IMG/VR virus record: IMGVR_UViG_3300021399_000101
Location: 129,630-193,629 of that record
DNA length: 64,000 bases
Strand: one strand, 5' to 3'
Source: a virus
Taxonomy: Duplodnaviria; Heunggongvirae; Uroviricota; Caudoviricetes
Shown: positions 1-64,000 of the stretch, piece after piece
Layout: each line of letters starts with the position of its first letter
How positions within the stretch are numbered: position 1 is the first letter of the stretch
Position numbers and translations under genes: made by a program
The notes under the pieces: model-generated
The model's database searches: none
What the model was told of the DNA's origin: nothing
Seen by the model: only the letters and a program-made list of their open reading frames with translations

Positions 1-99
1 CCCGGAAGTTTTAAACGAGATAGATTATTTTCCTGTCAAAATCTTTTTTGGGTATTGGGAAGACGGAACTAAAAAAATGACTTATTCCCATAATGTAGA

Positions 100-128
100 T
101 TGACAAAATTTCTTAAAACTGTTATAAT
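100..128 (+). promoter_or_regulatory. sigma70-type early promoter for the TROVE gene
   Basis: TTGACA, 17 nt spacer, TATAAT; followed by AAGGAG RBS and ATG at 159. Confidence 0.85.
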
Positions 129-158
129 TTATATGTAATTGATAAGGAGAAATAGATT

Positions 159-1601
159 ATGGCAAATGCATTCACACAGGCTATAAATAATATAACATTT
201 ACACAGAATGGAGCACTTACTTACTCAACTTCGGGTAATGCTTGTGTTGATCTTTTCTCAAAGGCTGGAGCAATTCGTAAGAAGAGCGAAAAGGAAATTG
301 TCGCTCTTTTTGTAGACGCATTTAAGGAGAACCCTGAGTATGCACTTAGGATTCTTGCTTATGCTCGTGACATTCGTGGCGGTCTTGGAGAAAAGAGAGT
401 TTATAGAACAATAGCTCGCACTCTGCTTGATAAGGGAGCAAATCTTGACGTCTTTGCAGATATGACTGTCGAGCTTGGTTCTTGGAAGGACATCTTTGAA
501 GTCTGTACTGACGAGGAGATAGCACGCATTGTTCATAGGGAATATGCTCGTAGAGCAGAAGCCGGTGAAAAGCGTCCTAACCTCATGGAGAAGTATATGT
601 TCTCTATCGGCGGAAAGGATAATAGGCGTGCTGAGATTCTTGCTCATTCTCTTGGCCTTACACCCAAGGCTTACAGAAAGTATCTTTCCAAGGCGCGTAA
701 GGACATTGACATTGTTGAAACACATATGTGTGCCAATAACTGGGAAGGCATAAAGTATGACCATGTTCCTTCTAGGGCAGGTCTTATCTACACTCATGCC
801 TTCGGTAGACACGATGCTACAAGATACGGTGAGTATCTTGAATCAGTCAAGAAGGGCGACGTAAAGATGAACGCATCGGTTCTCTACCCTTACGAGGTTG
901 TCCGCAAGATTTACCCCAACATGGATTGGCAGGGAAGAATTACTGGAGATGTATCTGCATACGAAGCTATGTGGCAGAATCTCAAGGATTTCCATTGCGA
1001 TGGGAACTCGATTGTCGTAACAGACGTTTCGGGTTCTATGACTTGCGACAACTATATGCCCATTTCTGTGGCTATTTCTCTTGCGATTTATTTCGCAGAG
1101 AGAAACCATGGGGCATTCAAGGGCCAGATGATTACATTCTCCAGCAGACCGGAGTTCTTTGAGATTCCTAATGGAAGTCTCGCTTCGAAGGTTCAGCGTG
1201 TTTCACAGGCACCTTGGGGAATGGGCACAGATTTGAACAGAGTGTTTGATATTATACTCTCAAGATGCGTGACAAACCATGTTCCTGCTGAGGATATGCC
1301 CAAGACAATTTATATTGTCTCAGACATGGAGTTCGATCGCTGTGCAAGCCTTACAAACTACGAAGCAATCAAGGCTCGTTATGCCGAAGCCGGCTATGCT
1401 TGTCCGAACATCGTGTTCTGGAAGGTCAATGACCATGGTTCAACACCGGTACGCTTCAACGACAAGGGCGTTGCTCTTGTGTCTGGCTGCTCACCTTCTG
1501 TGTTTGAACTCGCCGTATCAGACGATCTCGACCCTGTTAAGTTCATGCTTCGGGCAATCATGGATCCAAGATACGACATAGCAGCGAAGTTGCTCTCTTG
1601 A
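159..1601 (+). CDS. TROVE/Ro60-like RNA-binding protein with C-terminal vWA domain (DUF2828-type)
   Basis: N-terminal TQNGALTYSTSG..CVDLF, RDIRGGLGEK, YDHVPSRA, MNASVLYPYEV; vWA MIDAS motif VTDVSGSM and SDMEFD. Confidence 0.85.
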   Translation: MANAFTQAINNITFTQNGALTYSTSGNACVDLFSKAGAIRKKSEKEIVALFVDAFKENPEYALRILAYARDIRGGLGEKRVYRTIARTLLDKGANLDVFADMTVELGSWKDIFEVCTDEEIARIVHREYARRAEAGEKRPNLMEKYMFSIGGKDNRRAEILAHSLGLTPKAYRKYLSKARKDIDIVETHMCANNWEGIKYDHVPSRAGLIYTHAFGRHDATRYGEYLESVKKGDVKMNASVLYPYEVVRKIYPNMDWQGRITGDVSAYEAMWQNLKDFHCDGNSIVVTDVSGSMTCDNYMPISVAISLAIYFAERNHGAFKGQMITFSSRPEFFEIPNGSLASKVQRVSQAPWGMGTDLNRVFDIILSRCVTNHVPAEDMPKTIYIVSDMEFDRCASLTNYEAIKARYAEAGYACPNIVFWKVNDHGSTPVRFNDKGVALVSGCSPSVFELAVSDDLDPVKFMLRAIMDPRYDIAAKLLS

Positions 1602-1643
1602 GCAATTTCCTGCTAATGACAAGATAAGATTAAACAACTTTTT

Positions 1644-1861
1644 TGGATAGTAAACAGCAACTAAATTCATAAATAAATGATTTGGTTACAGAGAGTGAAA
1701 AGTTTCAAGAGGGGGTAACTTCAACTGGGCTTTTCTTAGCACGACTTAAAGTGTCAACGTGCGAATCTAAACAAAAGATACCTTCGTTCCGTAGAAGTAA
1801 AATCACAGGCTCGTCGCTAACCAACGAATCTAAACAAATGGCTAAACCTACTATCCAGTTT
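1644..1861 (+). ncRNA. putative Y-RNA-like element 1
   Basis: Closing stem TGGATAGTA/TACTATCCA, then ACAGCAA, ending CCAGTTT; inner stem TTGGTTA/TAACCAA; 43 nt downstream of the TROVE stop. Confidence 0.6.
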
Positions 1862-1933
1862 GCGGTTTTCGTATAATGGTTATTATACGACCTTGCCATG
1901 GTTGAGATACGAGTTCGATTCTCGTAAGCCGCT
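1862..1933 (+). tRNA. tRNA-Gly(GCC)
   Basis: Cloverleaf; anticodon arm CGACC-TTGCCAT-GGTTG; T loop TTCGATT. Confidence 0.9.
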
Positions 1934-1968
1934 TCCCATAGTTGCCTCCTTATCAATTTTACTATGGT

Positions 1969-2095
1969 TGGATACTAGCAGCAACATAAACTTATAGTTC
2001 TACTGAAAATAGAAGATATATGGCGAGCTTAAGTGCCGTGGCATATTCGCCACAATGACCAGTAGTTAGCCATGCAGATTTTTGGTATCCAGTTT
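1969..2095 (+). ncRNA. putative Y-RNA-like element 2
   Basis: Closing stem TGGATAC/GTATCCA, GCAGCAA after the 5' strand, 3' end CCAGTTT, internal hairpins. Confidence 0.6.
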
Positions 2096-2100
2096 GAGAC

Positions 2101-2129
2101 TTGACAAAAATCTTAAAAATTGTTAAAAT
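2101..2129 (+). promoter_or_regulatory. sigma70-type promoter driving the tRNA array
   Basis: TTGACA-17-TAAAAT followed by the recurring GTGTAAAGAAAA motif. Confidence 0.8.
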
Positions 2130-2550
2130 ATAGGTGTAAAGAAAAAAACAGAAATTTGGTTTTTCACAAATTGTTTCTTTCTGATTTTTCAACCGAACAT
2201 TTGTGGGTCGCTCCCACTCAAAGGCTTTTTGACCAAAGTACACAAAAACAATTTAGGAAACAAGAAAAGGGAAAGAGTTGAGGATAGCCCTTTGTTCTCA
2301 GAGAATTCTGCTTGTCACTCGTTACTTAGGCATTAGGAATTCCACCTTCGTAACCAATCCTCCTTTTGTGGGAAAAGATGAAACAGCCCAGTAGCATAAG
2401 TTGGTATGATGCTAGAAATCACACAGATAGGTCTAGTAATGCGTTTCCCACTTTTAAAAACTCGTCTGACACATGGTTAGGTAGAGCAGACGGTTCACGG
2501 TTTAGCGTTTTTTCCAGTTTGAAGCAAAACCAAACAAAAAGCCTTTATAT

Positions 2551-2622
2551 GTTCGGTTCGACTAATGGTTAGGTCATCACCCTCTCAAGGTGAAGATATT
2601 GGTTCGAATCCATTACCGAATA
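2551..2622 (+). tRNA. tRNA-Glu(CTC), copy 1
   Basis: Anticodon arm TCACC-CTCTCAA-GGTGA; acceptor GTTCGGT/ACCGAAT. Confidence 0.88.
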
Positions 2623-2625
2623 ATT

Positions 2626-2689
2626 TGGATACATACAGCAATACTTTTATAAATTTTCATTTTGGACAGAAAAAAAGCGTATCCAGTTT
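2626..2689 (+). ncRNA. putative Y-RNA-like element 3 (minimal)
   Basis: TGGATAC-AT-ACAGCAA ... GTATCCAGTTT with only an A/U-rich loop. Confidence 0.6.
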
Positions 2690-2730
2690 ATTATTGTAAT
2701 TGTAAAGATAAAAACGCAAGGAGAAAGTAT

Positions 2731-2856
2731 ATGGCACAGATTAATTGGTTTAACAGTATGAATAATTACTCAGCCAAGGCATCAGTCTGCCCTGATACCC
2801 TCATTACATTCAGAGGATATCACCAGCCATATATTTTCAAGCCGACATACCATTAA
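2731..2856 (+). CDS. small hypothetical protein (41 aa)
   Basis: AGGAG RBS, ATG, and a downstream terminator hairpin. Confidence 0.5.
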   Translation: MAQINWFNSMNNYSAKASVCPDTLITFRGYHQPYIFKPTYH

Positions 2857-2883
2857 AATACCTTACACACATAAAAATGGTAC

Positions 2884-2915
2884 AAGGCTTGGAGCGAAAG
2901 TTTCAAGCCTTTTTT
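2884..2915 (+). terminator. Rho-independent terminator-like hairpin
   Basis: AAGGCTTG..CAAGCCTT stem followed by a T tract. Confidence 0.6.
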
Positions 2916-2919
2916 ATTA

Positions 2920-2992
2920 TAGCCCTATCGTTCAACGGCAGGACATCTGATTCTGGTTCAGATTATCGAGGTTCAAATCCTTGTGGGGCTGT
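2920..2992 (+). tRNA. tRNA-Gln(CTG)
   Basis: Anticodon arm TCTGA-TTCTGGT-TCAGA; T loop TTCAAAT. Confidence 0.88.
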
Positions 2993-2993
2993 T

Positions 2994-3164
2994 ATGGAAA
3001 AAGATGTTTGTAATGAAATTTATAATTTCATTAAGGAGTGGGGCCCGGATATGGTTGCCTCAGAATTAAGTACAATAGTTCATTTAGCAGATATCCTTAC
3101 AAAAGAAGAAATTGTAGCAAGATGCGTGGCTATTAGAAATGCTTTATGGGATATAGAAAAATAA
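2994..3164 (+). CDS. small hypothetical protein (56 aa)
   Basis: ORF MEKDVCNEIY... between tRNAs; the ORF-track start at 2877 overlaps tRNA-Gln and is unlikely. Confidence 0.55.
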   Translation: MEKDVCNEIYNFIKEWGPDMVASELSTIVHLADILTKEEIVARCVAIRNALWDIEK

Positions 3165-3169
3165 ACGTT

Positions 3170-3253
3170 GGAGCTATGGAGTAATGGTATCTCAACGCCC
3201 TGCTAAGGCGTCCAACCTTTAAAGTTGTGCAAGTTCGATTCTTGCTGGCTCCG
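3170..3253 (+). tRNA. tRNA-Ser(GCT)
   Basis: Anticodon arm ACGCC-CTGCTAA-GGCGT; long variable arm. Confidence 0.9.
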
Positions 3254-3470
3254 AATTTTTGGTATTAAGTTCTGAAATAGTTTGCCATTCCACAGCTATT
3301 AAGAATACTGATACTAAAGAATCTGGTGACATTGGTGAAACTGGGAATCAGGTGGAATTGAGGAACAGCCTTTAGATTTGGTGGTGAATAATCCAATGTG
3401 TTACAGATAGGAAGAAGTAAGGCTACCAACCACCAGTATTTTGAATATTATGTTGTTGTAATATAATAAT

Positions 3471-3543
3471 TGCCCTAGAGTTCGTGTGGTAGAACGGTGG
3501 ACTGTTAATCCATGTGTTGTAGGTTCGACTCCTACTGGGGCAG
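3471..3543 (+). tRNA. tRNA-Asn(GTT)
   Basis: Anticodon arm GTGGA-CTGTTAA-TCCAT; canonical T arm. Confidence 0.92.
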
Positions 3544-3549
3544 TAAAAT

Positions 3550-3620
3550 GGCTAATTCGTTCAAAGGTAGGACCCATGGCTGAAGACCATGTTATCTTGG
3601 TTCAAGTCCGAGGTTAGCCA
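3550..3620 (+). tRNA. tRNA-Phe(GAA)
   Basis: Anticodon arm CATGG-CTGAAGA-CCATG. Confidence 0.88.
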
Positions 3621-3622
3621 TA

Positions 3623-3695
3623 GACTCGTTACCCAAGCGGCTAAGGGAGCAGTCTGCAAAACTGTTATCGGTGGATTCGACTTCCACACGGGTCT
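3623..3695 (+). tRNA. tRNA-Cys(GCA)
   Basis: Anticodon arm GCAGT-CTGCAAA-ACTGT; U discriminator. Confidence 0.88.
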
Positions 3696-3718
3696 CTCAT
3701 AAAATAAGTGAGGAAAAT

Positions 3719-3937
3719 GTGAGCGAGCTTAATCCGTGTCCAAAGTGTTTCTGCGAAGGAACTCAAATTGAAAAAGAGATATGGTATAAAGGTTATTATG
3801 ATAGTTCTTGTCTTCATAAATTTATAGCCAAATGCCCGTATTGTGGGTTCGAAATGAGGAGAAACGGCAAGAAACACAGAAAAGATTTAGTACTCAGTTG
3901 GAACACTTTATATAAGAAAAATTTTGACAGAGCATAA
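3719..3937 (+). CDS. Lar-like (restriction alleviation) zinc-ribbon protein
   Basis: GTG start after GAGG; ELNPCPKC ... CPYCG pattern typical of the Lar family. Confidence 0.55.
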   Translation: MSELNPCPKCFCEGTQIEKEIWYKGYYDSSCLHKFIAKCPYCGFEMRRNGKKHRKDLVLSWNTLYKKNFDRA

Positions 3938-3941
3938 AAAT

Positions 3942-4025
3942 AGAGGAGTACGTTAGCGGCTATACAGGCGGTCTTGAAAACCGATTGACCCAAAAGGTCC
4001 GTGGGTTCGAGTCCCACCTCCTCTG
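3942..4025 (+). tRNA. tRNA-Ser(TGA)
   Basis: Anticodon loop CTTGAAA, long variable arm, acceptor AGAGGAG/CTCCTCT. Confidence 0.9.
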
Positions 4026-4046
4026 AATAAAATAAAGGTGATTAAA

Positions 4047-4205
4047 GTGGATATTAAAAAGTATTTTGATGCAGTTGATGATGTATGTATAAATTGTCGC
4101 TATCTTAACGAAAAGACTTGTGAAACTTGTCCAGTCAGAAAGACTTGCGATGACATACTCAAATCAAAAGAATACGAGGAATATGTACTATCTCGCCTTA
4201 AATAG
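4047..4205 (+). CDS. small Cys-rich hypothetical protein (52 aa)
   Basis: AAGGTG RBS, GTG start; CINC...CETCP...C pattern. Confidence 0.55.
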   Translation: MDIKKYFDAVDDVCINCRYLNEKTCETCPVRKTCDDILKSKEYEEYVLSRLK

Positions 4206-4277
4206 GTTCTTAGCTCAGTTGGTTAGAGCACTTGTCTGATACACAAGGGGTCCTAAGTTCAATTCTTAGAGAGCCTA
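4204..4277 (+). tRNA. tRNA-Ile(GAT)
   Basis: Anticodon arm CTTGT-CTGATAC-ACAAG. Confidence 0.9.
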
Positions 4278-4280
4278 ATT

Positions 4281-4404
4281 TGGTTAGTTACAGCAATAAA
4301 ATTTTTGCATGGTCAACGCCGTAGATAGAGGTTCGAGTCCTTTTCTGCCCGTAAGTTTCGTGGGTGGATAGTTTAATGGTAGAACAACGTATATACTAAC
4401 CAGT
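4281..4404 (+). ncRNA. YrlA-type Y RNA (circularly permuted tRNA-like module inside a closing stem)
   Basis: Closing stem TGGTTAGT/ACTAACCA plus ACAGCAA; inside, in T-acceptor-D order: T arm AGAGG-TTCGAGT-CCTTT (4327-4343), loop-closed acceptor TCTGCCC/GGGTGGA, then TA and D arm GTTT-AATGGTA-GAAC. Confidence 0.8.
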
Positions 4405-4409
4405 ATATT

Positions 4410-4482
4410 GCCGGTGTAGCTCAATTGGCAGAGCAGCTGACCTGTAATCAGCAGGTTGGGGGTTCGATTCCCTTCGCCGGCT
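4410..4482 (+). tRNA. tRNA-Thr(TGT), C33
   Basis: Anticodon arm GCTGA-CCTGTAA-TCAGC. Confidence 0.9.
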
Positions 4483-4489
4483 TACACAT

Positions 4490-4563
4490 ACCCATGAGGG
4501 CAAACAAGCAGAGCCGCCACCCTGTCACGGTGGAGATAGCGAGGGCAGCACTCGTCGTGGGTG
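4490..4563 (+). tRNA. tRNA-Asp(GTC)
   Basis: Anticodon arm CCACC-CTGTCAC-GGTGG; atypical T loop GGCAGCA. Confidence 0.8.
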
Positions 4564-4622
4564 TAGGCAGATGAAAGTGCACAGTCATCTGTTGAAGTTT
4601 GTACAGACTTGGTTTAGCCGTT

Positions 4623-4692
4623 AGTAATGTAGTTTAAGGGTAAAACGCTCGGACGCCCCGAGAAATCTAGGTTCGAATCCTGTGTATTACTA
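4623..4692 (+). ncRNA. tRNA-like element with aberrant anticodon loop
   Basis: Acceptor AGTAATG/TATTACT, D arm and TTCGAAT T loop present; anticodon arm CTCGG-ACGCC-CCGAG has a 5 nt loop. Confidence 0.6.
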
Positions 4693-4699
4693 TAATAAA

Positions 4700-4772
4700 C
4701 GGGGTGTTGGATAGTGGCTATTCCGCCTGCTTTGGGAGCAGGATATCGTGGGTTCGAGTCCCGCCACCCCGA
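4700..4772 (+). tRNA. tRNA-Pro(TGG)
   Basis: Anticodon arm CCTGC-TTTGGGA-GCAGG. Confidence 0.92.
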
Positions 4773-4781
4773 CTAGCTGAC

Positions 4782-5070
4782 CTACCCGGTGTAGGAATAG
4801 TACAGATGATGAAGCAGACGTGTTTCATCATTGGCTTTGGACTGGCAGACGTGCCTGGGTCCACCTTTTTTAGTGGTAACCAAAACTTGGTATTACTCCA
4901 AAACTTGGGAAAGCCACACTTTGGAAAAGCTTCCTTGGAAGAGACGCCAAGCGACTCTATTCCGGATAATCCAAGGGAGCTGATTACCACCTCACCGTGG
5001 GGAGCAACCCACGCCTCTTTTGAGGGTAGAAATGCTGAACTGTCCGGGCGGTTCTAAAACTACCCGGAAC
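4782..5070 (+). ncRNA. unidentified GC-rich structured RNA (~290 nt)
   Basis: Multiple hairpins, three CCAAAACTTGG-like mini-hairpins, terminal pairing CCGG(T)GTAG/CTACCCGG; no credible ORF. Confidence 0.5.
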
Positions 5071-5072
5071 CT

Positions 5073-5143
5073 GCCGTTCTCGTATAATGGCATTACAGAA
5101 GTTTCGTAATCTTCTGATTGGGGTTCGATTCCCTAGAGCGGCT
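5073..5143 (+). tRNA. tRNA-Thr(CGT)
   Basis: Anticodon loop TTCGTAA; acceptor GCCGTTC/GAGCGGC. Confidence 0.85.
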
Positions 5144-5144
5144 T

Positions 5145-5303
5145 ATGACGAGAGAAGAAACATTAAAAAATATAAATGATTTAAATAAATTGCTTGATAC
5201 AATAACAGACGAGGAACTTTACGAACATATGATGAAAACCTCGCCGTCGTTTAGAGAAACAGTTGAAAAGCTTGATAAGTTTTTAAAAGATATGGGCTGT
5301 TGA
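5145..5303 (+). CDS. small hypothetical protein (52 aa)
   Basis: ORF MTREETLK... between tRNAs. Confidence 0.55.
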   Translation: MTREETLKNINDLNKLLDTITDEELYEHMMKTSPSFRETVEKLDKFLKDMGC

Positions 5304-5365
5304 TAGAGCGGTTGATATGATGGGCCCTTACCCCATATAGACTGGTTCGACTCCTTCACGGCTCA
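5294..5365 (+). tRNA. divergent tRNA-Lys(CTT), C33
   Basis: Anticodon arm ATGGG-CCCTTAC-CCCAT; mismatched T stem. Confidence 0.6.
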
Positions 5366-5370
5366 AATAT

Positions 5371-5443
5371 AGGACTGAAGTTCATAAAGTTGAACACTGC
5401 TCTCATAAGGCAGATGTAATTAGTGCAAGTCTAATCAGTCCTA
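5371..5443 (+). tRNA. tRNA with CAT anticodon (elongator Met or Ile2)
   Basis: Anticodon arm CTGCT-CTCATAA-GGCAG; fully paired acceptor, so not initiator type. Confidence 0.85.
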
Positions 5444-5449
5444 AAAAGC

Positions 5450-5688
5450 GGATTGCTGAACTAGCTTTATAAGAATAATTTCTCAAGAGTATAGTTCGAT
5501 TGGTAAAGAAAGGCCAAGAGCTATGTGTCGGATTGATTGACCGATTTTCCGAAATGAGTCAGGAAAACTGAATGATACGGAAGTACCTAACTTAGATTTA
5601 GGTGTGTGAGGGATTCCAAGTGGTAGGTAACGACTACAGAACGCTCACCGATAAAAAACTGTGAAACTCAGTATAATGGCTGTAATCC
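5450..5688 (+). ncRNA. unidentified structured RNA (~240 nt)
   Basis: Ends pair (GGATTGC/GTAATCC); ORF-free interval between two tRNAs. Confidence 0.4.
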
Positions 5689-5702
5689 ATTTTTAACAAT
5701 AT

Positions 5703-5775
5703 AGGCTCTTAGCTCAATCAGGAGAGCGCTTGCCTTACAAGCAAGAGGCAATTGGGGCAGAACCAATAGGGCCTA
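5703..5775 (+). tRNA. tRNA-Val(TAC)
   Basis: Anticodon arm CTTGC-CTTACAA-GCAAG; atypical T loop GGCAGAA. Confidence 0.85.
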
Positions 5776-5946
5776 AAGAAACTGACCTAAAGAGTTTCTG
5801 AAACTTTTTCTTTAGGAAGCGTGGGGAAGCCAGCGGGGCCATGTCGTTCGGACCAAACACCACAGTTAACCACGCAGAACGATACATGAGGCTGTATGTT
5901 ATGAGTAAGCCTTCCGGAGGGCATAACATAGGTTGCCTCAATTTTG

Positions 5947-6019
5947 GGGCGGTTCATATAAAGGCTTATTATGGTAGCTTTGCACGCTACTCATACGGGT
6001 TCGATTCCCGTACTGTCCA
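5947..6019 (+). tRNA. tRNA-Ala(TGC)
   Basis: Anticodon arm GTAGC-TTTGCAC-GCTAC; G3-U70 pair. Confidence 0.88.
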
Positions 6020-6020
6020 T

Positions 6021-6093
6021 GTGGATGCTAGTTTATTCAGCAAAACGCCGGGCTGTGGACTCGGAGTGCTAGGAGCAAAGCCTAGGTATCCAA
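6021..6093 (+). tRNA. tRNA-His(GTG)
   Basis: Anticodon arm CCGGG-CTGTGGA-CTCGG; encoded G-1; atypical D and T loops. Confidence 0.75.
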
Positions 6094-6196
6094 AGTTGTC
6101 CTAGACGTAGGAATCGTAGAACACCTAACACCTCTCTCGGAAGTGTCCCATGGGTCTCAATCGTAGGTGAGCCGGAAGCAGCGGGTACTGCTTAAT

Positions 6197-6282
6197 GACC
6201 GAGTACCCGAATAGGTATAGGGGCTTGGTTGAGGTCCAAGTGTCCGGTAACGGCAATGTGGGTTCAAGTCCCACCTCGGTCA
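6197..6282 (+). tRNA. tRNA-Leu(GAG)
   Basis: Anticodon arm CTTGG-TTGAGGT-CCAAG; long variable arm. Confidence 0.88.
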
Positions 6283-6391
6283 AATAGAGATAACAACATA
6301 ATTTAATCAGGCTATATTCTTCGGAATACGTCTCTAGTAACTGATTTCATTATTATACTGAAGAGGCTAGAGGCTTCAGTAATCTCTATAT

Positions 6392-6465
6392 GCTCTCGTA
6401 TCCCAATTGGCAGCGGAAGCTGGCTTAGAACCAGTTCAGTGTAAGTTCGAATCTTACCGGGAGTA
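6392..6465 (+). tRNA. tRNA-Leu(TAG) with short variable loop
   Basis: Anticodon arm GCTGG-CTTAGAA-CCAGT; variable loop only about 5 nt. Confidence 0.85.
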
Positions 6466-6470
6466 TAAAT

Positions 6471-6552
6471 GCCCTAGTGGAGTAATTGGCAGCCTCGCCA
6501 CGCTCAAAACGTGGTGCTGAAAAGCGTGTCGGTCCGAGTCCGACCTTGGGCA
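6471..6552 (+). tRNA. tRNA-Leu(CAA)
   Basis: Anticodon arm CCACG-CTCAAAA-CGTGG; long variable arm. Confidence 0.88.
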
Positions 6553-6556
6553 AAAT

Positions 6557-6636
6557 GGGGGAGTCGCATAGCGGCAATTGCAAGACGCTGTAAACGTCCC
6601 GCCTCGGCTTCGTAGGTTCGAGTCCTACCTCCCCCA
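6557..6636 (+). tRNA. tRNA-Tyr(GTA)
   Basis: Anticodon loop CTGTAAA; long variable arm; acceptor GGGGGAG/CTCCCCC. Confidence 0.9.
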
Positions 6637-6640
6637 AAAT

Positions 6641-6712
6641 GCCTTTGTAGCTCAGCGGTAGAATAACACTATGGTAAAGTGTAGGTCGATAGTTCGATTC
6701 TATCTGAAGGCT
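6641..6712 (+). tRNA. tRNA-Thr(GGT)
   Basis: Anticodon arm ACACT-ATGGTAA-AGTGT. Confidence 0.88.
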
Positions 6713-6723
6713 TATATATTATA

Positions 6724-7161
6724 ATGAGAGAGTTAACGACTAAAGAAAAAGGAAATATTACAGAACTAAAATGTGCAACCGCATTTATTGCTTTGGGCTA
6801 TAAGATTTCCATACCATATGGAGAAGATTGCCCCTATGATTTTATTGCTGATTTAAATGGAAAACTAATAAGAATACAGTGTAAAACCTCACATAAACTT
6901 AAAAATGGAGAAGGGTTTGAGTTTAAATGCTGTTCAGTTATAATTACAACCAAAGGGGTAAAAACAACAGAATATATCAAAAATGCTTTTGATTTCTTTG
7001 CCACAATAGATAATGATACCTGTTATTTAGTCCCTCTAGAAGAATGTGGCAAAGCAAAAATTTTACGTTATTGTTATCCTAAAAATGGTCAAAAGAAAAA
7101 AATTAGTTTAGCATCTGATTTTACATTAGATAATATGATTCATAAAATAATGGCCGCATAG
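6724..7161 (+). CDS. PD-(D/E)XK homing endonuclease (I-Ssp6803I-like)
   Basis: KGNITE..C...FIALGY.ISIPYGEDCPYDFI...IRIQCKT signature; free-standing in the tRNA array. Confidence 0.8.
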   Translation: MRELTTKEKGNITELKCATAFIALGYKISIPYGEDCPYDFIADLNGKLIRIQCKTSHKLKNGEGFEFKCCSVIITTKGVKTTEYIKNAFDFFATIDNDTCYLVPLEECGKAKILRYCYPKNGQKKKISLASDFTLDNMIHKIMAA

Positions 7162-7231
7162 CCTCATCTGACTTCTAATCAGATAAGAGTAATTGGAGCT
7201 GAAAATGGGGGTTCGAGCCCCTCTGCGGTCA
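7152..7231 (+). tRNA. topologically rearranged tRNA-Arg(TCT)-like RNA
   Basis: Acceptor GGCCGCA/TGCGGTC, T arm and TCTGA-CTTCTAA-TCAGA are intact; D-loop-like AATTGG lies 3' of the anticodon arm. Confidence 0.7.
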
Positions 7232-7234
7232 AAC

Positions 7235-7306
7235 GGTTCCATAGTAAAGTAGATATTATACCTCTCCCCTAAAGAGGAGTCCTTGGTGCAATTCCAAGTG
7301 GGACTA
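7235..7306 (+). tRNA. tRNA-Arg(CCT), C33
   Basis: Anticodon arm CCTCT-CCCCTAA-AGAGG. Confidence 0.8.
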
Positions 7307-7309
7307 AAT

Positions 7310-7382
7310 GCAGCTATCGTATAACGGCTTATTATGCTGTCCTTCCAAGTCAGAGATGAGGGTTCAGCTCCCTCTAGCTGCT
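7310..7382 (+). tRNA. tRNA-Gly(TCC)
   Basis: Anticodon loop CTTCCAA; acceptor GCAGCTA/TAGCTGC. Confidence 0.85.
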
Positions 7383-7385
7383 TAT

Positions 7386-7458
7386 AGGCTCATAGTTTAA
7401 TGGATTAGAATATGTGGCCACGAACCATAAGATGTCGATTCGATTTCGGCTGGGCCTA
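7386..7458 (+). tRNA. tRNA-Arg(ACG), C33
   Basis: Anticodon arm TGTGG-CCACGAA-CCATA. Confidence 0.82.
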
Positions 7459-7464
7459 TCTCAT

Positions 7465-7535
7465 TGGGACTTAGTGTAGGGGAAACACGCCAGTCTCCAA
7501 AACTGGAATCGAGATATCGTAATTCTCAGTCCCTG
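7465..7535 (+). tRNA. tRNA-Trp(CCA)
   Basis: Anticodon arm CCAGT-CTCCAAA-ACTGG; atypical T loop. Confidence 0.8.
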
Positions 7536-7544
7536 TAAAACTCT

Positions 7545-7572
7545 TGGTGAGGGTTCGACCCCTTCAGGACCA
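7545..7572 (+). pseudogene. 3' tRNA fragment (T arm plus acceptor strand)
   Basis: GAGGG-TTCGACC-CCTTC-AGGACCA with no matching 5' half. Confidence 0.4.
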
Positions 7573-7586
7573 GTAAAGGTAATTAT

Positions 7587-8078
7587 ATGAGTACTTTATA
7601 TATACCAATTGGAATTTCGGGTTCTGGTAAAACAACCTATGGTAATAAACTAAAAGCAAAAGTTGTTTGCCCTGACGATATACGGAAAGAGGTGAACGGC
7701 AGCATTTCAGACCAGTCAAACAGCGGCAAGGTTTTTTCTATATATGAGAAAAGAATGGCTGATTTGGCAAGCAAAGGAAAAGATGTCTTTGCTTCAATGA
7801 CTCACTTAAAATATTCCTATATTAAAAATACCATAAACGCTTATAAATCAGCAACTCCTTTTAAAGTTGTTTTCATTTTGTTTGAAGACTCTTTAGATTG
7901 GAAAAAGTGTTATAACAGAATTAAGAATGATTTAGGAAACGGAGTTGACAGGTCTGATGTCCCCGAAGATGTAATCAGAAACCAGGTCGAGAGATACAAA
8001 TTGGTCAGAAGTTTGGTTTTAAAGGCCAAGCCTAGTGACTTTAAAAATGTAGAAAGTATTGAAATAATTAAAGTTTAA
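7587..8078 (+). CDS. AAA_33 / polynucleotide-kinase-like P-loop kinase
   Basis: IGISGSGKTT Walker A, PDDIR, C..R..R....R.DVPEDVI..Q pattern. Confidence 0.8.
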   Translation: MSTLYIPIGISGSGKTTYGNKLKAKVVCPDDIRKEVNGSISDQSNSGKVFSIYEKRMADLASKGKDVFASMTHLKYSYIKNTINAYKSATPFKVVFILFEDSLDWKKCYNRIKNDLGNGVDRSDVPEDVIRNQVERYKLVRSLVLKAKPSDFKNVESIEIIKV

Positions 8079-8101
8079 AGCTGCTCAAGAGCAGCTTTTT
8101 T
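8077..8101 (+). terminator. Rho-independent terminator
   Basis: AAAGCTGC-TCAAGA-GCAGCTTTTTT. Confidence 0.8.
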
Positions 8102-8102
8102 G

Positions 8103-8131
8103 TTGACAAAATCTTTTATTTGCGTTATAAT
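8103..8131 (+). promoter_or_regulatory. sigma70-type early promoter
   Basis: TTGACA-17-TATAAT. Confidence 0.85.
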
Positions 8132-8163
8132 TAAAGCAAACAAAAAAAAGGGAGGAGAAAATT

Positions 8164-8418
8164 ATGTTAGCACCTGTAAAAAATCGGTTGACATTTGATG
8201 AGGCAAATAAGATTTTGGCCACAGAGTTTGAGAATATGGATTTAAGAATTAGAGCGGAAGAAGCCTTTGAAATCAAGAGAGTTTTTAGGGGCATTTGCCA
8301 TAAGTGCAAAAGAGGCTGCGAGTGCTATATGAATGATTATCGCGGCAGCGGTATTATTTTGGCTTGCAAGTTTTTTGTTGAAGCTGAAATTGACAAATAC
8401 GGCTGGATTAAAGTTTAG
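8164..8418 (+). CDS. hypothetical protein (Cys-rich)
   Basis: GGAGGAG RBS, own promoter. Confidence 0.75.
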   Translation: MLAPVKNRLTFDEANKILATEFENMDLRIRAEEAFEIKRVFRGICHKCKRGCECYMNDYRGSGIILACKFFVEAEIDKYGWIKV

Positions 8419-8424
8419 TTTTTA

Positions 8425-8453
8425 TTGACAAAAATATTGAATTTTGATATAAT
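8425..8453 (+). promoter_or_regulatory. sigma70-type early promoter
   Basis: TTGACA-17-TATAAT. Confidence 0.85.
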
Positions 8454-8484
8454 TATAATATAAAGATAAACAAGAAGGGCATTT

Positions 8485-8817
8485 ATGGAGAGGCTTAAAA
8501 ACATTACAGCTGATGAGGGATTAACCTATATTATAGCCGGCGACGAGAATAGCGATGAAAATAACCCAACCAATCATGACTTCAGAGTATATAGAACTAC
8601 TGATGATAAAATGGTTGGTTTTCTTCATTTTCAGCAGGGCAGTTTAAGCGAAGAAGGCGTTAATGGAGTTCTTAATGAAGATTTGTTGCTTATTCTTATA
8701 GACAGAATAGAAAGTTTTCAGCGAAGCAAACTCAGATGCCGTGAAAATGAATTTGCACTAGAGCATATTTATGAAGCCCTTTGGTGGCTTTATTTAAGAC
8801 ACAATCGAAGAAAATAA
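8485..8817 (+). CDS. Tad1/Acb2-family anti-defence nucleotide sponge
   Basis: FQQG....GVNGVLNEDLL.ILIDR...FQ.....CRENE.AL.HI.EALWWL..R signature. Confidence 0.8.
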   Translation: MERLKNITADEGLTYIIAGDENSDENNPTNHDFRVYRTTDDKMVGFLHFQQGSLSEEGVNGVLNEDLLLILIDRIESFQRSKLRCRENEFALEHIYEALWWLYLRHNRRK

Positions 8818-8912
8818 CCCACTATTTGTTCAAAGAGTGGGAATAGTATATACTGCGAAAGGAATTTGTAACCTTTGTTCTAAATTGTATCGTTCCTTTA
8901 ATAGGAAAAAAA

Positions 8913-9440
8913 ATGAAAAAGGCTATCGTTGCTATGCTCTTAGTTTTCTGTATGGCAGCACTGTTCGCAGCAACAATCACAACTCAGACAATCGTTTTGG
9001 TGTCTGTTGTCGAAGAAGTCAGACCTGGTTTCAGCCTTAAGGTGAATGACGTAGTTAACGGCTTCGTCCTCTCCAACAATGGTTCTGAAGCAATCATTGA
9101 GGCTTTTGATGTCAAGAAAGACGTATCTGTAAACTTTAGTGTTTATCAGTCACTTTCAAGATACAAAGGAGGAGTTGATGTAAACATTACAATCTCGGAG
9201 CTTTGCTGTAACGGTTTTTCTACAAAAGGTATGGAACTTTATGGTCAAATCAACGAGATTGCTGGAAGAACTGGATACTCAGTTGTTTCAGGTAATAGTA
9301 TTGATTTATACTTTGATTATACCGGAAAGACAGTAGATTATTCTTCTGCCGCTGAAATTTCCGTTAAGTATAACGGAGATTCCTCCCTCCCGGAAGGTGA
9401 GTATATTTCATACATTAAAATGTCTTACGTGGTCGAATAA
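8913..9440 (+). CDS. secreted pilin-like beta-sandwich protein (orphan paralogue of the 27-31.5 kb cluster)
   Basis: Signal peptide MKKAIVAMLLVFCMAALFA; C-terminal PEGEYISYIKMSY strand. Confidence 0.65.
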   Translation: MKKAIVAMLLVFCMAALFAATITTQTIVLVSVVEEVRPGFSLKVNDVVNGFVLSNNGSEAIIEAFDVKKDVSVNFSVYQSLSRYKGGVDVNITISELCCNGFSTKGMELYGQINEIAGRTGYSVVSGNSIDLYFDYTGKTVDYSSAAEISVKYNGDSSLPEGEYISYIKMSYVVE

Positions 9441-9527
9441 GGGCGTAAATTTACGCCCTTATTTTTTTTGTTTACAAAAAACTTAAAAAATTATATAATT
9501 ATAGTGTAAAGAAAAGCGAGGAAAACA

Positions 9528-9680
9528 ATGCTCCGAATTAAGTTCAGATATAGAAATAACTACTCCAATTGGGAGTGGAGAAACCAGGAATGCATCATGA
9601 GTTCTGTTAATGTGTGCATTAAAATGTACGGTCTCGGAGACGGCTGTGATTATGAAATTCTTTCAGTAGAAGAAATCTGA
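9528..9680 (+). CDS. small hypothetical protein (50 aa)
   Basis: Own promoter (TTTACA-17-TATAAT at 9471-9499) and GAGG RBS. Confidence 0.65.
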   Translation: MLRIKFRYRNNYSNWEWRNQECIMSSVNVCIKMYGLGDGCDYEILSVEEI

Positions 9681-9681
9681 A

Positions 9682-9710
9682 TTGACGAAAATTCTGAAAA
9701 ATTTTATAAT
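9682..9710 (+). promoter_or_regulatory. sigma70-type promoter for an ORF-free 1.1 kb transcript
   Basis: TTGACG-17-TATAAT followed by AGTGTAAGAAAA. Confidence 0.8.
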
Positions 9711-9719
9711 TATAGTGTA

Positions 9720-10745
9720 AGAAAAGAAAAGAAATTTTAACAAGAAATGCTTATGATATCTAACGCCTTTTCTTGATAAAATATACGGTCTTGAGTTTTT
9801 ATAGTGGCCTGAAGTCTTTTATTTCCACCGTATTATAAATTGGAACGAAAAACGAGGCGCCTGACGGTTTGGTTGTAGACTGAAGAGCGAGAAACAACAA
9901 TTGGTAGCTCCGGAAGCTGAACATCCTTCTATAAAAGATGTAGTCCAAGGAAATTAGCACACACACTTGTCAACTGTTTAGTATAACGGGTTAATGTTAA
10001 AAGTAGCTGGCACAAGCGATTGTCCACACAATCGTGCGAATAGTATCTCCCATTAGGGCTGTGGCTTTGGAAGAGGTTGTGACATCTCTTAGATATTATT
10101 TATTTTTTACTTATAATTGGAACATGACGGTTCAAATCCGTAATAAGTAAATCTGATGGTCTATACTTTGCCCTTGTACGAGACCGTAAACAGTAAATTG
10201 GCAGGAATGTTTTAGGCGATAAGTTCCCTTGAATAATCGCAACTGAAACCGGATGCTTGTCTGAGTAGTTCGAATAGAGCGAAAAGCAAACAAGACGCTT
10301 TGGGGTTGAAGTCCTTTTGTGCGATAAAACGTGCCAAGGGATTTTGACTTGAGTGTTTGGAGAAGTGAAGGTTCGACTCCTTCACACACTCAACTGTAAT
10401 TTGGTGTTCCGTGTAAACCCAAGAGCGTTTCTTGAATGAAATAAATTGTTGTTCGGCTTATTTTGATGTTGGTAAGTGGCGGCTCAGATACACGTAGCTA
10501 GTGAAATCAGTACTTGCAACTCAAGGTTGCAACGAAAACAGTAGCTTTTGTCCTTAAACGCAGCAGACCTAGATGGGGTGTCCAGCACTCATACATATAG
10601 GGGACTTTCTCTACGCCTATACGCATTAAAACATCAACCTTCCTCCACTTTTTATATTAAAGCGTATAGGTCAATCAAAATGCGTGCTAATTGTATTAGC
10701 ATGGGAGAAGCTACGGATTTCCTCCTCCGATATATGGAAATCCAC
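9720..10745 (+). ncRNA. large putative structured ncRNA region
   Basis: No credible ORF; many hairpins, two T-loop motifs, group-I-like P7 words; bounded by a promoter and by tRNA-Glu plus a terminator. Confidence 0.5.
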
Positions 10746-10749
10746 TAAT

Positions 10750-10819
10750 GTTCCCATCGACTAATGTAGGTCGTTACCTTCTCAGGGTAGAGATATTGGT
10801 TCAAGTCCATTTGGGAATA
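10750..10819 (+). tRNA. tRNA-Glu(CTC), copy 2
   Basis: Anticodon arm TTACC-TTCTCAG-GGTAG; paralogous to 2551-2622. Confidence 0.82.
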
Positions 10820-10822
10820 AAC

Positions 10823-10882
10823 CTAGAAAAATACTACCAAAACTCCCCAGACTAGCAAACATGTTATGGTTGTATTTTTCAT
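10823..10882 (-). CDS. 19 aa hydrophobic peptide MKNTTITCLLVWGVLVVFF
   Basis: Perfect AAAGGAGGTGA Shine-Dalgarno 7-8 nt upstream of the ATG; antisense to the tRNA transcript trailer. Confidence 0.45.
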   Translation of the reverse strand: MKNTTITCLLVWGVLVVFF

Positions 10883-10905
10883 AGGACTTTTCACCTCCTT
10901 TCTCT

Positions 10906-10930
10906 GGGAAGGGGGAAACCCCTTCCCTTT
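10906..10930 (+). terminator. Rho-independent terminator
   Basis: GGGAAGGGG-GAAA-CCCCTTCCC-TTT. Confidence 0.75.
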
Positions 10931-11028
10931 AAATTGACAAAAAAAATCAAAAGATTTATAATATAACTGTAAAGAGGAAGAAATACAAAAGAAACTTCCT
11001 AAACGAAACGTGTTAAAGAGGTACGTGT

Positions 11029-11367
11029 ATGAATTATGATTTTGTTAGTATTGGAATTACGTTGGATAACGTAAAGGACTTTGAGGCCGCTCTTACTGAG
11101 TATAAGAAGACTCTAAGGGCTGGTGCTAAACAGGCAACTGCTGATAAGAAAGCCGGAGCTGCTGATGCTTGTAATGCAGCTATCGCAGATGGACAGATTG
11201 TGAAGGGTGCAACTGTTATTGTTATGTATAACAAGCAGGAAGTTTCCGGAATAGTCACAAACACTCCTACCGAAGCAGCAAAGAACATTCCTGTGAGTTC
11301 TGATGCCTTCGCAAACAAGGATAAGTTCCTTTATGTTCCAAAGCAGAATTTCGTGAGAATGGGTTAA
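11029..11367 (+). CDS. hypothetical protein
   Basis: Own promoter (TTGACA-17-TATAAT at 10934-10962), GAGG RBS, terminator near 11394-11427. Confidence 0.8.
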   Translation: MNYDFVSIGITLDNVKDFEAALTEYKKTLRAGAKQATADKKAGAADACNAAIADGQIVKGATVIVMYNKQEVSGIVTNTPTEAAKNIPVSSDAFANKDKFLYVPKQNFVRMG

Positions 11368-11453
11368 TCGTTCTTTCTGAACTTCTTATAGAAAGGCGAC
11401 TGAGTTTATTTGGTCGCCTTATTTTTTAAGGTAAAAAAATCATTTAAATAAAA

Positions 11454-11529
11454 CGGAGTCAAACGAAGCTGGTAGCAGTCGCCCATCCTTATAAGTTGGT
11501 ATAGCAAGGTTCGATTCCTTGGACTCCGA
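11454..11529 (+). tRNA. tRNA-Ile(TAT)
   Basis: Acceptor CGGAGTC/GACTCCG, loop CTTATAA, T arm CAAGG-TTCGATT-CCTTG. Confidence 0.75.
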
Positions 11530-11531
11530 TT

Positions 11532-11804
11532 ATGTCACATTCATATAGAAAAGCATATAGTCCTTGGCGCAGCGGGTCTATGCGTGAAGACAAGAGAATC
11601 TATCACCGTAGACATAGAGCAAGAGTAAGAACACTCATTAATTCTGCTAAAGATTTAGATGAACTCCATACCCCAATTAAGAACATTGAAGTATCTGACG
11701 TATGGACTATGGCACGCGATGGAAAACAATATTATGTGGAAATTCCTCGTGATTGTGATGATGATTGGTACAAGGAGTTTTATAAAAGAGTGAAAAGGAA
11801 GTGA
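11532..11804 (+). CDS. basic hypothetical protein
   Basis: HRRHRARVR...WTM.RDGK pattern, in operon context. Confidence 0.75.
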   Translation: MSHSYRKAYSPWRSGSMREDKRIYHRRHRARVRTLINSAKDLDELHTPIKNIEVSDVWTMARDGKQYYVEIPRDCDDDWYKEFYKRVKRK

Positions 11805-11807
11805 ATT

Positions 11808-12311
11808 ATGGAATACGTTGAAAATGGTGACAAAACCCTAGAATCTAGAATGGCTCAAATTGAGGAATGGAAAAAATGTAAGGACGATGCCGAGTATCGT
11901 GCTAAGGTCAAAGCCGAAATTGAATATTGGGAAGCAGTTGAAAAACTCAAAGAATATCATAAGAGAATTGAAAATATTGTCGCTTTGGCAAATAAACTCT
12001 ATTCTTATAAGGTATATGCTCCAGGTTTCGGGAGATGTGGTCTTGTTGATTTACACCCGAATTCCTATCAAGGATATCAAGAGTATTTCGGGTTGAAAGT
12101 GTATGACCATTATGGGGCTAACATAGACCATTATATTTTGTATGATAACGGCGAGTTCTATTACTGTGGTAAAAATCATGGCAGTATTTTCTGCCCTTCT
12201 GACAGGCACAAACCTGAGACCGAATATCTTAAAAGTATTTATGAACTCTTTCCTGAGTTTGAAAGCAAGTTTTATAAATGGTTCGACGAAGTTACCAAAA
12301 TTACTTTTTGA
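11808..12311 (+). CDS. hypothetical protein (paralogue of the next gene)
   Basis: Shares WK..KDD..Y...VK.E.EYWEA and KFYK..D with 12318-12797. Confidence 0.8.
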   Translation: MEYVENGDKTLESRMAQIEEWKKCKDDAEYRAKVKAEIEYWEAVEKLKEYHKRIENIVALANKLYSYKVYAPGFGRCGLVDLHPNSYQGYQEYFGLKVYDHYGANIDHYILYDNGEFYYCGKNHGSIFCPSDRHKPETEYLKSIYELFPEFESKFYKWFDEVTKITF

Positions 12312-12317
12312 GGTAAA

Positions 12318-12797
12318 ATGATGGAAAAGGGAAAAGATTATTTTACCAAGATTGATGCATGGAAAGCGAAGAAAGACGACGAAGCATATCAAGCCGCTGT
12401 AAAAGAAGAGAATGAATATTGGGAGGCTCAGGAAAAAGCAAAACAGCTTTGGCCTCGGGTGAGTGAAGCGTGCAAGGTATTTGAAAAATGTCTGGAGAAC
12501 GGAATTAAATTTAATGCAGACTTTTATGCCAGCCCAACAACCAAAGTCGGATTTTTTATAAAGTGCGATGCTAAATATGATGCAATTATCTGTTTCGGCT
12601 GGTGTATACTTAATGGCTGTTTTTATAATCACCTTATTCTAACCGAAAACGGCTTCATGGAATGTCAGTCTTGCGAGCTTCTAAAAAAAGATGATAAGGC
12701 GAAAATAACTGCTTATACCATTAATTCTCATATAAATGATATAGAGCCTTTTTTAGCCAAGTTTTATAAAGAACTTGACAAAATTCTTGAAAACTGA
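12318..12797 (+). CDS. hypothetical protein (paralogue of the previous gene)
   Basis: GAGG RBS; same shared motifs. Confidence 0.8.
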   Translation: MMEKGKDYFTKIDAWKAKKDDEAYQAAVKEENEYWEAQEKAKQLWPRVSEACKVFEKCLENGIKFNADFYASPTTKVGFFIKCDAKYDAIICFGWCILNGCFYNHLILTENGFMECQSCELLKKDDKAKITAYTINSHINDIEPFLAKFYKELDKILEN

Positions 12798-12811
12798 TAT
12801 AATTATAATAT

Positions 12812-13186
12812 ATGGCAAACCTTAGTTTCAAATTTAAGCATATGAAAAGCCCTGCCTGGGCATCTGACTCTCAGAACTCAGTCTACTTTAGAGTGATTTA
12901 TGAAGAGCAAGATATTGGATATATTGGCTTCCAAGAGAACGATTTTGGTCGTGGCCTTTCAAGAAATATGTGCTATAAGACTTATGAGCCTTATAGAGGG
13001 AAAGGTTTAACCAAAGAATATGTCAAATGTTTTGTGGAAAACAGAATCCTCGATTTAGATTGCATAAGAGCAAAAACACCAGTGGATAATATAGCCAGCC
13101 AAAAAATACTTGAGTATGCAGGCTTTGAAAATCGTGGACTTCGTGATGAAGGTGAAAAGGTTGGCTTTACTTGGAAAGCATTCTGA
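12812..13186 (+). CDS. GNAT (RimJ/RimL-like) acetyltransferase
   Basis: YRGKGLTKE and NIASQKILEYAGF motifs; promoter at 12775-12803. Confidence 0.8.
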   Translation: MANLSFKFKHMKSPAWASDSQNSVYFRVIYEEQDIGYIGFQENDFGRGLSRNMCYKTYEPYRGKGLTKEYVKCFVENRILDLDCIRAKTPVDNIASQKILEYAGFENRGLRDEGEKVGFTWKAF

Positions 13187-13218
13187 TAACTTATATCAGA
13201 ATAGGAGAATTTAACTGA

Positions 13219-13686
13219 ATGATTCATAAATATTTTTTAAGGTCTATAAACGAACCTGAGCTTGTTGAATGCCCTACTTGTAATGGTAGCGGAACAATTA
13301 AAGGAACTTTAACTTCTGATGCACTTGATGCACCTATCGAAAACACAACACTTTCTTGCCCAAAATGTAATGGTGCTGGAAAAGTTTCAACCGGAAAAAT
13401 GCTTCACTATGCAGTTGGCTCTGTTTATATTTATGGCGAAGCAAATGTTACTGATGGAGATGAAACAAGAGAATACCTGCTCGGTTTTGTTTGCGATGAT
13501 GAAGATATGATTGCAAAGTATAAGGAGCAGAATGGAATTTCTTCATTCGTAATGTTCCCAGGTGCTCTTAGGTTCTATGGAAAGTCAGAAACTCTTTACG
13601 AGACTTTTGAAGAAGCCGAAGCTGCTATGAAAGAAGCAGAAGAGAATTGGACACCAGAATTAAAAGTTGTTGAACCAGAAAGTTAA
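13219..13686 (+). CDS. DnaJ-type zinc-finger protein
   Basis: CPTCNGSG and CPKCNGAG repeats; AGGAG RBS. Confidence 0.7.
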   Translation: MIHKYFLRSINEPELVECPTCNGSGTIKGTLTSDALDAPIENTTLSCPKCNGAGKVSTGKMLHYAVGSVYIYGEANVTDGDETREYLLGFVCDDEDMIAKYKEQNGISSFVMFPGALRFYGKSETLYETFEEAEAAMKEAEENWTPELKVVEPES

Positions 13687-13724
13687 TCCTGTGTAAAAAC
13701 GCTTTACATAGGAGAATTTATTGA

Positions 13725-13928
13725 ATGAAAATTTTATTTGACACTATTGAAGAGAAAGAGGAGTTCATAGAGGACACAGCTGGATACAACGAAGAAGACG
13801 AATGTGATATTTATATCTGTCCTTCATGCCACACAAAATATGAAGATTTTGAATCTTGCGTAAATTGCTGTGCCTGCACCAAAGAAGAAGTTTATGACTA
13901 TGACTTCTCTGATGACGACGATTTTTAA
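13725..13928 (+). CDS. acidic Cys-rich hypothetical protein
   Basis: AGGAG RBS; CPSC..CVNCC. Confidence 0.65.
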   Translation: MKILFDTIEEKEEFIEDTAGYNEEDECDIYICPSCHTKYEDFESCVNCCACTKEEVYDYDFSDDDDF

Positions 13929-14037
13929 TTTGACTAAATTTTAAAAAAATGTTATAATAATAGAGTAAGGAGAAAAAGAGTTGTTAACTTGGTTTTCTTC
14001 TACATTTCTTAATTTATTAAGAAGGCTACGTTATTAA

Positions 14038-14550
14038 ATGAGTGATTATCCTAAAAAGATTCACGAATGTTTTAAAAGAACTTTAATTTTTACTTCCGGA
14101 AACAAGATAAAGCCCGTTGCGTTTTGTTTCGTAAATGGTTTTTTCCAAGATTCACCGTGTTCCGGAACAGTTCCAGCAAATGAAGACGACCAGAGGGAAA
14201 ATAGAGAATTGTATCGTTATTTCCCAAACGAGTCCCGTTGCTCAAGCTGTCCCTTCTTAAAATGCGGAGAATATGTTTCAGATGCTCTGAGGTCGCTTAA
14301 ATCTTTTGGAGTATTCTGTGCACAGGACGACACAGATATCGGAGAAAGCCGAAAGAGATATTTTTGGAATACCTGTATTGATAATTTCTTTAGTCAGCTT
14401 TTGGACAAAGTAAAAAACAGATGTTATCTGACTTTTACAGAAGAAGATAGAAGGTATGTATCAAATGCACTTCATAACATGAGCTTTGAAGAGCTGGTCA
14501 ATCTGATTGATAAAATGGAAAATTTCTGCAAGGAAAACAGCATAAAGTAA
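14038..14550 (+). CDS. hypothetical protein
   Basis: 170 aa ORF behind promoter TTGACT-17-TATAAT (13930-13958). Confidence 0.7.
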   Translation: MSDYPKKIHECFKRTLIFTSGNKIKPVAFCFVNGFFQDSPCSGTVPANEDDQRENRELYRYFPNESRCSSCPFLKCGEYVSDALRSLKSFGVFCAQDDTDIGESRKRYFWNTCIDNFFSQLLDKVKNRCYLTFTEEDRRYVSNALHNMSFEELVNLIDKMENFCKENSIK

Positions 14551-14564
14551 GAAGGGTAAAAATT

Positions 14565-14852
14565 ATGGCAAAAGTTAGAACAATAGATGCATTTATGGAC
14601 GGAAAGTGTTTCGCAAAAGTAAAGACCGGAAATGGGATTAAGGACCTTATGAATCAGGTTCTTTATGAAGACCCGGAAGCATCTGACAAGATTGCTGAGG
14701 AGTACAGAAGGGATTTTAATAGAAATCAGCTATCTTCTGCTTATTATTTAACATATTATAAGAAACAGCATGCTCTTAAGGCTATGTGTAGCGAGTTCTT
14801 TGAGAAGATTTATAATTCCGGCGCTCGTTCCCCTTATGTGTTTGAAGTTTGA
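14565..14852 (+). CDS. hypothetical protein
   Basis: 95 aa ORF in operon context. Confidence 0.7.
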   Translation: MAKVRTIDAFMDGKCFAKVKTGNGIKDLMNQVLYEDPEASDKIAEEYRRDFNRNQLSSAYYLTYYKKQHALKAMCSEFFEKIYNSGARSPYVFEV

Positions 14853-14871
14853 TTATCGTTAAGATAATTAT

Positions 14872-15138
14872 ATGGCAAACAAGAATAGTTATTACGGAGC
14901 AAACAACTCAAATTGGAAGGGTTCTGATAAAAATATTTCTGAGAGAGCTCTTCATTATAGGATAACCGCTAAGCGGGGGAAAGCCTCAGACCATATGTGC
15001 GCTCGTTGTCACAAACAGAGGGCCGCTGAATGGGCCCATCAAAAAGACGGCAGCTATAAACCGTTTTGCAGGCATTGTCACCATGTATATGATGCCATGA
15101 TTAAAAACATTCAAAACAATGATTCAAGATTCAAGTAA
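14872..15138 (+). CDS. small HNH-like zinc-binding protein
   Basis: NSNWKG..ALH......RG.A....CARC.....EWAH......CRHCH..YD pattern. Confidence 0.55.
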   Translation: MANKNSYYGANNSNWKGSDKNISERALHYRITAKRGKASDHMCARCHKQRAAEWAHQKDGSYKPFCRHCHHVYDAMIKNIQNNDSRFK

Positions 15139-15307
15139 GAATCACCACTATACTTTCTTGTATAGTCATAGTTAAAGCCAAGTATTACTTGGCTTTAATT
15201 TTTTAGAGCTGAAAATTTTCAGCTCTTATTTTTTGTTTTTCAAAAAATCTAAAAAATGTTATAATTTAGGTGTAAAGAAAAAAAACTGTTTGAAAGAAGG
15301 TTTTAAA

Positions 15308-17128
15308 ATGATTATTACAGAAGCTTATAAAAACAACATTAAGGAAATCGAGAAGTTCTTGTATACTTTTAACTATCCAAAAGAGTGTGAGGATAGAATC
15401 AGGAAATATATTGAGAATCCTCTTGATGTTCTTAATGATGACATTAAAGCTCTTTTTGAGAAGTATGATAGCGATGTAGTGGACTACAGAATTCAGCTTC
15501 CTTCCTCAATGATTAGAGAAAGAAAGGCAACTCAGAAAGAGATTTTTATTATCATGTCTCTTATTGTTGACTGCCTTGAAGAGGACGACCAGTTTAAGTA
15601 TACAATTGGTGCTAATGGAGAGATTATTCCGGATTTTCAGATTACAGCTTCGACTATTTCCAATAACTTTTTCAAAATCAAAAATGACAAGAGAAAGGTT
15701 TGGAGATATCTTGATTCCAAGGCTACAAACATTGCCAAGAGAATATATGAAGCTTGGTATAATAAAAAGATTTTTAAGTGGGACTCTGATACTGAAAGTG
15801 GTCATGAATATATTGACCTTAGAAGCAATGTAATGAAGCTTAGTCCTATTTTCAATGTGTTTGAAAATTATGTCAAGTCTCTTGGTTCAAGGTCTACTTC
15901 TCTTAAGACAAAGATTTTAAAGTTCACAGGGAGAGACCAGCTTATTGATGTAACTGGAAAAAGCCACTCTGAAATCATCAATATTATTGCTAATGACATT
16001 CTGAGACCCATGTTTAATATTATACAGGAAATCATAAGTGCAAAGATGCTTGACCTTGAAAAGTACAAGCTCTTTCTCTCATTTAATGCATTTGACTGGC
16101 TTCTCGCTTCAACTGGAGAAACTTGGCATTCATGTATTGATATGAACAGTGGTTATGGTTATGGAGCCGGCCTTCTTGGAATGTGCGGTTGCCCGGACTG
16201 GGGAATGTTGCTTTATACAGATGGAACAGAGAAAGAAACTTGTGGACTCAAGAGTTATCATATCGTAACTCGTTCTTGGGTTTGTTACACAAATCAGAAC
16301 GATTTCCAGGTTGTTAACTGGTATCCGAAGGACATGAGGAGCACAGTCGAGTTTACAAACTCAGAAGATTTTAAGTTCTGTTTTGAGCGTAATAACAATG
16401 CAAGAAAATCCAAGTCAACATGGGATCCGATTGTATTTGAAAACGGTGCCTTCGCATGGATTTATTCAGATTCTCCGCAGTTCTGCTCTACTCCGGAAAA
16501 CGATAAAGTTTATTTTAGGTTTGTAGAATCTTGCGGGCTTCCGAGAAACGTAAAGCGTAATGGAAAGATTTCTTATGATAATTTCGGAGCGGTCGATGCA
16601 GTAATTCGTTCAATCACAAGAAATTATTCAAGTATTTGGAATGCTGTTTCATCACGCCACAAAATGGTTCTTGATAATAATGACGAAAGTGAATATCACA
16701 TCTGTGATTGTTGCGGTTCAAGATTCGAAAGTGAAGACGAGCTGACTTATATTGAGAGCGAAGACATCAGCGTTTGTAACTCTTGTTTGGACAATAACTT
16801 TTTCTGGTGCGAGGATTGTGATTCATATCACAGATATGATGGTGACTCAGTTGAAGTTCATACCGGAGCTAGTGATTACGAGTACGATTTGATTTGTAAT
16901 AGCTGCCTTGACAATGGCCTCAGTGAAGGCACAATCTACTTTGATGATGTTGCCTCAAGATATTACAGAGGCTCAACAGCCATGGAAGTTAAGACTTCAG
17001 ATGGTTCCACAATGGTTGTTTCACCTTATACTCTTGAAAACATGACTTCAGAGGGCAGGGCTTTCCAGCATTCGGATGGTAATTGGTATAATTACGCAGA
17101 AGAGCCCGTAGTCGAAGGAGAAAACTAA
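15308..17128 (+). CDS. large hypothetical protein with C-terminal CxxC repeats
   Basis: CDCC/CNSC/CEDC/CNSC repeats; translationally coupled to the peptidase; the start at MIITE is preferred over 15233. Confidence 0.75.
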   Translation: MIITEAYKNNIKEIEKFLYTFNYPKECEDRIRKYIENPLDVLNDDIKALFEKYDSDVVDYRIQLPSSMIRERKATQKEIFIIMSLIVDCLEEDDQFKYTIGANGEIIPDFQITASTISNNFFKIKNDKRKVWRYLDSKATNIAKRIYEAWYNKKIFKWDSDTESGHEYIDLRSNVMKLSPIFNVFENYVKSLGSRSTSLKTKILKFTGRDQLIDVTGKSHSEIINIIANDILRPMFNIIQEIISAKMLDLEKYKLFLSFNAFDWLLASTGETWHSCIDMNSGYGYGAGLLGMCGCPDWGMLLYTDGTEKETCGLKSYHIVTRSWVCYTNQNDFQVVNWYPKDMRSTVEFTNSEDFKFCFERNNNARKSKSTWDPIVFENGAFAWIYSDSPQFCSTPENDKVYFRFVESCGLPRNVKRNGKISYDNFGAVDAVIRSITRNYSSIWNAVSSRHKMVLDNNDESEYHICDCCGSRFESEDELTYIESEDISVCNSCLDNNFFWCEDCDSYHRYDGDSVEVHTGASDYEYDLICNSCLDNGLSEGTIYFDDVASRYYRGSTAMEVKTSDGSTMVVSPYTLENMTSEGRAFQHSDGNWYNYAEEPVVEGEN

Positions 17129-18243
17129 TGATTAACATTTATGAACTCCTTCGCCGTGACCAAGATGGCACTTCTGAATATGTCAAGTCAACTCTTGATG
17201 AAATGAAGATTCCTTATGAAGTCGACGACTATGGAAATATTTACTATCTTGATTACGAGAGTTCACCTATTCTTTCGGCGCACATGGATACCGTTAGAAA
17301 AGAAAAGGATTTTGTTATTGGAGCTTTCTTAAACGAAAACGAAGATGACAAAATCCTTTCCGGGGGGATTCTTGGTGGAGATGATAAATGTGGGGTCTTT
17401 ATAATTCTTAAAGTTCTTGAAACCGGCAGAAAAATAAACTTTATCTTTTCAAGAGATGAAGAAATTGGTTGTCTTGGAATTAAGGCCCTTGTTAAACCGA
17501 ATTTTGTAGAGAACAAAGAAATCACAGACAAAATAAGAAAAAGTCTTTGGTGCCTTGTTCTTGATAGACGTGGAAATTCAGATATCATTTGTGAGCAGAA
17601 TGATTATGGAACAGAAGAGTTTGAAAAAGCTCTCGAAAAAATAAGCAATGAAGGCTCTTTTGGCTATAAAGGTGCAAGAGGACTTTGCTCAGATGCAAAC
17701 CATATTTGTAATTATATAAGTTCGGCAAACATAAGCGTTGGATATTATAATCCGCACTCTGACAAAGAATATATTTTAAAGTCAGACTTGGAAAAAGCAT
17801 ATAATTATACATTGGCTGTTATTGACGGTCTGAAAGAACAGTTTAAAGCCCCGGAGATAAAGCCATACTATAATGGTGGATATTATAATCGTTATGGTTA
17901 TTATGATTATGATGATTATGGTTACGGCTATGGTTACGGAGCTAACTACAACAAGAACTCTAGTGACAAAGGTTCAAAGTCTCAGCCTAAATATGATTAT
18001 CCAGGTTATGACGATGATTTCGATGGTTGGGATTATGATTATAGAGATATGACATGGGAAGAGTGGAAAAATTTTGACACGAGGGGCAAGGTTTGCAGGT
18101 GCGAATTTTGCCAAGTAAGTGCGGTAATTGAACCACTCTACGAACTTATATTGCCGAATGGTGTGGAAAAGCAGGTCTGTGAAGATTGTATTCTGGAATT
18201 AGAGACCGAAATTCAAAGAGTTAAAGCACTTATAAATAAATAA
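17128..18243 (+). CDS. M28/M20-like zinc peptidase with Tyr/Gly/Asp-rich tail
   Basis: SAHMDTV, GGDDKCG, DEEIG, LDRRG, N.SVGY..PH motifs. Confidence 0.8.
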   Translation: MINIYELLRRDQDGTSEYVKSTLDEMKIPYEVDDYGNIYYLDYESSPILSAHMDTVRKEKDFVIGAFLNENEDDKILSGGILGGDDKCGVFIILKVLETGRKINFIFSRDEEIGCLGIKALVKPNFVENKEITDKIRKSLWCLVLDRRGNSDIICEQNDYGTEEFEKALEKISNEGSFGYKGARGLCSDANHICNYISSANISVGYYNPHSDKEYILKSDLEKAYNYTLAVIDGLKEQFKAPEIKPYYNGGYYNRYGYYDYDDYGYGYGYGANYNKNSSDKGSKSQPKYDYPGYDDDFDGWDYDYRDMTWEEWKNFDTRGKVCRCEFCQVSAVIEPLYELILPNGVEKQVCEDCILELETEIQRVKALINK

Positions 18244-18272
18244 GGGCTGAAACATATATTCCTTCTTTCAAT

Positions 18273-18307
18273 AAAAAACCTCCCAAATTTGGGAGGTTTT
18301 ATTTTTT
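18273..18307. terminator. bidirectional terminator between convergent genes
   Basis: AAAAAACCTCCC-AAATTT-GGGAGGTTTT. Confidence 0.8.
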
Positions 18308-18317
18308 TGTTTTTGGT

Positions 18318-20489
18318 TTAAACTACGTTTTCTGTAACCTCAACACCAGCATCTGTGATACTGAGATATACATAAATCTTTTCGATTAAGCCGAAAGGAG
18401 CAAAGCTGAGATATACATTCAAGTCGTTTCTATTTGCTCCAGTGCCGGAAACAACGTTAATGTCGTAATTTTCAATGCATTCGCTGCTTCTGAGACCTGC
18501 CATGACATCATCAACAATTGTTCTTGCTCTAGATCTAGCAGTTTCGTTGTTAGGCTCAAAGAGTAATGCGACAAGTCTACTTCTAAGCTTTCTCTTAATC
18601 ATATTGGTCATTCTTCTGACTCCAACTCTGTTAAGAGGTGAGGTTGTTCTATCAGTTGTCTTCTGTGCCATGACTGTCACGCCGCGTGTGTTGCTGTAAG
18701 AAATTGGGTTAACAACATTATCGTTTCCAACAAGTAAGTCTCTATCCTTCTGGTCTGGCGAGTAGCTGTAATCAGAGCAGATTATGCCTCCACGGGCAAT
18801 TCCAGCAGGAGCATAGAACTCATTCATACTCTGGTCGAGAGCAACCATCTTAGGAGCAATGAAACAAGAAGCAGGGCAGAAAATACTGTTATCTGTGTCA
18901 TACGGATTGGTCTGTGCAAACCAACCATAATAGATTGCACAATAAGAGCTCTGGAAACCACTGTTTCCGTTTGCCCACTCAACTACATCCTCAATGCTCT
19001 GCTTGCTTTCGCATAATCCGCGAGGAACGTCAGCAAGGTAAATTGCATCTCCTCTTTCAGCACACACCCCAATAGCTGCATTCTGTACCATGGTATTCTG
19101 CATACCAGGTGTAGCAAGAATTGAGAAGCTATACTCATCGGTATTTACAAACTCATCGCTACCAAGGCCTCTGAGATAAAGTTCTACTGCCTGAGTTTCG
19201 CTGTACTGCTTGTTTCCACTGATATCAACTGTTGGATAGCCATCTGTTCCTTCCTCGATAAGGTACGAAGGGGTTATGGTCTCCCACTGCTGTGTCCAAT
19301 AATCTCCATTAGAAAGAACCTCGCCCTTTCCAAGGTCCCAAGAACCATCATGCCATGTCCAAACCTTCTTGTTATTACTATCAAGAACGGGAGAAACTTC
19401 GTCTGTAATCTCGATGTACTCAAACTTTGTCATTTCCTCAAGGAAGTTATCAGATGTGATTCCAGTCCTTGATTCAAGAACGCCATTTCCATCATAAACT
19501 GTTACAGTCCAAGTGCTCTTGGTTGAGTCTATAGATGATGGAACCGTTGACTTGGTGACTCTCACTCCATTCATTGAGCTTCCAGGATATTTAGCACAAA
19601 GTTCAAAGTGAACATAATCAGCAATATCTGTAAACTCTACAAGGCTTGAATTAATGCTAAGAGCCTCTCCGCCAAAATTACCCTCAGTAACAGTAGTAGG
19701 ATATTCAGTTACTTTGTATGGGGTTGCATCTGTTGTATCAAATCTAACAAATGCGGTACTTCCGTCTCCAGGGATGTAACCAATGTGTACATTAAAAACA
19801 ATAGGCTGCTCAACATAACTAGTATCGTTTTTAGCTATTGCTAAAATACCGATTTCTCCGCTATCTTCGTCGCTTACCTGTTTAAACGCAAATGTGCTAC
19901 CGAACTTACTTCTCTGAAGGTTGTTGATAACTTCAGCAATTGATACATAAAGTATATCTGTTCTGTCTCCAGCAGGGCCAAAACTAGAAGCATATAACAT
20001 AGGTGTATCAACTGATGCGTCCTTTGTTTCTCCATCAATATAGACTCTGAAGAGCGGAGTATAGTGCTGCATCAAATCCGTTACATTTATAGCTCCGCCA
20101 GCTGAATTAGCTACTACAGCCATAAAATATCCTGGCTGATGAGTTTCGGAAGCTATATTGTCTTTAGCGGCAACTCTTGCTCCCTTAATAGAGAAATCAA
20201 CAACAGGGCACTTTGCTTCTTTTGCCGTCGAATCTGCCAGTCTCATAAAATAAAAGTCTGTGTTGTTTGCCAATACAGCCTGTCCTAAAATATGAGGCCA
20301 AGCGAATGTAGCGACAGGGTTTCCGAAAACCTCTTTGAACTCTGAAACGCTGCTTACCTTTGTTAATTTATTAACTGGTCCTCTTGTTGAGAAGCCAAGA
20401 GATGCTACTCCATTCTCGGCAGCTGCAACTGTGGTAGGAGGTGTTACGCTTGATTCAAATAATTGTATTCCAGGTGATAATAAAGCCAT
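18318..20489 (-). CDS. contractile tail sheath protein
   Basis: MALLSPGIQ N-terminus, RGPVNK, C-terminal LNRVGVRR..ALLFEPN; T4 gp18-like. Confidence 0.92.
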   Translation of the reverse strand: MALLSPGIQLFESSVTPPTTVAAAENGVASLGFSTRGPVNKLTKVSSVSEFKEVFGNPVATFAWPHILGQAVLANNTDFYFMRLADSTAKEAKCPVVDFSIKGARVAAKDNIASETHQPGYFMAVVANSAGGAINVTDLMQHYTPLFRVYIDGETKDASVDTPMLYASSFGPAGDRTDILYVSIAEVINNLQRSKFGSTFAFKQVSDEDSGEIGILAIAKNDTSYVEQPIVFNVHIGYIPGDGSTAFVRFDTTDATPYKVTEYPTTVTEGNFGGEALSINSSLVEFTDIADYVHFELCAKYPGSSMNGVRVTKSTVPSSIDSTKSTWTVTVYDGNGVLESRTGITSDNFLEEMTKFEYIEITDEVSPVLDSNNKKVWTWHDGSWDLGKGEVLSNGDYWTQQWETITPSYLIEEGTDGYPTVDISGNKQYSETQAVELYLRGLGSDEFVNTDEYSFSILATPGMQNTMVQNAAIGVCAERGDAIYLADVPRGLCESKQSIEDVVEWANGNSGFQSSYCAIYYGWFAQTNPYDTDNSIFCPASCFIAPKMVALDQSMNEFYAPAGIARGGIICSDYSYSPDQKDRDLLVGNDNVVNPISYSNTRGVTVMAQKTTDRTTSPLNRVGVRRMTNMIKRKLRSRLVALLFEPNNETARSRARTIVDDVMAGLRSSECIENYDINVVSGTGANRNDLNVYLSFAPFGLIEKIYVYLSITDAGVEVTENVV

Positions 20490-20689
20490 TATTTCTCCTT
20501 GCATTCTCTTATGCTAATCTTGTTGTTTCTCTCAAGAATTCTTAATTCTTTCGTGATTTGATTAACTATTATACTTCCTCTTGCCGGAATAATTCCTATC
20601 CCCGACAATTGAAGCGGTGAAAATGTCTTATTAGTAATTTTATATTTCATTCGCTTCTCCGTTTACTTATTCAAGTTTTATATATTCGC

Positions 20690-21502
20690 TTAAAGCGAAA
20701 TATTCTCATTTTTTATGTAATAGTTTTTGCCTTTAACTATTTTAGTATCTTTCGTTAATTTAAAAACCTCACCATCTTTTTCAAAGTATTTATCTAAATC
20801 TTCTTCAACAGGTTCTTTGACTTCTAAATATAACTCAGGAATAACCAACGTGTCTCCGCTGAGATATGCATAAATGGATTTAATAACATCAACATTTGTT
20901 TCAATCTCAACAGGCGCTATCATTGCCAACGGCACTGTAATAGTAAAAGAAGAACTTATAAACTTTTTCCCCTCATAATCCGTTGGTGTCCCAGTCTCTA
21001 CATTATCTAAGTAGAACTGAGTTGGTTTGTTATTTACCCTACAGCTAAAAGGTCTAAACTTATTACAATTTAATTCCAACAAAGTAAGGATATAGTCGCA
21101 ATCACTCATCTTTGTTGTAAATATATTACACGTATACGTCAACGACTTCATCAAAGGCCTAGTGAAACTTTTTTTTATGAAGCCACCATGACCATCTTCA
21201 TAAAAGAAATTATTAATCAAGAACGGTGAACCAGCAACATCATTGATGGTTTCTTCTCCGCTTAAATAATAAGTTATTATAGGTCTTTGTGTCAAACCAT
21301 TAATCATTGGCATGACATACTTTGTAAAAGCTGATGACGGAGTAGCATATATGACTTTTACGTTTTTTCCGTATACGCTATCTTCTTCGTTTGCTGGTAT
21401 ATTAGGGAGGCCCGCCACAGACTCAAAAAACTTCTTAAGTGCCATGTGATAGCCCATCCATCTAACAGACTCGGCATCATAATCTATCATCAAGTTTTTC
21501 AT
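20690..21502 (-). CDS. virion protein, possibly tail completion (T4 gp15-like)
   Basis: 270 aa, adjacent to the sheath gene, AAGATAAT motif upstream. Confidence 0.45.
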   Translation of the reverse strand: MKNLMIDYDAESVRWMGYHMALKKFFESVAGLPNIPANEEDSVYGKNVKVIYATPSSAFTKYVMPMINGLTQRPIITYYLSGEETINDVAGSPFLINNFFYEDGHGGFIKKSFTRPLMKSLTYTCNIFTTKMSDCDYILTLLELNCNKFRPFSCRVNNKPTQFYLDNVETGTPTDYEGKKFISSSFTITVPLAMIAPVEIETNVDVIKSIYAYLSGDTLVIPELYLEVKEPVEEDLDKYFEKDGEVFKLTKDTKIVKGKNYYIKNENISL

Positions 21503-21546
21503 TATATTCTCTTATATTATCTTAACATCAGAGGAAGGCCTGTTTT

Positions 21547-21921
21547 TTAGAGTATCCTTTTAAGGTCTCCCAACTTATCAATTAAACCGTCAAGCTTTTC
21601 CAAAGCACGGTTTATTTTTTTATCATTCAAAGGCGCAAATTCCTTTTTGATTTTCTTCATGGCTTTAATATATGTAGAAAAGTGTTCTTTCATCTCGCTG
21701 GCAGTAATCTGCTCACGATAAAATTTCTTTTCTAAAACAAGCATTTCAACTCTCATTTCCTTAAGAATATCAACAAGCTTGTCATATTTCTCTGCCTCAT
21801 CAAGCTTAGACAATGAATTATAAATGGTTAAAATAATTTTTCCCAATTGATTCGACAATCTATTGAGTTTGATTTCTTCCATCAAAATATTTTCATATAT
21901 ATATTCATTAATAGTAGCCAT
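21547..21921 (-). CDS. hypothetical late protein
   Basis: AAGATAAT upstream; N-terminus MATINEYIYENILMEE. Confidence 0.7.
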   Translation of the reverse strand: MATINEYIYENILMEEIKLNRLSNQLGKIILTIYNSLSKLDEAEKYDKLVDILKEMRVEMLVLEKKFYREQITASEMKEHFSTYIKAMKKIKKEFAPLNDKKINRALEKLDGLIDKLGDLKRIL

Positions 21922-22087
21922 AATATTTCTATAATTATCTTATCAACAGGGGAAACTACGCATGGGGTCCCCTGGCGGAAAGCGGTACCCTATCCGCTTT
22001 TCACTCTAAAACTCTATTTTTATATAAGAAACGACTTATATAATTATATGGAAAAATAAAGGAGAAAGCCTTACGGCTAAAAGAATT

Positions 22088-22372
22088 ATGAAATATAAAA
22101 GTAAATTTGATTCAGTTGAAGCATTGGTCTACGATGGTTATAATTTTAAAGAAGTGAATGATTTCTGCGAAGGAAAGTTATCTTGGAAGACAGACAAAAT
22201 GGAATGGTCTGAGACGTGCCCGCCGGACGATTTAATCATTCAGTTTAATGATGAAGAAATTAATGATGTGCTAGTTCCTGGAAGCTTTGTAGTAAAGTTT
22301 AATAACGGACATTTTGGTATTATCGACGGATATGACTTTATAAGACTTTTTGAAGAGGTAGAAAATGGATAA
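22088..22372 (+). CDS. conserved phage hypothetical protein
   Basis: MKYKSK..VEA....G.N ... PG.FVVK...G.F......F..LFE pattern common in tailed phages. Confidence 0.7.
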   Translation: MKYKSKFDSVEALVYDGYNFKEVNDFCEGKLSWKTDKMEWSETCPPDDLIIQFNDEEINDVLVPGSFVVKFNNGHFGIIDGYDFIRLFEEVENG

Positions 22373-22550
22373 TGAAAAATATAGAGTTATAAAGGACAAA
22401 ACAGTTTGGGGCCTTCAATATGCGGTAAATGAACTCGTTACTGAAGGCTGGGAGCCTCAGGGTTCTCTTTTGGTGCAAGATGGTGAATATATTCAAGCCA
22501 TGATAAAAAAAGAAGAGGAGCAGGTTTTAACCGAAGAAGCCGCCCAATGA
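22365..22550 (+). CDS. DUF1737-like small protein
   Basis: L...VNEL..EGWEPQGS......YIQAM pattern. Confidence 0.6.
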   Translation: MDNEKYRVIKDKTVWGLQYAVNELVTEGWEPQGSLLVQDGEYIQAMIKKEEEQVLTEEAAQ

Positions 22551-22579
22551 TAAAAAGGTCACTCAAATGAGCGACCTTT

Positions 22580-23104
22580 TTATTTTCCTTCATACTGTAT
22601 GATTGTTTCTAAATCATAATCTTTAAGCAGTTCTCGTCCCTTTAATCCTTTTAACTCTAACAAGGCGATTATTTTAACTACTTTACCTCCGCAGCGTTCA
22701 ATCAAATCAGCTGCAGCCTTCAACGTTCCACCAGTAGCAATCAAATCATCTATTAAGACAACCTTCTCATTCCGGTGGACGCTATCTTTATGAATTTCAA
22801 TCGTGGCTTGCCCATATTCCAAATCATAAGTCTCTGAAACAGTTTCTCTTGGGAGTTTGCCTTTTTTGCGAATTGGAATAAACGGCTTGTGCAACAAGTA
22901 TGCTAGTGGCATTCCAAGCATAAAGCCTCTTGATTCTGCACCTGCTATTGCATCAAAATCAAGATACCCAATCACTCTTCTAAACTCATCTATAGCAAGT
23001 TGAATTCCATCAGCGTTATCCAATATTCCGGTGATATCTCTAAACATAATGCCCGGCTTCGGAAAGTCGGGTATTGTAATCACATAATCTTTCAGTTCTT
23101 TCAT
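22580..23104 (-). CDS. apt: adenine phosphoribosyltransferase
   Basis: IPDFPKPGIMFRDIT, ESRGF, RKKGKLP, PRPP-binding VLIDDLIATGGT. Confidence 0.95.
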   Translation of the reverse strand: MKELKDYVITIPDFPKPGIMFRDITGILDNADGIQLAIDEFRRVIGYLDFDAIAGAESRGFMLGMPLAYLLHKPFIPIRKKGKLPRETVSETYDLEYGQATIEIHKDSVHRNEKVVLIDDLIATGGTLKAAADLIERCGGKVVKIIALLELKGLKGRELLKDYDLETIIQYEGK

Positions 23105-24402
23105 AGAGCGTTAACTATTATCTTAAGCAAGAAAAGCCCTGCGACAACCCAAGTCGTCGGCTTGATTTCCTTGAACTTCTTTGTAACTGCCTTGATAATC
23201 ACGTAAGAAAGAATACCAAACATGATACCATCTGAGATGCTATAAGCGCACACCATAAACAATATCGTTAAAAATGCTGGTATTGCTTCAGTCATGTCAG
23301 AAAAGTCAATATCCACAATTGGAGTGACCATCATAACACCAACAATAATCAAAGCAGGAGCGGTAGCAGCGCTTGGAATCGAGCCAAACAATGGTTCAAG
23401 GAACAAGGCCAACAAGAAAAGAATGGCTGTTGTGACTGCAGTTAAGCCTGTTTTGCCACCCTCTGAGACACCAGAAGCGCTCTCAACGAATGTTGTAACT
23501 GTAGAAGTTCCAAGGACGGCGCCAACAGTAGTTCCGATTGCGTCAGCAAAAAGAGCTTCCTTACAATTAGGAATGCTTCCGTCTTCCTTAACGATTCCAG
23601 ATTTTCCGGCGCAACCAATAAGTGTTCCAACTGTGTCAAACATATCCACAAACAAGAACGTGAACATTACGATAACGAAGTCGAAAATTGCCTGACCGCT
23701 TGAGAAAATTTCCTTAAATGCGAAATCAAAGAAATAAGGTGAACTTGGAAGGTATGAACCGCCAGCATAAGTTGTGATTCCAAAAGGAATGCCGATAAGT
23801 GTAGTAGCGATAATTCCGATAAGCAAAGCACCCTTTACCTTCCATGCGAGAAGAGCGGCCGTGATTACAAGGCCAATCATCGCAAGACCAGCAGGGCCCT
23901 TGAACCAAGAACCGCTAAGTTCAACAAGTGTTGCTCCACCGACAATAATTCCAGCGTTCTGAAGGCCAATAAACGCAATAAACAATCCAATGCCGGCCGC
24001 TATTGCTTTCTTTAGCGAAGGCGGAATACTATTGACAATCGCCTCTCTTACATTTAGGAACGTAAGCAATAGGAATATAATACCTTCAACAAAAACCGCT
24101 GTCAATGCAAACTGCCATGAGTGGCCCATTCCTATACATACCGTATAGGCGAAGAAGGCGTTCAGTCCCATGCCTGCAGAAAGTGCGAATGGCAAGTTTG
24201 CCGCAAGTCCCATAACCAAGGTTGCTATGGCAGATGCAATAGCTGTTGCAGCAAATACCTTACCGAATGCCATACCGGTCGCAGAAAGTATGCCCGGGTT
24301 TACAGCCAGGATGTAAGCCATGGTCATAAACGTCGTGATACCGGCCATAATTTCGGTCTTGAAATCAGTGCCCCTTTCCTTCAATTTAAATAATTTTTCC
24401 AT
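23101..24402 (-). CDS. NCS2-family (AzgA/PbuG-like) purine permease
   Basis: AGITTFMTMAYIL.VNP..L, DMFDTVGTL, TTFVESASG..EGGKTGLTA; multiple TM helices. Confidence 0.93.
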   Translation of the reverse strand: MEKLFKLKERGTDFKTEIMAGITTFMTMAYILAVNPGILSATGMAFGKVFAATAIASAIATLVMGLAANLPFALSAGMGLNAFFAYTVCIGMGHSWQFALTAVFVEGIIFLLLTFLNVREAIVNSIPPSLKKAIAAGIGLFIAFIGLQNAGIIVGGATLVELSGSWFKGPAGLAMIGLVITAALLAWKVKGALLIGIIATTLIGIPFGITTYAGGSYLPSSPYFFDFAFKEIFSSGQAIFDFVIVMFTFLFVDMFDTVGTLIGCAGKSGIVKEDGSIPNCKEALFADAIGTTVGAVLGTSTVTTFVESASGVSEGGKTGLTAVTTAILFLLALFLEPLFGSIPSAATAPALIIVGVMMVTPIVDIDFSDMTEAIPAFLTILFMVCAYSISDGIMFGILSYVIIKAVTKKFKEIKPTTWVVAGLFLLKIIVNAL

Positions 24403-24494
24403 TAAACTCTCCTTGAGTTAAAAGTTTTACATATTTATATAAGTGCTAAAAAAGTTTAAAGCCACCCGTAGGTGGCTTTATGTTAGAGTTTTAA

Positions 24495-24995
24495 TTAACC
24501 TTCAGGCTGTTGCGCTGAAGAAGCGGCTGAACTTGCAACCGTGATTGCAAAACTTGCCGCTTGACTTGCATATGTTATAGCTACACTTGTATCAGTTGTG
24601 GCAAGCTGAGTTCCAGCAGCAGGAGTTGCTGTATAACCAGTTACAATTTCTTTCTTACCGTCACCACTATATGTAGCAGTTACCTCAAGACCTGTAAGAT
24701 CAAGAGTCTCGCCTTCGGTATAATTAGTCTTTGTCGGCTCCTTTGTAATTGCAATACCTTCAACTACAAGAGGACTTGCTTCCTCCCAAACGTTTCCATT
24801 ACCGAAAAAGTCAGGATTGTCGCCAGTCTTATAAGAAGTATCAGTATAAGGTGAAGTTCCTCCAGTTACTTCAGGATATCCGCCATGAGCATAACCCTGC
24901 GCTCCAGAAGCTGCGTCTTTATGATAATTAAAAACATTAGTAAATCCAGCTGCAGGATTAAGACCATCTTTATTTGTATAACTTAAATCTGACAT
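24495..24995 (-). CDS. Ig-like domain virion decoration protein
   Basis: ITKEPTKTNYTEGETLDLTGLEVTATYS bacterial Ig-like domain; AAGATAAT upstream. Confidence 0.75.
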   Translation of the reverse strand: MSDLSYTNKDGLNPAAGFTNVFNYHKDAASGAQGYAHGGYPEVTGGTSPYTDTSYKTGDNPDFFGNGNVWEEASPLVVEGIAITKEPTKTNYTEGETLDLTGLEVTATYSGDGKKEIVTGYTATPAAGTQLATTDTSVAITYASQAASFAITVASSAASSAQQPEG

Positions 24996-25021
24996 ATTTT
25001 CTCCTATTAAGAAATGTTCTC

Positions 25022-25459
25022 TTAATTATCTTTACTTCTAAATATAACTATCATGCTTGGAAATGGAGCGGGATTTTTTCCATCATTGAATTTTAATCTC
25101 CCTCTCAAAAATCTTATTTCGCCTTTCAAACAATAATCATGGAACCATTTAGTATCAGTGCGAGCCGGAAGTAAACAAACAACCGTAGAGCCTTTTAATG
25201 AGGTTTCATAAGCCTTTTGAACCCAAATACCTATTTGGCGACCATAAGGAGGATTCATATAACACATTCTGAAGTCAGACCAATTTTGGCTCAGGCCATC
25301 TTCAGCTTTTGAGAAGTATCTGGGACATTTAGCGTTTTCTGCAGAAGCGCATACGTCCACATCAAAATTAAACTCCGCATTTAATTCATCAAAAAGTTTT
25401 TGCGGAGTTCCATAATCATCGGAATTTGAAGTGAAAAGACCGGGATTAATCTGACTCAT
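25022..25459 (-). CDS. phage DNA N6-adenine methyltransferase
   Basis: TPQKLFDEL...F..DV.AS.ENAKC, NPPYG, LLPARTDTKWFH, GRLKF, APFPS. Confidence 0.9.
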   Translation of the reverse strand: MSQINPGLFTSNSDDYGTPQKLFDELNAEFNFDVDVCASAENAKCPRYFSKAEDGLSQNWSDFRMCYMNPPYGRQIGIWVQKAYETSLKGSTVVCLLPARTDTKWFHDYCLKGEIRFLRGRLKFNDGKNPAPFPSMIVIFRSKDN

Positions 25460-25460
25460 G

Positions 25461-25874
25461 CTATACATTCTCCGGCTTTGTATAACGGCACTTTCCTTTG
25501 CTGATTGATATTCTGCCCTGCCTTTGATACATATCGTCACCGCGGATAACTGTTCCGGAAGCTTTTATATTTGGGAAATCCTTAGCAATTTTTCTCCAGC
25601 AACCGATTGGAGTTTCATAATCAGACCAAACCCTCATTACAAGCTCATCTCCATCCCAGCTTGGAGAACACGACAAATCGCAAAGGCTGTTTACGCCAAC
25701 CAATTTCTTTAATTTTGAGTAGTCTTCATCTTTCCAATTATTATCTGGAATACCTGTTTCAAAAACATTATAATAAAAACCGCCCTCATCACCATCCTCG
25801 GCAAGTTTATATATTTTTTCCAAATCTTCTTTATTCCCACTAAATTTTATAAACGTATCAGAACCAACACTCAT
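25461..25874 (-). CDS. hypothetical protein
   Basis: 137 aa ORF, GGAG RBS, CTTATATA motif upstream. Confidence 0.7.
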   Translation of the reverse strand: MSVGSDTFIKFSGNKEDLEKIYKLAEDGDEGGFYYNVFETGIPDNNWKDEDYSKLKKLVGVNSLCDLSCSPSWDGDELVMRVWSDYETPIGCWRKIAKDFPNIKASGTVIRGDDMYQRQGRISISKGKCRYTKPENV

Positions 25875-25918
25875 AATTTATACTCCTTTATTTATTATAT
25901 AAGTTTTAAGATAATATT

Positions 25919-27076
25919 ATGGAACTAGAAAATTTATTAGAAGTAATCTCTTTTAAAACAACAAAAAATAGAATTAGAAAAGAAACTATAGATAAAAAGC
26001 TCGCTCAAACAAAAGAAAATAGTAATATTGAAGTAAATGCACCCGAAAAAACAGTTTTTGATTATGATAAAATAACCAAAAGAGGAAAAGGCGCAGGAAC
26101 CATTAAGCCTGGAGAAGGCGAAGTCCCTCTTAAATGTAAAAATGGCGATAACCACCTTTTAAACAAAAAGAAAAATGTGTTTACGTTCAAACAGTTAGAA
26201 GATAAACTTAACGCAAAAAATGAACAACCAATTTGTAAAACCTGTGCTGACGAAGAAGGAAAAGCAACTACTGGAACCTCTCGTTCAGAGCTAGATTTTA
26301 AAGATGCCTTAGTAGACTTTATCACAAAAGAACTTGGATGTAACGTAACAGTACACTTTGGTTCAAATAAAGCCAAAACGGAATATCTATCTAAAAGTGG
26401 AAAATCAGAATTAGATTACGATATAAAGATAGATGACAATAACGATGGTACAAAAGCATTCGCTATCAGCATACAAGGAGCTCCTCACACTCCATACAAT
26501 CAAAGCGCAAACGATAACGATTCAATTAGAGCGGCAGAAGAAGCTAAAAGAGGTCGTCCTTATATAGTTACCCCTGCATATCTTAAAGATGAAAAGTTAT
26601 TTAATGACAAGCTTAACGATATGAAAGTTTTCATAAGGAACCTTTATGGGAAAATTACGCCTCCGATTCAATCAAGAAAAGCAAAAAAGCTGATTAGAAG
26701 ATTCGGACCTAATTCTCCACAAGTAAATTATCGTGTAAACGAACGCAGCAAAGCCTTAAATGACAGAATCGAATTCATTAAAAATTCACCAATTCAAAAG
26801 CAATTAAATCAAATTATAAATGCTTTACAAGACAATATAGGTTATAATAGAACTAAATATAATGGCAAATACGATAATATAATAGATTACATGCAAAAAG
26901 ATGAAAAAAGATTTGGTTCTTTTGAAAACCATAAAGATGAATGGAACGAGCTAATTAATGTAGGCACGAAGCAAGAATTCGATAATTGGGTTAATAAATA
27001 TCAAGCAGTATCTAGAGTTGAAAAAGAGTATTTAGGCACTCCAAAATCTAAAAAACTATTTGAAGATAAAAACTAA
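25919..27076 (+). CDS. hypothetical protein, possibly a degenerate PD-(D/E)XK nuclease with Zn ribbon
   Basis: C...H..ICKTC, then E.....L / ELDYD / AISIQG..H / ND pattern; AAGATAAT upstream; lone plus-strand gene. Confidence 0.5.
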   Translation: MELENLLEVISFKTTKNRIRKETIDKKLAQTKENSNIEVNAPEKTVFDYDKITKRGKGAGTIKPGEGEVPLKCKNGDNHLLNKKKNVFTFKQLEDKLNAKNEQPICKTCADEEGKATTGTSRSELDFKDALVDFITKELGCNVTVHFGSNKAKTEYLSKSGKSELDYDIKIDDNNDGTKAFAISIQGAPHTPYNQSANDNDSIRAAEEAKRGRPYIVTPAYLKDEKLFNDKLNDMKVFIRNLYGKITPPIQSRKAKKLIRRFGPNSPQVNYRVNERSKALNDRIEFIKNSPIQKQLNQIINALQDNIGYNRTKYNGKYDNIIDYMQKDEKRFGSFENHKDEWNELINVGTKQEFDNWVNKYQAVSRVEKEYLGTPKSKKLFEDKN

Positions 27077-27102
27077 AAGCAGCCAATTGGCTGCTTTTTT
27101 AT

Positions 27103-28350
27103 TTATAAGTAATTATTCTCTGAAGTAACCACATAGTAGTATATGTTGGATGTATAGACTCCGCCATAATTCAACAGGTCTGCATTTATCTGCTCTTCTG
27201 TCAAACCCCCAAAATCTATCTCAACATCACCATTGAAAATGATAGAGTAACTTGTCTTACCTTCTCTGTCTATCAACTTTGTAGTTATAGGCGGGTCGTT
27301 AAAATTTATATAGTGAGCAGGCTTTCCATTATTGCTCTTATCAGTTCCATCAAATGTTGCAACCACATTTCCATCATGAAGCACATTCAGAGTATAAGGT
27401 ATCTGCTTCCCTGAAACTCTGTTTATGAGTTTAAACCCGCCTGTTACATTTGTCTTTGAACTGTCACTTGCAGATAGGAAGACAAATACTTTGTTGTTCC
27501 AATCATACTGTGCCTTAGACTGACAGAAAAAAGACATATTAGCAATGATAGACTTACCATTGTTCTCTCTAACTGTCTTAAGAATGTCGAGACTTAATGC
27601 ATTGACAGTTGGATTTACAAACAGAGACACCAGACTGTATCTCGGTTTTTCAGAACCAAAGTATCCACTCAGAACTACAGTATAATGGCCTTGGTGAGCA
27701 GGGTTGTCACAGTTGTTCTCTTCACAATGCCAATTGATGGTAAAGATGGCCATGTAGTCATCTTTCTCAGACAGCCTTTGTCTATCCTCAGATGTCAGTT
27801 CATCCATACAAAGAACAAGGTCAGCATGGAATCTGTCAATGGTCTTCATTGTTCCGCTGCTGTCTATTCTGACATAACTTCCTGACTCTGATACAGGAGG
27901 AGTGATATATGTCATTGAACCTGTCAACTTGGTATTAGTAAGCCTATCTGATAAATTGACATCCACCCCATTAGAGCCAAGATTATAGTTGGTATCCTGA
28001 CCATTCTTTATCCTGCACTTTGGTCTCATGGCAAGATAATAATTTCTGTATTTAGAAGGGTCAGACTGAGAGACAAACTTTCCATCTGTCACAATCTCAA
28101 ATCTGAGTTTGTGTTCACAGTCCTGAACACCAAAGTTGCCAAGAGTATTTATTGTACTGTAAGTTCCAGATATGGGGTCACCTATACTCTTGTCTTGTGT
28201 CCAAGTCTTCGTATAATTAGGGAGATAGTAGGCGTCACCCAAGTTTATGGTATCTGTCATTCTTGTGGAATACATATACCAGACCTTTTCAGCACCAAAG
28301 AGTAGAGAAGAACATAAAAGAATTATCAAAAATATCAGCAGTTTCTTCAT
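27103..28350 (-). CDS. secreted two-domain pilin/adhesin-like protein
   Basis: Signal peptide MKKLLIFLIILLCSSLLFG; C-terminal GGVYTSNIYYYV. Confidence 0.65.
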   Translation of the reverse strand: MKKLLIFLIILLCSSLLFGAEKVWYMYSTRMTDTINLGDAYYLPNYTKTWTQDKSIGDPISGTYSTINTLGNFGVQDCEHKLRFEIVTDGKFVSQSDPSKYRNYYLAMRPKCRIKNGQDTNYNLGSNGVDVNLSDRLTNTKLTGSMTYITPPVSESGSYVRIDSSGTMKTIDRFHADLVLCMDELTSEDRQRLSEKDDYMAIFTINWHCEENNCDNPAHQGHYTVVLSGYFGSEKPRYSLVSLFVNPTVNALSLDILKTVRENNGKSIIANMSFFCQSKAQYDWNNKVFVFLSASDSSKTNVTGGFKLINRVSGKQIPYTLNVLHDGNVVATFDGTDKSNNGKPAHYINFNDPPITTKLIDREGKTSYSIIFNGDVEIDFGGLTEEQINADLLNYGGVYTSNIYYYVVTSENNYL

Positions 28351-28922
28351 TGCAGGCTCTCCAGAACTAAGGTTACTGTGGAATGATAAGTTCCACTGTC
28401 AACTACTTCTGTACACAATCTCAGGTACAGACCTGCATTTTGCAACATTAAGATTCCTTGAATCTCATTAAATCTAAGTACTGCATTTTCATTGGCTAAA
28501 CAATACTCTGTCTTTTCCACCATAGAGGTGCCTTTCAAAACAGAATATACTGTACACAATTCATAATCATATTTTATAGAAGCATTATCATCATTTATCA
28601 GTTTGTCATGTGATATTGTCAGCTGATAATCAGAACTTGATGATATCAGAGAATAGTTAGCAATTAACAGACCAGGTACTGACTTCGGAGTTTGTGTAGG
28701 TGAAATCAAGTATCTAAAATTATTAGTTTCATCATTTATATTTAGATTAAGCCCTTTACCATCATTTGAGCCAGCATAATAGAAACTTGAGACTGTCATT
28801 TCAAAAACACCATTTATATGTGCAAGAATGCTGGTGTTTGTTGTGAGAAAGTCAAATTCCTTCCAGGCAAACAGTGGAGTAAGAACAAGAACCATAAGAA
28901 TAATTACAAGTATCTTCTTCAT
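28347..28922 (-). CDS. secreted pilin-like protein
   Basis: Signal peptide; C-terminal SGTYHSTVTLVL. Confidence 0.7.
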   Translation of the reverse strand: MKKILVIILMVLVLTPLFAWKEFDFLTTNTSILAHINGVFEMTVSSFYYAGSNDGKGLNLNINDETNNFRYLISPTQTPKSVPGLLIANYSLISSSSDYQLTISHDKLINDDNASIKYDYELCTVYSVLKGTSMVEKTEYCLANENAVLRFNEIQGILMLQNAGLYLRLCTEVVDSGTYHSTVTLVLESLQ

Positions 28923-29512
28923 GTTGCGTTGAACTCCACTGTCACATAACTGACATAATCGAAATTACCTGCTGTATCTTCATCATATTCAAGAATCTGA
29001 AGTGTACAGTATCCTGACTTTGGATGATTCTTCTTTACATTCTCATTATAGGTGAAAGAAGCTGAGTTGACGATGAATGAAGATGCCCCTGAGGAACCCT
29101 GTCTGTACCCCGGATAGGATGAACTTCCTGAAGTGGAAGTTGTGAACTCATGTGTCTTTAAAGTGGTGCCGTCTGTCATCTTGACAGTATGCTTGGGAAC
29201 ATAGTAAGTTCCGTTTGAGAAAGCCTGCAAAGGGGTGATTGTGAATGTGACGGTCACATCTATGTTCTTGTTGCCTGACAGCTCCCAGTTGAAGATTGTA
29301 ACCTCTCCTATTGTAGGGTCATCATCAGTATAGATGTCACCCGCATGATATATCCTGTCCATATCAAGATTGGAATCCGAAGCCCATACTCTGAAAATAA
29401 GGTTGGCCTCAGCTTCCTCATAGTATCCGTTTATATATACATGGTCAGTCACTATGGCATAAAAGCTTACTGGGATAAGAACCATAATCAGAACTATAAG
29501 TATCTTTCTCAT
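28919..29512 (-). CDS. secreted pilin-like protein
   Basis: Signal peptide; C-terminal AGNFDYVSYVTVEF. Confidence 0.7.
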   Translation of the reverse strand: MRKILIVLIMVLIPVSFYAIVTDHVYINGYYEEAEANLIFRVWASDSNLDMDRIYHAGDIYTDDDPTIGEVTIFNWELSGNKNIDVTVTFTITPLQAFSNGTYYVPKHTVKMTDGTTLKTHEFTTSTSGSSSYPGYRQGSSGASSFIVNSASFTYNENVKKNHPKSGYCTLQILEYDEDTAGNFDYVSYVTVEFNAT

Positions 29513-30060
29513 TCTGATACCCTCGCTATTGTGACCATGGAGTAATAATCTCCCTTGGCCATCTCATCAAAGTCAGTCAGAACCGCATCAAGATAAATCT
29601 TGGCAACTGTCTCACCAGAACCTATGACAGTGAACTGCACCACTTTTGTATTATCATCCTCATTAGGGTCCACATCAAGGATTGACGGGAATCCGTTTCC
29701 GTAGGTGATATACAACTCATAAGGATGAAGTTCAGGTCCGTCTGATTTCTTCATAGGGGTAGCGGAGAACTCTATCCTATGAGTTCCCTTGACATTGGTG
29801 ATGTATTTAATCAAACAGACATTGCATAATGTGGAGTTGTCAGCAGGAGATATATCTTTGAGATAATTGTCATCCATATCCTGCGGAAGACTTCCTGACC
29901 CGCTGTAAGGAACAACATACATTTCAGTGGTCTTTATGTTGTTGACAACCCAATGAACATTGAAATTAATATTTCCTGAATCCACAGCAAAAATATATGA
30001 AAAGACCATTGTAAATAAAAATAAGATTGTCAATGCTTTTTTCATATATTTCTCCAACAT
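29509..30060 (-). CDS. secreted pilin-like protein
   Basis: Signal peptide; C-terminal KGDYYSMVTIA. Confidence 0.7.
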   Translation of the reverse strand: MLEKYMKKALTILFLFTMVFSYIFAVDSGNINFNVHWVVNNIKTTEMYVVPYSGSGSLPQDMDDNYLKDISPADNSTLCNVCLIKYITNVKGTHRIEFSATPMKKSDGPELHPYELYITYGNGFPSILDVDPNEDDNTKVVQFTVIGSGETVAKIYLDAVLTDFDEMAKGDYYSMVTIARVSE

Positions 30061-30175
30061 TTGTAAAAAAATTATATATACAAGATAAAAATTTAAGGGC
30101 CATAATCCAATAGGTTTAATATGTGAATTATGGCCCTTAGAAAACGGTTGGTTCAGTAAGAACCTTTGTCAATGA

Positions 30176-30811
30176 TTAGTTAGAAGCAATTGTCAGAGTA
30201 ACTGTTGCCTGATAATCACCAGAAACTGCGTCCTCATTCTTGTTCCAAGTGCATGTGAAGGTAGCAACTGTAACAGGAGCATCTGTTGTAGCAGGCTGAG
30301 CATTACCAAGATAAGTAATTGTCTTAGCAGTTGCATCTCCGCCATAAGTTGCCTTAGCAGCAGCAAGGCTACCATCAGCAAATGTATTAACAGTTTTTGA
30401 ATTTACTGTGAACTTCTTGTACTGCTCATCTGCAGGATGTGCAGTTGTAGTAACTGCGACAACACCAGTACCAGCTGCATTAGGATACTGATAAAGAACA
30501 AGGTCAGTAGCAGTAGCAGAAAGAGTGTAAGTCTTAACAGACCTGCTCTTTGAAATCTGATTGACATTGAAAGTCACTGTCTGATTTGCATTAAGAAGCT
30601 CATCTGTTGTGATAACATAAGCATTATCAAGAGTACCTGCTGCCCCACCTAAATCATCATAAACAGTACCAGCTGCGAGTCTGAAAGTAGGCTCAATAGC
30701 ATTGATGTGTGTTGTAATGATAAGTGAAGCATCACCAGTGGAAGTTGCATCAGCGAAAACACCAACAAGAACAACTGCCATCATCAAAAGTGCGATAAGA
30801 AATTTCTTCAT
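30176..30811 (-). CDS. secreted pilin-like protein (candidate major subunit)
   Basis: AGGAG RBS; signal peptide MKKFLIALLMMAVVLVGVFA; Ala/Thr-rich; C-terminal SGDYQATVTLTI. Confidence 0.75.
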   Translation of the reverse strand: MKKFLIALLMMAVVLVGVFADATSTGDASLIITTHINAIEPTFRLAAGTVYDDLGGAAGTLDNAYVITTDELLNANQTVTFNVNQISKSRSVKTYTLSATATDLVLYQYPNAAGTGVVAVTTTAHPADEQYKKFTVNSKTVNTFADGSLAAAKATYGGDATAKTITYLGNAQPATTDAPVTVATFTCTWNKNEDAVSGDYQATVTLTIASN

Positions 30812-30842
30812 AATTTTTATTCTCCTATAGGATTAAATTTTC

Positions 30843-31511
30843 TCAGTTTGTGATATAGCTCATGGTGATGTTTGATGTATATTCACCAGGGGCTAAGCCT
30901 TCTGTCTTCTTCCAAGTAGCCGTAAAGAAGGCAAGATTTATATTTTCGATTGACTTACACAGATGGTAAGCTAAATAAAAATCAACACCATTATTTGTCT
31001 GAGAACCAGTTACTTTCAGACAATCCATATCTAAACAGCTTATATCTGAAATCACAGGCTGCGGAGTACTTACTACAGCAGTAGGATCCCGTGAAATCAG
31101 ATACTCGGACTCAATATTCACCAGACTTTCAGCTTCCACTGAAATGCTTATGGTCTCGTCTGTCCTTGTTTTGGCCAGCTGTGCTATCCGGAAATATACT
31201 TTTATATCTCCCTCAGATATATCATCAGCAATCAACGAATCCAACCCAGCATTGTTGGCAGAATCAAGCCCACCGTATAACTTATACAGGCTCAGCATTC
31301 CTTCACCTGCCGTAGCGGCATTACTTAAAGTAATTTTAGAAACAGTAGACCTAACCACTATGGTGCTTGTTTGCAGCGTTTGTGCAAATATGCAAAAAGG
31401 AAGCAAACAAAGCAAAAAAAATAAAAGTATTTTTTTAATCTTATGGCCTCCTTTTTGTTTTCCATCATTATCTTTAGCATTAGCAAGAAATTTTTTAATT
31501 TTTTTTAACAA
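30843..31511 (-). CDS. secreted pilin-like protein
   Basis: Hydrophobic N-region ending CIFA; C-terminal PGEYTSNITMSY. Confidence 0.7.
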   Translation of the reverse strand: MLKKIKKFLANAKDNDGKQKGGHKIKKILLFFLLCLLPFCIFAQTLQTSTIVVRSTVSKITLSNAATAGEGMLSLYKLYGGLDSANNAGLDSLIADDISEGDIKVYFRIAQLAKTRTDETISISVEAESLVNIESEYLISRDPTAVVSTPQPVISDISCLDMDCLKVTGSQTNNGVDFYLAYHLCKSIENINLAFFTATWKKTEGLAPGEYTSNITMSYITN

Positions 31512-31652
31512 TTCATTTTACAAATTTTAAAAATTTTTGTCAATTTTATTTTATTCTGTTTATATATAAGTTGCGAGTTTCTTAACTTTTTCCAAGTCCG
31601 CAACTTTCCGTTAACAGTTTATCAAATTTTAAATTTTTTGTAAATAAAAAAA

Positions 31653-31680
31653 AGACCGCTTAATTAAGCGGTCTTTTTAT
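31653..31680 (-). terminator. terminator after the major capsid gene
   Basis: AAAGACCGCT-TAATT-AAGCGGTCTTT inverted repeat with A/T tracts. Confidence 0.75.
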
Positions 31681-31698
31681 CTTCAGCTAATTCTTCGA

Positions 31699-33174
31699 TT
31701 AAGGAAGGTTGGTAATAGCAAGCTTTGCGTAGAACCACTCTCCACGAGGAGCAAGGGTAAGAGCATATCTGCTGAAGAATCCCTTGTTCTCATCGAATGT
31801 ATTCGGATCGAAGATGGAAGGTGTCATCCAGTTTGCATAAGGGCTGTAAACAACACCGGCACCGAATGTACTAATCGGGCTCTTGAAACCAAGAAGGATA
31901 ACATCCTCATCTGCTTCAACTCTGTTAGGATCGACGAAGTACTTAATCTTGCTCATGCTACCGATTGTGTAGATGTTAGGTGATGTAACAACAGTCTCCT
32001 TTGAGAACTCAGGAAGCATCTGAAGGATAGCTGCAACCTTAGGTGACACAACTGCCCAGTTAGCAGCACCCTGTCTGTTGTACTGAGCCATCTTTCCAGC
32101 GAGTGTGAAGATGCTCTGTGCAAGTGCACGATGTCTGTCGAGGTAGTTGTAAACGGGGTCTGTTCCGTTGAAGTTCCAGTTGTGGCTGTAAGCGAGCTGT
32201 GTAGGAACTGACTGGTCAATGAAGCTGATGATTTCACGGTCGATTTCATAGTTCATTTCAACAGATGCCATCTTAACAAGCTCTGCATCAAGGTCCATAT
32301 TGAAGTGAGCCTTGAGGTCCTGCATTGCTTCACGAGTGAATCTGACCTTGAGCTTTCTCTCGACTGTCTCGACAGATTTGCTCATAATCTGGAACTGCAT
32401 CTCAGGAATGTAAGCAGAAGATTCCTGCTGATATCTTACGAAGACAGAATAAGTGTCATTTGCAGTGTAAGTTGCAGGAGACTCAAGTGCAGGGAATGTA
32501 ACAACAATTGAGCCATCAGATGGAGCAGCAGCTGTAAGAGCAATAGCAGCACCGCCCTTGGTTGGGAATGCATAAGCCTTAACAATTGTCATGTTTGCCT
32601 TAATGAAGGAATCAGTACATGTGAATGTCCAAGCGTCTGCGGATGTGGATGCAACTGTAGCTGTGTAAGGTCCAAGATTCTGTGAGCTGTAATATGCCTG
32701 ACCAGCAATGTTTGCGCCAGCAGCAATATCCTGAGGATAGTTACCTGTGAAAGCCTGGTTCTTTAAGACGCCAGCCTTGTCATTGCTATACTGATATTCA
32801 GCATAGAAGATAACACCAGTCTTGCCCTGGATAGGCTGAACTGAAACGAGCTCATGAGCGATGAGCTGTGGCATGACACGTCTGATAACAGGAAGCATTA
32901 CCTTAGGAACGACGTAGTTTGCAACGCCCTTTCTAGGAACGTCAGCGCCGATTGTTCCCTGATAATCAGCCTGTGAAACGTTGGGGTTGGTGATGGGCTC
33001 TTCCATGAGAATTTCATCCATGGCTGATTCTGAAGCGAGCTCATTTTCTACCATATAGTTAGCGGAGTTCTCGAGAACCATCATTGTAGCATTGCGTACA
33101 TACTCATCCTCGATGCCTTCGCACATAAATGACCATCTATTCTGAAGGTCTTCAAGATTCTTAACTCTTGTCAT
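31699..33174 (-). CDS. major capsid protein (T4 gp23-like)
   Basis: LPVIRRVMPQLIAHELVSVQPI, RKLKVRFTREAMQDLKA.., EIDREII, DPNTF....GFFSRYA. Confidence 0.95.
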   Translation of the reverse strand: MTRVKNLEDLQNRWSFMCEGIEDEYVRNATMMVLENSANYMVENELASESAMDEILMEEPITNPNVSQADYQGTIGADVPRKGVANYVVPKVMLPVIRRVMPQLIAHELVSVQPIQGKTGVIFYAEYQYSNDKAGVLKNQAFTGNYPQDIAAGANIAGQAYYSSQNLGPYTATVASTSADAWTFTCTDSFIKANMTIVKAYAFPTKGGAAIALTAAAPSDGSIVVTFPALESPATYTANDTYSVFVRYQQESSAYIPEMQFQIMSKSVETVERKLKVRFTREAMQDLKAHFNMDLDAELVKMASVEMNYEIDREIISFIDQSVPTQLAYSHNWNFNGTDPVYNYLDRHRALAQSIFTLAGKMAQYNRQGAANWAVVSPKVAAILQMLPEFSKETVVTSPNIYTIGSMSKIKYFVDPNRVEADEDVILLGFKSPISTFGAGVVYSPYANWMTPSIFDPNTFDENKGFFSRYALTLAPRGEWFYAKLAITNLP

Positions 33175-33199
33175 ATTATTAAAAATACTCCTATTTTAA

Positions 33200-34009
33200 T
33201 TACTTGTAAAGTCTCATCATAGATTCACGGAGCACAGACTTTCTCTTAGGTCCGTCCTGGTCGTCCTCAAATTCCTCAGGAATTGAAGAAACTTCCTCTT
33301 TTACGCTCTCGTCTTTCTTTGATTTCTTCTTCTCGTCCTTTTTCTCGTCTTCGTCTTTGTCCTCGTCCTTATCGTCCTCGTCCTCATCATCAAAGTCGAA
33401 ATCAAGGTCTTCATCATCTTCATCATCTTCGTCGTCATCATCTTTAGACTTATCAGCTTCATTCAAAGACTCAACAATAGACTCGAATCTAGCTGTAACT
33501 TCTTCAGCGGTGCCTTCGCCGATGATGGCTCTAAGTGCTGGTTTGAATGCGTCGTCATAACCTTCAATAAGTTCTTCAAGAGTAGCAGCGCCTTCATCAA
33601 GTGCTTCCTTCCTTTCGTACTCAGCAACCTTGTCGGCAAGTCTCTTAATTTCACCCATATAGGTGTTCTCGACATACTCTTCGTTCATTAAAGGAGCAAC
33701 AAGTCTCAAGACCTCTTCCATCACCTTGTGGGTCGGGTCAGTTTCAACAGACTCTGCTAAAACCTCGGCTCTTACGTCTTCCCTCATTTCATCGAGAGCA
33801 GCAAGGAACTTCTCAGAATAAGCTTCTGCGACTTCCTCTCTCCAGGCATTGTTCTGTTCTTCAAGCTCGTCAAGTTTGGCCTGAATTCTCTCTTCAGCTT
33901 CCTCTTCGAGCTTAGCTGAGAAATCTTCCTTCCAAGCTTGAATTTCCTCTGCGAGCTTTGAAGCATCCTCTTCGGAAAGTTCAATATCAAGGATATCTTT
34001 ATTGTCCAT
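33200..34009 (-). CDS. prohead scaffold/core protein (gp22-like)
   Basis: Very acidic coiled coil immediately upstream of the MCP. Confidence 0.75.
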   Translation of the reverse strand: MDNKDILDIELSEEDASKLAEEIQAWKEDFSAKLEEEAEERIQAKLDELEEQNNAWREEVAEAYSEKFLAALDEMREDVRAEVLAESVETDPTHKVMEEVLRLVAPLMNEEYVENTYMGEIKRLADKVAEYERKEALDEGAATLEELIEGYDDAFKPALRAIIGEGTAEEVTARFESIVESLNEADKSKDDDDEDDEDDEDLDFDFDDEDEDDKDEDKDEDEKKDEKKKSKKDESVKEEVSSIPEEFEDDQDGPKRKSVLRESMMRLYK

Positions 34010-34134
34010 AATTTCTCCTAGTAAATTAATTTTTCTACTGTTATTATCTTGCAGATAGCAAGTACTTTTACTACTATTATCTTATCAGTATCTATTTACA
34101 AATAAACACTGAGATAATTTTAAAAACTCGAAGT

Positions 34135-34401
34135 TCAATCGTAGTCAAAAATTAAATCTTGTTCCCATTTATCAAAGATTTTTTTAACACCGTCAATCTT
34201 GAAAAATGGTTTGATTTCTTTCTCAACCCACTTTTTATATTCTTCTGAACCAGCAAACTCTCCAAAACTTTTGTCACTTTTTTCAAGTTGCTTTTCGTAA
34301 AGTTCATCGAACATGTTTCTATAATATTTAGCTACCTTGCGGTCGATTGCTTCTTCGGTTAAAACACCGGAATTCTTTAAAATTTCCTCTCTAAGGTTCA
34401 T
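34135..34401 (-). CDS. putative internal head protein
   Basis: N-terminal MNLREEILKNSGVLTE motif. Confidence 0.65.
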   Translation of the reverse strand: MNLREEILKNSGVLTEEAIDRKVAKYYRNMFDELYEKQLEKSDKSFGEFAGSEEYKKWVEKEIKPFFKIDGVKKIFDKWEQDLIFDYD

Positions 34402-35024
34402 GCTTTAAAAGCCTCTTTCCAAATCTGGCCAAGTGTTGTTTTCTTTTTATTGAATTCTATTCCCTCTGAAATAAAGTCTGGCGAACCAAACTCTCCAGCA
34501 GACGGGTCAAAAACAATATCAATTGCTCTAAGCGAAAAATCAGGCTGAACCTCAAGAACGTCTTCCATAACGCCCTCTCCAAGATTCATTCTTGCCTTTT
34601 TAACAGAACCAAGTCCTCTAGTAGAAACTCCAAGTTTGACACCTTCATCAACAAGCGTCTTAATAACCTTGCCTTTTGGTGTATCAAGAATTACCATTTC
34701 TCCAACAACCGTTCCGTCGTCCATCATCTGAAGCTGATTGACCTTTGCAGCAATTTCATAAAGATTAATTTTTGCAGTCTGAGGGTGCTCACATTCTGCG
34801 ACAAACCTTCCTTCAGCGATAGCTTTCTGCGCCTCTTCAACAGCATGTCTCATAACAGGAATGGGGTAAACACGGCCATTCTTGTTCTTAACGCCAGCTT
34901 TGGAAAAGCAGCCACGGATAACGTAATGCTTTTCTTTGTTACTTGCTTCCTCTGTAATTATCTGACATGTTGTGCTATCAAGCTCAGTATACTCATCTAA
35001 AGAAACAACTTTATTCTCTTCCAT
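34398..35024 (-). CDS. prohead core protease (T4 gp21-like)
   Basis: GCF..AGVKNKNGRVYP, ECEHP, TPKG, LGVSTRGLGS, DIVFDPSA. Confidence 0.93.
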   Translation of the reverse strand: MEENKVVSLDEYTELDSTTCQIITEEASNKEKHYVIRGCFSKAGVKNKNGRVYPIPVMRHAVEEAQKAIAEGRFVAECEHPQTAKINLYEIAAKVNQLQMMDDGTVVGEMVILDTPKGKVIKTLVDEGVKLGVSTRGLGSVKKARMNLGEGVMEDVLEVQPDFSLRAIDIVFDPSAGEFGSPDFISEGIEFNKKKTTLGQIWKEAFKA

Positions 35025-35955
35025 TATTTTTTTCCTCTAGAATTAACTTATCTCTTAAAATATTTTCAATACTTGAAAATTCTGTAAATTTTATTCTAAA
35101 AACTTCAACCGAATTTTCTTCGCATAATTTATTTTTAATTATATCAAGCCGCTTTCTTTTTTTAAGTCCTTCTTCTCCCCCGAAAATTTCTATTGATTTA
35201 AAATGCTGCTCACCGTCATATTCTATAACTAAATTATAATCTGGTAAATAAAAATCAGGTTTAAGCAGTCTTAAAAAATCAAGACAAGCCTTATTATAAA
35301 TATAATTAATTTTGTTATCGTCTAAAAATCTTTTAATTCTTTCTTCGCCTTTAGACAAATTACATTTATTACAACCTTTACCATCTAAATGGTCGTTTGG
35401 TGTTTGCCAAAAACTACCATGCTTAGGGCATATAATTTCAACTTTAGTATGGTTATTAACATAATTCACTCTACTATAGTCATATTTATCACCATGAATT
35501 TGCGTTGCTTTTTCAATGAATTCATTTAAACTACTTGACCTAATTTTTCTAAGTACGTATTTTTTACATTCTGGGCAACCATATCCGCTTAAATGATTAT
35601 GTGGAGTCTGCCAAAATTCTCCATGTTCGGGGCATATAATACAAACTTTTATTTCTTTATTAATATATTCAACTTTATCATAAATATATTTGTCTTTATG
35701 AACACTATTTGCTTTTTCAACAAAATCTTTTGTTGTAGACGTTCTTAAACTCGCTCCATTCTTTATCCCGCATTTTTTACAACCTATGCCGTTTAAATGA
35801 CTATATGGCATTTGCCAAAATTCCCCATGTTCAGGACATATAATACAAACTTTGGTATGGCTATTAACATAATTTACCTTTTCATAAATATATTTATTCC
35901 CATGAATTTGTTCAGATTTTTTAATAAATTCTTCAGTAGTTAATTTTTTAGACAT
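35011..35955 (-). mobile_element. free-standing homing endonuclease (DUF723-type repeats plus C-terminal nuclease)
   Basis: Three T.EFI.K...HG.KY.Y..V.Y....KV.IICP.HG.FWQ.P..HL.G.GC repeats; PDFYLPDYNLVIEYDGEQHF. Confidence 0.85.
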
Positions 35956-36026
35956 TATAATATATAAGATATATAAAAAATAAAAAACCCAGCAAAAACT
36001 GGGCTTTAAGTTTGAAATTAATTCAA

Positions 36027-36353
36027 TTACTTGCAAGTGCACTCACTGAACTTCTTTCCGCACTGAGGGCAACAACCCTCATGCTTTTTTGCAGCCTCAC
36101 CTTCTTCCTCGTCATCTTCCTCAGATTCGGCCTCTTTCTGCTCTTTTGTTTCCTTGTGAGCTTTTATTTTAGCATCAAAATCGGCGAGAGCGGCTTTAAG
36201 GGCTTCTTTGGCCTCGCCTTCATCTTTTCCTTCAACCGTAACTTTCACATCAAAGACAAATTTTCCATCTTTTGGCTCTTCGCCGTCAAAGTCTTTTGCT
36301 GGTTTCTCGCATTCAATACAACTTTCTTTTAATATAAATTCTCTAAGTGTCAT
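36027..36353 (-). CDS. putative internal head protein with C-terminal Zn ribbon
   Basis: MTLREFILKE start; CCPQCGKKFSECTC end. Confidence 0.65.
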   Translation of the reverse strand: MTLREFILKESCIECEKPAKDFDGEEPKDGKFVFDVKVTVEGKDEGEAKEALKAALADFDAKIKAHKETKEQKEAESEEDDEEEGEAAKKHEGCCPQCGKKFSECTCK

Positions 36354-36355
36354 TT

Positions 36356-36586
36356 TTAAAAATCCTTATATTGCTTGACCATTTCGGCCATTTTTCTCAT
36401 ATAACGAAGACGAACACCAGCTGGTCTGTTTTTCATGTTCTTAAAAACATTAGCTGCTGCAGCCTCACCAATTGAATTAAAATATTTGATAAGGTTATCA
36501 AAAATATTATTAACGGCGTCAACTTCCTCTTGAGAAATTATTCTACCAGCCTCGTTTAAAACAGTAACTTCTTCTCTAAGTGTCAT
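36356..36586 (-). CDS. putative internal head protein
   Basis: MTLREEVTVLNE start. Confidence 0.65.
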   Translation of the reverse strand: MTLREEVTVLNEAGRIISQEEVDAVNNIFDNLIKYFNSIGEAAAANVFKNMKNRPAGVRLRYMRKMAEMVKQYKDF

Positions 36587-37035
36587 TTTAACCCTCCTAA
36601 ATATTTTTTAACTTTATCTAAATATTCTTTTTCATCTGCTGTAAATTTATCAATATTGTTATCAATAAAATTGACAAGGCTCTTTTTTCTGAGAATAAGA
36701 ATATGGTCAATGATTGATTTTGCTTGTTCGCCAGTAAAAACAGTTTCTTCTTGTTTTGTGCCGCCACGCTCAGGCATTATTGTTGCTGTGACTTTATTTT
36801 CACCAAACGGATTATCAATATGCTTCCAATTATAATCCAGTATAGATGCCGCCGATATTATATAATCATACAGTTCTTTATTATCAGGTCTAGCACAACA
36901 TGTATATGTCTTCCCTGTATTTTTAACCAAGAAGTCATAATTCCAAAATTTTACATGTAACTCACCAGGTTTTGTAAGCAAGATAGTTTCTGATAAAACG
37001 CCGGAATTTTTTAAAATCTCTTCTCTAAGCGTCAT
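36583..37035 (-). CDS. putative internal head protein
   Basis: MTLREEILKNSGVLSE start. Confidence 0.65.
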   Translation of the reverse strand: MTLREEILKNSGVLSETILLTKPGELHVKFWNYDFLVKNTGKTYTCCARPDNKELYDYIISAASILDYNWKHIDNPFGENKVTATIMPERGGTKQEETVFTGEQAKSIIDHILILRKKSLVNFIDNNIDKFTADEKEYLDKVKKYLGGLK

Positions 37036-37332
37036 TTAATTAATTTTCTCCCAATTATTACCAAAAAGTTCTTTCATAGCCCAATCAATACCAAGCGCCA
37101 CTTTTTGATTCGCTGATTTATAAGCCCTTTGAACCCTTTTTATTGCATTAAGATGGACCTCTACATTATTATCATAATCCGCTGGATCATCCTTACGGAG
37201 TTCGGACTCATGTTTGACTAATCGAGCCATTGACATATTATCGAGTTTTTTATTTTCTTCGGCCTCTTTATGTTTATCATATTCATAGCCATAATCTTTA
37301 GCCGCTTTCAAAACTTCTTCTCTAAGCGTCAT
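37036..37332 (-). CDS. putative internal head protein
   Basis: MTLREEVLK start. Confidence 0.65.
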   Translation of the reverse strand: MTLREEVLKAAKDYGYEYDKHKEAEENKKLDNMSMARLVKHESELRKDDPADYDNNVEVHLNAIKRVQRAYKSANQKVALGIDWAMKELFGNNWEKIN

Positions 37333-37868
37333 TATTCTCCCTCTTTGATTCTTTCAAAATCAAGCTTGTGCTCCCTTTCGTCAGAAATAATTCCGTTTAT
37401 GATATCAGCCAAATCCTTGGTATCTGCGCCATCTTTGATTTCATCGTAATAAGCCTGGTAAGCCTCAATAGCGCCTTCTTCGGCTTCAATAAAGAACTGT
37501 TTCAAATCATCACTTGAAAAGCTTGAAAGTTCCTTAGTTGCCGGACTAGCGCTTGAAATAATCTTGGCAATTGTAAGGTCTGGATGACCGCCTCTTTCCA
37601 TAAGAGCCTGAACAAGCTGAGTATAGTGTCCCCATTCTTCTTCAGCATGTTCATTAAAATGTTCAACCAAATAAGATTGATTTGGGCCAACTATAGCATC
37701 GGCCGCAATTTTATATTGTATAGCAGCAGCAGCTTCAGCGTTGATAAGTTTCTTGAGATTGTCTAGATAGCTATAGCTGGTTGATTCTGCTGCCCGCTGC
37801 TCGCCCTCATCCTCCAAAAGAAGACCGGCATTTCTTAAAATCTGTTCTCTAAGTGTCATGTTTACCAC
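37332..37868 (-). CDS. ferritin/Dps-like four-helix di-iron protein with the shared N-terminal motif
   Basis: NAE..A..QY, EH.EEE..H, EAEEGAI..Y, I..DE.EH ligand pattern; MTLREQILRNAGLLLE start. Confidence 0.75.
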   Translation of the reverse strand: MVNMTLREQILRNAGLLLEDEGEQRAAESTSYSYLDNLKKLINAEAAAAIQYKIAADAIVGPNQSYLVEHFNEHAEEEWGHYTQLVQALMERGGHPDLTIAKIISSASPATKELSSFSSDDLKQFFIEAEEGAIEAYQAYYDEIKDGADTKDLADIINGIISDEREHKLDFERIKEGE

Positions 37869-37949
37869 CTTTTAGTCTAAAATTATCTTAACATAAATAA
37901 AGCCCAGCAAAACATACTGGGCTTTACTATATTACTATATATAGTAACA

Positions 37950-39152
37950 TTAAATACTAAGGAAACGAACACATTCCTTAATATCATCGGGGCGGGTGCC
38001 TTCATCATCATTATCGAATTTCTTAATAAGATTCTCAGCCATTTCCTTAATCTTTTCGTCTGTGACTTTTTCAACAACGGTCTTAAGAGCAGAAAGAAGT
38101 TTTTCCTTATCTTCAGCAGTTAACTCAACAGCTTTATCCTCGTCCTTCTTCTCTTCATCCTTCTTTTCGTCGCCTTCTTTTTCTTCACCAGCTGCTTCAG
38201 CAGGAGCTTCGCCTTCAGCGGCCTTAGCTTCAGAAGATTTGGTCTCATTATCAGAATCATCATCAATATCAATTGCTTCTCTGAGATACTGGAAACCTTC
38301 GTCATTATTGATATAATGAACGACAGCTTCTGTAATCTTCTTATACTCACCGTTAAGTTTCGGGTCGAGCATAATTGCTCTTGCAATTGCTTCTTTAAGT
38401 TCTGTCTGGTTTAAGCTGAATAGACTCGGATTTTCTGAGAACATTTCAACAAGAACATCTCCGCCTTCTTCAACATCCTCAACAAATTCCTTGCAAGCTG
38501 CACACATCTGCTTCTTAAACTTCTTGGAAGCGCAGCACTTCTTTGCCTTCTCCTTTGACTTAGAATTAATGTAAGCCTTAGGCTCTGTAGTTGAAAGAAG
38601 AGTAAATGCAACAGGGTTTGCCCAGTCAAGAATGAGAACATCATTCAGCGGATGGGTAATAAGCCTGTCCTGATAAGCCTTGAAGAAATCACTCTCTCTA
38701 AGCTCCTCAAACTCCTCGTTGATAAAACTAAGCTCTTCGTAATCAGCAGCTCTAGAATAATCCTTGTCTGAAATTGACTCGGCTACAATTGTCTCAATTG
38801 CACTCTTTGCCTTATTAAGAGTCTTCATATATGAATTAAGAAGCTCTCTCGAATCATCATTTTCGCTAATCAGATAATCCTTAACAGCAATCTTGAAATC
38901 AACCGAGCTGTCTTCCTCAAGCTCAATTTTATCAAATCCTTCAAGAATTACGCTAAGTGTATCTGGATTATAATGATAATTGCAAGTATAGAACTCTTCA
39001 TTCACTGTATCAAGCAAAACCAGAGAGTCATCATACACAGCAACAACAGATGCATTAGCACTCTCATTGATGAAGCCACGGATCATACTCTCGATATTGG
39101 TGTTGTCATTAACAATTACACCATGAAGTTGTCCATATGTCATTTTTGCCAT
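37950..39152 (-). CDS. acidic head-module hypothetical protein
   Basis: 400 aa ORF directly downstream of the portal; AGGAG RBS. Confidence 0.65.
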   Translation of the reverse strand: MAKMTYGQLHGVIVNDNTNIESMIRGFINESANASVVAVYDDSLVLLDTVNEEFYTCNYHYNPDTLSVILEGFDKIELEEDSSVDFKIAVKDYLISENDDSRELLNSYMKTLNKAKSAIETIVAESISDKDYSRAADYEELSFINEEFEELRESDFFKAYQDRLITHPLNDVLILDWANPVAFTLLSTTEPKAYINSKSKEKAKKCCASKKFKKQMCAACKEFVEDVEEGGDVLVEMFSENPSLFSLNQTELKEAIARAIMLDPKLNGEYKKITEAVVHYINNDEGFQYLREAIDIDDDSDNETKSSEAKAAEGEAPAEAAGEEKEGDEKKDEEKKDEDKAVELTAEDKEKLLSALKTVVEKVTDEKIKEMAENLIKKFDNDDEGTRPDDIKECVRFLSI

Positions 39153-39213
39153 TATTTATTTTCTCCTTAAAATTTTCATTTTATTCTATATTTATCTTTT
39201 CAGTACAAAGGAA

Positions 39214-41190
39214 TCAACCGAGCAATACTGGCAATTCCTTGACTGAACTACCTTCATAAAGCCTGACGGCTCCACTATTTTTTATAAGACCGCCAAACTC
39301 ATTATTCTCGTTTAAGAAGTAATAAGGATTAAAGCCTTTAATTGCATGACGTTTCTTTTTTCCATAAGAGTCTACTTCTTCCATAAACTCAGAAACTTTG
39401 GAATTTTTATTTTTGTTTTGCATCTTAATGTATTTCATAAGGGCAAGAAAATCGTCCTTATCTTCAATAAGGAACTTTTGCCCTTCAACATTAAGATATG
39501 AAACTTCTTGGGTTTCAAGATTTTCAGGAGCCTCAACAGGGGCTTCTGCAGGGGTCTCTTCAGGAGGTACTTCTTCGCCACCAGGCGGCATTTCTCCACC
39601 AACCTCTGTGGCTCCTAAATCCTGAGGCATTTCTCCACCAAGACCTGCGCCACCTGGCATTCCTCCGCCCATCGGCATTCCTCCGCCACCTTGACCAAGC
39701 GCCATCTGTTGCTGCTGATTTGCTTTGTCCTCAATCATCTTCATAAACTGAATCTCTGCAATCTCTTTATCTGAAAGCCTAAGTACTCTCTTAAATAACC
39801 AGTTTACAGGGAAAACGCCAAGACCTTGCATTTGAGACATCAAATTAATTTTTGTCTCAAGAAGACCAGTCTCAGAAATCTCTTTAGTCGTTGAAGGCGG
39901 TGTAAGCTCAAGAGTGAAATCTTGAAGCTCCTCTTCTTTAAAACCGTTAAAGAACAATTCAAGAGTAGCAAGCTTGTAAAGGGTTTTTATAATCTGCTGC
40001 TGAATCCTTTCAATAAACCTACCAAATTTAATATCTTTCTGAGAAAGAGTAGTACTTCTATCTGCCTGAACCTTTCCTTCAAGACCAATATATTCAGCAG
40101 GTATATTAAAACTAGCAATTAAATCATTTTTGAAATTATCAAGGAATGTCATGTTCTGGTTCATGTTCATTCCATCACCCTGGAGGGTTTCAATTGTGGT
40201 TCCATTCTGACCCTCTCTAACAGGAATAAATATATCTGAGGTAATCGAAAGAATTGAAGAAATCTGATTTAAATTTCCATCGGCATCAATAACCTGCTGG
40301 CTCCTATAAGAATCGCGCATCTCACGAATTGCTCTCTGCGCTTCAAGCTGAGGAAGGCCGCCTACATCAATCTTAAACACTCTCCTAGAAGGGGTTCTTG
40401 AAATAACATAAGTAAGAAAAATATCTTCAGTAGCGGTAAGCCTTTCAAAACTTCTTATACCAGAGAAAAGAAGTGATTTACCATAAGGCTTTGTTTCTTT
40501 ATCCTCAATTTTAAAATGGGCAATCTGCCAAGGGAACAGCCTCTGTTCAAGAACAACGCTCTTATTTTTCGGAGCCTGTATCTTATAAACATAATAATCT
40601 ACACGTCCGTCTTTTTCATGAATCTCGATTTTTGATGGGTCTAAATATTTTATTCTTCTAATTCCCACGGCCATACCATCTTTAACATCAAGAGTAACCT
40701 CATAGAAATTATCGCCCATCTTGATTGTTTCTTTAAATATTGACCACAACTCCGTATTTATAGAGAGCTTATCAAAAAAGAAGGTTTTTAAACAATCGTA
40801 GATTTTTTCATTATTACTATCTATTGTTAAAACATCATTTTCATCATTAGACTGGGATGACTCATCAGCAATTATATCAAGAGCTCTATTTACAAGCCCT
40901 AAAGTTCCCATTTTGATGTATGTTTCATAATATTGCTCACGGGTTCTGGTAGACCTTTTTGCAGTAGTGCTTCCAATAGTCTCAAACATGCCCAAAGTAA
41001 AGCTTTGGTTGTTCATGCTTGTTAAGCCGTCATCTTTGGATTCAACGGTACCATTAGACAAAACAGCATCTGATTTGTCAGCGATATTTACTTCAGGGGC
41101 TAAATTTATTTTTTGCTGAATATTATACGCTTGCTGCGTAGTTAATTCAAAATCATTTATATCAAACTGCTCTTTTCCGTTTTTAAGCAT
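39214..41190 (-). CDS. portal protein (T4 gp20-like)
   Basis: RTPSRRVFKIDVG.LP, DIFIPVREG..GTTIETL, KFGRFIERIQ; in head module. Confidence 0.9.
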   Translation of the reverse strand: MLKNGKEQFDINDFELTTQQAYNIQQKINLAPEVNIADKSDAVLSNGTVESKDDGLTSMNNQSFTLGMFETIGSTTAKRSTRTREQYYETYIKMGTLGLVNRALDIIADESSQSNDENDVLTIDSNNEKIYDCLKTFFFDKLSINTELWSIFKETIKMGDNFYEVTLDVKDGMAVGIRRIKYLDPSKIEIHEKDGRVDYYVYKIQAPKNKSVVLEQRLFPWQIAHFKIEDKETKPYGKSLLFSGIRSFERLTATEDIFLTYVISRTPSRRVFKIDVGGLPQLEAQRAIREMRDSYRSQQVIDADGNLNQISSILSITSDIFIPVREGQNGTTIETLQGDGMNMNQNMTFLDNFKNDLIASFNIPAEYIGLEGKVQADRSTTLSQKDIKFGRFIERIQQQIIKTLYKLATLELFFNGFKEEELQDFTLELTPPSTTKEISETGLLETKINLMSQMQGLGVFPVNWLFKRVLRLSDKEIAEIQFMKMIEDKANQQQQMALGQGGGGMPMGGGMPGGAGLGGEMPQDLGATEVGGEMPPGGEEVPPEETPAEAPVEAPENLETQEVSYLNVEGQKFLIEDKDDFLALMKYIKMQNKNKNSKVSEFMEEVDSYGKKKRHAIKGFNPYYFLNENNEFGGLIKNSGAVRLYEGSSVKELPVLLG

Positions 41191-41374
41191 CTATATTCTC
41201 CAAACCAGTTTTCGGTTGAATCTTGGACTTCATGGCCCTTCCCATTTTCATTTTCATTCTACGTTCAGCGCTAGTAACACCAATATTTTTACGTAAAGTT
41301 TTATCAACTAAAGTAGGGTTCGCCGCTTGAGCCATTCTTTTCTGCAACTCTTCTTTATCTAAAGTGGGGACCAT
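41183..41374 (-). CDS. small basic hypothetical protein
   Basis: AAGATAAT upstream (41390-41397), GAGG RBS. Confidence 0.55.
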   Translation of the reverse strand: MVPTLDKEELQKRMAQAANPTLVDKTLRKNIGVTSAERRMKMKMGRAMKSKIQPKTGLENIDA

Positions 41375-41383
41375 ATCATTACC

Positions 41384-41929
41384 TCAATAATTATCTTGAC
41401 GAAGATTAAGTTCTTCAGTTAAGATAGAATCTATATTTTTATATTCTGTATAGGGAATATGTAAAACTCTAAGGTTATTTTCTAAATATAATTTGTCCTT
41501 TAATTTTTCTCTTTTAGAAGCTGCTTCAAACCTCCTTTCTCCTCCCCAAGCTTTTACTGGTTTAAAATGTTGTTCACCATCATATTCAACAATTAAATTA
41601 TAATCTGGTAAATAAAAATCGGGCTGCATTTTGTATCCCTTATTTGATTTAAGCCAATCAAAACAAGATACATCATGATAAAACTTTATATCATGTTTTT
41701 CTAAATACTCAATTATTTTTTCTTCGCCTCTTGAAGGCCTACAATGTGGGCAGCCGTGGTTTGATAAATGAACATTTGGTTTTTGCCAAAACTCGCCATG
41801 CTTTGGGCAAATTATACAAACTTTAGTTTTATTATTTTTGTATTCTACCTTAGAATAATCATATCTATCACCATGAATTTTTTTTGCTTCTTCAATGAAT
41901 TGTTCTGTAGTTTTTCTATGAGTATCCAT
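41384..41929 (-). mobile_element. free-standing homing endonuclease (one DUF723-type repeat)
   Basis: TTEQFIEEAKKIHGDRYDYSKVEY..CIICPKHGEFWQ; PDFYLPDYNLIVEYDGEQHF. Confidence 0.82.
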
Positions 41930-41945
41930 ATATAATTATTTTTAA

Positions 41946-44900
41946 TCAGCCTATCAAAAAATTATAAACTTCCATGCCAGATATCCCAAGTCTTTCTTGG
42001 ACAGCCCTATCTAATCCCATCCTTTCTCCTACTGAAAAATCTTCCTGATTACCATACATTCCGGCATAATTTGTATCACTTAGATTTAATTTTCTACGAC
42101 CATCATCAAGAATAGAAGAAAGCTCATTTTCATGTTTGCCGGCTTCAAAAACCTTTCCATTTATTTGCCTCTGTTCTTGAAGTTTCTTTTCAAAATCTTT
42201 TCTATCATAATTAATTAAATTACCATCTTCATCAACAAATCCGGCAGCTCCAGAAGAGGCGGTAACTGCTTTATCGCGATTGTAAAGAGCAAGAGCAAAA
42301 GCCATGATTGAGTCGTCGTGGCATGAATTAGCGTGAATGTATTTTCCTTTGCTATCAACTATCCATGTCTGAAGCTCAGTATAAACTCTTTCAGAATAAA
42401 GATGAAGACGGCTGAACATTTCGGCATTAGTAAGCCAGTCAAACACCTCAGTTGTCATCAACTTTCTTGTCTTAGTATCTGTAATCCAGCCAGTAAAACG
42501 TGTTATTCCATTATTTGATTTCTTCTGCTTAAATACATTACCATATGGGTCGTTCTGATTATAATAAAGAGCGTTGAAAACACCATCACCGATTGAGTTG
42601 GCCTCTATAACAACATAAGCATCATTATAAATACGGGCTATGTCTTTTACCATACCTGGAAGCTGTGTTGTTGAAGCAAACCCATAAAACTCAGCACATT
42701 GCTCCATATTATTTACATCAAGGACTTGAATACAAGCGCGGTCCTGGCTTGTACCTTGCGATGGGTCAAGAGTGCAAATATATTTTCCATCTGGCTCAGG
42801 ATGCTTCCAAATCCAATAGTTATGCATTTCTTTAACTGGGGCGCCATTAAGGCATAAGTAATCCTTCATTATTGGATTCTTAAGTTTCAACTTAATTTTA
42901 TTCATTGAGTCAGGATTAATTACACGGTCTCCACTAATTATGAATTCATGAAGAATTTCCTGTTTATACTTAAACTCGCCCAAAGAGCCATATTGCGATT
43001 TTAAGAATGGATTGGAGTTTGGGTCTTTTCCGATAGGGTCGAAGAAATCATCCCACTTTTTTCTAACCTCTGGCTTATGATAATAGTCTTCGGAAATGGC
43101 TTGGGCAAGCTGTTTATTATAACCTCGCTTAGGACCATTCATATTTTCATCATCAGGAATTTCCCACCAACCGATTTGAAGATATTTCGTATCGCGGTCA
43201 AGACCCATCTTTGCTTCTTGAACTTGATTGTAATAATATGAACCCGCCCCAACAGTACCATTCGGCGTGCTGATAAAAATCTGCATTCCGCTTGTTCTGG
43301 TTAAAGTAGGAATAGCAGCAGAAACAATCGACTGAACCATTCTATCTGATTTATAGAAAGCCAACTCATCAAGAACAAGAAGAGAAAGTGAATCAGAACG
43401 TCCGGCATTCTCTGTCTGAGACTCTGATGTAATTGTAGAAACTGAGCCATTCGGATGTCTGAAACGCATCTTCTGCTTATTATCCTCAATTATTTCTTTC
43501 ATAAAGAATGGCGGCTGGATTTCTATTGTTGTCTTAAATTTTTTTACAAACTCAAATGATTTTGCCTGAGTAAGCGAAACAACGTCAATATTTTCAGAAG
43601 GTTTTGAAAGTAAACGCCATAGACAATAAAGAGCGAAAACAGTAGACATTCCACAATTATGAACCATGAGCCCATTTGCTAAAAAGTCGTGTGTTCCAGT
43701 TGTTATATCAAAAACTTCCTGCTCTTCTTCAAGAACTGTAATTTTACAGATTTTTTCTAGACTCTGATTTGTATTATATGGATGTTCCTGAGACAAGAGA
43801 GCGATATATTCTTCTGTATCAGTCTTCCCTTTTATTCCTATTTCATTTACAAATTTGATAACGGATTTTTTCTGGGTGACCCTTAATTTCCAAAAACCAT
43901 TACCATTAAAAGGAGAATATTGGGTCCAACAATGAATTCCATATTGAGTTTGCAATATATATTCAAGTTGCTTAATTAATTTAAAGCAAGGAGAGCCAAA
44001 ACCAATTTCATAACCTATATATTTTGGTCGCCTCTTGTCTTGTTTATGAGTAATCCACCCATCGCCAGCATAAAGCCTATTTATTAAAATAGACATCTGA
44101 TGACGGTTTAAATTCATAAGTTCATTGGTCAAACAGCGTTCTACAGATTTTACATCCAATCCAAATCTGTGCAAAAATTTTTTAATTGGCCTGTCAAGAT
44201 TCGGATTTTTATTTCCCTTAGAAACAAATCTTGCATCATACCCTTGTAATCTGTTCCTTCCGGATTTTCTTTCATAAACCCATGGCTCACAATTTTCAAA
44301 CAATCTAGCGGCTTCTATTGTTTCATTAATATAATCTAAATTTGTATTAACAAAAATCGGAGAATTATATTTTCCGTCTGCTATGTAATAACCTATAAAA
44401 GCGGCTAACTTATCATCATCAAGAGCAAAATCACCAAAAGGTTTAAGTGATAAAGCAGAAACAATTTCATCTTTAACTGTAAGGTCCTGAATCTCTTTCC
44501 ATCCATTTCTGGTTAAAACTTTATGGTCTAACGTTCCTTCGATAGAAAGGCCAGAGTTTGTAAGAACTTTGGCAACTTTCTTTTTACCCTGAGGAATAAA
44601 GTTTAATATATCAGTATAAATTAATTTACCATCCGAAATAGTTTCAATTTTATCGCCAACTTTTGCGTCAGCAATAGAAATATATCCTCTATCAGTCATA
44701 ACAAAATTATTAGCAGTCAAACACTGTCTTGTCTTGTCTATAACAACCTTCCTATAATTATTGATTTCCTTCGCCATCTCTGACTGATAATAATATGGTT
44801 CAAAAGCAATAGTTCCCTTGTTAGGAACGTCACACATTGCATAATTAGACAGCCAATAATTAAATGAGGAGCAAATAAGAAAATTTTCAATTCCAGTATC

Positions 44901-45047
44901 AACAGGCTCATAAGTTTTATCACTATAAACTGTATTCGTTACGATGCCGGATTTATTTCTAAAGCATTCTTTTATATTAGTAGGAATCCCGTATTTTATT
45001 ATTTTATTTTGTATTGAAGCAACAAATTTTTTCTCTTGTTCGGTCAT
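41946..45047 (-). CDS. terminase large subunit (T4 gp17-like) containing an intein
   Basis: Spliced Walker A KTRQ/CGMST, Walker B LLVLDELAF, nuclease TLDPSQG and HDDSIMAFALA. Confidence 0.93.
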   Translation of the reverse strand: MTEQEKKFVASIQNKIIKYGIPTNIKECFRNKSGIVTNTVYSDKTYEPVDTGIENFLICSSFNYWLSNYAMCDVPNKGTIAFEPYYYQSEMAKEINNYRKVVIDKTRQCLTANNFVMTDRGYISIADAKVGDKIETISDGKLIYTDILNFIPQGKKKVAKVLTNSGLSIEGTLDHKVLTRNGWKEIQDLTVKDEIVSALSLKPFGDFALDDDKLAAFIGYYIADGKYNSPIFVNTNLDYINETIEAARLFENCEPWVYERKSGRNRLQGYDARFVSKGNKNPNLDRPIKKFLHRFGLDVKSVERCLTNELMNLNRHQMSILINRLYAGDGWITHKQDKRRPKYIGYEIGFGSPCFKLIKQLEYILQTQYGIHCWTQYSPFNGNGFWKLRVTQKKSVIKFVNEIGIKGKTDTEEYIALLSQEHPYNTNQSLEKICKITVLEEEQEVFDITTGTHDFLANGLMVHNCGMSTVFALYCLWRLLSKPSENIDVVSLTQAKSFEFVKKFKTTIEIQPPFFMKEIIEDNKQKMRFRHPNGSVSTITSESQTENAGRSDSLSLLVLDELAFYKSDRMVQSIVSAAIPTLTRTSGMQIFISTPNGTVGAGSYYYNQVQEAKMGLDRDTKYLQIGWWEIPDDENMNGPKRGYNKQLAQAISEDYYHKPEVRKKWDDFFDPIGKDPNSNPFLKSQYGSLGEFKYKQEILHEFIISGDRVINPDSMNKIKLKLKNPIMKDYLCLNGAPVKEMHNYWIWKHPEPDGKYICTLDPSQGTSQDRACIQVLDVNNMEQCAEFYGFASTTQLPGMVKDIARIYNDAYVVIEANSIGDGVFNALYYNQNDPYGNVFKQKKSNNGITRFTGWITDTKTRKLMTTEVFDWLTNAEMFSRLHLYSERVYTELQTWIVDSKGKYIHANSCHDDSIMAFALALYNRDKAVTASSGAAGFVDEDGNLINYDRKDFEKKLQEQRQINGKVFEAGKHENELSSILDDGRRKLNLSDTNYAGMYGNQEDFSVGERMGLDRAVQERLGISGMEVYNFLIG
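43656..44723 (-). mobile_element. 356 aa intein with LAGLIDADG endonuclease
   Basis: Starts CLTANNFV, ends LMVHN before a +1 Cys; FIGYYIADG and LYAGDG LAGLIDADG motifs. Confidence 0.92.
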
Positions 45048-45115
45048 ACTCTTACCTTATTATATAAGTAATAAAAAACCCCTCATTTCTGAGGGGCGAA
45101 GAAGTATCGTTTTAT

Positions 45116-45403
45116 TTATTCTTCTTTAGTTCCTTTTTTAAATACAGATTTATAAATATCATACCCAAATACAGCAATAAATGTTGAAGTGATGCCATTG
45201 GAGAAGGATATGATAATGTTCTCTCCAGCCGTTAAACCATAGGCTATATTTAATACTTCGGCAACTATAAAAACCAGAATGGGAAGCAATCTCTTTAGTT
45301 CAAAATTTTTTATTTTTTTGTCTTTGAGGAAACCCTTAAGAAAAGTTCCTATGGCAATTACAGCTGCTCCTATTGCTCCGTTTATGAAATTTAAATTTTC
45401 CAT
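45116..45403 (-). CDS. holin-like membrane protein
   Basis: 95 aa, about 3 TM segments, basic C-tail; AAGATAAT upstream. Confidence 0.65.
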   Translation of the reverse strand: MENLNFINGAIGAAVIAIGTFLKGFLKDKKIKNFELKRLLPILVFIVAEVLNIAYGLTAGENIIISFSNGITSTFIAVFGYDIYKSVFKKGTKEE

Positions 45404-45475
45404 AATGTTCTCTCTCTGTATTATCTTAAAAAATAAACCACCTTTTAAGGCGGCTTATTTTTGAAACTTTAAATT

Positions 45476-46030
45476 TTAAAAGCAGAACCCAACGCAAACT
45501 CCAATGGCTGCGTCTTCCCATCTGTCCTGAACTTCAAAAATCTCATTAAGAGTATTCAAAGTAGCAGTAGTAGGAAGAATTCCCCATACACCTAGATTAA
45601 TATCTCCAAGAAGTACATCAACCTCTGCTCTTACATTAAGAGGGGCATCAAGTATGTTTTCATTCTCAAACTTTGTTTCAAACTTCTCCTTGAAGTCGGT
45701 CATTCCATAAAAGTTTGCCGAAAGACCGGCCTGCAGTCTTAATATTGACACATCAACAGCAAAGTTAGCTGACAAATCTCCGAAAAAAGTTACCGGCTCG
45801 TCTTTCGCAATTGTCGGAAATACTGTTACATTAACTGACGCTAAAGCTACCTTCACATTAGCATAAGCGCCATATCTAAAATCCTCAATTTTAATTTCCT
45901 GTCCGCCGCGAACGCTGGCTATTGTTGAGCCAGTTGTTGCTGTTGCTCCAGCTCCAAAGCTAATCGCCTTAGCAAAAATTGCCATAGGAATAATAGTCAA
46001 AATTAAAAGAACCACTAAAAGTTTCTTCAT
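45476..46030 (-). CDS. secreted outer-membrane beta-barrel-like protein
   Basis: Signal peptide MKKLLVVLLILTIIPMAIFA; alternating amphipathic strands; C-terminal VGFCF ending in Phe. Confidence 0.55.
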   Translation of the reverse strand: MKKLLVVLLILTIIPMAIFAKAISFGAGATATTGSTIASVRGGQEIKIEDFRYGAYANVKVALASVNVTVFPTIAKDEPVTFFGDLSANFAVDVSILRLQAGLSANFYGMTDFKEKFETKFENENILDAPLNVRAEVDVLLGDINLGVWGILPTTATLNTLNEIFEVQDRWEDAAIGVCVGFCF

Positions 46031-46941
46031 TCTTCATTTTCTCCTTCTGACTTAGCCTCTTCATGCGGCTTGTCGTCTTCAAGAAGGCGAGCGCACTCTT
46101 CAGCTTTGTCCTTCAGCTTTTGTCTTATGCCGATTTTTTCAAACAATTTCAGCATAACTTCATTTATAGTATTATGTGGATTATCATTTGTTAACTCTAC
46201 AGAAATTTTGAAAGGTTGCGGCTCATCATCGTAGGCTTCATGCCTAAATGCAGAAAGCATATGCATACACACATTCAATGCGTCGCAATCTGCCTGCAGC
46301 TTTTTTCTCTGTTCAACAAGAGCCTTATCTTTTTCATCTATGGTAATCTCTTGAGTTTCTGGGTCAAGTCCTTTGTAGAATTCATAAATTGACTTATCTG
46401 TATCATAATTTGATATAGCTATTGTAGCGCCATCAATAAAGAAATTACTTACTTCAACTGCATAATTGAGTGGGATATCAAGAGAATATTCTTCGGTTTT
46501 CTTTATCCATTTTTCTTCGGCAACATCATAAATATTATCAAGATTATTTTCTGATGTATGCTCACCATTGGAAAGGATATAAATGTCGATCGGATGGTTT
46601 GTTTCTTCGCCATTTACAACAATTTTATTCCCCTTTGGAATAATATTTATAATTGAATCTCTTTGCTCCTTAGACATATCAGTATATACTGAAATATCAA
46701 TATCAGAATCTTCTGTGTATCTTCTACCAAGCAACGAACCTTTAGCTTCTATTTTATCAATATCAAACTTAAAATTAATTTGATTCCTAAAATTTCTTAG
46801 AATACTATAAATTTGTTTCTTTATTTCTTTATTTATTTTGCCATTTTCGTCTATAAGCCAAGTGGCACGTTCTTTCTGAGGTGGATCCAATATAGATTCA
46901 TTTATTCCTTCAACTTTATTAAAAATATTTTTAAGTTTCAT
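46027..46941 (-). CDS. Pol-beta-superfamily nucleotidyltransferase
   Basis: KGSLLG...EDSDIDI and a third Asp in PIDIY. Confidence 0.75.
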   Translation of the reverse strand: MKLKNIFNKVEGINESILDPPQKERATWLIDENGKINKEIKKQIYSILRNFRNQINFKFDIDKIEAKGSLLGRRYTEDSDIDISVYTDMSKEQRDSIINIIPKGNKIVVNGEETNHPIDIYILSNGEHTSENNLDNIYDVAEEKWIKKTEEYSLDIPLNYAVEVSNFFIDGATIAISNYDTDKSIYEFYKGLDPETQEITIDEKDKALVEQRKKLQADCDALNVCMHMLSAFRHEAYDDEPQPFKISVELTNDNPHNTINEVMLKLFEKIGIRQKLKDKAEECARLLEDDKPHEEAKSEGENEE

Positions 46942-47831
46942 AATATTTCCCTATCAAGTATATCTTCAATAAAATCATATTGACTATATCTTATTCTCAA
47001 TAATTTGACTTTATTTTCTTCGCATAATTTTTCTTTTTGAGCATCTTTTAAAAGTGTATATTTAAATCTTGTGTCTGCTTCGCTTGCAGTCATATTTCCA
47101 AACTGTACAGGCTTAAAATGTTGCTCGCCATCATATTCAATAATTAAATTATAATCTGGTAAATAAAAATCAGGCCGTAACCCTTCTAAAAAAATTAAAC
47201 ACTCTTTATTTTGGATGTAATTAATATTTCTTCTTACTAAATAATTTCTTATTTTTCTTTCGCCTTTTGATTCTTTACAGCCAGGGCAACCGCATCCTCT
47301 TAAATGTAAATTAGGACTTTGATAAAATCTCCCATGTTTTGGGCAAATAATACAAACTTTGGTATAATTGTTAATATATTTCACCTCAGAATAATCATAT
47401 TTATCACCGTGAATTATTTTTGATTCTTCAATAAATTCTTTATTAGATTTATATTTTGAACAATACGGGCAACCCTGTCCTCCTAAAAAATTGTTTGGGG
47501 ATTTTAAAAACAGGCCATGTTCAGGGCAAATTAATTTTACTTTAATATTATTTCTAACATATTCTACTTTAGAATAATCATATTTATCACCGTGAACTAT
47601 TCTGGCTTTATTTATAAAATCTACTGTATTTAGAACTTCAAAACCAGAACATTTAGGGCAACCATGATTACTAAGATGAGAACTCGCTTCTTGCCAAAAT
47701 TCTCCATGTTCAGGACATATAATACATACCTTGGTTTTAGCATTTATATAATTGACTTTAGAATAATCATATTTATCACCGTGAATTATTCTGGCTTTAT
47801 TTATAAAATCTTCTGTGGTCAATTTTTTCAT
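46938..47831 (-). mobile_element. free-standing homing endonuclease (three DUF723-type repeats)
   Basis: Same repeat and PDFYLPDYNLIIEYDGEQHF as 35011 and 41384. Confidence 0.85.
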
Positions 47832-47953
47832 TTTAATTCTCTCTAATTAACTTAGATTTGCTTTTTAAACAAAACTATTTTACAACCTTATTTTATAAAA
47901 TTTAAAATATTTTGTCAAGTAAAATAATTATACCCGCCTAAGCGGGTATCTTT

Positions 47954-48388
47954 CTAACTATTTAAAATTTCGGTAGCCAGTCTATCCATATTTATACCGG
48001 TTTCTCTTGGCGACAAATTCAAGGACACCAAGGAATTTCCCTGGGCAGCTTTCATTTTCTGCTTATTTCTAAGTTCAAGAAGTTTAATTAAATTATTAGT
48101 AGCACTAATTCTATGAGCAACTGCATCCGACAAAACTGTTTTAGCTTCTGGAGAACGGTCTTTTTCAAAATTTAGCCTGTCCTCCATTGTTTTATAAAGT
48201 TCATCTGCTTTTTGCTTATCACTCAAAGCTGTTGAAAAAACAGCAGCTATCATAGCATCATCATCATCCACAGAAATATCAGTGCCGCCAAAATTTACAG
48301 TAATTGCATCTTTATTCTCTGTTGGAGTCACTTCTTTTTCTTTTACGCCAATTTCAGCAAGGAAACTATCTATAGAATTATCATCCAT
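47954..48388 (-). CDS. hypothetical protein
   Basis: 144 aa ORF coupled to the sigma gene. Confidence 0.7.
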   Translation of the reverse strand: MDDNSIDSFLAEIGVKEKEVTPTENKDAITVNFGGTDISVDDDDAMIAAVFSTALSDKQKADELYKTMEDRLNFEKDRSPEAKTVLSDAVAHRISATNNLIKLLELRNKQKMKAAQGNSLVSLNLSPRETGINMDRLATEILNS

Positions 48389-49116
48389 TATTCTTCCACC
48401 TGAACAGACATAGATGTTTGTTCGTTAATTCTATCTTCAACATCCACATCTATTATACTCGAAATTTCATTATAATATTTACGTATGTCGTTTATATACA
48501 TTCTTACATCACTTGCTCTTAATGAATAATTACCGCAAAACCTATACATATCTGTTTTTGATATATATGCTTTTGTTTTCATAATATAATCACATATAAC
48601 ATCAGTTATAAGATTATATTTCTTTCTTTTTTTACTTAAAAAGTTGCAATCAACGACATCATACAACACAGCTCTTAAGTCATATACAAACTCTTCAATA
48701 TTGGGAACTTTGGGAGAATGTATGGCATCACCTAAATCTTCAAGGTAAACATTTTTTTCGCGCTTCTTTGAATTTCTTGTAGTAACACCATAAAGGCATT
48801 TCTTTACTATAAGAGAAAAGAAATTAAATGATGAACCAAATTGCGGGTCAAATTTTAAATAGTTTTGAAAACATGCCATTATGCCCAAAGACTCAAGTTC
48901 ATCATATTCCATGTAACGGTCATACCTATAAAGAAATATGATAGCCTTAACAACCTTCATAACTTCTATAGTTATTTGAGTTTCAAGGTGCTCTATTCTT
49001 GGTGTTTTATTTATTACTATTTTATGCCCTTTAGCGTCTTGAGTTGTTTCAGCAATTTGCTGATACTCAAGCAACATGTCATTGACATAATCTTCATTAT
49101 AATAGTTTTTTGCCAT
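48388..49116 (-). CDS. phage sigma factor (T4 gp55-like, late transcription)
   Basis: KNYYNE start; DELESLGIMACFQNYLKFDPQFGSSFNFFSLI sigma region-2 pattern. Confidence 0.7.
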   Translation of the reverse strand: MAKNYYNEDYVNDMLLEYQQIAETTQDAKGHKIVINKTPRIEHLETQITIEVMKVVKAIIFLYRYDRYMEYDELESLGIMACFQNYLKFDPQFGSSFNFFSLIVKKCLYGVTTRNSKKREKNVYLEDLGDAIHSPKVPNIEEFVYDLRAVLYDVVDCNFLSKKRKKYNLITDVICDYIMKTKAYISKTDMYRFCGNYSLRASDVRMYINDIRKYYNEISSIIDVDVEDRINEQTSMSVQVEE

Positions 49117-49128
49117 TAAACTTTCTCT

Positions 49129-49644
49129 TTACTCATTAGTGGCGCTTAATGAAGAATAAGTTAAAATCCTCATGTCCACTGCTTCTTTGTCAAAATCGTT
49201 TGGAAGTGCCTGCTTATTCAATCTCATTACTATTGAAAAAGAAGGGCTCCCCAAAGGTTTACTTACCAAAACACCTACACAGTTGTTATCTGACGGGCCA
49301 TAATCAAAAGTAAACTGAATTTCATCCTTTGTCGAAAGATATTTTGCGTTCTCTGGGTCCATAAATGCGAACAGCATCTGCGCCAAAATTTCTCTTGTCG
49401 GAACTCCATCCTTAGTAGAGTTTTTCATTTTTTTAGTCTCTTCGTTAATTATGTAATTAATTACATCCTCAACAGACATAATATTCTGATAGATATCTTT
49501 TTCAAGAGAAAGGCGTCCCTCGCCTTTAGCCTTAAAATTTCCATTATCAACTCTGATATTTAAACTATAATTTATTTTGATAACTTGATTGTTTATAGCT
49601 TCAGTTATTACATTATAATGCTCATAAAGCTTCTTCAATTTCAT
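49129..49644 (-). CDS. hypothetical protein (possible head protein)
   Basis: MKLKKLYEHYNVITE start. Confidence 0.65.
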   Translation of the reverse strand: MKLKKLYEHYNVITEAINNQVIKINYSLNIRVDNGNFKAKGEGRLSLEKDIYQNIMSVEDVINYIINEETKKMKNSTKDGVPTREILAQMLFAFMDPENAKYLSTKDEIQFTFDYGPSDNNCVGVLVSKPLGSPSFSIVMRLNKQALPNDFDKEAVDMRILTYSSLSATNE

Positions 49645-49843
49645 TTTTTTCTCCAATATCTTCAGCAATGTCGGTTAATCTATTAATAAATAAAATGAAG
49701 TGTTTTAAGCCGCCGTCAAATACGAAGCCGGTTTTAGATGGATTATCTGTTTCATAAATCTCTATAGAACCGCCAAGATTCTCAATCGTATAATCAGTTT
49801 TGTTTGCTACAAAAGTGTATTCGTTGTCTTCTTTGTAATACAT
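49622..49843 (-). CDS. hypothetical protein
   Basis: GAGG RBS; CTTATATA motif upstream. Confidence 0.6.
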   Translation of the reverse strand: MYYKEDNEYTFVANKTDYTIENLGGSIEIYETDNPSKTGFVFDGGLKHFILFINRLTDIAEDIGEKNEIEEAL

Positions 49844-49932
49844 TTTTTCCTCTATCTACATATTATATAAGATACGACATGACAATAAAAGGCAGAGCTT
49901 ATCAGCCCTGCCTAATTTTATAAGAAAGGTAT

Positions 49933-52900
49933 TTATTTTCTTCTGTCTCTGAATCTTGGTTCAGCAATAAGTTTATAAAGTTCCTCATCTCCATTCTGCA
50001 AAGCGTCATAAAGTTCTTTAATTTCTTCGTCAGTATATTTCCTATTAGGAATATTAACTGTCTTAGGAATCTGAAGTCTCCTCTTAAGCATCTCTGGAAT
50101 CGGCAACTTGTCAATCGAAGCCTGAACAGCTTTGTACATGTTTTCAACTGGAGAAGCAGCTTGTGCCTGAGCTTCTGGCTTTTCTTGAGCTTTTGGCTCT
50201 TCTGGAGTATAATATTCATCATACTTATCAGCCTCAGCTTTTTTTGCCTGCTCCGGATGAAGCTTTGCATACTTCTCTTTTATGATTCTGTGCTTCTCAG
50301 CAGCAGCCTTTAAATCATTGAAAGCTCCAGAATTAGCGCTCTTCTCAAGAAGCTCAACAGCAATCAACCTATCCATTGTAGCTTCAATTACTTTCTTGGC
50401 AATGGTTTCAATATTGGCATCTATTTTCCAATCAACTTCCTTGCCCTTAGAAATCAGTTCATTTCTATTCTCAATTGCCTTACGCAAGCTGCTGTTTAAC
50501 AAGTCATATTTACCAGCAAAAGCCGAATCTCCAGTTTCATCGAACCTGTCTTGATACATTTTCTTTAAAGCTGGTGCTAATTTGTCATTCGGCACTGCTT
50601 CATTTTCCTTCTTGAACTCCTGCATTTTTTTGGAATCGACTGGTTTGCTTGCAGAATCAAGAACTGTTCTAGCAATTTCAAAATTATTAGGAACTGATAA
50701 GAACTCTGCAGCCTTATCCTCAACAATAGCCTTGTTAAGAGCATTTAAGAAAGAGATATATTCGCTCTTAAGTTTTTCAACCTCTTTTGGAATTGAAGCT
50801 GAAGAAGTTGTTTTTTCTTTTCTGAGACCGCTCAGCTTATCTCTTGCGACTTTGCTTTCTTTAAACCATTTTTCAAGCTTTACGAAATTGCTATATGGGA
50901 AATCAACTTCAGACTTAAGCTCGTCCAAAATCTGTTTATCAGTAAGGTTTTCGTCTTTATGCTCTTTATTGAAATCCATCAAACCAAGAACAATATTGTT
51001 CAAGAACTTTGACATATAGGCGCCAAGAATCTTATTCTTAGTTGCTTCATAATATTCAGAGCCAAGCGTTTCAGCCTTGTCAAGATTTTTCTTCTGTTCA
51101 AAAGTCAAGTCATTCATTGCTGCCTTTTCAATAAAAGGAGGAATAAATCTACTTCTGAACTCTTTCATCGGAACCATATATCTTTCAGACTTTGTAAGGT
51201 TAGGATTATCTTTTGCAATTCCAGTAACACGAGGTTTTTCCATTAAAGGAACTCCAGAGTCACCATTCTTTCTTATATCAGCAGCAAAAGGAACTATAAA
51301 CTTACTTGTAAGAATATAATTGTCTATATCAGAAATAATCTTCTTATACTTCTCAATCCTATCTCTAATTTTCTTTAAAGCAGCTGCGTCGCCCTCAAGT
51401 TTTTGAGGTGGTTCAACTTTCTTTTCTTCTTTTGCTTTTGGCTCTTCTTTCTTTACTTCACCAGAAAGGGAAGCATCTTCTCCGCCAAGGGCTGAAAGAA
51501 TCTCTGTTCTATTTTTAGCATTATCAGCAAAAGCCTTTAATTCTTTGGAAACGCCCTCGCCTATTTTTCCGGACTTCTCAAGAGCATTAAAAGTTCTTGA
51601 AAGTCCATATCTTCTCATTTGGTCATATGCTTTTCCGACAGTATCAAACTTTGTATAGGTGCTTTGGTCTTTAATATTATTAAAATACTTTACTAAAGCA
51701 TCTTTGTAATTTTTGTCTTTAATGTCTGCTAAAATGTCTAAATTAACATCTTTAACAGCCATTTCCGTCAAAACATCTTCTGTAATATCATCAAAAACCT
51801 GCTTAGGTCTTGTAGCATATACATAATAGAAGGAAGGAATAGTTTTAGTACTACCTACCTTAGGAGTCTTATCCTTTATAGTCCATCCCTCGGCTTCATA
51901 TTTTTCAATGCCCTTAAGAAGAGTTTCAACAGTCTTGGCAGCAACCTTTTTTCTTTCCGTAGTTATATTTCTTTTCTTTGCAACATAATCAGGGTTACCT
52001 TCATATTCTACGCCATCAATAAGTTTGTCGACGTTCTGTATACCGAACGTCTTCATCTCTTGCGTTGAACCCTCTGGAATCTGACCCTTCTTCTCAAGTG
52101 CAGAGAATGTTCTGGCAATTCCGAAAGTAAGCATGTGCTTAAATGCAGATTTTGTATCTTTCTTGCCGGCATAAGAAGGCTGGCTCTTAACAATATCAAA
52201 ATATAAAACAAGAGCCTTACCATAGTCTTTTGCTTTTATGGCGTTGAGGATTTCAGAAGTAACGTCTTTGGCAGCCATTTCTGAAATAATCTCTTCCTTG
52301 ATTGGGTTCTTCATGTTTTTCTTGGCATCAATAGAGCGAAGCCTATTAGCTATTTCAGGGTCTGACTTCTTGAGTGCCTTAAGAGCGTTTATATTTTTGG
52401 CATCATCGTCAATAAAATACACATAATCATAATTATACTCTTTAGCATATTTTCTAAGAACGTTTTGCTTCTTCTCGAAATCAGTCGCGCCAGGATATGG
52501 GTAGTCATCATCATTTACGCAATGGACATTTGCTGCAGGAATTCTTACAGGAATAAGATTTCCATTTTCATCCCTAACCCTCAAGAAAGCTCTGATAGCC
52601 TTTCTGACAGCATCAGCGCAACCACGAGCAGTAAGAATACCCAAATCATATCCGCCATTATAGAAAGCATCAACAACCTTCAGATTGTTTAAAAGAGGCG
52701 CGCCGTTTTTTATAGACAAATAAACCTTATTAGGGTCTCTAAAATCTCTGTAATCATAATACTTCTTAGTCTCTGGAGTAACATGCTCTTTGGCATACTC
52801 TGCAGATGTCAATGCAACCTCTTTTTTATCAGTAGGCAACTTCCTATAAATTTTAAGTAAAGAAGAGTCCGATTTTAAAAGAGTGTCGTCTATATCAATA

Positions 52901-52974
52901 AGAAGAATACCGGTCTTTCCCTCAGGTATTTTCTCTTCTTTTAAAACAGATTTAAATATATTCAAAAGATTCAT
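49933..52974 (-). CDS. 1013 aa multidomain protein: HAD phosphatase plus duplicated ~85 aa module
   Basis: LIDIDDTLL, ILTARG, FIDDD HAD motifs; two copies of EMA.KDV...KDY..AL..YF...RTF.ALEK.G. Confidence 0.75.
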   Translation of the reverse strand: MNLLNIFKSVLKEEKIPEGKTGILLIDIDDTLLKSDSSLLKIYRKLPTDKKEVALTSAEYAKEHVTPETKKYYDYRDFRDPNKVYLSIKNGAPLLNNLKVVDAFYNGGYDLGILTARGCADAVRKAIRAFLRVRDENGNLIPVRIPAANVHCVNDDDYPYPGATDFEKKQNVLRKYAKEYNYDYVYFIDDDAKNINALKALKKSDPEIANRLRSIDAKKNMKNPIKEEIISEMAAKDVTSEILNAIKAKDYGKALVLYFDIVKSQPSYAGKKDTKSAFKHMLTFGIARTFSALEKKGQIPEGSTQEMKTFGIQNVDKLIDGVEYEGNPDYVAKKRNITTERKKVAAKTVETLLKGIEKYEAEGWTIKDKTPKVGSTKTIPSFYYVYATRPKQVFDDITEDVLTEMAVKDVNLDILADIKDKNYKDALVKYFNNIKDQSTYTKFDTVGKAYDQMRRYGLSRTFNALEKSGKIGEGVSKELKAFADNAKNRTEILSALGGEDASLSGEVKKEEPKAKEEKKVEPPQKLEGDAAALKKIRDRIEKYKKIISDIDNYILTSKFIVPFAADIRKNGDSGVPLMEKPRVTGIAKDNPNLTKSERYMVPMKEFRSRFIPPFIEKAAMNDLTFEQKKNLDKAETLGSEYYEATKNKILGAYMSKFLNNIVLGLMDFNKEHKDENLTDKQILDELKSEVDFPYSNFVKLEKWFKESKVARDKLSGLRKEKTTSSASIPKEVEKLKSEYISFLNALNKAIVEDKAAEFLSVPNNFEIARTVLDSASKPVDSKKMQEFKKENEAVPNDKLAPALKKMYQDRFDETGDSAFAGKYDLLNSSLRKAIENRNELISKGKEVDWKIDANIETIAKKVIEATMDRLIAVELLEKSANSGAFNDLKAAAEKHRIIKEKYAKLHPEQAKKAEADKYDEYYTPEEPKAQEKPEAQAQAASPVENMYKAVQASIDKLPIPEMLKRRLQIPKTVNIPNRKYTDEEIKELYDALQNGDEELYKLIAEPRFRDRRK

Positions 52975-53075
52975 AACTACGTTTTCCTTCTAATATTAAC
53001 TTTCATTCAGTGCTATATTTATATAAGACAAACCCCACCAGAAAATGGTGGGGTTTGTCTTATAAGAAGATTTTA

Positions 53076-53498
53076 CTATTTAAGAAGTTTTGTTATCAAC
53101 GTTGTAACAACAGTTACAGTTGCACCGCCGAGCAAAACGACAACAATCCATCTAGCAAAATTAAATACTTTGTCTTTTGTAGAGGCAACTATTTTTTTTT
53201 CAATTCTATCTTCAATGAAGCTTTCAAGATTGTCAACACCATCAAGCTTTTTATCAAGAACTTCAACTTTATTGTTGAGCGAACCAACTTTGGTATTAAC
53301 CATGTCTATCTTATCATTCATTTGCTTGAACTCAAGTTGTATCTTTGTGTCCATAGCGTCTATCTTTTCTTCTATTCTTTCTACCATAGCATCCAGCCTC
53401 AGGTCAAACGTTTTAGATAAATGATTTATATCGGCCGCGTTTTTTATTCCTACCGGGCAAGATTCATATTCGTGATTAGTCATACGCGCATTTTCCAT
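53076..53498 (-). CDS. coiled-coil protein with C-terminal TM helix (XhlA/holin-like)
   Basis: Heptad repeats then WIVVVLLGGATVTVV. Confidence 0.55.
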   Translation of the reverse strand: MENARMTNHEYESCPVGIKNAADINHLSKTFDLRLDAMVERIEEKIDAMDTKIQLEFKQMNDKIDMVNTKVGSLNNKVEVLDKKLDGVDNLESFIEDRIEKKIVASTKDKVFNFARWIVVVLLGGATVTVVTTLITKLLK

Positions 53499-53729
53499 GA
53501 TGCCTAACTATGTCAGACCGAAGAATTTCTCTTCATTATTATCTTGCATTCACAGATTATACTTTTTAAGCTAAAATTATTTTCAATACCCGAAATTATT
53601 TTCATTATTAACTTTGAAAGCCAATCTACTTTTGCAAAAAAATTAAGCCTAATTAAACGCACTTAATATTAACTATACATATATATCTACTGGTATTATC
53701 TTAAAAGATAATTAAAGAGGAACATTATT

Positions 53730-53978
53730 ATGAATTTAAATGATTTATTAATAGAGGCTAAACTTAAAGCCATACTCAAAGCAGATAAGAAATTCACCCC
53801 TAAAGTATTAGCAAAAATTGAAAGCACAGGACTGAGAGGGGAAGAATTATATAATCTAAAGAAAACAGCTTTAGTACATATTGATTCTGGAATATCAGAA
53901 AAAAACCTTCTTAAATTTATTGACGACTATATGAAATTAGTAACTTATGTTCATAAGCACGGAAAGCAATTAGTATAA
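53730..53978 (+). CDS. hypothetical late protein
   Basis: AAGATAAT at 53705-53712, GAGG RBS; MNLNDLLIE start. Confidence 0.65.
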   Translation: MNLNDLLIEAKLKAILKADKKFTPKVLAKIESTGLRGEELYNLKKTALVHIDSGISEKNLLKFIDDYMKLVTYVHKHGKQLV

Positions 53979-54006
53979 TCAGTCAAGTTAATATAGAGGT
54001 AAAAAA

Positions 54007-55128
54007 ATGGTCACATCTAGTGAATTTGATGAGGTACTAGTCCCAGTGGATTATCAAAACAATGTTCTTATGAGGACGTTTGATACTCTCATTGGTTTTA
54101 ATAAAAAAAACAAAAAAGGAAAATTTATGAAAGCTATAAAAGAAGAATGGGAAAATGGACACTGGGTTGAAAAGACTGAGGCCCAAAAAAGGTCTGAAGC
54201 CAGAAGTAAAGAAATTCAGGACAAGATTAAAAATGGCACCATTAAAGTTATAAATCTTGATGCCAAGAAATCAAAGTCAAAACCCGCCGTTACTGCAACT
54301 GCAAAAAAACAGAAGACAGCCGAAGAAAAGGCAAAAGAAAACGAACTTTATAAAGGCCACCTCATAAATAAAGTCGGTAAGACAAATGCTCAGATTCAGA
54401 AAGAGCTTAGAGATAGGATTAATGGCAAAGTAAGAGACGAATTCAAAGAGCCTGGTGATACACATTATACCATAAAAGAACTTGTAAGTATTGTTTATCC
54501 GCGCAGCGAAAAAACAAGGAAAGCTTTCCCTTCAGAGAAAACCTTTAGAGATGCTCTTCTTGCAGACGAAGCTTTAAGAAAATCTTGGGATGAAAAAGTA
54601 ATCAAGGTTAAAGGCCATAAACCTGAAAAGAAAACTCGCAAAGTCACAACCGCTGCCGAAAAAGCAAAAGCCGCAGAACTTGAGACAGATATCTATAAGA
54701 TTACTGATTGGTTCTGGAACAACAGAAAAGATAGAACATTTATAGAAACACTTGGCAACGATGTAAAGTCTTGGCAGCAAACATTCAGACGCATCAAGAA
54801 TGATGAAAGAGGCCTTAAATATTTTGCAAATCTTATGGACCTCGCTGGATACAAGAAAGAAAAAGAGAAGCCGTTCGTTTCTAAGGTCACAGTAATAAAG
54901 AAGAAGAACGATGCTCCAGCTGAATCTGAAAAAGAAGGCGAAGCCGCTAAAGATTTTGAAGGAAAAGATTCTGATGCAGTATGGGATGCTGTAAAAAGTT
55001 TCTTCACGTCTTGGGCAAAAGAATGCGGCTATAAGCTTACGCCCGAAGCGTTAAAGAAATTTAAAGAAAACGTTTATAAAACAATTGTATATTATAATAC
55101 AATGCACATTCTTAAAGGCGATAAGTAA
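54007..55128 (+). CDS. Lys-rich hypothetical protein
   Basis: 373 aa ORF; alternative start at 54127 after AAGGA. Confidence 0.7.
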   Translation: MVTSSEFDEVLVPVDYQNNVLMRTFDTLIGFNKKNKKGKFMKAIKEEWENGHWVEKTEAQKRSEARSKEIQDKIKNGTIKVINLDAKKSKSKPAVTATAKKQKTAEEKAKENELYKGHLINKVGKTNAQIQKELRDRINGKVRDEFKEPGDTHYTIKELVSIVYPRSEKTRKAFPSEKTFRDALLADEALRKSWDEKVIKVKGHKPEKKTRKVTTAAEKAKAAELETDIYKITDWFWNNRKDRTFIETLGNDVKSWQQTFRRIKNDERGLKYFANLMDLAGYKKEKEKPFVSKVTVIKKKNDAPAESEKEGEAAKDFEGKDSDAVWDAVKSFFTSWAKECGYKLTPEALKKFKENVYKTIVYYNTMHILKGDK

Positions 55129-55212
55129 TTTAAATAAACAAAAAAAAGGCCACTAATTTTTTAGTGGTCTTTTTTTATACGTGTATGGAAAAGTTCTTTA
55201 AAGAACTAAATT

Positions 55213-55656
55213 TTATTTACCTGTAGAGCCGAACCCTCCCTGCCCTCTATCAGAATCATCAAGAGAATCAACTTTAAAGAAAGCAGCTTCATAAGAAGGA
55301 GTAAATATCAACTGAGCAATTCTATCTCCCTTATGTACTTCATAATCTTCTCCACTAAGATTTACAAGAATGACTTTCACTTCGTTTCTGTAATTGGAGT
55401 CTATGGTTCCCGGAGTGTTGAGAACTGTTATTCCGCTTTTAAGAGCCAAACCGCTTCTAGGCACAACTTGAATGTACCAACCAGAGTCAGGCTGAAAATA
55501 AAGACCCGTGCCAACTGCTGCTCTCTCTCCATTACGAATAGTCACATTCTCATTGGCGTAAACATCATAACCAGCGTCATCCGGATGCTTTTTCTCAGGA
55601 ACACGAGCACCTTCTGCTAAAACATAATTACAAATACAAACATCTTTATGCATCAT
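55213..55656 (-). CDS. dut: dUTPase
   Basis: AGYDV, RSGLA, GTIDSNYR, RIAQL, RGQGGFGSTG motifs. Confidence 0.95.
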   Translation of the reverse strand: MMHKDVCICNYVLAEGARVPEKKHPDDAGYDVYANENVTIRNGERAAVGTGLYFQPDSGWYIQVVPRSGLALKSGITVLNTPGTIDSNYRNEVKVILVNLSGEDYEVHKGDRIAQLIFTPSYEAAFFKVDSLDDSDRGQGGFGSTGK

Positions 55657-55814
55657 TTTTTAATTTCCTCCACTGATTCAATCTGATAATCACCATCAAA
55701 GTTGAAAATATCAAGGCTATCCATCGCTATATCGTATGCTTCTTGTTCGCTATCAGCCTCGATATCTTTCTCAGCATAAGCTTCGTAATTTATTCCAATT
55801 CTATAAACTGCCAT
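55653..55814 (-). CDS. small acidic hypothetical protein (53 aa)
   Basis: MAVYRIGINYEAYAE...; GAGG RBS; stop overlaps the dut start. Confidence 0.6.
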   Translation of the reverse strand: MAVYRIGINYEAYAEKDIEADSEQEAYDIAMDSLDIFNFDGDYQIESVEEIKK

Positions 55815-56318
55815 TTATTTTTCCTCTGTACTTGAAACAGTATGACATTCTTGCGGTTTATAATCTCCTGAAGTGTTAGTATTAATAGTGTTTGGGCTTG
55901 GCTGCCAGTTCCACTCAGGTGGATATATTCCCCACCAAGCAAACGGATATGGTCTATAATCATCTGGGAGGGGATTATGTGGAGTGTCGCCAATTTGAGG
56001 TCCCGGAGGCCAATCTCCAACCTGCGGATAACCCGGATATGGATAATAAGGGGCTGCCGTTCTACGCTTCGGCCAATAAGACATGTCCAAATCAACATCC
56101 TCACTAGATTTACGCTGATTATATTTTCTTAAAATATCATCAAGAGATTCATAAATTTTTTCTTCTATAATATTATGATTATCTTTTTCACCACTTTTTT
56201 CTTTCTCAAGTTCAATAATTCTTTTTTTAAGCTCTCTATTCTCATTAGCAAGCGAATCAATTTCGCGCTTTAATGATTTTATTCTATCTACATTAATCAA
56301 TTTATATTTAGATGTCAT
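55815..56318 (-). CDS. hypothetical protein (coiled coil plus Pro/Tyr-rich tail)
   Basis: 167 aa ORF coupled to the helicase. Confidence 0.6.
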   Translation of the reverse strand: MTSKYKLINVDRIKSLKREIDSLANENRELKKRIIELEKEKSGEKDNHNIIEEKIYESLDDILRKYNQRKSSEDVDLDMSYWPKRRTAAPYYPYPGYPQVGDWPPGPQIGDTPHNPLPDDYRPYPFAWWGIYPPEWNWQPSPNTINTNTSGDYKPQECHTVSSTEEK

Positions 56319-57664
56319 TTCTTATTGACTCCTTTTACTTCTTCAAATCTGCAAGTTTCAAGAACCTGCAAAGTCATGACCTGCCCTTTTGGATTGTCTC
56401 TGTTCTTGGCAACATAACAAAGCAATTGCCCTTTTTCACGGCGTTCCTTATCTCTACTTAAAGTGATAATAAAATCGGCAGTATGCTCAATTTCAAGAGA
56501 ATTGGCAATACCATCAGTTGCGATAATTTCTTTAGTATCTCCCTTCTCACCTTTGATACTATCTCTATTCATCTGAATTCCACTAATCACAACACAATTA
56601 AGTGATTGAGCCATGGCTCTTAAATCAACCGCTATAGCGCCATCATGAACGTAAGTATTTTCTTTAGAAATTTTCTTATCATTTGGACAACATATGCTCA
56701 AATAATCTACAAAAACTTCATCATACTCTTCACCAAGATTCTTCTTTAAATCAAGAATAAAAGTTTCAAGTTTATTGCAGTTCATTGAACCAGTCTGAAA
56801 TTCTTTTATTCTTAAGTTGCCCGGAGCAATCGCTACCGTTTTGCCGAACTCTTCTTCAAGCTCGGCGCTATCATTCTCAGTTAATTCATAAGAAATTCTC
56901 GCAGTTGTTGTATTAAGAAGATTCGCCAAGATTCTTGAAACTATTCTTGATGTTGATGTTTCCATTGAGAGATATAAAACTCTCTTGCCAGCCAAATAAC
57001 CATTAATAGCGAGATTAACCATAAGCATTGTTTTACCAATACCAGAGTTGGCGCCAACAAGATTAAGAGTTTTTCTTCTGAAACCACCATTTAGCACATT
57101 TTCAGAATCCAACATATCATAACCGGTCGGGATAGCTTCCGAAGTATCTGCGGTTTCTTTTAACACTTCTTTTACTTGTTTCCAATCCTTAATAGAAACA
57201 CCATAATCAGTATCAAAAGAAACTTGCGTTGACTTCTGCAATTTCTCAATTACAGAATCATAATCTTTGTTTTCTAAGTCTTTCTGAGCCTCTGTCAAAG
57301 CTTCAATAAATTTTTTGTCCTTAACAAATTTTAAAGCTTCGTCTTCAATAAGTTGCCAACTTATTTCATCATCAAATTGAAAAACATCATGAACAATATC
57401 GAGAATTTCCTGTCTCTGCTCTTCATTTTTGAAAATATTAGAGACAAGAAACTCAATATCTTTTAAAGAGGCAAGCCTGTTTGTTTTTAAATATACATAA
57501 TAACATAAATTGAAAAATGTCTGAGCATGACGATTATCAAAATAGCTTCTTCTTGTCAGCTCTTTAACATCTTCTGTATATAAATATTCTCCAATCTTCA
57601 GCAAAAAAGTTTCACTTTTTGTTATTAAGATTAGAATGTAAAATTCAATATTTGAATTATCCAT
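56315..57664 (-). CDS. DnaB/gp41-like replicative helicase
   Basis: GANSGIGKT Walker A, LYLSME, VFVDYL, Q.NR, AKNRD. Confidence 0.92.
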   Translation of the reverse strand: MDNSNIEFYILILITKSETFLLKIGEYLYTEDVKELTRRSYFDNRHAQTFFNLCYYVYLKTNRLASLKDIEFLVSNIFKNEEQRQEILDIVHDVFQFDDEISWQLIEDEALKFVKDKKFIEALTEAQKDLENKDYDSVIEKLQKSTQVSFDTDYGVSIKDWKQVKEVLKETADTSEAIPTGYDMLDSENVLNGGFRRKTLNLVGANSGIGKTMLMVNLAINGYLAGKRVLYLSMETSTSRIVSRILANLLNTTTARISYELTENDSAELEEEFGKTVAIAPGNLRIKEFQTGSMNCNKLETFILDLKKNLGEEYDEVFVDYLSICCPNDKKISKENTYVHDGAIAVDLRAMAQSLNCVVISGIQMNRDSIKGEKGDTKEIIATDGIANSLEIEHTADFIITLSRDKERREKGQLLCYVAKNRDNPKGQVMTLQVLETCRFEEVKGVNKK

Positions 57665-57761
57665 TCAAAGTTCCTTTCCAATACTTTTCCACACTTCAAT
57701 TATAAAAAAAATAAGATTTTTTGTCAATAAAAAAGCGAGGTATAAATCCTCGCTTTTTAAG

Positions 57762-58331
57762 TTATAAGCCTAGCTGCTTTTTCCAGAACGGGTCTTCCAA
57801 TTTTAAAAGCTTTGACCTCTCAAGTATTTTGAGCAAATCGTCTTTACTGCCAGGCTCAAGATACTGCCACCTAATTGGCTCAGTCATTAGATAAGGCAAG
57901 GTCTCATTTTTATTAACCCATCTTTTTGACACTTTAGATTTACCAACCATAATAGAAGAAATATCGGCATACGTATTCTTATGTTTGTTATAAAATTTCC
58001 ATAATGCCCTATTAAGAAGTCTTACCCTTATGTTTCCATTATTCATAGCCATATGAATAAGTTCATGAGTAAGGAAAGCCATCTGCTCCTGTATTGGTAA
58101 TGCATAAAAAGCATGAGTATTAAGAACTATTTTTTTATTTGGATATGTCATTGCAATGACATCATCTTTTCTGTTCTTCTCTACAATATTTATTTTTTTA
58201 TAAATATTCTCAAGCTCTTTAGCAAAATTGGCAGTAAATACTTTATTTAAAAAAATAATTAATCTTGTTTCAAGCGTATCTTTTTCTTCACTAGATAAAA
58301 CGCTAGATGTTATATATTCATTAAGTGTCAT
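57762..58331 (-). CDS. HExxH zinc-metalloprotease-like protein
   Basis: FLTHELIH; AAGATAAT upstream; MTLNEYI start. Confidence 0.6.
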   Translation of the reverse strand: MTLNEYITSSVLSSEEKDTLETRLIIFLNKVFTANFAKELENIYKKINIVEKNRKDDVIAMTYPNKKIVLNTHAFYALPIQEQMAFLTHELIHMAMNNGNIRVRLLNRALWKFYNKHKNTYADISSIMVGKSKVSKRWVNKNETLPYLMTEPIRWQYLEPGSKDDLLKILERSKLLKLEDPFWKKQLGL

Positions 58332-58373
58332 GTAATTATCTTAAAAAAAGGCCTCCAATTTGGAGGCCCACGC

Positions 58374-58721
58374 TTACTTAGTTGCCTGAGCTGCCTTCTT
58401 AAGGCCGTGCTTCTCAATCAAGTAGCAAACTACTCCGCCAACTGCCACGAAAGCAGCAACAATGGCGGGCCAAAGCTGATTAGCGAGCAAAGCTGCACCA
58501 AGCAATGCTGTTGTTACAAGCATACATCCATAAACTGCCCACATAAGAGGTGTACACTTATGGTCTTCAATGAAGTCCATATAGAATACGTCACAGGTGT
58601 ATGTGAAACCAACTGCTAAAACCAATGTAGCAAGAACATCCTTAGGATTTACGCCAAAACAAAGATGCTCAAGAATTGTAAGTATGATAGCAGTAACGAC
58701 ACAAAGAATTTTCTTTACCAT
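58374..58721 (-). CDS. four-TM membrane protein
   Basis: Four hydrophobic segments; GAGGAG RBS. Confidence 0.7.
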   Translation of the reverse strand: MVKKILCVVTAIILTILEHLCFGVNPKDVLATLVLAVGFTYTCDVFYMDFIEDHKCTPLMWAVYGCMLVTTALLGAALLANQLWPAIVAAFVAVGGVVCYLIEKHGLKKAAQATK

Positions 58722-59201
58722 TTATTTCTCCTCGAAGAAAAAATTATCTTCTTTTCTAAGTAAATCGTTCAACATATAAAAATACATTCCGTCATGCTCA
58801 AAAACATAATTATCCGTTTTCTCAGAAATACCGACAAAATGCTTATGATTATTTATTTTAACAACAAGCATAGGAAGCTTATGTGCAAATGCGGCATCTT
58901 CCTTACATTGCTTCATCCAAGCATGTAAGTCACTAGATTCATTAAATAAATCCCAAAAGGAAATGCTTGCATAACATTTGCTCTCAACTGAAAATTTAAA
59001 ATCAGAAGGGCAAATTATGTCTCCCGAAAGTACTTCTTTTACGTTATCTTCGACGGCTGAATATTTTTGCTTATTAGTCTGACCGAACCTAGCACCAGAC
59101 GCTGGAACACGCATCCATTCTTTATCAGGCCATCTTTCTTTTAATATTTTACACAAAGCCCTTTCAGCAGTAGAGCCCTTGTTTTTAGAATTAATGCTCA
59201 T
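58722..59201 (-). CDS. Holliday junction resolvase (PD-(D/E)XK, Hjc-like)
   Basis: SKNKG...ER, RVPASGA, GDII, SVESK. Confidence 0.8.
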   Translation of the reverse strand: MSINSKNKGSTAERALCKILKERWPDKEWMRVPASGARFGQTNKQKYSAVEDNVKEVLSGDIICPSDFKFSVESKCYASISFWDLFNESSDLHAWMKQCKEDAAFAHKLPMLVVKINNHKHFVGISEKTDNYVFEHDGMYFYMLNDLLRKEDNFFFEEK

Positions 59202-59216
59202 AAAAATATATAAGAC

Positions 59217-59762
59217 TTATTCTTCTTTAGGAAGTGGCTTACAATAAGAACCATCAGTTCTACCTGTTTTTCCATTAAGCATATCGACAAGATTTTGAAA
59301 AACAAACGCTCTTAAACCGGACATAATCCTGTAATTTTTCTTAAGAACAAGCTTGTCGTCCTTGTCTATATCTATAGTGTAATAAACAGTATTTATTTTC
59401 TTATAACGCTTAAGACAATAAACTCCTTCATAAGAAAGAGAACGTTCGTAAACAGTTGCTTTCTTGCCTGTTCCAAAGAACTCAGGATTAATAACCATAA
59501 TCCACTGGTCTTCTTTATCAAGCATGGCGAACGCTCTTTTATTTATGCCAATCTGAGGCAGAGACAATCCAATTCCTCCCCTAGCATGAGCGAACTTAAC
59601 CATTTCTTGAGCAAGAGCATATATCTCCTCCAAATCAGAACTTGATACCTCAACAGCATTCTTACCCTCAAACTCAGATGGATCTACGAGTTTCATTTCT
59701 TTTTCTTTAGACTCTTCTACAACAAGCGGTTTTTCCTCTGAAAGATTGTTTACTTTATCCAT
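59217..59762 (-). CDS. peptide deformylase homologue lacking catalytic residues
   Basis: GIGLSLPQIG retained; EGCLS replaced by ERSLS; QHEIDHL replaced by QNLVDML. Confidence 0.8.
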   Translation of the reverse strand: MDKVNNLSEEKPLVVEESKEKEMKLVDPSEFEGKNAVEVSSSDLEEIYALAQEMVKFAHARGGIGLSLPQIGINKRAFAMLDKEDQWIMVINPEFFGTGKKATVYERSLSYEGVYCLKRYKKINTVYYTIDIDKDDKLVLKKNYRIMSGLRAFVFQNLVDMLNGKTGRTDGSYCKPLPKEE

Positions 59763-61686
59763 TAATAACCCTCAAAAATTCTTCTTCATTAATAACAGGT
59801 ATTCCGAGTTGCCTTGCCTTTACATTTTTAGAACTTCCACTATTTGGATTATCCGTAACCAAATAATCAACGTTCTTACTTACTGATGAAGCAAGCTTTC
59901 CGCCTTTGGAAATTATAAGTTCTTCAAATTCTTTTCTTGGCCTTGAAAGAGCACCGGTTATGCAGAAAGTTTTTGCTTTTTGCGTTTCTGTATAATGTTC
60001 AGCAGCAGTTTTCTTTAAGAGATTATCAAAATCAATATTTAAACCAACTCTGTTTGTAGCCAAGACAGCATCCATTTCATCAGAAAGATAAGCCATTTGC
60101 TCAACAAAAAGCTTTGCTCTATGCTCTCCGATACCCTGAATATTAACAAGCTCTTCATAATTAACTTTACGAAGTTTTTCTAGGGTATTATAACCTGCGT
60201 CTACAATTGTTTTTATTACTCTAGAACCAAGTCCGTCCAAATCAAATCCTGCTACAAAATCCCAAAGACTAATATTTCTTGAACGCGCCCATAAGTCAGC
60301 GAAAGCTTTTTGAACATTTTTCTTTGAATTGGTATGTTCAATTGCATAATTGACATTATCATTGCAGTAAAAATCTCTGATGCTTTCCATATGACAATCA
60401 AATATTAAGTAATTGAGCATTGACTCTCCAAATCCAAGAGCACCTATAGTATCAATCCATTTGTAAATTTTATGTTCTCTGTGGGTTACACAAGCTTCGT
60501 TTACGCACCTAATATTAGCGTCCGTAATTTCAAGAGGTTCACCGCAAAATGGGCAAACGCTAGGAGGATTTATTTCTTCAGATATACCAACTACAAATCC
60601 TGTCATACTTTCAACATGAGGAATTATTTCCCCGCGTTTAGATATTTTTACAGTACATGGTTTAAGTATGCCAAGCCGTTTAATTTCGCCCATATTAGCC
60701 AAACTCGCTCTTGAAACTGTAGTATCATTTAGTTTAACAGGTTCAAGAATAGCTACGGGAGTAAAATTAAAGCCATTCCTTGAAAATTCAACATCAACAA
60801 GCTTAGTTATTGCCTTATCTACAGGGTACTTGAAAGCACGTTGCCAATCAGGCCTGGCCTTAGAAAAATCTCCGTCCTGAGGTATTTCATTCTGTTTTAA
60901 TACAATACCATCAGTCTGATAATTAAGAGTTTTTCTTTCTTCACCTATTTGATTAATAAACTCAATTATTTCGTTTATTGTAAGGCAAAGTTTATTATAC
61001 TGAGGCGTTATAAACCCACATTCTCTAAGAATCTGAATCTTCGCAATTTCAAAAAACGCGCCTTCATCAGATATATCATAGCAAACAACATCAAGAAGAT
61101 TTAAATTATCGTCACTGTTCTTTTGATTGGCTATCCCACTAGCCATGTTTCTAACATTGGTTATATCCGAAACATTAACGAGTTTATCCACATTTGACAA
61201 CGGAAGCATTATCTCGCCCCTAATCGCATACTCATCGCACTCGCTAACAAAAGCATTTACATTGATGTTTTTCGGAACCCCGTTCATTTTAGAAGCGTTT
61301 TCGGTTATAATCTTGCCAACAGTGCCGTCTCCACGAGTAACTGCTCTCTTAAAATTACCATGCTTATCATAAACAAGTTCTACAGAAAGACCATCATATT
61401 TAAGCTGGGCAATTATAGGGAATTTGATTTTCTTCAAGCGAATCCAATCTTTAAGCTGCTCTTCAGTGGTTATTTTTTCTTGGCTTCCCATATTTATAAT
61501 ATGCTTACACTTGTTGCCGTCAATTTCACCTTCACTACCGACTTTTTTAAGCAGCTCTGAATCTGGATAATTAACTGCGAGCTCGTCCCAAAGTTGGTCG
61601 AACTCCCAATCTTCAATCTCCGGCATGCCGCTATAATATAAATGCTGATGATGTATAATTAAATTTTCAAGTTCTTTCTGCGTCAT
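59755..61686 (-). CDS. ligA: NAD+-dependent DNA ligase
   Basis: KYDG adenylation motif, TRGDG, DGIVLK, RAFKY, Zn finger, HhH and C-terminal BRCT. Confidence 0.95.
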   Translation of the reverse strand: MTQKELENLIIHHQHLYYSGMPEIEDWEFDQLWDELAVNYPDSELLKKVGSEGEIDGNKCKHIINMGSQEKITTEEQLKDWIRLKKIKFPIIAQLKYDGLSVELVYDKHGNFKRAVTRGDGTVGKIITENASKMNGVPKNINVNAFVSECDEYAIRGEIMLPLSNVDKLVNVSDITNVRNMASGIANQKNSDDNLNLLDVVCYDISDEGAFFEIAKIQILRECGFITPQYNKLCLTINEIIEFINQIGEERKTLNYQTDGIVLKQNEIPQDGDFSKARPDWQRAFKYPVDKAITKLVDVEFSRNGFNFTPVAILEPVKLNDTTVSRASLANMGEIKRLGILKPCTVKISKRGEIIPHVESMTGFVVGISEEINPPSVCPFCGEPLEITDANIRCVNEACVTHREHKIYKWIDTIGALGFGESMLNYLIFDCHMESIRDFYCNDNVNYAIEHTNSKKNVQKAFADLWARSRNISLWDFVAGFDLDGLGSRVIKTIVDAGYNTLEKLRKVNYEELVNIQGIGEHRAKLFVEQMAYLSDEMDAVLATNRVGLNIDFDNLLKKTAAEHYTETQKAKTFCITGALSRPRKEFEELIISKGGKLASSVSKNVDYLVTDNPNSGSSKNVKARQLGIPVINEEEFLRVING

Positions 61687-61877
61687 AGTAAAATTTTCTT
61701 AATAAATCCTTTAAGCTCTACTCTAAATTTTTCATTATGAATTACTGCTTCATATGTAGCGTTCATAAAATCTTCAGCAGTAACATAACTATTACCTTCA
61801 TCATCTACCTTTTTGTAACCAACAGGTATCCTAACATCTCTTAAGCTTTCAAAAATTGATTTTGTTCCTTCACTCAT
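61683..61877 (-). CDS. small hypothetical protein
   Basis: 64 aa ORF coupled within the replication operon. Confidence 0.55.
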   Translation of the reverse strand: MSEGTKSIFESLRDVRIPVGYKKVDDEGNSYVTAEDFMNATYEAVIHNEKFRVELKGFIKKILL

Positions 61878-61880
61878 TTT

Positions 61881-62882
61881 TTATAACCTCATAATATCAA
61901 ACATTATTCTATTTTTATTAAATGCTTCGCATTCTTCAATCCGTATAGAACTTTCACCTGTCTTTTGTTTATACTCGTTAAAATCTTTATAATTTCCGGG
62001 GATATTATATGTATAGAATTTTATATTTTTTGAAAGTTTTTTAAACTTATTCAGTAAATCATAGTTTGCTATCAAATTAGTTAGAATCAGCTTCCTTGTT
62101 TCTATTTTTTCATCTTTATCCGGAACGAATATGATGTTTTTAAGCGAGGAAATCCCCATTATTTTTTTCGCCTGTCCTTCTTTTAGTTTATTTGAAAGAA
62201 TTGCAGTACCGGGATAATTACTTAAAGACATTGCATCAAAAGCCCCTTCGAATATAACAACTGTGTCATCTATATTATCGTAATTAAATACCACATCTGC
62301 ACTTAGCCCAGGAGGGTTCTTATATCTTAGCTCACTTCCAATATAACTTCTTGCCAAGAAATAAACCAACTCGCCATTTTCATAGAAAGGAATGAATATT
62401 CTTCCACTATATTCAGGGTCGCTTCTAGGAAAATAACCTAAGCCATTTGGAGATATTTTTCTTTGCTGCAAATATCTGATAGCCTCTTCGCCATCGTTAT
62501 CAAGCTCACTTACCTCATCAAACATAATTGGATGAACATCTAACGGCTCTTTTTCTTCCTCTTCAGGTTCGTCAGGTTGCTCTTGATTTATTGCAGCAAT
62601 AATATCTCTAATATCAATATTCTTAGTAACTACAGTTGTAAAATCACTATCTAAAAGTTTACACGCATCATTATACGAAATATTTAAATACTGTGCAACA
62701 AATGAAGGAAAAGTACCGCCAATTCCTTCATGAAAATCATACCATTTCCCAGTATCACAATTTACATATAGTCTTTTACCCCTATCTGCAAAGAATGGGC
62801 TTGAGAAAATGTACTCACGCCCATTCAAATCATATCCTGGAAAATACTCATCTAAAAAGTTTTTAACTGTTTCCCTGTTCAT
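61881..62882 (-). CDS. DNA primase (T4 gp61-like)
   Basis: YL..R, RIFIPF, RYKNP, TOPRIM VIFEGAFDA and PDKD. Confidence 0.88.
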   Translation of the reverse strand: MNRETVKNFLDEYFPGYDLNGREYIFSSPFFADRGKRLYVNCDTGKWYDFHEGIGGTFPSFVAQYLNISYNDACKLLDSDFTTVVTKNIDIRDIIAAINQEQPDEPEEEEKEPLDVHPIMFDEVSELDNDGEEAIRYLQQRKISPNGLGYFPRSDPEYSGRIFIPFYENGELVYFLARSYIGSELRYKNPPGLSADVVFNYDNIDDTVVIFEGAFDAMSLSNYPGTAILSNKLKEGQAKKIMGISSLKNIIFVPDKDEKIETRKLILTNLIANYDLLNKFKKLSKNIKFYTYNIPGNYKDFNEYKQKTGESSIRIEECEAFNKNRIMFDIMRL

Positions 62883-63123
62883 CTTTCTGCTCTTCCGGAG
62901 TCAATAGCACTCTCTTACCGGAAGCGATATCGAAAAGACCAGTATTAAAAACCACTATGTTTCCGGTATAATCCCCAAGCTTAGCATCTGCTATAATATC
63001 AATATCAAGAGCGACCCTAATATCTTTATTAAGTGGAGCTGAAACCACAGGAACATCATCGGCCATATCTTTTATAGCATTTCTTAAATCGCCAACACTA
63101 TAATACTTTAATTTTTCAGCCAT
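62863..63123 (-). CDS. hypothetical protein
   Basis: 86 aa ORF, AAAGG RBS. Confidence 0.65.
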   Translation of the reverse strand: MAEKLKYYSVGDLRNAIKDMADDVPVVSAPLNKDIRVALDIDIIADAKLGDYTGNIVVFNTGLFDIASGKRVLLTPEEQKDEQGNS

Positions 63124-63138
63124 TTCGCCTTTTCCTTT

Positions 63139-63948
63139 TCAAATATAGCATTTTTTAATTTCCTTGTCAATCTTTTTTGCAATCTCTTGGATTTCAAGCT
63201 GCGCGTGTGAGTCTGCCCTTAATTCAATAAAGTGCTGCCAATCCATATAATGGCCAGTAATATAAATTATAGTCTTTGTGCAATTAGGTAAAATGCACCT
63301 TGCGACTTCGGGAGGTAGTCCATCATCAATAAGTCCATTGTAAAGATTTTCAACATTTTGGCATTCAGCTGCCCAGTCTTCATAAGACTGAGTGTCTTCA
63401 TTGATTCTCGGTGCAATATATGTAATTTCTCCGTCATTCTTTTCGAGAGAGAAATTAACATAGCGCTGAGATTGCTGACTAAAACTAAGAACTCTATGTC
63501 TTACAATTTGGTGAGTTATATCTCTGCTGGTTATAACCTTAAAAGTGTATGACGTATGAACAATATTTATTGCAGCTGCTTCCTCTTCAGTTAAGAAAAC
63601 AACTTCTGTTTCTGTCCAGGGAAGGCCTCTTTCTTCAATAAAAAGTTCTGGGTACTTATTGTGAAATTCATAATAGATATTTTTTATGTGGTCATCAGAA
63701 TCAAGAAGATGTGTGTCAACCTTTTCCGTTAAAAAGTCTATCCATGCTCTAGCATTTCCAGACATCATTATAAAATGTTCTTCTGAGTTCTCTTCTTTTT
63801 CCAACGTAATCCAAACATGCGAATTCGTAAAGCCTTTTCTTGCAAGAAGCCACTCATAAACAAATTCTGCATCTTCAACATCCGCAGTTTCATAATATTT
63901 AATTATAATATTACTATGCTCAATCACAGAGCCATGGGCATGTTCCAT
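63139..63948 (-). CDS. thyX: flavin-dependent thymidylate synthase
   Basis: EH motif near the N-terminus; THQIVRHRVLSFSQQSQRY (RHR-X7-S); E.AR..LP. Confidence 0.9.
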   Translation of the reverse strand: MEHAHGSVIEHSNIIIKYYETADVEDAEFVYEWLLARKGFTNSHVWITLEKEENSEEHFIMMSGNARAWIDFLTEKVDTHLLDSDDHIKNIYYEFHNKYPELFIEERGLPWTETEVVFLTEEEAAAINIVHTSYTFKVITSRDITHQIVRHRVLSFSQQSQRYVNFSLEKNDGEITYIAPRINEDTQSYEDWAAECQNVENLYNGLIDDGLPPEVARCILPNCTKTIIYITGHYMDWQHFIELRADSHAQLEIQEIAKKIDKEIKKCYI

Positions 63949-64000
63949 TATTTTCTTGATAAACTTTTTATACGAATTTTCTGTTATTAGATTTTGACTA

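What the first reader, a model, noticed from the sequence alone, without database searches (positions are those of the whole stretch)
7152..7231. Rearranged tRNA-Arg(UCU): the D-loop sits 3' of the anticodon arm
Seen in sequence: acceptor GGCCGCA, then TAGC-CTC-ATCTGA [CTTCTAA] TCAGAT-AA-GAG-TAATTGGA-GCTG, AAAAT, a normal T arm, and TGCGGTCA. There is no D hairpin. Instead the D-stem strand pairs across an extended anticodon helix (TAGC/GCTG, CTC/GAG), and the D-loop word AATTGG with its GG is an internal loop on the 3' side, where it could still dock on the T loop. The first 10 nt overlap the stop of the adjacent homing endonuclease. Inference: a non-cloverleaf route to the L-shape that could evade tRNA-targeting toxins, or a rearrangement that destroys the endonuclease target site.
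Basis: partly seen in the sequence, partly recalled or inferred. Interest (0 to 1): 0.72.

Follow-up and report, generated by a model that had tools for sequence, protein, structure and literature searches.

The report
Rewired phage arginine tRNA, non-cloverleaf
This 80-base phage gene is very probably a working arginine tRNA whose inner strands are joined in a different order from the textbook cloverleaf; the design recurs in many phages, tRNA finders mostly miss it, and I found no paper describing it.

Summary
Observation confirmed; not an artefact. 7152-7231 is a tRNA-Arg(UCU) in which segment 10-21 (5' D-stem strand plus D-loop) follows the anticodon arm. I collected 199 distinct genes of this plan in 158 loci (162 Arg, 37 Ile-type anticodons), plus copies in cultured phages (Felix O1, phi92-like, PA11, Vibrio phages). 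Covariation supports the relocated D-helix and two of the four TAGC/GCTG pairs. The tertiary 15:48 pair is A:U in 187 and G:C in 12, never mismatched. Position 20 is A, the ArgRS determinant, in all Arg genes and U in 36 of 37 Ile-type genes. This phage (88% complete) has no canonical AGA reader, though AGA is 61% of its Arg codons. Felix O1 carries the rewired gene where Sf14 has a canonical one. Best reading: a functional elongator tRNA reaching the L-shape by a second wiring (0.8; charging and structure untested). The neighbouring endonuclease did not cause it: about 89% of copies have none adjacent. Toxin evasion is untested. Ten literature searches found nothing. This scan has reported the same class several times on other DNA.

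The parts
7152..7231 (+). Rewired tRNA-Arg(UCU) gene, 8-nt-connector subtype; strand order 1-9, 22-46, 10-21, linker, 48-73
   Evidence: family model R1 92.2 bits (the gene is in the training set)
7152..7158 (+). Acceptor stem 5' strand, pairs with 7224-7230
   Evidence: 7 of 7 pairs covary in A1
7159..7162 (+). U8, A9, G, C: 5' strand of the extra helix with 7198-7201
   Evidence: G-C to A-U in 7 of 18 and C-G to U-A/A-U in 5 of 18 members, 17 not selected on this motif; the U8-G and A9-U pairs never vary, so are untested
7163..7166 (+). CTC = positions 23-25 (3' D-stem strand equivalent) and A26
   Evidence: pairs with 7187-7189: 93/93, 93/93, 66/93 paired, all three with two-sided changes
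7167..7183 (+). Anticodon arm, loop CTTCTAA, anticodon UCU at 7174-7176 (reads AGA)
7184..7189 (+). U44, AA linker (45-46), then GAG = positions 10-12 (5' D-stem strand equivalent)
   Evidence: numbering is my inference
7190..7197 (+). Relocated D-loop: U13 A14 A15 U U G18 G19 A20
   Evidence: 15:48 covariation and A20/U20 by isotype
7198..7206 (+). GCTG (3' strand of extra helix), AAAA linker, U48 at 7206; some homologues carry a hairpin here like a variable arm
7207..7223 (+). Canonical T arm (loop TTCGAGC)
7224..7231 (+). Acceptor 3' strand and discriminator A73; CCA not encoded
6724..7161 (+). Free-standing PD-(D/E)XK endonuclease ORF (145 aa), a neighbour; its stop codon lies in the tRNA
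   Evidence: PF11645 E 2e-27
1862..7536 (+). Phage tRNA cluster holding the gene; canonical Arg(CCU) 7235-7306 and Arg(ACG) 7385-7460, no canonical Arg(UCU)

Best explanation
The gene encodes a working elongator tRNA-Arg that reads AGA. Its internal segment 10-46 is circularly permuted: after U8-A9 the chain runs down the 3' D-stem strand into the anticodon arm, comes back up as the 5' D-stem strand, passes through the D-loop (A14, A15, G18, G19, A20) and reaches U48 and the T arm by a short linker. The same pairs as in a normal tRNA form (10-25, 11-24, 12-23, 26-44, 15:48), so G18/G19 can dock on the T loop and A20 is presented to the host ArgRS together with C35/U36 and A73. Host RNase P, a 3' nuclease and the CCA-adding enzyme would mature it from the cluster transcript. 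Shown: sequence, conservation, covariation, isotype-specific position 20, same-slot replacement. Inferred: L-shape, G18/G19-T loop contact, processing, charging, decoding, and any selective advantage.
For: 199 distinct genes carry only Arg (UCU 93, ACG 38, UCG 16, CCU 11, GCG 2, CCG 2) or Ile-type (UAU 20, GAU 13, CAU 4) anticodons. D-helix covaries. 15:48 is A:U 187, G:C 12, no mismatch; among 38 genes matched by none of my search patterns 26 A:U and 12 G:C. In 88 genes not selected on position 20: A in 51/51 Arg, U in 36/37 Ile-type; A73 in all 37 Ile-type. A20, C35, U/G36 and A/G/U73 are the bacterial Arg determinants; A73 and U20 are listed for Ile (PMC9976931). G000 has no canonical Arg(UCU) while AGA is 1092 of 1800 Arg codons in long ORFs. 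Felix O1 has the rewired UCU gene between Ile(GAU) and Ser(UGA), the slot in which Sf14 has a canonical one. Loci with rewired ACG lack canonical ACG (0/32 vs 16/49, p 1e-4). U33, purine 37 and G53-U54-U55-C56 are kept, but my parser required them, so they add nothing.
Against: Exclusion is not significant for UCU (5/23 vs 24/59, p 0.086) or other anticodons, and several loci hold a canonical UCU gene close to a rewired one. G000 is 88% complete and loci are partial. How the extra TAGC/GCTG helix fits with a U8-A14 pair is unresolved. Homologues are related, so counts are not independent events.
Confidence: 0.8

Rival explanations
1. A tRNA mimic outside elongation: it folds into the L-shape and may be charged, but acts as a decoy for host tRNA-cutting or tRNA-sensing defence proteins, or binds ArgRS, rather than serving the ribosome.
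For: Rewired and canonical UCU genes coexist in 5 of 23 loci. In this genome the cluster follows a DUF2828/DUF7788 protein gene and holds a weak Y-RNA-like match below threshold.
Against: Anticodons run through the whole Arg set and follow isotype determinants; same-slot replacement of a canonical gene; no other AGA reader found in this genome.
Confidence: 0.1
2. Endonuclease-driven: the rewiring arose because it removes the DNA target of a neighbouring homing endonuclease, which then spreads the resistant allele.
For: Unrelated nuclease genes abut the gene here (PD-(D/E)XK), in PA11/TC6 (HNH, preceded by a relic 5' fragment of a canonical tRNA) and in Felix O1 (HNH). Adjacent nuclease-like ORF: 16/146 rewired vs 62/1058 canonical genes, p 0.03 (rough detection, non-independent).
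Against: 89% of copies have none detected; the 78/80-identical copy in L001 and the HHBS10_2 copy have none; only one other of the fetched viral and metagenome loci has a homologue of this nuclease, 2.3 kb from the rewired gene. A few point changes would destroy a target far more cheaply. As a mode of spread in some lineages I put it at about 0.25; the score given is for origin.
Confidence: 0.05
3. A simple D-armless tRNA with a long floppy variable loop, like mitochondrial tRNA-Ser(GCU); the D-loop-like word is incidental.
For: This is how the Rfam model aligns it; lone-sequence folding of the core is not better than shuffles (z -0.09).
Against: Covariation of the relocated helix, of 15:48 and of position 20 with isotype.
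Confidence: 0.03
4. The precursor is cut and re-ligated into a canonical cloverleaf, as with permuted tRNA genes of some algae (own knowledge).
For: The core pairs are the same in both strand orders.
Against: Needs three cuts and three ligations; no bulge-helix-bulge motif seen; termini are in normal order; the extra TAGC/GCTG helix exists only in the gene's order and covaries.
Confidence: 0.02

Closest known systems
Canonical class I tRNA-Arg(UCU) (Rfam RF00005), e.g. phage T5 tRNA-Arg and Sf14 tRNA-Arg
   Same: 7-bp acceptor, 5-bp T arm, 5-bp/7-nt anticodon arm, U8, A14, R15:Y48, G18G19, A20. T5's gene matches the rewired phi92-like gene at 39 of 43 bases over acceptor, T arm and adjoining bases.
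   Different: No D hairpin; segment 10-21 lies 3' of the anticodon arm; this subtype adds a TAGC/GCTG helix; 80 nt to the discriminator.
(8/4) and (9/3) allo-tRNAs (Mukai et al., PMC5389517)
   Same: Non-canonical tRNAs of bacteria and phages, missed by standard finders.
   Different: Those alter acceptor/T-stem lengths and remain cloverleaves; this keeps 7/5 and changes strand order.
D-armless mitochondrial tRNAs (PMC7609411, PMC9427863)
   Same: No hairpin between acceptor and anticodon arm.
   Different: They lose D-loop contacts and need adapted enzymes; here all D-loop elements are kept but moved, in phages that depend on bacterial enzymes.
Permuted tRNA genes of algae and archaea; tRNA-like domains such as YrlA Y RNAs (own knowledge, not tested beyond Rfam)
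   Same: tRNA parts in a different order.
   Different: Permuted genes swap the 5' and 3' halves and mature to a normal cloverleaf; Y RNAs are not decoders. No Rfam family other than RF00005 reaches its threshold here.

Membership tests
Canonical cloverleaf tRNA (RF00005) | 7-bp acceptor stem plus discriminator | tested here: met
Canonical cloverleaf tRNA (RF00005) | D hairpin between acceptor and anticodon arm | tested here: not met
   only 8 nt there; Rfam deletes the arm; the D-helix forms across the anticodon arm
Canonical cloverleaf tRNA (RF00005) | Anticodon arm with U33 and purine 37; T arm with GUUCRA | tested here: met
Canonical cloverleaf tRNA (RF00005) | R15:Y48 Levitt pair | tested here: met
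   187 A:U, 12 G:C, 0 mismatches
Canonical cloverleaf tRNA (RF00005) | L-shape with G18/G19-T loop contact | not testable with these tools
   GG and the T loop were required by my search, so no covariation test is possible
Bacterial tRNA-Arg identity class | A20, C35, U/G36, A/G/U73 | tested here: met
   A7197, C7175, U7176, A7231; 51/51 unselected Arg members have A20; determinants from PMC9976931
Bacterial tRNA-Arg identity class | Arginylation and decoding | not testable with these tools
   needs bench assay
Allo-tRNA (8/4, 9/3) | Acceptor/T stems of 8/4 or 9/3 | tested here: not met
   7/5 in all 93 members of A1
D-armless mitochondrial-type tRNA | D-loop elements lost | tested here: not met
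   A14, R15, G18, G19 and position 20 kept and relocated
Permuted tRNA genes | 3' half upstream of 5' half, matured through bulge-helix-bulge processing | tested here: not met
   termini in normal order; only the internal segment is permuted

The most novel reading that the evidence does not exclude
A second, naturally widespread architecture for translating tRNA: an internally permuted, non-cloverleaf Arg/Ile tRNA class that ordinary bacterial ArgRS, EF-Tu and ribosomes accept, kept by phages because host enzymes that attack or inspect the tRNA core do not recognise it.
Probability: 0.3. Interest if true: 0.9.

Novelty: new variant of a known kind. Interest (0 to 1): 0.78.

Why it matters
The cloverleaf strand order is treated as universal for tRNAs that serve bacterial ribosomes. 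A natural class with a different order would show that only the three-dimensional core matters, and gives a direct test of what ArgRS, EF-Tu, RNase P, modifying enzymes and the ribosome actually read. It also means phage tRNA inventories are incomplete: ARAGORN overlaps 25 of 199 genes and names the right anticodon in 10, and the gene is unannotated in Felix O1, phi92-like and PA11 records, which affects codon-usage arguments. It may offer a new scaffold for tRNA engineering. Laboratory phages carry it, so it can be tested at once.

Tried and rejected
Assembly artefact and pseudogene: rejected. Ten literature searches and reading of PMC5389517, PMC7609411, PMC9976931, PMC8421152 and PMC12482277 found no description; the library lacks most subscription journals and older Russian T5 work. 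My recollection that a T5 stable RNA might be this class was not borne out: T5's tRNA-Arg is canonical and my parser found no complete rewired gene in T5 28,000-46,000. No relative of the endonuclease was found in viral contigs. The FastTree count of 7 joint changes at 15 and 48 rests on a noisy short-sequence tree and is not used as a count of independent events. An earlier count gave the GAG strand as 7188-90; the correct place is 7187-7189.

Full report
Observation. The window is part of a 207,680-base, 88%-complete linear phage record, and the finding lies in a + strand tRNA cluster. ARAGORN misses the gene; the Rfam tRNA model accepts it at 39.2 bits only by deleting the D arm and inserting about 20 nt. 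The upstream ORF 6724-7161 is a PD-(D/E)XK endonuclease whose stop codon is the tRNA's U8-A9-G; the Pfam match ends at residue 135 of 145, so I read the overlap as a tail running to the first stop (inference).

It is a family, not an accident. A copy differing at two bases sits in a 284-kb phage contig behind an unrelated ORF. BLAST found full-length matches in 286 phage records, mostly near-identical Vibrio phages. Pattern scans and a structure parser gave 199 distinct genes in 158 loci: 162 with Arg anticodons and 37 with Ile-type anticodons, counting CAU as Ile2 by scaffold. Two subtypes differ in the connector after the acceptor strand: 8 nt (this gene, PA11, HHBS10_2, Vibrio D239 and X1) and 7 nt (Felix O1, phi92-like phages and most Ile genes). 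Of 199 genes, 130 have three or more canonical tRNAs within 2 kb.

Secondary structure. The helix CTC/GAG, on which the search did not select, is paired in 93/93, 93/93 and 66/93 with two-sided changes at all three pairs. TAGC/GCTG was fixed by the first pattern, so I tested it on 18 members of which 17 lack that pattern: the inner pairs change G-C to A-U seven times and C-G to U-A or A-U five times; the U8-G and A9-U pairs never vary and remain untested. This helix is not general to the 7-nt subtype.

Mapping onto tRNA numbering (inference). CTC-A is 23-26, the anticodon arm 27-43, T-AA 44-46, GAG 10-12, TAATTGGA 13-20, and T7206 is 48. The order 1-9, 22-46, 10-21, 48-73 is a circular permutation of the internal segment 10-46. 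From established tRNA structure, 9 contacts the 12-23 pair, 45 the 10-25 pair, and 21 lies beside 8/14 and 48, so all three new junctions join residues that are neighbours in the normal core. Two tests support the mapping. The 15:48 positions are A:U in 187 genes and G:C in 12, with no mismatch; the 12 G:C genes were passengers matched by none of my patterns and include both Arg and Ile genes and both subtypes. Position 20 is A in 51/51 Arg genes and U in 36/37 Ile-type genes not selected on it, and all Ile-type genes have A73; these match the bacterial identity sets in PMC9976931. A plausible origin is tandem duplication of 10-46 followed by two deletions; I have no direct evidence for it.

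Function. This record encodes canonical Arg(CCU) and Arg(ACG) but no canonical Arg(UCU), while AGA is 1092 of 1800 Arg codons in long ORFs. Felix O1 carries the rewired UCU gene, unannotated, between Ile(GAU) and Ser(UGA); the related phage Sf14 has a canonical UCU gene in that slot. Loci with a rewired ACG gene never held a canonical ACG gene (0/32 against 16/49); for UCU the trend is not significant (5/23 against 24/59), and some loci hold both. I therefore read it as a working elongator tRNA-Arg (0.8). Expression, charging, decoding and the L-shape are not shown.

Endonuclease and toxin ideas. A nuclease-like ORF lies within 150 nt of 16/146 rewired and 62/1058 canonical genes (p 0.03, rough and non-independent). 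PA11-type phages show a canonical 5' fragment, an HNH gene and then the rewired gene, which fits spread by homing in some lineages, but most copies have no nuclease, so it does not explain the design. The anticodon loop is standard, so enzymes that read only the loop would not be evaded; those that read the D arm or core might be. This is untested.

Novelty. No Rfam family beyond RF00005 and no paper in ten searches describes the plan; reviews of non-canonical tRNAs cover allo-tRNAs, Sec, Pyl and armless mitochondrial forms. It works like a tRNA-Arg but fails the cloverleaf test, so I file it as a new variant of a known kind. Earlier notes of this scan report the same class in other genomes. 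My reading was set down before I saw them; they gave the lead to Ile members, which I confirmed. Their claims on Tyr/Trp forms and on two bacterial species I did not test.

Noticed in passing
L536:13433-13504 (-), phage T5 'RNAX'; also L534:4822-4893 (+): An unannotated tRNA-like element with acceptor stem, an apparently canonical D arm, no clear anticodon arm, then the 3' half of a rewired Ile-type gene (CCG, TAACTGGT, T arm). A possible hybrid or intermediate with two D-loop words.
   Followed up: partly
L537 about 970-1000 (TC6), L538 about 1415-1445, L062 upstream of the HNH gene: Relic 5' fragment of a canonical tRNA (acceptor strand plus D arm) upstream of the HNH gene and rewired tRNA in PA11-like phages; FBPa8 has lost most of the HNH gene by deletion.
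   Followed up: partly
window 4490-4563: tRNA-Asp(GUC)-like cloverleaf with A8 and T loop GGCAGCA, missed by ARAGORN and not listed as tRNA by Rfam at E <= 1 (read).
   Followed up: no
window 4623-4692 and 5703-5775: Two tRNA-like genes found only by Rfam: one with a 5-nt loop in place of the anticodon loop, one Val(UAC) with an unusual T loop.
   Followed up: no
window 4309-4406, 5468-5579, 159-1601: Sub-threshold matches to YrlA (23.8 bits) and RAGATH-33 (42.1 bits) inside the cluster, behind a DUF2828/DUF7788 gene; a DUF2828 gene also precedes the Sf14 cluster.
   Followed up: no
G000 90383-140449 (includes window 2550-2623, 10749-10820): Eight ARAGORN tRNA-Glu genes (5 CUC, 3 UUC) in one phage record.
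   Followed up: no
window about 7540-7572: Isolated T arm and acceptor-like 3' end directly after tRNA-Trp: a tRNA 3' fragment.
   Followed up: no
L075, L077, L079, L121 and others: Canonical tRNA-Arg(CCG) genes contain the same word GGAGCTGAAAAT, there as anticodon loop, stem and variable loop; coincidence or a clue to origin.
   Followed up: no
L027:918-1008, L043:1952-2042, L364:1173-1262, L034:4102-4190: Rewired Arg and Ile genes with a variable-arm-like hairpin after the relocated D-loop.
   Followed up: partly
window 8913-9440: 175-aa ORF with a signal-peptide-like start; it reminded me of spirochaete exported proteins (memory only), a possible host clue.
   Followed up: no
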